Source: Thermoanaerobaculia bacterium
Lineage (GTDB): Bacteria; Acidobacteriota; Thermoanaerobaculia; Multivoradales; Multivoraceae
Direction of reading: 5' to 3'
Assembly (NCBI GenBank): GCA_036257295.1
Contig: DATAFT010000484.1
Location: 1 to 31,282 of the forward strand
Length of the DNA: 31,282 nucleotides
How positions within the stretch are numbered: position 1 is the stretch's first letter; every line of letters starts with the position of its first letter. Positions 1-31,282 of the stretch are shown here, piece after piece. The notes below the pieces were generated by a model. That model did no database searches, had not been told where the DNA came from, and worked only from the letters and a program-made list of their open reading frames with translations. The translations under genes were made by a program, and so were the position numbers.

Positions 1-178
1 ATCCGCTTCTATCGCGACGGCCTCGGCCTACCGATGCGGCCGGACACCGAAGGTGTGGCGTTCTTCGAGACGCGCGGCACGTGGCTCGGACTCTTCCCGC
101 GCGAGGGGTTGGCGGAGGATGCCAAGGTGCCCGCGGCGGGCCAGGGCTTTCGGGGCTTCTCGCTGGCGCATCGAGTAA
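1..178 (+). pseudogene. VOC/glyoxalase-family gene, 5' end outside the window, apparently with an internal deletion
   Basis: Frame +1 reads IRFYRDGLGLP...GVAFFETRGTWLGLFPREGLAEDAKVP...GFRGFSLAH, which is typical of VOC proteins. Similarity stops at His (169-171). ATC GAG TAA (I-E-stop, 170-178) follows in another frame. About 50 codons of the expected C-terminal half are missing (inference from family length). Confidence 0.6.
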
Positions 179-188
179 GACTCGCAGC

Positions 189-629
189 TCACCACTCGCC
201 GGTGTTGGGCATCGACGCCCACGGCTCGCGCGACGCCATCGCGTCACCTGACTGGAGCAGCTCGACCGAGATGCCGTCCGGCGAGCGGACGAACGCCATA
301 CGGCCGTCGCGCGGCGGACGGTTGATGGTCACGCCGCCGTCGCGCAGTCGCGTGCAGGTGTCGTAGATGTCGTCGACCTCGAACGCGAGGTGTCCGAAAT
401 TCCGCCCGCCGCGATACTCCTCGTCGTCCCAGTTGTAGGTGAGCTCGAGCATCGGAGCTCGGCTCTTCGACACCAGGTCGAGGTCGGCCGGCGCGGCGAG
501 GAAGATGAGAGTGAAGCGGCCCTTGTCGTTCTCGATGCGCCGCACCTCGCGCATCCCGAGCTTGCCGCAGTAGAAGTCGAGCGAGGCGTCGAGGTCGCGG
601 ACGCGGACCATGGTGTGGAGGTATTTCAC
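189..629 (-). CDS. gloA: Lactoylglutathione lyase (glyoxalase I), 146 aa, GTG start
   Basis: [66 protein letters not shown]; the metal-ligand H/E/H/E pattern is present. Confidence 0.92.
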
Positions 630-675
630 TCCACCAAGCCTAGCTCACGGCGTCGAGGTCGCCGGCGCGGTCGGG

Positions 676-1173
676 CTAGTGGTGGTCGAACGAGTCGAGC
701 AGGGTCTCGAGCGCGTCCATCACGCTCTCGATGGTGAGCTCCACCACCTCGGGCACTTCGTCGTTCACGTCGTGGAACCGGTCGCCGAAATGCCGGCCGG
801 CGTGTCCCCAGCGACGACCGGTCCGCTCGCCGAACTCGCCCCAGCGGTCGCCCATGCGCTGGCCGAACTCGCCCCAGTGCTCGCCCATCCGCTCGCCGAA
901 CGCGCCCCAGTCCTCGCCCATCCGCTCGCCGAACTCGCCCCAGTGCTCACCCATGCGCTGGCCGAAGCCGCCCCAGTCCTCGCCCATCCGCTCGCCGAAG
1001 GCGCCCCAGTCCCGACCCATCCGCTCGCCGAAGTGCTCCCAGTGCTCGTCCCAGGTCTCGTGGCGTTCCCGGCGGACCGGGTCGGCGGCCATCGCGGCCG
1101 CTCCGGCGCCCAGCGCCAGGGCGACGAACACGGCGATCGCTACCCGGCGACCCTCACTCGTTGGAGTCGTCAT
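676..1173 (-). CDS. Exported hypothetical protein (165 aa) with eight 11-residue WGxFGERMGxx repeats
   Basis: ATG at 1173, signal-peptide-like N-terminus (RRVAIAVFVALALGAGAAAMA/AD), repeat block, acidic C-terminal helix, TAG at 676-678. The start is placed downstream of the ORF-track start because the longer ORF overlaps qor. Confidence 0.7.
   Translation of the reverse strand: MTTPTSEGRRVAIAVFVALALGAGAAAMAADPVRRERHETWDEHWEHFGERMGRDWGAFGERMGEDWGGFGQRMGEHWGEFGERMGEDWGAFGERMGEHWGEFGQRMGDRWGEFGERTGRRWGHAGRHFGDRFHDVNDEVPEVVELTIESVMDALETLLDSFDHH
778..1041 (-). repeat. 33-bp in-frame tandem repeat, 8 imperfect units
   Basis: Trp at residues 45, 56, 67, 78, 89, 100, 111 and 122. The plus strand shows recurring gccccagt(g/c)ctcgcccatccgctcgccgaa. 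Confidence 0.9.
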
Positions 1174-1226
1174 GACGGTTAAGACGTGCGGGCCAGGGCC
1201 AGGTTGCAAGAATCGCGCTGGCCCGG

Positions 1227-2198
1227 TCACGCCACCCGCAGGATCACCTTGCCCACTGCCTTGCGCTCGGCGAGCAGGCGGAAGGCCTCGGCGCCGCGCT
1301 CGAGCGGCAGCACGTCGCCGATCACGGGCCGGATGACGCCGGCCCGGATCAAGCGGTCGATCTCCCTGCCGACCCCGACCGGCAGGTTGGGGTCCCGCGC
1401 CACCCATTCGCCCCACGCCGCGCCGACGACGCTCACGTTGCGCAACAGCAGGCGATTGACCTTCACGGTGGGAATGCCGCCGCCGGCGAATCCGATGACG
1501 AGTAGACGGCCGCCCGGCGCGAGACAACGGACCGCGTCGTCGAAGCGGTCGCCGCCCACCGGGTCGTAGACCACGTCGGCGCCGCGCCCGCCGGTGGCGG
1601 CCACCACGCGCTCGCGCCAGCCGGGCTCGACCAGGAAGACGTCATCGGCCCCGGCCTGGCGAGCGGGTTCTACCTTGTCGGCTGTGGACACCAGACCAAT
1701 GGCTCGGCTCGCCCCCAGTCCCTTCGCCACCTGGATCGCGGCCGTGCCGACGCCGCCCGACGCCCCCAGCGCGAAGAGGCTCTCGCCGGAGCGAAACCCC
1801 GCGCGCATGCTCAGGGCGAACACGGCGGTCTGGTAGTTGACGAGGACGGCGGCGCCCTGCTCGAAAGAGAGCTCGTCGGGCAGCGAGAAGGTCATGCGCT
1901 CGGGCGCGCGCGCCACCTCGGCGAAGCCGGCGGACGCCCCAGCGTAGACGCGATCGCCCGGCTTGAACGCGGAGCCGGCGGGCGCTTGCCGCACGCGGCC
2001 GGCGACCTCGACTCCGGGAACGTAGGGCGGCTCGCTGCGGCGTTGATACAGACCCTGGCTGATGAGGAGATCGGGGAAGGACACTCCCGCCGCGACGACG
2101 TCGATCAGCACGTCGCCCGCAGCCGCCTCCGGCGGCGCCATATCGGTGACGGAGATGCCGGCGGGACCCGTGAGCTCGTTGACTACCAGAGCGCGCAT
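1227..2198 (-). CDS. qor: NADPH:quinone oxidoreductase (zeta-crystallin/MDR family)
   Basis: MRALVV start with GGGAG upstream; VSFPDLLISQGLYQ, VPGVEVAG, GASGGVG nucleotide-binding motif, DVVYDPVGG, GRLLVIGFAGG, GKVIL. Confidence 0.88.
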   Translation of the reverse strand: MRALVVNELTGPAGISVTDMAPPEAAAGDVLIDVVAAGVSFPDLLISQGLYQRRSEPPYVPGVEVAGRVRQAPAGSAFKPGDRVYAGASAGFAEVARAPERMTFSLPDELSFEQGAAVLVNYQTAVFALSMRAGFRSGESLFALGASGGVGTAAIQVAKGLGASRAIGLVSTADKVEPARQAGADDVFLVEPGWRERVVAATGGRGADVVYDPVGGDRFDDAVRCLAPGGRLLVIGFAGGGIPTVKVNRLLLRNVSVVGAAWGEWVARDPNLPVGVGREIDRLIRAGVIRPVIGDVLPLERGAEAFRLLAERKAVGKVILRVA

Positions 2199-2312
2199 TG
2201 GTCGTCTCCCAGCGTCGATTCGTTCGAACAAAGCGCCGTGGCACCGGCGCGGCGGCCGAGCCTACACCGCGAGGTACCAACGATCGTCGAACGCGTCTGC
2301 TACTTTTCCGCG

Positions 2313-3080
2313 GTGGGCTCCGCCTTCGAAACGATACTCAAGCGCGATCGGGTCGTGGTGATCGCCGGCGTGATCGTCATCGCCGGGCTGGGGTGGGCCT
2401 ACCTGGTGTCGATGGCGGGCATGGAGGAGATGATGGCGCCCAGCCTCGAAGGGTGGACCGCCGGCGACTTCACCATGATGTTCACGATGTGGGTGGTGAT
2501 GATGGTCGCGATGATGCTGCCGTCGGCGGCGCCGCTGCTGCTCATTCACGCGCGCGTGGGGCGCGCCGGCCGCGAGCGTGGCGAGTCGATCGCGCCGACC
2601 GGCGTCTTCGCCGCCGGCTACCTGCTGGCGTGGACCGTATTCAGTCTCGCCGCCACGCTCCAGCAGTGGGCGCTCGAGCGCGCTGCGCTGCTCTCGCCGA
2701 AGATGGTCGCCAGCACTCCCTACCTCGGGGCGGCCGTTCTGATCGGCGCCGGCGTCTACCAGCTCACTCCGCTCAAACGGGTGTGCCTCACGCACTGCCG
2801 CTCCCCCATCGACTTCGTCATGCATCACTGGCGACGCGGCTACCTCGGCGCGCTGCGCATGGGGCTCGAGCACGGCCTCTACTGCATCGGTTGCTGCTGG
2901 TTCCTGATGGGTCTGCTCTTCGTCGGGGGTGTCATGAACCTGGCGTGGATCGCGGCGATCTCGATCTTCGTGCTGCTCGAAAAGGCTGCGCCGCGCGGCG
3001 AGATGTGGGCCTATGCTGCCGGCGTCCTCCTCCTGGTCGCCGGCCTGTGGACCGCGGCGGCGGCCATCCTCCCGGTGTGA
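2313..3080 (+). CDS. DUF2182-like predicted metal-binding integral membrane protein
   Basis: Multiple TM segments with MWVVMMVAMMLPS, YQLTPLKRVCLTHCR and HGLYCIGCCWFLM..LFVGGVMN..W motifs. GTG 2313 chosen because TGnTACTTT lies 6 nt upstream. Confidence 0.8.
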   Translation: MGSAFETILKRDRVVVIAGVIVIAGLGWAYLVSMAGMEEMMAPSLEGWTAGDFTMMFTMWVVMMVAMMLPSAAPLLLIHARVGRAGRERGESIAPTGVFAAGYLLAWTVFSLAATLQQWALERAALLSPKMVASTPYLGAAVLIGAGVYQLTPLKRVCLTHCRSPIDFVMHHWRRGYLGALRMGLEHGLYCIGCCWFLMGLLFVGGVMNLAWIAAISIFVLLEKAAPRGEMWAYAAGVLLLVAGLWTAAAAILPV

Positions 3081-3108
3081 CGCGGCGCAACGATAGGATG
3101 CGCGCCAC

Positions 3109-3620
3109 GTGAAGGTTTCGTTCCTCGAGCCGCCGATCGGCGGCATCATCGGGCTCGAAATGACGAGCTGCCGATGCCCGCGCGCCAGCTCATTCGCGAG
3201 TACGCCCCCGAGTACTACATCAACTTCCGCAGGCCCCTGCCGCTGCTCGAGACCGCGCGCGGCTGCCCGTTCAAGTGCAACTTCTGCTCGGTCTGGAGGA
3301 CTGGGAGCTCTACGACATCGCCCACACCGTGCTGCCCCACCAAGCTCCCCCTCGACGAGTTCTACCGCGAGTACGCGGGTTTGTGGCAGCACGCGCTCGA
3401 CGTGCGCTACCAGCACAAGGGCCGGATGAAGTCGTGGATGGGTCTGATGGCGGCGCTCGCCACCGGCAAGGTGACCATGAGCGCGCTGCGCAAGGGCATG
3501 CGCATCGGCATGGGCAACGTGCTCGCCAACCCCGAGTCCTTCCTGCGGGCGCACCGCGAGTCCGAGCGGCGCATCGCCGAGATGCGCGACGTGCTCGCCG
3601 AAGCGCTCGCCGCCGCCTAG
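3109..3620 (+). pseudogene. B12-binding radical-SAM gene (HpnR/BchE-like), collapsed by two internal deletions and a +1 frameshift
   Basis: Four segments: MKVSFLEPPIGGIIGLEM (3109-3162); DELPMPAR...ETARGCPFKCNFCSVW (3162-3296, CxxxCxxC at 3264-3287); EDWELYDIAHTVLP (3296-3337, different frame); TKLPLDEFYREY... to the stop at 3620. Total 512 bp versus roughly 1.4-1.6 kb expected for the family. Confidence 0.72.
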
Positions 3621-3633
3621 CGACTCTTCCGCT

Positions 3634-4584
3634 TCAGTTCCCAAGAGGGCCGTTCGCCGAGGACGGCGCGGGCGCCAGCACTCGATGCAACGCTTCAGAC
3701 CGGAGGCCGGCTCGAGCCAGCCGCTCGATGACGCGCTCGAGCGCATCGAGGACGACCGGCCGGCCGGCGCCGTCGCGAGCCGACGAGCCGTCGTGCAGGA
3801 GGAGGATGTCTCCGGCTTCGAGATCGCGGGCGAGCCGCGCCGCCACCAGCGCGCCGTCGCGCGTGACGGTGTCGAAGCCGCGGCGCGTCCACGACACCAG
3901 CGCGTGACCGGTGCCGGCGAGCACCGTTCCCAACCACGGATTCTGGATCCCGGCGGGAGCGCGGAAGAGCGCCGGCGATCCACCGCCCGAGTTCTCAATC
4001 GCGTCCTGCGCCCGCAGGATCTGTGACGACATCGCCCGCGGCCCCCGCAGCGCGAAGCTGTTGGGATGACTGTAGGTGTGGTTCTCGACGCCGTGCCCGC
4101 GATCGCGAATCGCTCGCACCAGGTCGGAATGCTCCTCTGCCCGCCGGCCGATGCAGAAGAAGGTGGCCCTCGCGCCCGACCGCTCGAGCAGATCGAGCAC
4201 CACCGGCGTCACCTCGGGGTCGGGCCCGTCGTCGAACGTGAGCGCAACCACCTCGCCGCGTGCGAGCGACGGCGGCAGTCGGGTGAGGTTGGGCCCGAGC
4301 CAGCCGCAGCGCGGGAGCATTCCCGCCGCGGCGATAGCCAGGTGGTTGGCGATGATCGCGGAGACGGCGATGCCCCACGATCGGGGGCTCGCGAGCAGCG
4401 CTGCGAGCGACACGCCGTGTATGCCCGCGCTCACCGCGACGAAGGTCGGGACCGGCGGCCGACGGGCGGATCGACTGGCTAGAGGTTCGCTCGGCGACCG
4501 ATCCGGTCCGCCGGATCGGGATCGCCCAGAATGATGGCTAGCAGGCCGGGGCCACATTGCCTTTCGCCACGGACTGCTAGCCAC
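3634..4584 (-). CDS. Membrane-anchored polysaccharide deacetylase (NodB/CE4); true start uncertain, probably downstream of 4584
   Basis: LTFDDGP, HGVENHTYSH, FRAPAG and GDILLLHD CE4 motifs, with an N-terminal hydrophobic segment. Confidence 0.85.
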   Translation of the reverse strand: MASSPWRKAMWPRPASHHSGRSRSGGPDRSPSEPLASRSARRPPVPTFVAVSAGIHGVSLAALLASPRSWGIAVSAIIANHLAIAAAGMLPRCGWLGPNLTRLPPSLARGEVVALTFDDGPDPEVTPVVLDLLERSGARATFFCIGRRAEEHSDLVRAIRDRGHGVENHTYSHPNSFALRGPRAMSSQILRAQDAIENSGGGSPALFRAPAGIQNPWLGTVLAGTGHALVSWTRRGFDTVTRDGALVAARLARDLEAGDILLLHDGSSARDGAGRPVVLDALERVIERLARAGLRSEALHRVLAPAPSSANGPLGN

Positions 4585-6055
4585 GGCCAGCCGGATCGGC
4601 GAGGTAGGGCAGATCTGCGTCGAGCAGCGCGGCGCGATCGACCTTCCCTCTCGAGGTGCGGGGGATCGCGTCGACGATGACGATGCTGCGCGGGACCTTG
4701 TGCTCGGCGAGACGCGTCCGGCACCACGCCAGCACGTCCTCGTGAGCGAGCCGTCCGGTGGAACAAGCCACCACCGCGCGCACGATCTCCTCGTCCCGAC
4801 CGGGAGTCGCGACCCCGATCACCACCACCTCGTCCACGCCGCCGAGACCTGCCAGAACACCTTCGACCTCGGATGGATCGACCTTGCGACCGCGCACGTT
4901 GATGACCCGATCCACGCGCCGCCGCAGCGCGAGCTCGCCGCCCGCGAGCACGCCCGTGTCGCTGGTCTCGAACCGGCCCTGCTCGAGTCGTGGATCGGGC
5001 TCGGGAAGGTAGGTGCTTCCCACCGCCGGCGACTCGACGACGACGATACCTTCGCCGTCGCGATCCTCGGATCGCGGCTCGATCGAGAGGCGGACTCCGT
5101 CGAGCGGCGCTCCCACGGTGCCGCGCTCCGCCGCCCCTCCCTCGCGGTCGTAGCAGATGCCGCCGCACTCGCTCGCTCCGTAGAGCACGTGCACGTCCTG
5201 CCGGTAGGTGCGGCGGAAGCGTGACGCCACCGGGCTGGGCAGCGTGGCACCGGCCGACACGACGAGCCGGAGCCGACTCGGGAGAGCTGGCGGGCGCGAC
5301 ATCTTGAGCAGCCCCTGAACGTAAGCTGGCACCGTCGGGAAAACGGTGGCCCCGAGCTCTTCACCGGCATGAAGCGGTGGGAACGGGCCCCAGTCGCCCG
5401 GCAGCACCAGCGTCGAGCCGCGCACGAGCGCCGACAGCGCGAGGATCGTGAACCCGTAGGCGTGGGACAACGGGATCGTGGTCAGGAAGCGATCGCCTGC
5501 GACCAGCCTCATGCTCGACGCGAACGCGACGGCGTCGGCGAGCTGAGTCTCGGCGTCCATCGCGACGCCGCGCGGCACGCCGGTGGACCCCGAGGTGAGC
5601 TTCACCACCGCCAGGTCGCCCATCGATCGCGCGATCGAGACTCGGTCGAGCGCGGACACGCGCAAGTCGCCGACCGACGACGGCCAACCGTGATCGCAGT
5701 CCAGCACGCAGGACGCTCCGAGCACGTCGACGACGCGTTGCTGGTCGTCGCGCGGAGCGGCGTGGTCGAGCAGGAGGGCAGCGTGGCCGGCGCGTCGGAT
5801 CGCGAGGAATCCGGCCAGGAACGCAGGGCCGTTGGGCGCCGCTAGACCAACCAGGCTCGTGGCCTCGATCGGCGCCGCCCGAAGTCGCGCGGCCGCGGCC
5901 CGTGACAGCGCGTCGATCTCGCCGAAAGTGGCGCGCCGGACCGGTGAGACGACCGCGACGTCGCTGGCGCGGCGCTCGACCAGTCTCCTGAACGCGTCGA
6001 CGATGCAGTCGCTTCGCTCGTCGGCTCGCGCGCTCCCTCCGTGCGAATTCGACAC
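4577..6055 (-). CDS. Adenylate-forming acyl-CoA/acyl-ACP ligase (ANL superfamily)
   Basis: LTSGSTGVPRG P-loop, YGASECG, FETSDTG, INVRGRKV, HKVP..I and GKVDR motifs. GTG 6055 chosen to avoid overlap with the divergent gene, with TACTAT 7 nt upstream. Confidence 0.85.
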   Translation of the reverse strand: MSNSHGGSARADERSDCIVDAFRRLVERRASDVAVVSPVRRATFGEIDALSRAAAARLRAAPIEATSLVGLAAPNGPAFLAGFLAIRRAGHAALLLDHAAPRDDQQRVVDVLGASCVLDCDHGWPSSVGDLRVSALDRVSIARSMGDLAVVKLTSGSTGVPRGVAMDAETQLADAVAFASSMRLVAGDRFLTTIPLSHAYGFTILALSALVRGSTLVLPGDWGPFPPLHAGEELGATVFPTVPAYVQGLLKMSRPPALPSRLRLVVSAGATLPSPVASRFRRTYRQDVHVLYGASECGGICYDREGGAAERGTVGAPLDGVRLSIEPRSEDRDGEGIVVVESPAVGSTYLPEPDPRLEQGRFETSDTGVLAGGELALRRRVDRVINVRGRKVDPSEVEGVLAGLGGVDEVVVIGVATPGRDEEIVRAVVACSTGRLAHEDVLAWCRTRLAEHKVPRSIVIVDAIPRTSRGKVDRAALLDADLPYLADPAGRG

Positions 6056-6061
6056 CGCGCC

Positions 6062-6068
6062 TATAGTA
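6062..6068. promoter_or_regulatory. Overlapping divergent -10 hexamers (TATAGT on +, TACTAT on -)
   Basis: The only AT-rich patch (ctatagtat) in the 39-bp gap between the divergent ligase and halogenase genes. Confidence 0.45.
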
Positions 6069-6094
6069 TCCACGGTCGACCCGCCATCGAGACG

Positions 6095-7423
6095 ATGCAT
6101 CGAGCCTGGGACCATGAAGTAGCCGTCGTCGGCGGCGGTCCCGGGGGATCGACCGCCGCCAGCGCTCTCGCGCGTCGTGGCCACAGCGTGGTCGTGCTCG
6201 AGCGCGAGCGCTTCCCGCGCTTCCACATCGGCGAGTCGCAGCTACCGTGGATCAACGAGGTCCTGGTCGAGATCGGCGCCGACCAGATGGTGGCGCGCGC
6301 CGGCTTCGTCGAGAAGTGGGGCGCCAGCTTCGTTCCACCGGACGGCAGCAAGGAGTTCTACGCCGACTTTACCCAGGCCTGGGAGGTGCCGTCGCCGCGC
6401 ACCTATCAGGTGCCCCGGGCGCGGTTCGACCAGCTCCTGCTCGAGCACGCCGCTTCCTGCGGGGCGCGCGTGCTGCAGGGCCGCCGCGCCGAGCGGGCGA
6501 CCTTCGACGTCGATGGCGTGACGCTCGCTCACACCGGCGACGACGGTGACGCGGCCGAGCTGAGAGTCGGCGCCGTGATCGACGCGTCGGGCCGCGCCGG
6601 GTTCCTCGCCAAGCAGTTCGGCCAGCGCCGGCAGGACGAGGTGCTGCAGAACATCTCCGTGCACCGCCAGTTCGAAGGCATCCCGCGCGCCGGCGGCCGT
6701 CGTGCAGGCGACATCCGCATGGTGACCCGCAGCGATCGCGGGTGGATCTGGTTCATCCCGATCTCGGAGACCGTGACCAGCGTCGGCGTGGTGGTGCCGC
6801 GCAGCGTCCACTCCGCGTACAACGCGACGGGCAGACATTCCGCCGAGGAGACTCTCGATCACTTCCTCGCCGGCGCGCCGGCGGCCGCCCGCCTGGTCGC
6901 CTTGGCGCGCCCCGTGTCCCCGGCGCGCTACGACGCCGACTATTCCTACCTCCACGATCACCATGCGGGCGACCGCTACCTGCTGGTCGGCGACGCCGGC
7001 GCGTTTCTCGATCCCATCTTCTCGACCGGCGTCCTGCTCGCTATGCAGTCGGGCCTCGAGGCCGCCGGCGTGCTGAGCGAGGGACTGCGGCGGGGCGATA
7101 TGAGCCGTGCCCGCTTCACCGCCTACGAGCGCAAGCTGGTGCGGCGCTATCGCCACTTCAGGCGCTTCGCGGTCGGGTTCTACGACGCCCCCTTTCGCGA
7201 TCTCTTCCTCAATCCACAGGCGCGCTTCGGGCTGTACCAGGCAATGCTCTCGATCCTCGGCGGCAACTGGCGGCCCTCGCTCAAGACGCGATTGCGCATC
7301 GCTCTCTTCTTTGCCCTGGTCGGGATCCAGCGGCGCTTTCCGGTTCTGGTGCCGCCCCTGCCGGTCGAGCAGCCCCCCCCGCCCCAACCGGGGATGGGCC
7401 AGCCCACCCCCGGTCGGTCATAG
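6095..7423 (+). CDS. Flavin-dependent halogenase-like enzyme (PltA/CndH/CmlS-type, probably acting on a carrier-bound substrate)
   Basis: GGGPGG FAD motif, FPRFHIGES, FVEKWGA (Lys at the catalytic-Lys position), GWIWFIP (WxWxIP), GDAGAFLDPIFSTGV. ATG 6095. Confidence 0.78.
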   Translation: MHRAWDHEVAVVGGGPGGSTAASALARRGHSVVVLERERFPRFHIGESQLPWINEVLVEIGADQMVARAGFVEKWGASFVPPDGSKEFYADFTQAWEVPSPRTYQVPRARFDQLLLEHAASCGARVLQGRRAERATFDVDGVTLAHTGDDGDAAELRVGAVIDASGRAGFLAKQFGQRRQDEVLQNISVHRQFEGIPRAGGRRAGDIRMVTRSDRGWIWFIPISETVTSVGVVVPRSVHSAYNATGRHSAEETLDHFLAGAPAAARLVALARPVSPARYDADYSYLHDHHAGDRYLLVGDAGAFLDPIFSTGVLLAMQSGLEAAGVLSEGLRRGDMSRARFTAYERKLVRRYRHFRRFAVGFYDAPFRDLFLNPQARFGLYQAMLSILGGNWRPSLKTRLRIALFFALVGIQRRFPVLVPPLPVEQPPPPQPGMGQPTPGRS

Positions 7424-7742
7424 ACTGAAGAGTCATGACGGAAGCGGCCATTCGCCAGGAGCTCAAGAGCCTCATCATCGAGAGCCTCAATCTGGAGGGC
7501 TACACGCCCGACCGGATCGGCGACGACATGCCTCTGTTCGGAGAAGGCCTGGGCCTGGACTCGGTGGACGCGCTCGAGTTGGTGCTGGCGCTCGAACGGC
7601 ACTACGGGCTCGAGATTCAACCGCACGAGATGGACCGCGCCGTCTTCACCTCGGTCAACACCCTGGGCGGCTTCGTCGCCCGCCGCATGGAGGCGTCGAA
7701 CGGTAGCCGACAGGATGGCAGGTAGCCCCCGCCCCAACCGGG
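7376..7742 (+). repeat. 17-bp direct repeats (cccccgccccaaccggg) at 7376-7392 and 7726-7742 flanking the ACP gene
   Basis: Exact match read from the sequence. It extends imperfectly as ag(C)n...gg(g)atNggcc. Confidence 0.75.
7435..7725 (+). CDS. Acyl carrier protein
   Basis: LFGEGLGLDSVDALEL with the phosphopantetheine Ser at 7561-7563. Confidence 0.92.
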   Translation: MTEAAIRQELKSLIIESLNLEGYTPDRIGDDMPLFGEGLGLDSVDALELVLALERHYGLEIQPHEMDRAVFTSVNTLGGFVARRMEASNGSRQDGR

Positions 7743-8977
7743 GATCGGCCGGCGCCACCCACCGTCGCGTCATGGTCACAGGGCTCGGGGCTGTCAGCGC
7801 CGCCGGTTGGGGGGTGGCGCCGCTGCGGCGAGCCCTCTGCTCCGGCCGCACCTTGATCGGCCCCTTCGATCGCCTCGATCACGCCCGCCAACGGACCCAC
7901 GTGGCGGGGCAGGTTCCATCCGGTCCCACAGCGGGCGGCGATGACCTGTCGACCCGTGACCTCTCCATTGCCGACCGGTTCGCGATCTTCGCCGCGATGG
8001 AAGCGGTCGCCGACGCGGAGCTCGCGCTTCCCCTCGACGGCGCTCGCGTAGGCGTCTTCTTCGGCAGCACCACCGGCGGCCTCTACGAAACCGAGAGGTA
8101 CCTCGAAGCGATCGTGCGGCGACCGGACAGTCGGCCGCCGCGCTCGCTTCTCGTCTCGCACTCGCTCGGCGCTCCGGCGGAAGCGGTGGCGAGGCATCTC
8201 GGCATCGAAGGGCCGGTCGAGACCGTGTCGTCCGCTTGCTGCTCCGGAGGGCTCGCCATCGAGCAGGCGCTGCGCGCGGTGCGCAGCGGCGAGGTCGACG
8301 TCGCGCTCGCCGGCGGCGCCGACGTGCTCTGTCTCACCACCTACTCCGGATTCAACGCGCTGCGAGCGGTGGCGGACGGGCCCTGCCGGCCGTTCCGCGC
8401 CGATCGGTCCGGAATGTCGCTGGGCGAGGGTGGCGCCACTCTGGTGCTCGAGTCTCTCGACCATCTGCGCTCGAGAGCGGGACGAGCGCTGGCGGAGCTC
8501 CTGGGCGCTGGCTCGTCGTGCGACGCCAGTCACATGACCGCACCGCATGCCGGCGGGCTGGGGGCGGCGCAGGCGATCGAGCGATCGCTCGAGGACTCGG
8601 GCATCGGTCCCGGAGACGTCGACCTCATCAACGCGCATGCCACCGGGACTCCACTGAACGACGCCGCCGAGTCCGCCGCGTTCGCGCGCGTGTTCGGAGA
8701 CCGCGCCAGCGCCATTCCGGTCGAAGCGACCAAGGGCATGCTCGGACACCTGCTCGGCACCGCCGGCGCCATCGAAGCGGTCTCGGCGGTGATCGGTCTG
8801 CTCGAGAAACAGGTTCATCCCACGTCCGGTGGCGACGGCGTCGATCCCGCGCTGTCGGTCCGGTTGGTGCACGACGCGCCGCTCCCGATGCCGGAGCTGC
8901 GCACGGTGCTGTCGGTGAGCCTGGGATTCGGCGGCGCCAACGCCGCGGTCGTCCTACGGGAGACCGAAGGACCATGA
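7715..8977 (+). CDS. fabF: Beta-ketoacyl-ACP synthase (FabF-like, catalytically intact)
   Basis: VMVTGLG, SSACCSGG (catalytic Cys), NAHATGT and KGMLGH (His-His), SLGFGGANA. Confidence 0.9.
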   Translation: MAGSPRPNRGSAGATHRRVMVTGLGAVSAAGWGVAPLRRALCSGRTLIGPFDRLDHARQRTHVAGQVPSGPTAGGDDLSTRDLSIADRFAIFAAMEAVADAELALPLDGARVGVFFGSTTGGLYETERYLEAIVRRPDSRPPRSLLVSHSLGAPAEAVARHLGIEGPVETVSSACCSGGLAIEQALRAVRSGEVDVALAGGADVLCLTTYSGFNALRAVADGPCRPFRADRSGMSLGEGGATLVLESLDHLRSRAGRALAELLGAGSSCDASHMTAPHAGGLGAAQAIERSLEDSGIGPGDVDLINAHATGTPLNDAAESAAFARVFGDRASAIPVEATKGMLGHLLGTAGAIEAVSAVIGLLEKQVHPTSGGDGVDPALSVRLVHDAPLPMPELRTVLSVSLGFGGANAAVVLRETEGP

Positions 8978-10200
8978 GCCCGGCCACCGCCGCCGTCGTC
9001 GTCACCGGCATCGGCGCCGTGGTCGGTCTGTGCTCGGGCATACGACCGCTGTCGGATGCGCTGCGGGCGGGCGTCCTGCCCAGAACGGAAGTGGATCGCA
9101 GTGCCGGCTACCACCTGCCGGAGTCGGCGCGGGTCGCGGTGCTCACCGACGGCCTCGATCTGTCGTCGTGGGTGACGCCGGCCGCGGGTCGCCGCATGAG
9201 CCCTCCGTCGAAGCTCGGCGTGGCGGCGGCGCGCATGGCGCTCGAGGACGCGGGGTCGCCGCCGGCGCAGGACGGCACCGCCACCGCAGTCGTGATGTCG
9301 ATGGCGTTTCCCGCGGTGGAGGCCACCGAGGGACTGCTGCGGACCGTGTTCGAGCAGGGTCCCGAGTCGGCGTCGCCATTTCTCTTCACCGAGAGCGTGG
9401 CCAACGCGCCGGCCGCGCAGATCGCGATCGCCGTGCAGGCAAAGGGACCGAACCTCACCATCGTCCAGGGCGAAGCAGGAGCCCTCACCGCGATCGGTCG
9501 CGGCATGGCCGAGGTCGCCGCCGGCCGCGCCGATCGCGCTCTGGTCGGCAGCATCCAGGACATGCCGCCGCTGCTCCACGCGCTGCTCGATCGGTTCGGC
9601 GCGCTGGCGCGACCGGAGAGCTCCGGCCGTGAGGTGGCGCGACCGTTCGATCGCCGGCGCGCGGGCTTCGTCGCCGCCGAGGGCGCCGTGGTCCTGGTGC
9701 TCGAGCCGGAGGATCGCGCGCGCGAACGAGGAGCGACGATGCGCGCCCGCATCCGAGGGTTCGGCGGCGCGTTCGATGCCAGCGCTCCCCGCGTCGGTTG
9801 GGGCAGCGGCCACCAGGGCCTCGGTCGCGGACTCGCGCGCATGCTCTCGCGCGCCGCGGTCGAGCCGACGCGGATCGGCCGCATCGTCTCGGGAGCATCG
9901 GGATCGATCGGCGGCGACCGGCTCGAAGCGCGCACGCTGCGCCAGGTCTGGAGGGAGACCAGCCCGCCACCGATCCTGGCGCCGAAAGGAATCGTCGGCG
10001 AGTACGGCGGCGGATTCCTGGCCGCAGCGCTGCTCGCGGCCACTGGCGACCACTTCGCCGCCGGCGAAGAGTTGGAGCCGGATCCGGAGCTCGATCTGAC
10101 GCCACACTCGGGCGGCCCACTGCCAGCGGCCGAGCTCACGCTGGTGACCAGTCTCGCCTCCGGCGGCGCGGCCTCGTGGCTGCTGCTGGAGAGACTGTGA
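8974..10200 (+). CDS. Ketosynthase-like chain-length-factor partner lacking the catalytic Cys
   Basis: ATGA overlap with the KS; VVVTGIG, FTESVANAPA, RPFDRRRAGF and AEGAVVLVLE KS-fold motifs; TIVQGEAGA where SAC is expected; no His-His pair. Confidence 0.82.
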   Translation: MSPATAAVVVTGIGAVVGLCSGIRPLSDALRAGVLPRTEVDRSAGYHLPESARVAVLTDGLDLSSWVTPAAGRRMSPPSKLGVAAARMALEDAGSPPAQDGTATAVVMSMAFPAVEATEGLLRTVFEQGPESASPFLFTESVANAPAAQIAIAVQAKGPNLTIVQGEAGALTAIGRGMAEVAAGRADRALVGSIQDMPPLLHALLDRFGALARPESSGREVARPFDRRRAGFVAAEGAVVLVLEPEDRARERGATMRARIRGFGGAFDASAPRVGWGSGHQGLGRGLARMLSRAAVEPTRIGRIVSGASGSIGGDRLEARTLRQVWRETSPPPILAPKGIVGEYGGGFLAAALLAATGDHFAAGEELEPDPELDLTPHSGGPLPAAELTLVTSLASGGAASWLLLERL

Positions 10201-10871
10201 TGCGGCTCGCGGTCGCGATTCCGGCGTACGAGGCGGCTCCCTTCGTGGGGTCGGTGGTCGAGCGCACCATGGCGGTCATCCGCGACGTGCTGGTGGTCGA
10301 CGACGGGTCGCGCGACGGGACCGCGAGCGCCGCGCGCGCGACCGGAGCCGAGGTTCACGTGCTGCCGAACAACCTCGGCAAGGGAGCGGCACTGCGCACC
10401 GCGTTCGACATCCTGTTCTCGAACGGCTTCACCGGCGTGGTCACGCTCGACGCCGACGGCCAGCACCTGCCCGAGGAGATTCCCCGACTGCTCGAGGCCG
10501 CGGGCCACGCCGATCTGGTGCTGGGCACCCGGGATCATCTGTTCGATCAGATGAGCACGCTGCGTCGATGCAGCAATCGCTTGTCGTCGCGCGCGATCTC
10601 GTGGGCGGCGGGCCAGCCGGTCACCGACGTCCAGACCGGATTTCGCTTCTACGCGCGCGAGCTGATCGAACGCACCGGCTTTGCCGGGCAGCGCTTCGAG
10701 GCCGAGAGCGCGGTGGTGGTGCGCGCCGTGCGACTGGGAATGCGAGTCGCCACCACACCAGTCCGACTCGGTTGCGCCGACGGCAGAGCGACCAGCCACT
10801 ACCGCCCGCTGACCGACAGTCTCCGCATCGGCGCGGCGGTGGTGCGCTCGCGATTCGAGCGTCCGTCATGA
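10200..10871 (+). CDS. Glycosyltransferase family 2 (DPM1/ArnC-like, 223 aa)
   Basis: IPAYE, VVDDGSRDGT, NLGKGAA, TLDADGQH, DVQTGFR, RFEAE. Confidence 0.9.
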   Translation: MRLAVAIPAYEAAPFVGSVVERTMAVIRDVLVVDDGSRDGTASAARATGAEVHVLPNNLGKGAALRTAFDILFSNGFTGVVTLDADGQHLPEEIPRLLEAAGHADLVLGTRDHLFDQMSTLRRCSNRLSSRAISWAAGQPVTDVQTGFRFYARELIERTGFAGQRFEAESAVVVRAVRLGMRVATTPVRLGCADGRATSHYRPLTDSLRIGAAVVRSRFERPS

Positions 10872-11593
10872 CGGGCACCGTGCTCGTGACCGGCGGCAGC
10901 CGCGGCATCGGGCGCGCGGTGGTCGAGGCGCTGGTCGGCGAGGGCGCTACCGTCGCGTTCACCTTCCGCAGCGACGAGAGCGCGGCGAAGGCGGTGGAGT
11001 CGGCGGCCGCGGGGCGAGCCCGCGCCTTCGCGCTCGACCTGCTCGATCACGACGCGCCCGGCCGACTGGTGCGCGAGATCGAGAAGTCGGTCGGACCTCT
11101 CGACGGGCTCGTCAACAACGGGGGCATCCGCCGCGAGTCGATTCTCGCCATGACGCCCGATCGCGACTGGGAGGAACTGCTCGACGTCAACACCGGCGGC
11201 GCCTTCCGCTGCTGTCGCGCCGTGCTCCCGGGCATGATCCGACGCCGGCGCGGCGCCATCGTCAATGTCTCGTCGCTCGCCGCGGTCGAAGGTGTCGCCG
11301 GGCAGACCGCGTACGCGGCTTCCAAGGCAGCGCTGCTCGGCCTCACCCGCGCGCTGGCACGGGAGGTCGGTCCTCGCGGCGTTCGGGTGAATGCCGTCCT
11401 GCCCGGCTTCGTGGCGACCGACATGACGGCGACGCTACCCGCGGACGTCGTGCGCGCGCTGCGATCCCACGAGTGTCTTCCCAACGGCATCTCCGCCGCG
11501 GACGTCGCGCAGGCGGTGACCTTCCTGTTGTCGGAGCGCGCCGCCGCGATCACGGGTCAATCGATCCTGGTTGACGCCGGCACCTCGGCCTGA
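10868..11593 (+). CDS. fabG: 3-oxoacyl-ACP reductase (SDR)
   Basis: TGGSRGIG, VNNGGI, YAASK, VNAVLPGFVATDM; ATGA overlap with the GT2 gene. Confidence 0.9.
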   Translation: MTGTVLVTGGSRGIGRAVVEALVGEGATVAFTFRSDESAAKAVESAAAGRARAFALDLLDHDAPGRLVREIEKSVGPLDGLVNNGGIRRESILAMTPDRDWEELLDVNTGGAFRCCRAVLPGMIRRRRGAIVNVSSLAAVEGVAGQTAYAASKAALLGLTRALAREVGPRGVRVNAVLPGFVATDMTATLPADVVRALRSHECLPNGISAADVAQAVTFLLSERAAAITGQSILVDAGTSA

Positions 11594-12552
11594 TGGTGAC
11601 TGCCAACGGCGCAGCGCCTCCGCCAGCAGCGCCGCCACAAGCACCGGCACTGGGCGCTTCGTACCGTCTGCTCGGCCGGTTCCATGTCGCCGGCGTCTTC
11701 TGGTACCGATTTCCCTACTGGGGCTTCGGCCGGCTTCCCGAGTGGACGGACCGGGTCACCGTCCCGTTCTTCACCGCCGTGTTCTGGATCGCTCTCCGTC
11801 GCATCCGCGGCGCGATCGCTGCGAACCTCGAGGCGGTCCTCGGTCCCGCCAGCCTGCCGGCGCGGTGGCGGCGCGCGCTGCGCACCATGGACTCGTTCGG
11901 CTGGTGTCTGGCGGAGCGCTATCGCTACCTGGCGACACCCGAGCGGTTCCACGCCGCGATCGAAGGCGAGGAGAACTGGCGCAACGCCTTCGACGGCGGC
12001 CGCGGCGCGGTGGTCGTCACCGCGCACATCGGGCCGTGGGAGAACGCGGTGCGGTTCGGAGCTTCCGACGCCAAGCGACGGATCCACGTCGTGCGCGAGA
12101 AGGAGCTCGATCCACGCGCTCAAGAGTTCGTGAGCGAGCTGGTGTCGCGCTCCGGCGCCGGCTACACGACCCACTTCGCCGACGACGACCCGACGCTGGG
12201 CTTGGAGCTGGTGAAGGCGCTGCGCGCTGGAGACATCGTAGCGCTGCAGGGGGACCGGCCCCGGACCGGCGGGCAGTCGCACCAGGTCGAGGTCTTCGGC
12301 CGTCCGATGCAATTCCCGATCGGTCCGGCCGCGCTCGCCCGCGCGGCCGAGGTTCCGATCGTCCCGGTCTTCAACTTCCGCGAGGGACGATTCCGGCTGC
12401 GATCGGTGGCGCGCCCGGTCATCCACGTCGACCGCACCGCCGATCGCGATCGTGACCTCGCGTCCGCCGTCGAGCGGCTCGCGGCGGACATCGAGTGGGC
12501 GATCCGCCGTTCACCTCACCAGTGGTTCTGCTTTCGGCGACTATGGAGGTAG
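11593..12552 (+). CDS. LpxL/HtrB-type lysophospholipid acyltransferase
   Basis: VVVTAHIGPWE, VALQGDR, VEVFG..FP.GPA.LA..AEVPIVPVF, and the C-terminal P.QWF motif. Confidence 0.82.
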   Translation: MVTANGAAPPPAAPPQAPALGASYRLLGRFHVAGVFWYRFPYWGFGRLPEWTDRVTVPFFTAVFWIALRRIRGAIAANLEAVLGPASLPARWRRALRTMDSFGWCLAERYRYLATPERFHAAIEGEENWRNAFDGGRGAVVVTAHIGPWENAVRFGASDAKRRIHVVREKELDPRAQEFVSELVSRSGAGYTTHFADDDPTLGLELVKALRAGDIVALQGDRPRTGGQSHQVEVFGRPMQFPIGPAALARAAEVPIVPVFNFREGRFRLRSVARPVIHVDRTADRDRDLASAVERLAADIEWAIRRSPHQWFCFRRLWR

Positions 12553-13281
12553 CGCTCCGCGGGCGGTCGCATTTTCGAGGTCGAACAGGGCCGCGGGAAC
12601 CTTCTCTTCCTCGAGCTCGAGGACGGTGACCTCGCTCGCGGCGCCCTTCCTCAACAGGTCGCGCAGCGTCACCCGTCGCGCGTAGGCGGGGCCGCGCTCG
12701 GTCCAATCGAAGAACTCGATCGCGATCGCTTCGCGGCCGCTGCGCAACCGGTAGAGCGCGCTGACCGGGCGCTTCGCCGCCTCGCGCACGATGTACCGCG
12801 CGCTCGGAAAGAGCGTCGCGGGTGAGCGCGCGCGCAACTCGAAGACGGCCAGACCGCCGCCGGCATCGCTCTCTCGTCGCGCGCTCTCGATCGTGTACGC
12901 GCGCTCCAGCGGAACACTGAAGATCTGCTCCAGCGTCACGCCGCCGTAGAGCCGGTAGGACGTCTTCAAGCGCACCGGCTTCCTGGCCCCCGGCGCGATC
13001 AGCCACTGCTCCCCTTCGTGCTGGACCACGAACTTGCCGCGCTCCTTGGCGTCGAGGAAGCGCACCAGCATCGAGTCTCCGGAACGCCAGACCTCGATCT
13101 CGTGCGGTCCTTTCGCCGGCTGACCCTCGACCGCGAGACGGGCACGAAAGGCCGGCGGCGCCAGCACACCGGCGTCGCTGCGGCGGAGGAGATCCTCGGC
13201 CTCGCCGGCCGGCAGCACGCCGGTCGCGAGCACGAGCGCCGGCGCGATCAGGATGGTCTTGATGGCTCGAGCGACGCTCAT
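12541..13281 (-). CDS. LolA-like outer-membrane lipoprotein-sorting family protein
   Basis: Signal peptide, LVRFLDAKERGKFV..W...PGARKPVRL pattern and a beta-rich C-terminus; lies beside LolE/LolD-like genes. Confidence 0.65.
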   Translation of the reverse strand: MSVARAIKTILIAPALVLATGVLPAGEAEDLLRRSDAGVLAPPAFRARLAVEGQPAKGPHEIEVWRSGDSMLVRFLDAKERGKFVVQHEGEQWLIAPGARKPVRLKTSYRLYGGVTLEQIFSVPLERAYTIESARRESDAGGGLAVFELRARSPATLFPSARYIVREAAKRPVSALYRLRSGREAIAIEFFDWTERGPAYARRVTLRDLLRKGAASEVTVLELEEEKVPAALFDLENATARGALPP

Positions 13282-13293
13282 CGATCGGCGACG

Positions 13294-14541
13294 CTAGACG
13301 TGACCGAGCGCTTCCACGATCCGTACTCGAAAGACCTTCCACATCGGCGCCACCGCGGCCAGCACCAGGATCAGCGTCATGAACGCTGCGATCCACGCCA
13401 GGTCCGTGGGAATCACCATCAGCGACAGCTCGATGGGGTCGACCGCGGCGGGCGGCGGCGGCATCTCGATTCCGAGCTGGTTGATGATCACGACCAGCGC
13501 GATCCCCACCGCGCTGCCAGCGACCACGCCCAGCGCGGCGAGCCACAGCGCCTCGAACAGCAGGAGCCGCGCCAACTGAGAGCGGCTGGTGCCGATTGCG
13601 AGCAGCGTGCCGAGCTCGCGGATCCGCTCGAGCACCGACATCAACAGCGTGTTCGCGCTCGACAGCGCCACCAGCGCGGCGACGACGATCCCCAGGAAAA
13701 CGAAGATGCCGGTGTAGAGCGCCCGCACCTGGCCGTAGAACGGCGCCCTCGCCTTCCAGTCCCTGACGTCCAGCGGTTGGGAGCTCTGGTGCCGGACGTC
13801 TTCGAGGTCGGACACCGCCGCGGCGGTGAACGCGGTGTCGTCGAGCCGCACGACGAGCGAGGTGACGGCGTCGGTGCTCAGCGCGCGCTGCGCCGTCATC
13901 AGGTGGGTCTTGAGGATGCGATTGTCCATCTCCTCGAACCCGGTGGTGAAGACGCCGTCGACCGTGACGTCGAGCGCATTGAGCGAGCCGTCGGCGGTCG
14001 CGACCAGGAGCGTGACGACGTCGCCCGGCTCGGCGGCGAGGGCGCGCGCGAGGCCGACGCCGAGCAGGGCCCGGTCGTCGCCTTCGGCGGGAGGGGTTGC
14101 AGCGAGGTTGCTGCCGCGGCGGACGCGGACCTTCATCCCCATCAGCGGCTCGCGCTCGGTCTCGACCGCGACGCCGAGGAACGCCGCCGACCGATCCCCG
14201 TTGGTGACCACGCCGGCGAACTGGATGGTCGCTCCGGCGGCGCGCACGTGCGGTCGGTTCTCGACGGCGGAGCGGATCTCTTGCCAGTCGACCAACGAAG
14301 GCGGGGCGCCACCGCCGGCGATGGCGCCTTCGCCGTCATCGTCGTCGTCGCCGAGGACCGGAGCGATCTCGAAGTGACCGACGCCGCCTTCGATGATGGC
14401 CTCGCCGAGACCGACGAAGGACTGTCGCACGAAGCCAATCACCAGCAGCATGCTGGCAGCGCCCATGCCGACGATCAACAGGGACAGCAACGTCCGTCGT
14501 CGGTTGCGGGCGAGGTTGCGCAGCGCGATGGAGGCGAGCAT
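13294..14541 (-). CDS. ABC transporter permease, FtsX/LolE (MacB) family
   Basis: ALRNLARNRRRTLL, MSVLERIRELGTLLAIG..R, 4 TM segments with a large periplasmic loop, IVEALGHV end. Confidence 0.88.
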   Translation of the reverse strand: MLASIALRNLARNRRRTLLSLLIVGMGAASMLLVIGFVRQSFVGLGEAIIEGGVGHFEIAPVLGDDDDDGEGAIAGGGAPPSLVDWQEIRSAVENRPHVRAAGATIQFAGVVTNGDRSAAFLGVAVETEREPLMGMKVRVRRGSNLAATPPAEGDDRALLGVGLARALAAEPGDVVTLLVATADGSLNALDVTVDGVFTTGFEEMDNRILKTHLMTAQRALSTDAVTSLVVRLDDTAFTAAAVSDLEDVRHQSSQPLDVRDWKARAPFYGQVRALYTGIFVFLGIVVAALVALSSANTLLMSVLERIRELGTLLAIGTSRSQLARLLLFEALWLAALGVVAGSAVGIALVVIINQLGIEMPPPPAAVDPIELSLMVIPTDLAWIAAFMTLILVLAAVAPMWKVFRVRIVEALGHV

Positions 14542-14544
14542 CGT

Positions 14545-15246
14545 CTACCGCCGGGCGAGATCGTCGACGATGCGACCATCGACCAGGTGCACGACGCGCG
14601 GCGCGTGAGCGACCAGCGCCGAGTCGTGCGTGGCGAACACGAAGGTGGCGCCGCGCGTCGCGTTGAGCTCGAGGAGGAGGTGGAGCATCTCACCGGACGT
14701 GCGCGAGTCGAGGCTCGCGGTCGGCTCGTCGGCCAGGATCACCCGAGGCTCCTGCACCAGGGCTCGTGCCAGCGCCACTCGCTGGCGCTCGCCGCCCGAG
14801 AGGTGATCGGGGCGGTGGCTCATCCGCTCCGCCAGACCGACCGCTTCGAGCGCGGCCACGACGCGCTGCCGCCGCTCGTCCTTCGCCACTCCACCCAGCC
14901 ACAGCCCGTATTCGACGTTCTCGTAGGCCGACAGCACCGGCACCAGATTGAAGGCCTGGAACACGAAGCCGATCTGGCGGCGGCGCAGCTCGGTCCGTTC
15001 GGACTCGGTGCGCGCGGCGAGATCGGTTCCGGCGAACAGGACCTCTCCCTGGTCGGGCTGATCGAGGCCCCCGAGCAGGTGCAGCAGCGTGCTCTTGCCG
15101 CTTCCCGAGATTCCGGCGATCACGACGAACTCGCGGGCTCCGATCGCGAGATCGACGCCCGACAATGCCTCCACCACCACCTTGCCCTGCCGGTAGCTCT
15201 TGCGCAGACGGCGCGCTTCGAGGAGCGGCGGGTCGGCCACCGTCAT
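14545..15246 (-). CDS. ABC transporter ATP-binding protein, LolD/MacB family
   Basis: GISGSGKST Walker A, FVFQAFNL, LSGGERQRVALARAL, ILADEPTASLD, FATHD. Confidence 0.92.
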   Translation of the reverse strand: MTVADPPLLEARRLRKSYRQGKVVVEALSGVDLAIGAREFVVIAGISGSGKSTLLHLLGGLDQPDQGEVLFAGTDLAARTESERTELRRRQIGFVFQAFNLVPVLSAYENVEYGLWLGGVAKDERRQRVVAALEAVGLAERMSHRPDHLSGGERQRVALARALVQEPRVILADEPTASLDSRTSGEMLHLLLELNATRGATFVFATHDSALVAHAPRVVHLVDGRIVDDLARR

Positions 15247-15683
15247 GACGACCCGCGGTGAGTAGCGATCCGCGCACAAACCAGGTCGACCTCGGCGGTG
15301 CCGACGGTGATGCGATGGATGGCGAGCGGGAGCGCGGCGCCCTCGAGGCGAGCGGTGACTCGAAGCGTGGTGTCGACGGGCAGATGCCGAGCCAGGAACG
15401 AGGCCTCGCGAACGCGGACGAGGTAACCCACGCCCGGTTCGCGGTCGGACGCTTCGCGCGAGCGGCTCAACGCCTCCATCGCGGCGGCGGCTTGCGCGCC
15501 GAGCTCGAGGCCGAGAAAGCACGGCGCGGCGCCGGCCACGACCAGAGGGTGTCCCAAGGGAACTCGCGCCGTCGCCTCCACCCATCCCGGCTCGCTGCGA
15601 ACGATGCCGGTGAGAAGCAGCGCGGGGCCGCGGAGCGGCATCGACGCCAGGAGGTCGCGCCAGAGCTCAGGGACGGCCGACAT
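15243..15683 (-). CDS. Hot-dog-fold 3-hydroxyacyl-ACP dehydratase subunit (ApeP-like)
   Basis: LGLELGAQAAAA and GVGYLVRVREASF patterns; ATGA overlap with the ATPase gene. Confidence 0.68.
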   Translation of the reverse strand: MSAVPELWRDLLASMPLRGPALLLTGIVRSEPGWVEATARVPLGHPLVVAGAAPCFLGLELGAQAAAAMEALSRSREASDREPGVGYLVRVREASFLARHLPVDTTLRVTARLEGAALPLAIHRITVGTAEVDLVCARIATHRGSS

Positions 15684-16062
15684 CGGTTGGCGGCTCGAAG
15701 AGCAGGAGGCCGCGGCTCGCGACCTCGCCGCGGCACCGGACCTCGAATCGGACCGAGCACGGCTCCGCGCCGTCGTCGAGCACGACCTCCACCTCGTCGC
15801 CGGGACCGAGCGGTCGCTGGAAACGGAGATCGCGCGCCGCGGTGAGAGCAAGGTCCCGTCGCGACCGGCGAGCGCACGCGCTCGCGACCATCGCCAGGTG
15901 TCCCACTCCGGGAAGGATCGGCAGTCCGGCGAAGTGACCGTCGAAGCAGCGGCTCTCGGGGCTCACTCGGAAGCGGAAGACGCGGTCGTCATCCGAAGGA
16001 TGCGCCGCCATCGGAAGAAGACCGGCCGACGCCAACGCGGCCGGGTCCCCCGAACGCATCAC
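15667..16062 (-). CDS. Hot-dog-fold dehydratase (FabA/FabZ, ApeI-like)
   Basis: FDGHFAGLPILPGV catalytic-His motif and LRFQRPLGPGD. Confidence 0.82.
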   Translation of the reverse strand: MMRSGDPAALASAGLLPMAAHPSDDDRVFRFRVSPESRCFDGHFAGLPILPGVGHLAMVASACARRSRRDLALTAARDLRFQRPLGPGDEVEVVLDDGAEPCSVRFEVRCRGEVASRGLLLFEPPTDVGRP

Positions 16063-16087
16063 GGCACCGGCGAGCGCACCGCTGTGC

Positions 16088-17005
16088 TCAATGCGCCCGC
16101 GCCAGCAGCCACGCTTTCATGGTCGACGACACCAGCTCGGAGGCCTCCGACTGCACCCAGTGGCCGGACGAAGGAACCGTCACCAGCGTGTAGTCGGCCG
16201 CGATCCAGTCCCAGGTGTTCTTCAGCCCGTCCTTGTCGACCGCGCTGTCCTTCAGGCCGTGGAACTGCAGCACCGGCATCGGCAGATTCGGCAGCTCGAC
16301 GCCAGCGCCACCCACCTGGCCATAGTTGGCCCGGTAGTAGTTGAGCATGCCGTCGTAGGACGAGCGGCCGAACGCTTCGCGGTAGCGACCGCCGATCACC
16401 GACCCGAAGCGGTCGCCCATCGCCAGGATGCGGTCGGGCACCGGCGAGCCGTCGGGCTGTGAGGAGGCGAAGCGGCGGGCGTACTCGGTGTTGGCGCGCT
16501 GGGCGTCGGTCGGGTTCGCCACCACCGCCGCATACCCGCGCGGGTGCGTGAGGTTGAGGATGATCAGCCGCTCGACGCTCTCCGGGTGCGCCATCGCGAA
16601 GCGCCAGGCGATGGCGCCGCCCCAGTCGTGTCCGACCAGGGTCACCTTCCCGCCCAGGTCGCGCACCACGGCGGCGACGTCGTCGAGGATCAGAGGCAGG
16701 CGGTAGTTCTCGATGCCGGCGGGCTGGTCGCTCTGGTTATAGCCGCGCAGATCGATCGCCGCCGTCCGGAAGTCCCCCGAGAGCGCCGCCATCTGGTCGC
16801 GCCAGCTGTACCAGAAGTCGGGGAAGCCGTGGAGGAAGAGGACGGTCGGGCCCGATCCGAGCGTGACGTAATGGATCTTGACGCCCTGATTCTGGGCGAA
16901 GTGGTGCTCGACCTCGTCCCAGACGTCGACCGCATCGGCGGCCCAGACCGGCGCCGCCAGAGTCGACAGCAGGGCCAGCGTCGGGATTCGTAACGCGCGC
17001 CGCAT
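16088..17005 (-). CDS. Exported alpha/beta hydrolase, epoxide hydrolase/dehalogenase-like
   Basis: GGAGG RBS, ATG 17005, signal peptide (..APVWA/AD), HGFP, DLRGYN.SD, GHDWGG (Asp nucleophile), HGLKD, GHWV. Confidence 0.87.
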   Translation of the reverse strand: MRRALRIPTLALLSTLAAPVWAADAVDVWDEVEHHFAQNQGVKIHYVTLGSGPTVLFLHGFPDFWYSWRDQMAALSGDFRTAAIDLRGYNQSDQPAGIENYRLPLILDDVAAVVRDLGGKVTLVGHDWGGAIAWRFAMAHPESVERLIILNLTHPRGYAAVVANPTDAQRANTEYARRFASSQPDGSPVPDRILAMGDRFGSVIGGRYREAFGRSSYDGMLNYYRANYGQVGGAGVELPNLPMPVLQFHGLKDSAVDKDGLKNTWDWIAADYTLVTVPSSGHWVQSEASELVSSTMKAWLLARAH

Positions 17006-17047
17006 GATGCCTCCTTCTCCCCTATGGGCTGCCAGTCTATGGGAGGA

Positions 17048-17142
17048 TGGGCGCCGTCCGCGGCGCCAACGACATCGGCCCAAAAGGCGTGGTAACCACC
17101 ACGCTCCTTTTGGGCGCCGTCCGCGGCGCCAACGACATCGGC
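17048..17142. repeat. Two 32-bp direct repeats (17048-17079, 17111-17142) around a palindromic 31-bp spacer; REP/BIME-like
   Basis: tgggcgccgtccgcggcgccaacgacatcggc occurs twice. gcccaaaagg/ccttttgggc and cgtggt/accacg can form a long hairpin. Confidence 0.8.
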
Positions 17143-17229
17143 GCGGCCGATAGTTGTAAAACAGTGAAACAGGCGTCATGGTCGGCGCGTATTTAATGGA
17201 AACCGCCGTCTGACGGGGGAACTGTAGCC

Positions 17230-18789
17230 ATGGTCGAACGTCAAGCCCTGCTCTCGACTCTCGCCGTCTTCGCGCTCCTCGGAGGGGCTCCGCTGCTCGC
17301 CGCCACCGCGGCTGACGCCGGCCCCACCTACAACCGGGAGGTCGCACCGATCCTGGCTTCGAAGTGCGTCTCCTGCCATCGGCCGAACCAGATCGGGCCG
17401 ATGTCGCTGCTCACCTACGACGAGGTTCGCCCCTGGGCGAAGTCGATCGCCAAGAACGTCCAGGACGGGACCATGCCGCCCTGGCACGCCGATCCGTCGT
17501 TCGGCCACTTCGCCAACGACCGGCGCCTCGCCTCGGCCGAGGTCGACACGTTGCTGCGCTGGGTCCAGAGCGGCGCGCCCGAGGGGGACCCCGCCGACCG
17601 TCCCGCGCCCCCGACCTTCGCCGACGACGAGTGGATCCTGGGCGAGCCCGATCTGGTGGTGACGCTCGAAGAGGTTCCGATCCCCGCCGGCAAGTCCGAC
17701 GTGTTCCCCAAGCTGATCGGCCGCGTCATGCTGCCCGAGGATCGCTGGATTCAGGCGGTCGAGTTCCGGCCGGGCAATCGCAAGGTCCTTCACCACATCA
17801 TCGCGTTCCAGGTCAAAGGTTTCGGGGAGCCGGACCTCCAGGGCGGTTGGCTGGGCGCCTGGGCGGCCGGCACCGATCCCATGGTGTTTCCGCCCGGAAC
17901 CGGACGCCTGCTGGAGAAGGGCGCCAACATCCTGGCCGATATGCACTACCACCCCGTCGACACCGATCAGAAGGACACCACGCGCATCGGCATCCACTTC
18001 GTCGACGGCGCGGTGGACAAGGAGCTGGTCAACATCTGGGTGCAGAACGACGACTTCGAGATCCCCGCCGGCGCCAAGAGCCACCAAGTGGTCTCGAACT
18101 ACAAGTTCTGGCAGAGCGGCAAGATCATGGGGCTGATACCCCACATGCACTACCGCGGCGCCGACTTCAAGTTCACCGCCTACTACCCCGACGGACGCCA
18201 GGAAGTGCTGCTCAGCGTCCCGCGCTGGGACTTCAACTGGCAGACCAACTACGCGCTGGCGCAGCCGCTCACGGTGCCCGCCGGAACCCGGGTCGAGTGC
18301 ATCGCCCACTACGACAACTCCGCCGACAACCCGGTCAATCCCGATCCGACCCGCAACGTCCCGTTCGGGCTCGAGTCCTACGACGAGATGATGATCGGCT
18401 TCGTCGACTTCGTCGTCGACGACGGCATCCGCCCCAAGGAGCCGCAGCAGATCCGCACCGAGATGCTGCACCAGCTCGGGCGCTCCCATCCCGGTGAGGT
18501 CTACGCCGTCCACGCCGGCAAGCCCGAGTTCACCGCGCCGCTGTACCTGCCGAAGCAAGGCGACGGCGTCTTCTTCGTGATCTTCGACGGCCAGTTGATG
18601 GACGCGCGCGTGAGCGACATCCAGTGGGACGGCGCGTCGTTCACGGCCAAGGTCGCGGGGCCCAACGGCGAGGCCATCCCGCTCGCCGGCCGGCTCGGCG
18701 ACGGCGGCGCGATCGAAACCACGCTCGGTGAGCGCGCCTTCAACGGCGCGGTCTACTCGAACAGCGCTCCCGCAGCATCGGGTCGCTAG
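17230..18789 (+). CDS. Exported cytochrome c (CxxCH) fused to a copper type II ascorbate-dependent monooxygenase-like (PHM/DBH-like) domain
   Basis: Signal peptide; KCVSCH at 17362-17379; LHHII plus MHYHP (CuH ligands); PHMHYRG plus DEMM (CuM ligands). Confidence 0.78.
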   Translation: MVERQALLSTLAVFALLGGAPLLAATAADAGPTYNREVAPILASKCVSCHRPNQIGPMSLLTYDEVRPWAKSIAKNVQDGTMPPWHADPSFGHFANDRRLASAEVDTLLRWVQSGAPEGDPADRPAPPTFADDEWILGEPDLVVTLEEVPIPAGKSDVFPKLIGRVMLPEDRWIQAVEFRPGNRKVLHHIIAFQVKGFGEPDLQGGWLGAWAAGTDPMVFPPGTGRLLEKGANILADMHYHPVDTDQKDTTRIGIHFVDGAVDKELVNIWVQNDDFEIPAGAKSHQVVSNYKFWQSGKIMGLIPHMHYRGADFKFTAYYPDGRQEVLLSVPRWDFNWQTNYALAQPLTVPAGTRVECIAHYDNSADNPVNPDPTRNVPFGLESYDEMMIGFVDFVVDDGIRPKEPQQIRTEMLHQLGRSHPGEVYAVHAGKPEFTAPLYLPKQGDGVFFVIFDGQLMDARVSDIQWDGASFTAKVAGPNGEAIPLAGRLGDGGAIETTLGERAFNGAVYSNSAPAASGR

Positions 18790-18936
18790 CGACGGCTGAC
18801 GCTGTCGACGAGCGACCGACTTGGTAGGGCTCGTTGAGTCCAGGCGGCCGTTTCTGCGCGCAGAGGGCCCTTCCTAGGATGGCCATGCTTCGATAAGTTC
18901 GACGGGCAACTGGACCTCGACGCCCGCTCGACGCCC

Positions 18937-20328
18937 TTGCTCACTCCCGCAGACCTCGCCCGCTCCATGCGCCTCGGCGTGGTCGAGGGCGTGTGCTGGG
19001 CGATCATGATCGGCTTCGGCGAGACCTACTTCCTCGCCAACGCGCTTCGGCTCGGCGCCTCGACCCTCGAACAGGCGTTGGTGGTCACGCTGCCGCTGGC
19101 GCTGGGGGCGATCGGCCCGCTGATCTCGCTGCGCCTCCTCTACCGGGCGCCGCGGCGCCGGCCGGTGGTGGTGGTGCTCACCGCGCTGCAGTCGGCTGTC
19201 CTGCTCGTGATGGCTGGGTCGGACGCCGCCGGCACGCTCCGGCCGCAGGGCCTGATCGCGCTCTCCTGCCTCTACCAGATGTGCAGCCAGGGCTCGAACA
19301 CCGCGTGGAGCTCGTGGTACGGCGACCTGGTGCCGCCCGACCTGCGCGGCCGCTACTTCGCGCGGCGCAACCGCGCCGTTCACATCTCGACCGCCGGAGC
19401 GGTGTTGGTGGCCGGTCTGTTGCTGCAGCGGCTCGAGCCCACCGCGCTGATCCAGGCCGGCGGCGGCGCCGGGTTCCGCGTCATCCTCGTGCTCGCCGCC
19501 CTCGCCCGCGCCTCGTCGGCGGCGCTCCTCGCCCGCTCGCCGGAGCCGCCCTTCCGCGGCGTCGCCGGGCCGCGGCGCACCGCGCGCTTCCTGCGCACCG
19601 ATCGCGGCTCGGCGGCCTGGCGCCTGCTCGCGTTCGGCGCGGCGGTGCAGCTCGGAACCAACGTCGCCTCGCCCTACTTCGTGCCCTTCATGCTGCAGGA
19701 GCTGCGCCTCACCTACTTCGAGTACACGATGGCGACGCTCGCGGTGGTGGCAGCCAAGTCGATCTTTCTGCCGGCGTGGGGGCGCGTGGTCGACGGCCAC
19801 GGGCCGCGCGCGGTGTACCCGCTCGCGGCGCTCCTCACCGCGCTGATACCGATTCCATTCATCCTGAGCCACGGCATCGTCCTGGTGCTGGTCGGCCAGA
19901 TGCTCTCGGGCATGGCGTGGGCGGGCTACGAGCTCTCGTTCTTCTCGCTGATCCTGGAGTCGAGCTACCGGCGCACGCGCATGCCGATGGTGGCGGCGCA
20001 GAACGTCTTCAACGGCTCGGCGCAGCTCGCCGGCGGTCTGCTCGGCGCCCTGCTGCTGGGCGCCACCGACAGCCGCCGCGTGGTGTTCGCCGCCAGCGTC
20101 GGCGCGCGCATGCTGCTCTCGCTGCTGGCGCCGTTCCTGCTCATCCGCCTGCTGGGAGAGGCTCGACCGCGGCGGAGCGAGCTCCTATTGCGAGTCATCG
20201 GCCTTCGACCGGACACCGGTCTCGTGCACCGGCCGATCGTCGAGACCGAGGACGAGGAAGCGGCGGCCGACCCCGGCACCGAGGAAGGACGGGCGCAGAA
20301 CCGCCGGGAAGAGCTGGTGAGGCGGTAG
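18937..20328 (+). CDS. MFS transporter (about 12 TM); start uncertain
   Basis: Repeated hydrophobic helices; W.SWYGDLVP..LRGRYFARRN; WGRVVDGHGPR motif-A-like. The track start is TTG 18937; an out-of-frame ATG at 18885 is noted. Confidence 0.8.
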   Translation: MLTPADLARSMRLGVVEGVCWAIMIGFGETYFLANALRLGASTLEQALVVTLPLALGAIGPLISLRLLYRAPRRRPVVVVLTALQSAVLLVMAGSDAAGTLRPQGLIALSCLYQMCSQGSNTAWSSWYGDLVPPDLRGRYFARRNRAVHISTAGAVLVAGLLLQRLEPTALIQAGGGAGFRVILVLAALARASSAALLARSPEPPFRGVAGPRRTARFLRTDRGSAAWRLLAFGAAVQLGTNVASPYFVPFMLQELRLTYFEYTMATLAVVAAKSIFLPAWGRVVDGHGPRAVYPLAALLTALIPIPFILSHGIVLVLVGQMLSGMAWAGYELSFFSLILESSYRRTRMPMVAAQNVFNGSAQLAGGLLGALLLGATDSRRVVFAASVGARMLLSLLAPFLLIRLLGEARPRRSELLLRVIGLRPDTGLVHRPIVETEDEEAAADPGTEEGRAQNRREELVRR

Positions 20329-20419
20329 TAACCTAGCGGCCGAACCGCCTAAGCACTGACCAGCCCCATTCAGGGGCGACCAGATCTTGGACGCTTCGAT
20401 CGAACCAGGAGATACGAAC

Positions 20420-22069
20420 ATGGCCAGAACGATCGGCTTGCTAGCCCTTTCGGTCCTGCTCCTCGGCGGGCTCGGAGCGCCGGCCCTCGCCGACGGGGGT
20501 CACAGCCACGGCCCGCATCTGATGGACGACTTCGACCTCCACCACCACGACATCACCACCAAGTCGAAGGAAGCGCAACGCTTCTTCGACCAGGGACTGA
20601 CGCTCGCGTTCGGGTTCAACCACGGCGAGGCCGCCGCCTCGTTCCGCCACGCCGCCGAGCTCGATCCCCAGTGCGCGATGTGCTACTGGGGCGTCGCCTA
20701 CTCGCTCGGACCCAACATCAACGCCCCCTACGATCCGGCGGCCCAGCCCGAGATCCGCCAGACGATGGACAAGGCGCTGGAGCTCGCGCCCAAGGCGAGC
20801 GTGCGCGAGCAAGCCATGATCAAGGCGCTCGCCGAGCGCTACGGCACCGACGCCGCCGCCGATCGCGCGCCGTTCGATCAGGCCTACGCCGCGGCGATGC
20901 GCCGCGTCTCGCTGCGTTTCCCGGACGACAACGACGCCGCCACCCTGTTCGCCGAGGCGGTGATGGACACCATGCCCTGGGACTACTGGGCGCCGGACGG
21001 TCTGCCCAAGCAGGGCACGCAGGAGTTCATCGACACGCTGACGCGCGTGCTCAAGCGCGATCCCGATCACGTCGGCGCCACCCACTTCCTGATCCACGCG
21101 GTCGAGAAGACGCGGCCCGAGCTCGGCGTCCCCGCCGCCGACGAGCTGGCGAAGCTGCCCGACGGCGCTCCCGGCCATCTCATCCACATGGCGTCGCACA
21201 TCTACATCCGCGTCGGGCGCTACGACGACGCGGTGCGTTCGAACCAGCGCGCGATCGCGGCGGACGAGGCCTACCGAGCCGAGCACGGCGCCCCGGAGTT
21301 CTACGCGGCGATGTACATGCCGCACAACCGTCACATGCTGTGGGCATCGGCCAGTCTCGACGGACGCAGCGCGATCGCGACGGAGACCGCGCGCGGGCTC
21401 GCCGACTACACCAAGGACATGCTGCGGCATCCGGCGATGGCGGTGGGAGCGCAGCACTTCTGGCTGTCGCCGCTCTATGCGATGGTGCGTTGGGGCCAGT
21501 GGAACGACATCCTCGCCGTTCCCGAGCCCGCGGCCGACCTCGTCTATCCGCGCGCGGTGTGGCGCTACGCGCAAGGTTTGGCGTCGCTGCGCACCGGCAA
21601 GGCCGCCGAAGCGCAGGCGCACGCCGACGCGCTGCGTCAGACCGTCGACAGCGGCGCGCTCGACGCGCTGATGTACAACTTCAACTCGACGGCGAGCCTG
21701 ATGCGGATCGCCTCGAACGTGCTCGACGGCGAGATCCTCGCCGCCAAGGGTGACACGGCGGCGGCGGTCCAGCATCTGCAGAAGGCGATCGAGACCGAGG
21801 ACGCGCTGGTCTACGACGAGCCGCCGCCCTGGCACGTCCCGGCGCGCCAGAACCTCGGCGCCGTGCTCCTCGCCGCCGGCAAGCCGGCCGAAGCGGAGGC
21901 GGTCTATCGTGCCGACCTCGACGTCTATCCGTGGAATGGATGGTCGCTCTACGGTCTGGCGGCGAGCTTCGACGCGCAGGGCAAGGCCAAGGAAGCGGCG
22001 CAGGCGCACGACCGCTTCGTGCGGGCGTGGAAGCGAGCCGACGTCGAGCTCGAGTCTTCTCGCTTCTGA
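20420..22069 (+). CDS. Exported TPR-like helical-repeat protein of unknown function, His-rich
   Basis: AGGAG RBS, ATG 20420, signal peptide; AQRFFDQGL.L.FGFNH.EA..SF..A, CAMCYWG.A..LGPNIN, HFLIHAVE, HLIHMASHIY, P.NGWSL.GL. Confidence 0.75.
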   Translation: MARTIGLLALSVLLLGGLGAPALADGGHSHGPHLMDDFDLHHHDITTKSKEAQRFFDQGLTLAFGFNHGEAAASFRHAAELDPQCAMCYWGVAYSLGPNINAPYDPAAQPEIRQTMDKALELAPKASVREQAMIKALAERYGTDAAADRAPFDQAYAAAMRRVSLRFPDDNDAATLFAEAVMDTMPWDYWAPDGLPKQGTQEFIDTLTRVLKRDPDHVGATHFLIHAVEKTRPELGVPAADELAKLPDGAPGHLIHMASHIYIRVGRYDDAVRSNQRAIAADEAYRAEHGAPEFYAAMYMPHNRHMLWASASLDGRSAIATETARGLADYTKDMLRHPAMAVGAQHFWLSPLYAMVRWGQWNDILAVPEPAADLVYPRAVWRYAQGLASLRTGKAAEAQAHADALRQTVDSGALDALMYNFNSTASLMRIASNVLDGEILAAKGDTAAAVQHLQKAIETEDALVYDEPPPWHVPARQNLGAVLLAAGKPAEAEAVYRADLDVYPWNGWSLYGLAASFDAQGKAKEAAQAHDRFVRAWKRADVELESSRF

Positions 22070-22071
22070 AG

Positions 22072-22092
22072 GGGAGCAGCTCGTCTGCTCCC
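22072..22092. terminator. Possible hairpin terminator between convergent genes
   Basis: gggagcag-ctcgt-ctgctccc forms an 8-bp stem in the 33-bp gap; there is no clear U-tract. Confidence 0.35.
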
Positions 22093-22102
22093 GGGCTCCT
22101 AT

Positions 22103-24556
22103 TCAGACGTCCGGAGTGGACCGCGCTGGCACCGGCGCGGTCCACTGTCCCCCCCACCCGCGGTGCAGGTCGTGCAGGAACGCCTTCCAGTCGGCAGCGG
22201 TCCGCGACGGCGGATAGGGCTCCGGCGCCTCGGGTGCGGCAGCGGTCCACACCACCTCGAAGCGACCATCGGGTCGCACGCGACCGATGCGCGGCGTCTT
22301 CCACAGATGCTGGGTCTCGGCGTCGACCCGCACGTCGCCCCCGGGCGAGCGCAGCCGCTGGTTGCGCATGGCGTTGCGGATGTCGCGCGGTGTCGTGCTC
22401 TTCGCCTCCTCGATCGCCTTGGCCCACAGCTTGACACCGGTGTAAGCCGCCTCCATCGGGTCGGTCAGCACGCGCTGCTGGCCGTAGCGATGGCGAAAGG
22501 CACGTAGGAACTCGTGGTTCTCGGGAGTGTCGATGCTCTGGAAGTAGGTCCACGCGGCGTAGTCGCCCACCATCTCGTCGATATCGAGGCGGCGGAGCTG
22601 CTCCTCGCTGACGCTGAACGACAGCGTGGGGGTGTCCTCGCTTCTCACACCGGCCGCGCGCAGCTCGTGAAAGAACGTGATGTTGGTCGAGCCGTTGATG
22701 GTGTTCAAGATCATGTCCGGCTTGGCCGCCACGATCTGCTCGATCGCCGGTTGGACGCGCGTCGAGCCGAACGGTATGTAGGTCTCGCCCACCACCTGGG
22801 CGTCCGCCAGTCCCGCGAGCGTGTCCCGGACGATGGCGTTGGCGGCATGCGGAAAAACGTAGTCGGATCCGACCAGGAAGAAGCGGCGCTTGCCGAGACT
22901 GGTGTAGGCCCACTCGACCGCGGGGAGGATCTGTTGGTTCGGCGCCGCACCGGTGTAGATCACCGCCGGCGACTGCTCGATCCCCTCGTACTGGACCGGG
23001 TACATCAGCAGGTTGTCGCGCGCCTCGAACAACGGGACGACGGTACGGCGGCTCGAGGACGTCCAGCAGCCGAACACGGTGACCACGTGCTCGTCGTCGA
23101 TCAGGCGCTCGGCCTCGCGAGCGAAGGTGGCCGGGTCGGAGCGGCCGTCGACGACTATCGCCTCGACCGGGCGGCCGAGGACGCCTCCTGCGGCGTTCAG
23201 TTCTTCGACCGCGAGCAGCGTGGCGTCGACCACCGGCGATTCGGCGTCCGCCATGGTGCCGGTCAGTGAGTGCAGGATTCCGACTCGCACCGGAGGGCCG
23301 GTCGCCGCCACCACCGGTGCTGCGGCCTCGCGGTCCGCCCCGCCCGGTCCCCGCGCGACCCACAACACCGCGGCCACGATCGCGGCGGTGATGGCGGCCA
23401 CCAGCCCGAGCAGACGCAGTCGCCGGCCCAGCCGCCCCACGCCATCGCCGTCGCCGGCGTCGGCTGTGACCGAGCCGCTGCGCGACCGCGGCGTGGTCGT
23501 CGTCACCTCCCCGAGCTGGCTGGGTAGACCGAGCCGCACCGCGCCCGACAGCATGCCGCCGATCGCGTCGAGGTCTTGCAGCATCTCGCGCGCGCTTTGA
23601 TACCGGTGCTCGGGTTTCTTGGCCATCGCGCGCGCCACCACCGCGGCGCACGTTTCGGGCACCGCCGGGTTGATGCTGCGCGGGTTCGGCGGATCGGCGT
23701 GGCAATGCGCGAACATCACCTGCACCGCGCTGCCGCGGTCCTGGTAGGGCGCGGCGCCGGTGAGCATGGTGTAGTAGGCCGCCCCCAGCGAGTAGATGTC
23801 GCTGCGATGGTCGGCCGGCTCGGCGTTGCACTGCTCGGGGCTCATGTAATACGGCGTGCCGAGCACCTCTCCGGTGCGCGTCATGCCTCGCCCCGCCTCG
23901 AAGGTCTGCTTGGCGAGCCCGAAGTCGACGACCTTGACCACGCCTTCTTCGGTGAAGAGCAGGTTGGCCGGCTTGATGTCGCGATGCACGATGCCGGCCG
24001 TGTGCGCGGCCTGGAGGCCGCGGCAGGCGTCGGCGGCGGCGGTGGTGGCCTGCAGCGGAGTGAGGACGCCGCCGCGCGCCAACCGCTCCTCCACCGAGCC
24101 GCCGGTGATGAGCTCCATCGCCAGGTAGTACTGGCCCTCCTGTTGACCGACTTCGTAGATCGCGGCCGCGTTGGCGTGCTGGAGGCGGGCCGCCGACTTC
24201 GCCTCGGCCAGGAAGCGATCGAGGTAGGACGAGTCGGTCGAGAGCTCGAGGGGCAGCAGCTTGATGGCGACGTCGCGATCGAGCGTGTCGTCATGGCCGC
24301 GGTAGACGACCCCCATGCCGCCGCCGCCGATGCGGTCGAGGATCGTGTACTTGCCGAGCCGCCGGCCTTCCCACGGGTCCTGCCACGGACCGCCGGGCGG
24401 CGGTCCGGTCACGCCCGGAGGCGCGCCCGGCTGACGCGAGATGTGTACGGTGCGATCGAGCGCAGGGCTCGCCTCCGGAGCGCGGTCCGCAGGCGCTCCC
24501 GGGCCCGTGCCATCGCCGCGGCGCTGATCCGGAGGCTTCTGGTCCTGCGGCGCCAT
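22103..24556 (-). CDS. Hanks-type Ser/Thr kinase - TM - UrtA/AmiC-like urea/amide-binding domain fusion (817 aa)
   Basis: Kinase motifs IGGGGMGVVY, VAIK, HRDIKPAN, DFG, GTPYYMSPEQ; TM segment LLGLVAAITAAIVAAVLWV; then GILHSLTGTMA, FGCWTS, YPVQYEG, GSDYVFP, DPMEAAY and HLWKTPRIG typical of UrtA. ATG 24556 follows the upstream stop by 1 bp. Confidence 0.88.
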   Translation of the reverse strand: MAPQDQKPPDQRRGDGTGPGAPADRAPEASPALDRTVHISRQPGAPPGVTGPPPGGPWQDPWEGRRLGKYTILDRIGGGGMGVVYRGHDDTLDRDVAIKLLPLELSTDSSYLDRFLAEAKSAARLQHANAAAIYEVGQQEGQYYLAMELITGGSVEERLARGGVLTPLQATTAAADACRGLQAAHTAGIVHRDIKPANLLFTEEGVVKVVDFGLAKQTFEAGRGMTRTGEVLGTPYYMSPEQCNAEPADHRSDIYSLGAAYYTMLTGAAPYQDRGSAVQVMFAHCHADPPNPRSINPAVPETCAAVVARAMAKKPEHRYQSAREMLQDLDAIGGMLSGAVRLGLPSQLGEVTTTTPRSRSGSVTADAGDGDGVGRLGRRLRLLGLVAAITAAIVAAVLWVARGPGGADREAAAPVVAATGPPVRVGILHSLTGTMADAESPVVDATLLAVEELNAAGGVLGRPVEAIVVDGRSDPATFAREAERLIDDEHVVTVFGCWTSSSRRTVVPLFEARDNLLMYPVQYEGIEQSPAVIYTGAAPNQQILPAVEWAYTSLGKRRFFLVGSDYVFPHAANAIVRDTLAGLADAQVVGETYIPFGSTRVQPAIEQIVAAKPDMILNTINGSTNITFFHELRAAGVRSEDTPTLSFSVSEEQLRRLDIDEMVGDYAAWTYFQSIDTPENHEFLRAFRHRYGQQRVLTDPMEAAYTGVKLWAKAIEEAKSTTPRDIRNAMRNQRLRSPGGDVRVDAETQHLWKTPRIGRVRPDGRFEVVWTAAAPEAPEPYPPSRTAADWKAFLHDLHRGWGGQWTAPVPARSTPDV

Positions 24557-24557
24557 G

Positions 24558-25367
24558 TCAGCGCGGTCGAGAGGGCTCGCGGAACCTTTCGGGCTCCGGC
24601 GCGGCAACGGCGTCGTCCCGTTCGAGCAAGATGGGCCCGCCCGGCAAGGCGAATCGATAGCCGACGCCCCGCACGGTCGAGATGTACTGGTAGCGCTCGT
24701 CCGACGGCTCGAGCTTGGAGCGCAGCCGGTAGACGTGGGCGCGTAGCGTCTCCTCGCCGGCCTCTTCGGTGGGCCAGAGACGCGCGAGCAGGAACCGCGA
24801 CTCGACCGTGCGGCCCACCTCGCGCACCAGCAGGTAGAGGATCTTGGTCTCGGTCGGCGTGAGCGGGCGACGCTCCTCTCCGACCAGGAGCGAGCGCCGG
24901 CCGAAGTCGACCGCCAGGTGCTCGTCGATGTGCACCAGCGCACCGGTGGTGTAGGAGAAGCCGGGCACCCGGCGCAGCAACGCGACCACCCGCGCCGCCA
25001 GCTCCGCCGGAATGAACGGCTTGCGCACGAAGTCGTCGGCGTGGCGGTCGAGCGTGCGGACGATCAACGAGGTGTCGTGCACGAAACTCATGGCGACGAT
25101 GGGCACGTCGGCGATCTGCCGCACTCGCTCGCAGAAGCCGGCGCCGTCGAAGGCCGGATTCCCGAGCTCGACCACGGCGGCGTGCGGGAGGCCGCGCTGC
25201 TCGACCAACTTCCAGGCTTCGGCCATGCCTGCCACCGTCCATACCTCGAGGCGGCGCGCCTCGAGCGCGACGACCGCGCTGTCACGGCTGTCGCGCTCGG
25301 GGTCCGCCACCAGCACGCGCGGTGGTGCGCCGATCGATTTCGCCGGAAGGACCTCCGGCATCACCAT
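24558..25367 (-). CDS. OmpR/PhoB-family response regulator with atypical receiver domain (phosphoacceptor Asp replaced by Glu)
   Basis: VLVADPE, AAVVELGNP (Glu67, GAG at 25167-25169), IVAMS, DDFVRKPF; wHTH motifs LTPTETKIL, TLRAHVYRLRSKLE, STVRGVGYRF. Confidence 0.85.
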   Translation of the reverse strand: MVMPEVLPAKSIGAPPRVLVADPERDSRDSAVVALEARRLEVWTVAGMAEAWKLVEQRGLPHAAVVELGNPAFDGAGFCERVRQIADVPIVAMSFVHDTSLIVRTLDRHADDFVRKPFIPAELAARVVALLRRVPGFSYTTGALVHIDEHLAVDFGRRSLLVGEERRPLTPTETKILYLLVREVGRTVESRFLLARLWPTEEAGEETLRAHVYRLRSKLEPSDERYQYISTVRGVGYRFALPGGPILLERDDAVAAPEPERFREPSRPR

Positions 25368-25368
25368 C

Positions 25369-26856
25369 TCACTGATTCCCGTTCCCGGCAGCGACGCTGG
25401 GCTCCAGGCTCAGGTTCTCGAGCGCACGGATCACGTTGAGACGTCCGTAGCCAACTTCGAGAGCGAGCGACCCGTTGACCTCGGCGCTGTGCGACAGCGC
25501 GGCGAGCGCTCGATCGAGGTCGAGAGGCACGCCGGTTTGGGCCGCGCGCTGCGCCAGCAGCGCGATCGCCCCCGAGACCCACGGCGTCGAGAACGACGTG
25601 CCGGAAGCCGCCGCCCAGGTGCCGCCCGGATAGGTCGTGATCACCGACACTCCTGGCGCCGCGAGCTCGACCACGTCACCGCCATAGTTGGAGAACGGCG
25701 CCACGAAGTCGGCGAGATCGGTGGCGGCCACGCCGATCGCGCCCGGCGCCGCGGCTGGGTAGACCACGACGCTCGAGCCGTCGTTGCCGGCTGAGGCGAC
25801 GCAGATCGCGCCCCAAGAGAGCGCGTACGCGATCGCGTTCGCGAGTGTCTCGGAGTCGTCGTCGAGGGTGAAGCTCAGATTGATGACCGTGGCTCCCTCA
25901 CGCGCCGCGTAGTGGATGGCCTGCACCGCGTCGAACGTGTTGCCGTTGCCGTCCGCGTCGAAAGCACGCAGCGGCAGGATTCGCGCTCTGGGCGCCACCA
26001 GGTGGATGATGCCGGCGACCATGGTGCCGTGCCCGAAGGCCGGACCGATCTGGCCGGCGAGCTCGGAGCCCACTCCCGCCTCCACCAGCACGCTGGTCGA
26101 GGGATCCACCTGGAACGCTTCGATCCCACCCGCGTTCATCAGAACCGCCCGCGTCCGCTGATCGAGGATGGCCATGGTCGACTGATCGAGCAGGGCGAGC
26201 GCCTGGCCGTTGCCGTTGCCGTTGGTGCGCAGCGAGCCGTTCCCCTGGTCCTGGAGGAAGTCCCTTCCTTCTAGCAGCTGGCTCGCCAGAACCGGGTGTT
26301 CGGTGTCGATGGCGGAGTCGATCACCGCGATCACGATGTCCTTGCCACTCGCGCGCGAATGGGCCTCGCCCAGACGGATGATCTGCGACGACGGCTGGTC
26401 GGCGAACCCGATCCACAGCTCCCTGGCTTCCCCGTGCGGATCGACGCCGAGATCGATGGTGCCCTCTAGCGCGGCGGCTTCGAGAATCGCGCCCGGCGAC
26501 TGTTCGACCGGTGCGCTCGCGAGAACATCGGGCGCCCGGAACTCGCGCAGCGGCTCCGCCTTCTCGATCACCGTTTCGCGCGCCACGAGTGCCGCTGCAG
26601 TCTGCTCCGGTGTCCCCGCCGCGTCGAGCGAGACCAGCGCCAGGTCATCGCCGCCAAGATCGCGCTCGGTCTGAAGGACGGTCAGCTGGTTGCGGGCGGC
26701 GATCTTCTTGATCTGCCCGGGCGACACCTGGATGATGAGAACCTGTTGCGTGCCCACCGGCGGCTTGGCAGCGACGGTGGCTGCGGCCGACCAGGCCACC
26801 AACGCCAAGACCAAGGGAAGAGTGCGGCTCCAGGCGCGGCGGATTCGTGTTCGCAT
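25369..26856 (-). CDS. Exported S8 (subtilisin-like) serine protease with propeptide
   Basis: Signal peptide; IAVIDSAID (Asp 26317-26319), GHGTMVAG (His 26029-26031), ASAGN, SGTSFSTP (Ser 25594-25596). Confidence 0.9.
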   Translation of the reverse strand: MRTRIRRAWSRTLPLVLALVAWSAAATVAAKPPVGTQQVLIIQVSPGQIKKIAARNQLTVLQTERDLGGDDLALVSLDAAGTPEQTAAALVARETVIEKAEPLREFRAPDVLASAPVEQSPGAILEAAALEGTIDLGVDPHGEARELWIGFADQPSSQIIRLGEAHSRASGKDIVIAVIDSAIDTEHPVLASQLLEGRDFLQDQGNGSLRTNGNGNGQALALLDQSTMAILDQRTRAVLMNAGGIEAFQVDPSTSVLVEAGVGSELAGQIGPAFGHGTMVAGIIHLVAPRARILPLRAFDADGNGNTFDAVQAIHYAAREGATVINLSFTLDDDSETLANAIAYALSWGAICVASAGNDGSSVVVYPAAAPGAIGVAATDLADFVAPFSNYGGDVVELAAPGVSVITTYPGGTWAAASGTSFSTPWVSGAIALLAQRAAQTGVPLDLDRALAALSHSAEVNGSLALEVGYGRLNVIRALENLSLEPSVAAGNGNQ

Positions 26857-26907
26857 TCGTAGTTTTCGCTCCGACCCCTAGAGGTCGGCAGGTCCATCAT
26901 CCCGCAC

Positions 26908-27348
26908 TCACAGACTCTCGGGACTCGTCGCGCCCTCCATCACAGGTCTTGCGGCGAGCAGAGGATCGAGCGGGATTTCAATCCGTCCTCGATCGGTGAT
27001 CGGCAGGCACAACCGGAGGCCCGTTCCGGGACGGACCTCGAACACGAACTCTCCGTTGCGATTCCCGAACATCCATCCGGCCACCCGCTCGCCGTCCAGC
27101 AACAGCACGGCGCTTCCGCCCAGACCCTTGAGCGGGTCGCGGCGGTCCGCGAGCTGACCGTGCACGGCGACGGCTCCGCTGTCGAGATCAGGCTCGAGGC
27201 GCAGGTCGACGCAGAGATCATCGGCCTCGAACAGCAGATGGCGGCCGTCGTGCGCCATCTTGCGCACGCCCCGCCTGGGCAGAGCCGCATCGCTGTCGAA
27301 GGCGAGCGTCACCGACAGCATGTCGAGGTCGAATGGGCGCGGTTCCAT
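26908..27348 (-). CDS. Hypothetical 146-aa beta-rich protein (LxFDS...GVR...RxLLF...GQL...GEF pattern)
   Basis: GAGGGA 7 nt before ATG 27348 and TATGCT further upstream. The pattern resembles, from recall only, small proteins encoded next to CHAT/S8 genes. Confidence 0.65.
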   Translation of the reverse strand: MEPRPFDLDMLSVTLAFDSDAALPRRGVRKMAHDGRHLLFEADDLCVDLRLEPDLDSGAVAVHGQLADRRDPLKGLGGSAVLLLDGERVAGWMFGNRNGEFVFEVRPGTGLRLCLPITDRGRIEIPLDPLLAARPVMEGATSPESL

Positions 27349-27462
27349 ATGGCAATCCCTCGAAATCAGAGCATAACCCCGGTGGCAGAGTCCCCTCATG
27401 CCGGCAGCTACCCTCCGCCGGACGCTCCACCATCCTGAGAAGGCGCTAGATTAACGCACTCG

Positions 27463-30354
27463 TTACCCTTGGGCTAAAGGCGTGTCACCGAGCAGGGGTC
27501 GGCCCGACGGACGGCCCGCCAGAAAGAAAGGGGCCCAGTAGTAGGGGTGCGGGTAGGCGTCCCGTAGCTCGACCATGGCATCCCTCAGGGCGGCCGCTCG
27601 ATCCGGCTGTGCCTGGAGCCGCTGGTAGAAGGCCTGCATGAACCGTCGGGTGCTCTCGTCCTGGGCGTCCCACAGCGTCGCTACCACGGTCTGGGCCCCG
27701 GCGTAGAGGAGGCCTCGCACCAGGCCGATCTGCTCGTCCCCGCCCTCGACCCCTCCGAGGCCGGTCCCACAACCGCTCAGGACCACCAGCTCGGAGACCA
27801 GGTCGAGTTCGTAGAGGTCGAGCACGGTCAGCCGGGAGGCGCCCCCCAGCTGGATCGCCGAGAACATCGGGTTGTCACGACGGAAGAACCCGTGCGCCGC
27901 GACGTGGATCAATCCGGCTCCGCCGCCCCACCGCCGCAGCGCGTCCGGCGTCGCCTGGTCGCCGAGTAGAACGCGCGCCCCCGGCATCGCGGACGCAACC
28001 ACGCCGGCTTCAGCCGCGATGCCGGGGTTGTAGTCGTCGGGCACCGCCAGGATCAGCGCGCCCGCAGTGGTCCGCGCCGGCCGCATCGAGCAGAGACGGA
28101 ACACGCTGGCGCTGGGCGCATACGACAGCGCGAAGTGATCCACCAGATACGACTCGCCGTTCCAAAGCGCCTGGAAGGGAACCCGGTGGAGCGGCCCGTG
28201 CGGCACCACGATCAGGGATCGCGCGTCGAGCAGTGACCGCAGCGGCGCGATCAGCTCGTCGTCGAGCTCGCGCAGGTGAGACCGCACCGCGAGCAGCAGC
28301 GCCTCATCGAAGGTCCTGACGTAGGCCTCGCCGAGCTGTAGCTTCGAGAGCTGGAACTGGAGGAAGCCGAGCAGGCGGCGCACGCGCTCGGACGAGCTGA
28401 CGGGACGCACCTCGATCCGGTCGCGGCCGACCACGAAGGCGAACACGATGCCGCGGGCTTCGTAGTACTCGAGCAGCAGAGTGTCGTCGGGCAGCGCGGC
28501 CATGACCGCCTCGACCGAGATGCCGGTGGATTCGAGCGCATCGAAGTCGAGGTCCCGGCTGCGCAGTCGGTTGGTGACCTTGATCAGCTTCCCCTCGAGC
28601 TGCCGACTGCGGCGCCGGAGGTCGTCCACAGTGCCGGTCGCAACCCCGCGGCCGAGCAGCGCCTCGCCGCCGCCCTCGCTCGGCCCGTTGCCCGCGATGT
28701 CGGCGGCATCGAGCTGGCTGTAACACCAGTTGAGCTCCTCGCGGAGCAGCCGCATCTCGGCTTTGAGCCCGCTCGGCGCGCGGCCCGCGCGCCGCGGTCC
28801 GATCGAGCGCGGGGCGATCATGTCGGCGAACGCCCTCGACTTCGCGTTCTCGACCCAGGCGAGCGCGTCGGCTCCGCTGCCCGGCTCCATCGTCTCCAGC
28901 GTGAGCCAGATCAGGCTCTCGAACACCGCCTGCTTGTCCTTGACGAACGCGATCAACAGCTCTTCGCTGTGGAGGTGGGCGCGCAGACCGCCGAGGACGG
29001 TGCAGGCATCGCGGTACCGCTCGAGAGCCGTGGCGCGGTCACCGCTCGCCTCGGCGATCTGGCCGTCGACGAACGAGGCGCGGTAGAGCAGGTGCGGCGA
29101 GTCGAGTTGCTCGAGCCGCCGGCGCGCTTCGACCGCGTGCCGGCTCGCGTCGCCGTACGAGCCCAACGCCAGCTCGGTGCGCGCCAGCAGCAGCTCGGCG
29201 AGAACGACGCGCGGAGTCTGGCCGGCGTCGAGGAACCAGTCGCGCGCGCGGTTGGCTTCGCGCCGAGCGTCCTCCGGTCGCCTCGCCTCGAGCAGCGCGA
29301 TGGCTCGGTAGAAGTCGACCATCGCGCACCAGGCGTGGTTTCCTTCGGCGTCGAATCCGCGCCGCGCCTCCGCGAACAACGCCGCGGCCGAGTCGGACTC
29401 TCCGCGCTGTCCGGCGGCGATCGCGGCGAAGGCAGTCGCCTTCGACGCCTCGTAGCGCAGCTTGAGCCCCGCGAACGCGGCCCGTGCCTGCTCGGCGAGC
29501 TCGGCCGCTTCGGCGGTGAGATTCACGTCGAGATAGATCTCCGCCAGGTCGAGGCGGCAGAGCGCCTCGTGGTAGATGTCGCCCTGCTCGCGGCTGCGCT
29601 CGACGGCGGCGCGGTAGTGCTCGATGGCGCGCGTGTACTCGCCGCGGTGGAAGTGGAGATAGGCGAGGTTGTACTCCGCCTGCAGCGCCGGCAACGGCAT
29701 TCCGTTCCGGCGGCAGTGGGCGCTCATCTCGATGAATCGCGCCTCCGCCTCGGGCAGGTCGCCGAGGATGATCAGACACACCGCCGAGTTGAGCAGCGCC
29801 GCCGCGGTCGCCTGCGGATCGCCGCCGTGCGCGCGGAAGAAGCGCAGCGAGGTCTCGTAGGCCGCCAGCGCCTCCCGGTGGCGGTCCAGACGATGCAGGA
29901 GGTTGCCGAGGTTGCAGTCGAGCCGCGCCACCAGCAGTGGATCGCGGTGGCGCACGAACACCTCGCGCGCGGCGGCCGCCCAGCTCTGCGCATGGTCGTA
30001 ACGTCCGAGCAGGATCAGCGTCTGGAGCCCGCTGCTCCTGGTCTTGGCGCCCTCGATCTCGTCGTTGCCGCTGGCAAACGCTTCGAGCGCGCGCTGATAG
30101 AGCACGATCGCTTCCTCGAGACGACCCGAGAGGTAGCGAACGTTGGCGAGGCAGCGGAAGGAGAGGCCGGTCGTGGTGGGATCGTCGAGCGTCGCGGCGG
30201 CGTCACACGCCGCGGTCGCGGTCGCTTCGGCCTGGCGAAGATCGACGCGCGCCAGCCGCAGCGCTTCCTGCGCCAACTCGCGCACGCTCGAGGGAGTCGC
30301 AGCAGCGCGGATCTCGGGCGCCGGAGCACCTTTACCCTCGGGCTCCGAGGTCAC
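27463..30354 (-). CDS. TPR-CHAT (caspase-like clan CD) protease, 963 aa
   Basis: About 550 aa of TPR-like helices; then IVVPHGPLHRVPFQAL, IHVAAHG (His 27892-27894), VVLSGCGTG (Cys 27769-27771), AGAQTVVATLW, PYYWAPF. GTG 30354 with TATCAT 6 nt upstream. Confidence 0.9.
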   Translation of the reverse strand: MTSEPEGKGAPAPEIRAAATPSSVRELAQEALRLARVDLRQAEATATAACDAAATLDDPTTTGLSFRCLANVRYLSGRLEEAIVLYQRALEAFASGNDEIEGAKTRSSGLQTLILLGRYDHAQSWAAAAREVFVRHRDPLLVARLDCNLGNLLHRLDRHREALAAYETSLRFFRAHGGDPQATAAALLNSAVCLIILGDLPEAEARFIEMSAHCRRNGMPLPALQAEYNLAYLHFHRGEYTRAIEHYRAAVERSREQGDIYHEALCRLDLAEIYLDVNLTAEAAELAEQARAAFAGLKLRYEASKATAFAAIAAGQRGESDSAAALFAEARRGFDAEGNHAWCAMVDFYRAIALLEARRPEDARREANRARDWFLDAGQTPRVVLAELLLARTELALGSYGDASRHAVEARRRLEQLDSPHLLYRASFVDGQIAEASGDRATALERYRDACTVLGGLRAHLHSEELLIAFVKDKQAVFESLIWLTLETMEPGSGADALAWVENAKSRAFADMIAPRSIGPRRAGRAPSGLKAEMRLLREELNWCYSQLDAADIAGNGPSEGGGEALLGRGVATGTVDDLRRRSRQLEGKLIKVTNRLRSRDLDFDALESTGISVEAVMAALPDDTLLLEYYEARGIVFAFVVGRDRIEVRPVSSSERVRRLLGFLQFQLSKLQLGEAYVRTFDEALLLAVRSHLRELDDELIAPLRSLLDARSLIVVPHGPLHRVPFQALWNGESYLVDHFALSYAPSASVFRLCSMRPARTTAGALILAVPDDYNPGIAAEAGVVASAMPGARVLLGDQATPDALRRWGGGAGLIHVAAHGFFRRDNPMFSAIQLGGASRLTVLDLYELDLVSELVVLSGCGTGLGGVEGGDEQIGLVRGLLYAGAQTVVATLWDAQDESTRRFMQAFYQRLQAQPDRAAALRDAMVELRDAYPHPYYWAPFFLAGRPSGRPLLGDTPLAQG

Positions 30355-30392
30355 GCGGGGATGATAGCGCCGCACTATCCGCGAGATGGCAA

Positions 30393-30448
30393 GCGCCGTC
30401 CGCGGCGCCGAGAAGATGCTCGCGTAGGGCGTGGTAAGCACCACGCCC
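30393..30448. repeat. Second copy of the bipartite palindromic module, including a GTAG-type REP-like hairpin
   Basis: gcgccgtccgcggcgcc (30393-30409), then 18 nt, then ggcgtggtaagcaccacgc (30428-30446). GTAG at 30424-30427 directly precedes the perfect hairpin. Confidence 0.75.
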
Positions 30449-30479
30449 GGAGCGAGGCGCTGCCCTACAATCCGCCCGC

Positions 30480-31282
30480 GTGGTGAAGCGATCCGACGAC
30501 GAAGCGCCCCGCCCCGCCGCCTCGAGCGGCGCGTCGGTGCTGCTGCGACAACCGGCGTTCCGGGCGTTCGCCGCCTCCCGCTTCTTCTCCGGTGTGGCGC
30601 TCACGCTGCTGCGCGCGGCGGTGGCGTGGCAGGTCTACGAGATCACGGGCTCGGCGTTCCACCTCGGGATGATCGGTCTCGCACAGTTCATTCCCGCGCT
30701 GGTGCTCAACCTCATCGGCGGCGCCGCCGCCGACGCTTACGATCGCAAGCGGTTGGTGATGCTGTTCCAACTGGTGCCGATCGCGTGCTCCCTGCTGCTC
30801 GCGATCGCGAGCTTCGATCGCCAGCCGAGCCTGGCCGTCCTCTACGGTGCGGTGATGATCGTGGCCGCAGCCGCGGCCTTCGAAGCCCCGGCCCGCGCCG
30901 CGCTACTGCCCCAGCTGGTCGAGCGCAGAGTGTTCCCCATCGCGGTGGCGCTCCACTCCACGATCCAGATGGGGGCGTTCGTGAGCGGTCCGGTGCTGAT
31001 GGGGTTCGCCGTCGCGCACGGCGGCATCGTGCTCCCCTACGCCATTCACGCCGCCCTGATGGTCGCCGCGCTGTTCACCATGGCGCGGGTGAAGGTGCTC
31101 AACGCCGCCGCGCCCAGCGGACGCATCGGCGTCGCCGCCATCGCCGAGGGCCTGCGCTATGTCCGCCACCAGCCGGTGGTCCTCGGCTGCATGACGCTCG
31201 ACATGTTCGCCGTGCTGTTCGGTGGAGCCACCGCGCTGCTGCCGATCTACGCCACCGACATCCTCCACGTCGGGCCGCGCGG
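30480..31282 (+). CDS. MFS transporter (DHA3/EntS-like), 3' end outside the window
   Basis: Not in the ORF track because there is no stop. Manual translation from GTG 30480 gives ...FRAFAASRFFS...AVAWQVYEITGSAFHLGMIGLAQF.P...GGAAADAYDRKR...PARAALLPQLV...EGLRYV...LDMFAVLFGGATALLPIYATDILHVGP. TACAAT lies 8 nt upstream. Confidence 0.85.
   Translation, partial: MVKRSDDEAPRPAASSGASVLLRQPAFRAFAASRFFSGVALTLLRAAVAWQVYEITGSAFHLGMIGLAQFIPALVLNLIGGAAADAYDRKRLVMLFQLVPIACSLLLAIASFDRQPSLAVLYGAVMIVAAAAAFEAPARAALLPQLVERRVFPIAVALHSTIQMGAFVSGPVLMGFAVAHGGIVLPYAIHAALMVAALFTMARVKVLNAAAPSGRIGVAAIAEGLRYVRHQPVVLGCMTLDMFAVLFGGATALLPIYATDILHVGPR

What the first reader, a model, noticed from the sequence alone, without database searches (positions are those of the whole stretch)
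22103..30354. Candidate undescribed signalling/proteolysis system: TPR-CHAT + small protein + S8 protease + Asp-to-Glu regulator + urea/amide-receptor kinase
Seen: five co-oriented genes with gaps of 114, 51, 1 and 1 bp. There are two proteases with intact catalytic residues in different predicted compartments (cytoplasmic CHAT, exported S8), a DNA-binding regulator that cannot take canonical Asp phosphorylation, a transmembrane Hanks kinase with an external UrtA-like sensor, and no histidine kinase, sigma factor, cas gene or NTPase. Established: TPR-CHAT proteases are autoinhibited switches (Csx29 in type III-E CRISPR cleaves Csx30, which binds an ECF sigma factor), and Hanks kinases can phosphorylate response regulators. 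Recall: CHAT-S8-small protein loci often include an ECF sigma. Inference: here the output is rewired to a kinase/pseudo-receiver pair, coupling a small-amide cue to a protease cascade (developmental, stress or defence role unknown).
Basis: partly seen in the sequence, partly recalled or inferred. Interest (0 to 1): 0.85.

Follow-up and report, generated by a model that had tools for sequence, protein, structure and literature searches.

The report
Sigma-less CHAT/subtilase cassette joined to urea-sensing kinase
The five genes are real and travel together, but they are a stripped-down offshoot of a common, already catalogued sigma-factor/caspase-like-protease/subtilase cassette that has lost its sigma factor and picked up a urea-sensing kinase with an odd regulator; whether the two halves talk to each other is unproven.

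Summary
Observation confirmed. Five co-oriented minus-strand genes with gaps of 114, 51, 1 and 1 bp encode:
- a cytoplasmic TPR-CHAT protease
- a 146-aa beta-sandwich protein
- a secreted S8 subtilase
- an OmpR-type regulator with Glu at the phospho-acceptor site
- a membrane Hanks kinase whose outer domain keeps all eight urea-contacting residues of UrtA.

The first three genes are not an undescribed system. They are a derived form of a widespread cassette: ECF sigma, zinc-finger anti-sigma with the same beta-sandwich, TPR-CHAT and secreted S8. Of 38 sampled loci, 37 have the sigma. This scan has noted the cassette more than 100 times on other DNA, and ECF reviews mention the context.

On a CHAT tree the sigma-less, short-form loci form one nested clade (support 98). 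They have lost the sigma, the anti-sigma domain and, in the window's own sub-branch, an upstream Opp-like importer.

The regulator and kinase sit behind the cassette only in the window's narrow lineage (five loci). A sister species lacks all five genes. Another sigma-less locus lacks the pair, and the same kinase type stands alone in Planctomycetes.

My best reading is one operon in which a urea-sensing kinase and pseudo-receiver regulator supply the transcription control that the sigma once gave. Cross-talk with the proteases is untested.

The parts
27463..30354 (-). TPR-CHAT caspase-like protease, 963 aa, cytoplasmic, His821/Cys862 dyad intact
   Evidence: Pfam CHAT 1.4e-64 plus TPR_12 and TPR_MalT. 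Dyad motifs located. GTG start conserved in L002 and L196. 68% identical to the L003 orthologue. Nested in the sigma-linked CHAT clade.
26908..27348 (-). 146-aa beta-sandwich protein: the C-terminal domain of a soluble ZAS anti-sigma family, here without the anti-sigma domain
   Evidence: No Pfam hit. 912 representative homologues, most about 210 aa with an 80-aa N-terminal extension that carries HxxxCxxC. AF2 model pLDDT 82, all-beta. Family-invariant GQ and GEF motifs kept. dN/dS 0.11-0.15 against close relatives.
25369..26856 (-). Secreted S8 subtilase, 495 aa, with signal peptide, an intact Asp180/His276/Ser421 triad, and three copies of a DQSTxAIL-type octapeptide (residues 118, 224, 232)
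   Evidence: Peptidase_S8 5.4e-40. Motif positions and hydrophobic N-terminus. Octapeptide repeats compared across loci.
24558..25367 (-). OmpR/PhoB-type regulator with a degenerate (pseudo-)receiver: Asp22-Pro23, Glu67 at the acceptor position, Ser94 and Lys116; intact winged helix
   Evidence: Pfam. Alignment to KdpE. Orthologue alignment shows Glu or Asp at the acceptor, but Asp-Pro or Asp-Ala in every orthologue.
22103..24556 (-). Receptor Hanks Ser/Thr kinase, 817 aa: kinase domain 70-327, one membrane span at about 379-403, extracytoplasmic UrtA-like domain 423-784 with a complete urea pocket
   Evidence: Pfam and NCBIfam. Motifs and hydrophobic span. All eight urea-contact residues of Prochlorococcus UrtA are conserved (PMC10392092; alignment to 8hic).
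30355..30482 (.). Divergent promoter region between the CHAT gene and the upstream MFS gene. Conserved TATCAT lies 8 nt before the CHAT GTG and TACAAT lies before the MFS GTG. In the window it is interrupted by REP-like hairpins (30393-30447).
   Evidence: Sequence. Alignment with L003, L196 and L002. The hairpin has about 45-50 copies genome-wide.

Best explanation
The locus is one operon made of two parts with different histories.

Part A (TPR-CHAT, beta-sandwich protein, secreted S8) is a reduced descendant of a common acidobacterial cassette. In its nearest complete relatives that cassette reads: Opp-like peptide importer, ECF sigma, TPR-CHAT, soluble zinc-finger anti-sigma with a C-terminal beta-sandwich, then a secreted S8 that carries tandem DQSTxAIL octapeptides. 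The window's lineage has lost the sigma gene and the anti-sigma domain, and the importer is no longer next to the locus. It keeps intact proteases and a beta-sandwich protein under purifying selection.

Part B is a membrane Hanks kinase with an external urea-binding (UrtA-type) domain, plus an OmpR-type regulator whose receiver cannot be phosphorylated on Asp in the usual way.

Most likely working (inferred, not shown): urea outside the cell changes kinase activity. The kinase phosphorylates the pseudo-receiver regulator on Ser or Thr. The regulator then sets transcription of its own operon, and so of the exported subtilase, taking over the output role that the lost sigma had. That would tie extracellular proteolysis to nitrogen status.

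The CHAT protease probably still binds or cleaves the beta-sandwich protein, as its relatives are thought to cleave the full anti-sigma. Whether that step feeds into the regulator is unknown.
For: Shown:
- Gene set, spacing and intact catalytic residues.
- The small protein belongs to a family of 912 representative clusters. Most carry a ZAS anti-sigma N-terminus.
- In 38 phylum loci the sigma is adjacent in 37, CHAT in 34 and S8 in 29. The regulator is adjacent in none.
- The four sigma-less short-form loci form one clade (SH-aLRT 98). It is nested among loci with the order sigma-CHAT-antisigma-S8.
- All six complete or near-complete loci of that wider clade have the Opp-like importer directly upstream.
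- S8 octapeptide repeats occur in 6 of the 8 loci of that clade by the motif pattern. A seventh, L045, has a QQSAAV variant seen by eye. Only 1 of 28 S8s outside the clade has the motif.
- The five-gene order is kept in the window, L002, L003, L196 and a 13-kb JGI contig.
- The same-genus genome G001 (91% complete) lacks CHAT, the regulator and the UrtA-like domain together. G008 has them together, up to where its contig ends inside the kinase.
- The small gene has dN/dS 0.11-0.15.
- The urea pocket is complete.
- Glu67 and Pro23 in the receiver.

Inferred:
- Co-transcription, from the 1-bp gaps and the absence of a convincing terminator-like site between the genes (2 sites found, no more than in shuffles, neither between genes).
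- Kinase-to-regulator phosphorylation, from adjacency and from known Hanks-kinase/response-regulator pairs (my own knowledge: Stk1-CovR, PknH-DosR, StkP-RitR).
Against: - Sigma loss does not require the regulator/kinase pair. L081 is sigma-less and short-form but carries an HD-domain gene instead.
- UrtA-type receptor kinases are very common. A search found 3643 relatives of the sensor region, most of the best ones carrying a kinase domain. In seven Planctomycete loci they stand without regulator, CHAT or S8 within 8 kb.
- Conservation of the five-gene order is seen only in a narrow lineage, where neighbouring unrelated genes upstream (MFS, GNAT, RR-SpoIIE) are conserved too. Synteny alone is therefore weak evidence.
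- No regulator binding site was identified.
- No cognate peptide importer was found in the 79%-complete genome; the best match is 29% identical. The input to the TPR-CHAT part is therefore unclear.
- No experiment exists for any member of the cassette.
Confidence: 0.5

Rival explanations
1. Two independent modules that happen to be neighbours. Under this reading a sigma-less CHAT/beta-sandwich/S8 remnant cassette sits next to an unrelated urea-sensing kinase and atypical regulator. The pair was inserted downstream, possibly by horizontal transfer, and regulates other genes such as nitrogen metabolism. There is no functional link to the proteases beyond read-through transcription.
For: - The cassette occurs without the pair in every other sampled locus, including sigma-less L081.
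- The kinase type occurs alone in Planctomycetes. Its sensor there is 59-69% identical to the window's, with best-segment identity of 52-56% over the full-length matches. That is consistent with separate acquisition.
- The upstream unrelated genes are just as syntenic as the pair.
Against: - The gaps are 1 bp, and in the JGI contig the HD gene's last base is the regulator gene's first.
- Downstream synteny appears to break right after the kinase in L196, while the five genes stay together. This rests on called genes and Pfam labels, not on an alignment.
- The regulator orthologue is found only where the short-form cassette is found, among the family genomes searched.
Confidence: 0.33
2. The CHAT module still works as a sigma switch, but in trans. 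Under this reading the CHAT protease acts on an unlinked anti-sigma that has the same beta-sandwich domain. One such pair is the anti-sigma/sigma pair on contig C23 of the same genome. The short protein would act as a decoy or regulator.
For: The own genome has a second, long-form copy (E 3.4e-19) directly followed by an ECF sigma.
Against: - That pair lacks the Cys residues of the zinc motif.
- It lies next to a C39-peptidase ABC exporter and a HlyD gene.
- It is present in the sister species G001, which has no CHAT at all, so it works without CHAT.
Confidence: 0.07
3. The locus is an anti-phage or conflict system: a protease-based abortive-infection module.
For: TPR-CHAT proteases act in type III-E CRISPR and in the DdvA-controlled defence island (PMC10028731, PMC11506125). 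PADLOC gives weak hits to BovA, a subtilase model and kinase models.
Against: - There is no cas gene, NTPase or nuclease, and no mobile-element hallmark.
- GC content is even across the window.
- The PADLOC hits are generic domain matches.
- The Csx29 model scores 36.6 against a cut-off of 300.
- The cassette sits in conserved chromosomal context beside nutrient transporters.
Confidence: 0.05

Closest known systems
ECF sigma / soluble ZAS anti-sigma / TPR-CHAT / secreted S8 cassette. The gene context is reported for ECF54-type sigma factors in the review PMC8999054. It is untested experimentally and has been seen repeatedly in this scan.
   Same: - Homologous TPR-CHAT (35-61% identity by domain)
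- Homologous beta-sandwich domain
- Homologous secreted S8 with the same octapeptide motif
- Same gene order as the sigma-CHAT-antisigma-S8 subclade
   Different: - No sigma gene on the contig
- The small protein lacks the whole anti-sigma domain
- No Opp-like importer upstream
- A regulator and a receptor kinase are appended
Type III-E CRISPR craspase arm: Csx29 (TPR-CHAT) cleaves Csx30, which holds an ECF-like sigma (PMC10028731)
   Same: A cytoplasmic TPR-CHAT protease encoded next to a small partner protein. In the parent cassette the partner is an anti-sigma.
   Different: - No Cas7-11 and no CRISPR
- The Csx29 model scores far below its cut-off (36.6 against 300)
- The partner is unrelated to Csx30
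- No sigma here
DdvA/DdvS of Myxococcus xanthus: a transmembrane ZAS anti-sigma with a periplasmic TPR-CHAT (PMC11506125)
   Same: TPR-CHAT combined with zinc anti-sigma logic, in the parent cassette.
   Different: - In DdvA the CHAT is periplasmic and fused to the anti-sigma
- Here CHAT is cytoplasmic, on a separate gene, and there is no anti-sigma domain or sigma
Hanks kinase to atypical OmpR-family regulator pairs (my own knowledge: Stk1-CovR, StkP-RitR, PknH-DosR; ChxR as a regulator with Glu at the acceptor)
   Same: - A Ser/Thr kinase gene directly follows an OmpR-type regulator with a non-canonical receiver
- No histidine kinase nearby
   Different: - The sensor is a UrtA-type urea-binding domain
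- The pair is embedded in a protease operon
- Phosphorylation is not demonstrated
UrtA, the urea ABC-transporter binding protein (PDB 8HIC, 7S6E, 7S6F; PMC10392092), and AmiC
   Same: - Same fold family
- E 1e-92 to UrtA structures
- All eight urea-contact residues conserved
   Different: - Fused behind a membrane span to a kinase
- No urtBCDE genes
- Scores below the UrtA equivalog cut-off
- Used as a sensor, not for transport

Membership tests
ECF sigma / ZAS anti-sigma / TPR-CHAT / S8 cassette | ECF sigma gene in the cluster | tested here: not met
   No Sigma70_r2 match on the whole contig. No tblastn hit with a cassette sigma.
ECF sigma / ZAS anti-sigma / TPR-CHAT / S8 cassette | Partner protein with an N-terminal anti-sigma domain (HxxxCxxC helical bundle) | tested here: not met
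   The protein starts at the beta-sandwich. Only 114 bp separate it from the CHAT stop. Long forms have four helices and the zinc motif.
ECF sigma / ZAS anti-sigma / TPR-CHAT / S8 cassette | Homologous C-terminal beta-sandwich domain with invariant GQ and GEF motifs | tested here: met
   Profile search and alignments. Motifs at residues 64-65 and 99-101.
ECF sigma / ZAS anti-sigma / TPR-CHAT / S8 cassette | TPR-CHAT with a His-Cys dyad and a secreted S8 with an Asp-His-Ser triad | tested here: met
   The CHAT falls inside the cassette clade.
Type III-E craspase (Csx29/Csx30/sigma) | Csx29 equivalog score, and a Cas7-11 or CRISPR neighbourhood | tested here: not met
   NF041237 scores 36.6 bits against a cut-off of 300. 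No cas domains were seen in the genes examined.
Canonical OmpR/PhoB two-component response regulator | Phospho-acceptor Asp and the acidic Mg-binding pair | tested here: not met
   Glu67 aligns with KdpE Asp52, and Asp22-Pro23 replaces the acidic pair. Some orthologues keep Asp at the acceptor, but all have Asp-Pro or Asp-Ala.
Canonical OmpR/PhoB two-component response regulator | Winged-helix output domain; conserved Ser/Thr and Lys of the receiver | tested here: met
   Trans_reg_C 4.1e-19. Ser94 and Lys116.
Canonical OmpR/PhoB two-component response regulator | Cognate histidine kinase nearby | tested here: not met
   No HATPase_c match on the contig.
UrtA urea-binding protein | Urea-contact residues Trp, Ser, Tyr, Gln, Glu, Tyr, Asn, Ser | tested here: met
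   Residues named in PMC10392092. They map to Trp498, Ser500, Tyr519, Gln522, Glu524, Tyr566, Asn621 and Ser648 through the 8hic alignment.
UrtA urea-binding protein | Equivalog score and urtBCDE transporter partners | tested here: not met
   TIGR03407 scores 455.6 against a cut-off of 492.75. The domain is fused to a kinase, and no ABC permease genes lie beside it.
Hanks-type Ser/Thr kinase | VAIK Lys, HRD catalytic loop, DFG, SPE/APE motif | tested here: met
   Pkinase 1.2e-47. Motifs at residues 96-99, 191-193, 211-213 and 239-241.
Known anti-phage defence systems (PADLOC) | Specific match of the gene set to a defence-system model | tested here: not met
   Only generic kinase and subtilase matches and a weak BovA match. 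No match for the small protein or the regulator.

The most novel reading that the evidence does not exclude
In this lineage the caspase-like CHAT switch may have been re-plumbed from a sigma/anti-sigma output to a transcription regulator. Under this reading the CHAT protease, perhaps gated by the S8-derived DQSTxAIL peptide, acts with its beta-sandwich partner on the pseudo-receiver OmpR regulator. That regulator is also phosphorylated by a urea-sensing Hanks kinase. One regulator would then integrate a self-made peptide cue by proteolysis and a nitrogen cue by Ser/Thr phosphorylation.
Probability: 0.15. Interest if true: 0.75.

Novelty: new variant of a known kind. Interest (0 to 1): 0.45.

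Why it matters
No member of the sigma/anti-sigma/TPR-CHAT/S8 cassette has been tested, although it is common in soil phyla. A natural variant that keeps the protease, the beta-sandwich partner and the subtilase, but has discarded the sigma and the anti-sigma domain, shows which parts can work without the sigma output. It also singles out the beta-sandwich domain as the likely CHAT-interacting part.

The appended urea-sensing kinase and pseudo-receiver regulator give a testable link between nitrogen status and secreted proteolysis. If cross-talk exists, it would be an example of one signalling output being swapped for another during evolution.

If there is no cross-talk, the locus is an ordinary case of operon accretion.

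Tried and rejected
- **Structure search for the small protein.** Foldseek against the PDB gave no significant match for either the short or the long form. The best results were generic Ig-like sandwiches, with ChrR at E 0.012 for the long form. The anti-sigma assignment therefore rests on the zinc motif and on sigma adjacency.
- **Locus scans.** The one metagenome scan, with A1, returned a single 1.3-kb contig. The census of short-form loci stayed small as a result.
- **Hairpins as a regulator operator.** Rejected. Hairpin B has about 45-50 copies across the genome, often in tandem, so it is a REP-like element. It is an insertion relative to L003, L196 and L002.
- **Regulator as a general partner of UrtA-type kinases.** Rejected.
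- **Defence system.** No support.
- **Decaying remnant.** Rejected. Catalytic residues are intact and dN/dS is 0.11-0.15.
- **Trans-acting sigma pair on contig C23.** Considered unlikely.
- **Supplements of the ECF classification paper.** Not held, so the ECF group of the cassette sigma could not be assigned.
- **dN/dS for CHAT and S8.** The calculation failed on my coordinates.
- **Kinase gene on the 13-kb JGI contig.** It could not be verified because no DNA is held.
Full report
**1. What is there**

The window is a whole 31,282-bp contig of a 79%-complete, 70%-GC metagenome-assembled genome. A genome of the same family carries the NCBI name 'Thermoanaerobaculia bacterium', so the organism is probably an acidobacterium.

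Five minus-strand ORFs lie at 27463-30354, 26908-27348, 25369-26856, 24558-25367 and 22103-24556. Profile searches confirm the domains:
- TPR plus CHAT
- an orphan 146-aa protein
- Peptidase_S8
- Response_reg plus Trans_reg_C
- Pkinase plus Peripla_BP_5 (UrtA model 455.6 bits, just under its 492.75 cut-off)

Catalytic residues are all present:
- CHAT His821 and Cys862
- S8 Asp180, His276 and Ser421
- kinase Lys99, Asp193 and DFG

S8 has a signal-peptide-like N-terminus. The kinase has one hydrophobic span, at about residues 379-403. CHAT and the small protein have neither.

The chosen starts are supported by conservation of the N-termini in relatives. No sigma-70 region 2 or histidine-kinase ATPase domain lies anywhere on the contig.

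**2. The regulator and the sensor**

In the alignment with E. coli KdpE, Glu67 sits on the acceptor Asp52 and Pro23 sits on the second residue of the acidic pair.

Among orthologues (62-91% identity), some have Glu and some have Asp at the acceptor position. All have Asp-Pro or Asp-Ala instead of Asp-Asp. A sister group at 40-48% identity is fully canonical. The whole orthologous group therefore looks like a pseudo-receiver. Glu67 is one symptom of this, not the cause.

The sensor domain's closest solved relatives are an 'extracellular ligand-binding receptor' (8tg1), three UrtA structures (E about 1e-92), and AmiC more distantly. A structural study of Prochlorococcus UrtA names eight strictly conserved urea-contacting residues (PMC10392092). 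In the alignment to that structure all eight, and also Phe192, are conserved in the window protein. Urea is therefore the best guess for the ligand.

**3. What the first three genes are**

The small protein has 912 representative homologues at 50% clustering. Most are about 210 aa and match through their C-terminal 130 residues. Their extra 80 N-terminal residues carry nearly invariant His28, Cys32 and Cys35, the HxxxCxxC zinc anti-sigma motif. They model as four helices, a low-confidence linker and the beta-sandwich.

I fetched 38 loci around homologues from 400 genomes of the phylum. The counts within each cluster were:

| Feature | Loci of 38 |
|---|---|
| ECF sigma | 37 |
| TPR-CHAT | 34 |
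| S8 (several loci are cut by contig ends) | 29 |
| The regulator | 0 |
| A kinase, in each case more than 5 kb away | 3 |

The parent system is a four-gene sigma/anti-sigma/CHAT/S8 cassette.

This context is mentioned for ECF54-type sigma factors in a review (PMC8999054). This scan's notebook holds more than 100 notes on it from at least 94 genomes. It is not undescribed, but it is untested.

**4. Where the window's version sits**

A maximum-likelihood tree of 34 CHAT proteins puts the four sigma-less, short-form loci (window, L003, L081, L083) in one clade (SH-aLRT 98). That clade is nested in a clade of loci with the order sigma-CHAT-antisigma-S8 (L010, L012, L044, L045). I left out L071, L073 and L076 as partial or divergent, and the frameshifted long-read contigs L002 and L196.

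All six well-covered loci of that wider clade carry an Opp-like ABC importer directly upstream, made of two ATPases, two permeases and an SBP_bac_5 protein. L045 and L081, and also the JGI contig, carry an HD_5 gene after the cassette.

Their S8 proteins carry DQSTxAIL-type octapeptides in the propeptide and in an insertion between the catalytic Asp and His. One of them, L044, has about 20 tandem copies. Only 1 of 28 S8s from the other clades has the motif. I reproduced the repeats and the importer linkage, but not the mechanism.

The window's S8 keeps three copies, and DQSTMAIL is identical in L003. However, the importer is absent from the locus, and the best match in this incomplete genome is only 29% identical.

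The window's part A is thus a reduced derivative. It has lost the sigma, the anti-sigma domain and the adjacent importer. It keeps the proteases and the beta-sandwich protein, and the latter is under purifying selection (dN/dS 0.11-0.15).

**5. Is the regulator/kinase pair part of it?**

For:
- The five genes are kept in the same order in the window, L002, L003 and L196.
- They are also kept in a 13-kb JGI contig, which has an HD gene whose last base is the regulator gene's first. Its last gene, cut by the contig end, could not be checked.
- The gaps are 1 bp, with no convincing terminator-like site between the genes.
- By gene content, L196 differs from the window directly downstream of the kinase, while the five genes stay together.
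- In the family, the regulator orthologue was found only where the short-form cassette is. The 91%-complete same-genus genome G001 lacks CHAT, the regulator and the UrtA-like domain together.

Against:
- L081 is sigma-less but has no regulator or kinase. Sigma loss therefore came first, or independently.
- Kinase-UrtA fusions are very common. In seven Planctomycete loci they have no regulator, CHAT, S8 or sigma within 8 kb.
- Their 59-69% sensor identity to the window protein suggests that the kinase was acquired separately.
- Unrelated upstream genes are equally syntenic in this narrow lineage.
- I found no regulator binding site. The hairpins upstream of CHAT are REP-like repeats with about 45-50 genomic copies.

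One side observation bears on plausibility. A 1207-aa protein joins a zinc anti-sigma finger, a Hanks kinase and two UrtA-like domains, and it lies right after an ECF sigma gene. So this kinase type is hard-wired to sigma control elsewhere.

**6. Verdict**

The locus is best described as a new variant of a known but untested cassette, fused in one probable operon with a urea-sensing receptor kinase and a pseudo-receiver regulator.

I favour, at about even odds, the reading that the kinase-regulator pair now provides the transcriptional control of the operon that the lost sigma once gave. That would link secreted proteolysis to nitrogen status. The main rival, at about one in three, is simple neighbourhood without functional coupling.

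A direct proteolytic link between CHAT and the regulator is possible but unsupported (about 0.15). A cascade between a cytoplasmic CHAT and an exported S8 has no evidence, and neither does a defence role.

The class-level search included one unpublished genome (G083). No claim here rests on it.

Noticed in passing
window 30393-30447 and 17051-17130: The double hairpin upstream of the CHAT gene is a dispersed REP-like element. Hairpin B (GGCGTGGT-loop-ACCACGCC) has about 45-50 copies in the 3.8-Mb assembly, often as pairs about 62 bp apart. In the window it is an insertion relative to the same intergenic region in L003, L196 and L002.
   Followed up: partly
L044 (G443:C43) S8 gene at about 10100-12000; also L043, L081, L083, L003; window S8 residues 118, 224, 232: S8 proteases of this cassette subclade carry DQSTxAIL octapeptides. 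One protein has about 20 tandem copies in its propeptide, in blocks separated by a conserved basic spacer, which resembles a pheromone polyprotein precursor. The motif is nearly absent from S8s of the other cassette clades (1 of 28).
   Followed up: partly
L010, L043, L044, L045, L081, L083: An Opp-like ABC importer (two ATPases, two permeases, SBP_bac_5) lies directly upstream of the sigma or CHAT gene, in the same orientation, in all six loci of the subclade. An HD_5 gene follows the cassette in L045, L081 and the 13-kb JGI contig.
   Followed up: partly
L207 119-4371 (protein P0174): A 1207-aa protein with an N-terminal zf-HC2 anti-sigma finger, a Hanks kinase domain and two UrtA-like domains lies immediately downstream of an ECF sigma gene. 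This would be a receptor kinase fused to an anti-sigma domain.
   Followed up: no
proteins P0173 and P0177: UrtA-like domains about 52-55% identical to the window's sensor are also fused to a trypsin-like protease (P0173) and to HEAT/STAND-NTPase modules (P0177). The urea-type binding domain therefore appears to be a widely reused sensor.
   Followed up: no
G000:C23 (L066) 6510-7833; G001 L011 9282-10300: The same genome holds a second, long-form beta-sandwich anti-sigma without the Cys motif. It is followed by an ECF sigma and sits beside a C39-peptidase ABC exporter and a HlyD gene, with no CHAT or S8. The beta-sandwich anti-sigma family is therefore used in other contexts too.
   Followed up: partly
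protein P0165: In one 677-aa database protein the anti-sigma/beta-sandwich protein and the S8 protease are joined in a single frame, with the S8 signal peptide in the middle. This is either a real membrane-spanning fusion or a merged gene call.
   Followed up: no
window 30355-30482: Both divergent genes (CHAT and the upstream MFS) have a -10-like hexamer (TATCAT, TACAAT) only 8-9 nt before their GTG starts, conserved in relatives. This suggests leaderless transcripts.
   Followed up: no
L196 319-3844; JGI 13-kb contig: In relatives, genes for a GAF-HATPase protein, a receiver-SpoIIE phosphatase and a GNAT lie beyond the divergent MFS gene and are conserved. The window's contig ends before them.
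   Followed up: no
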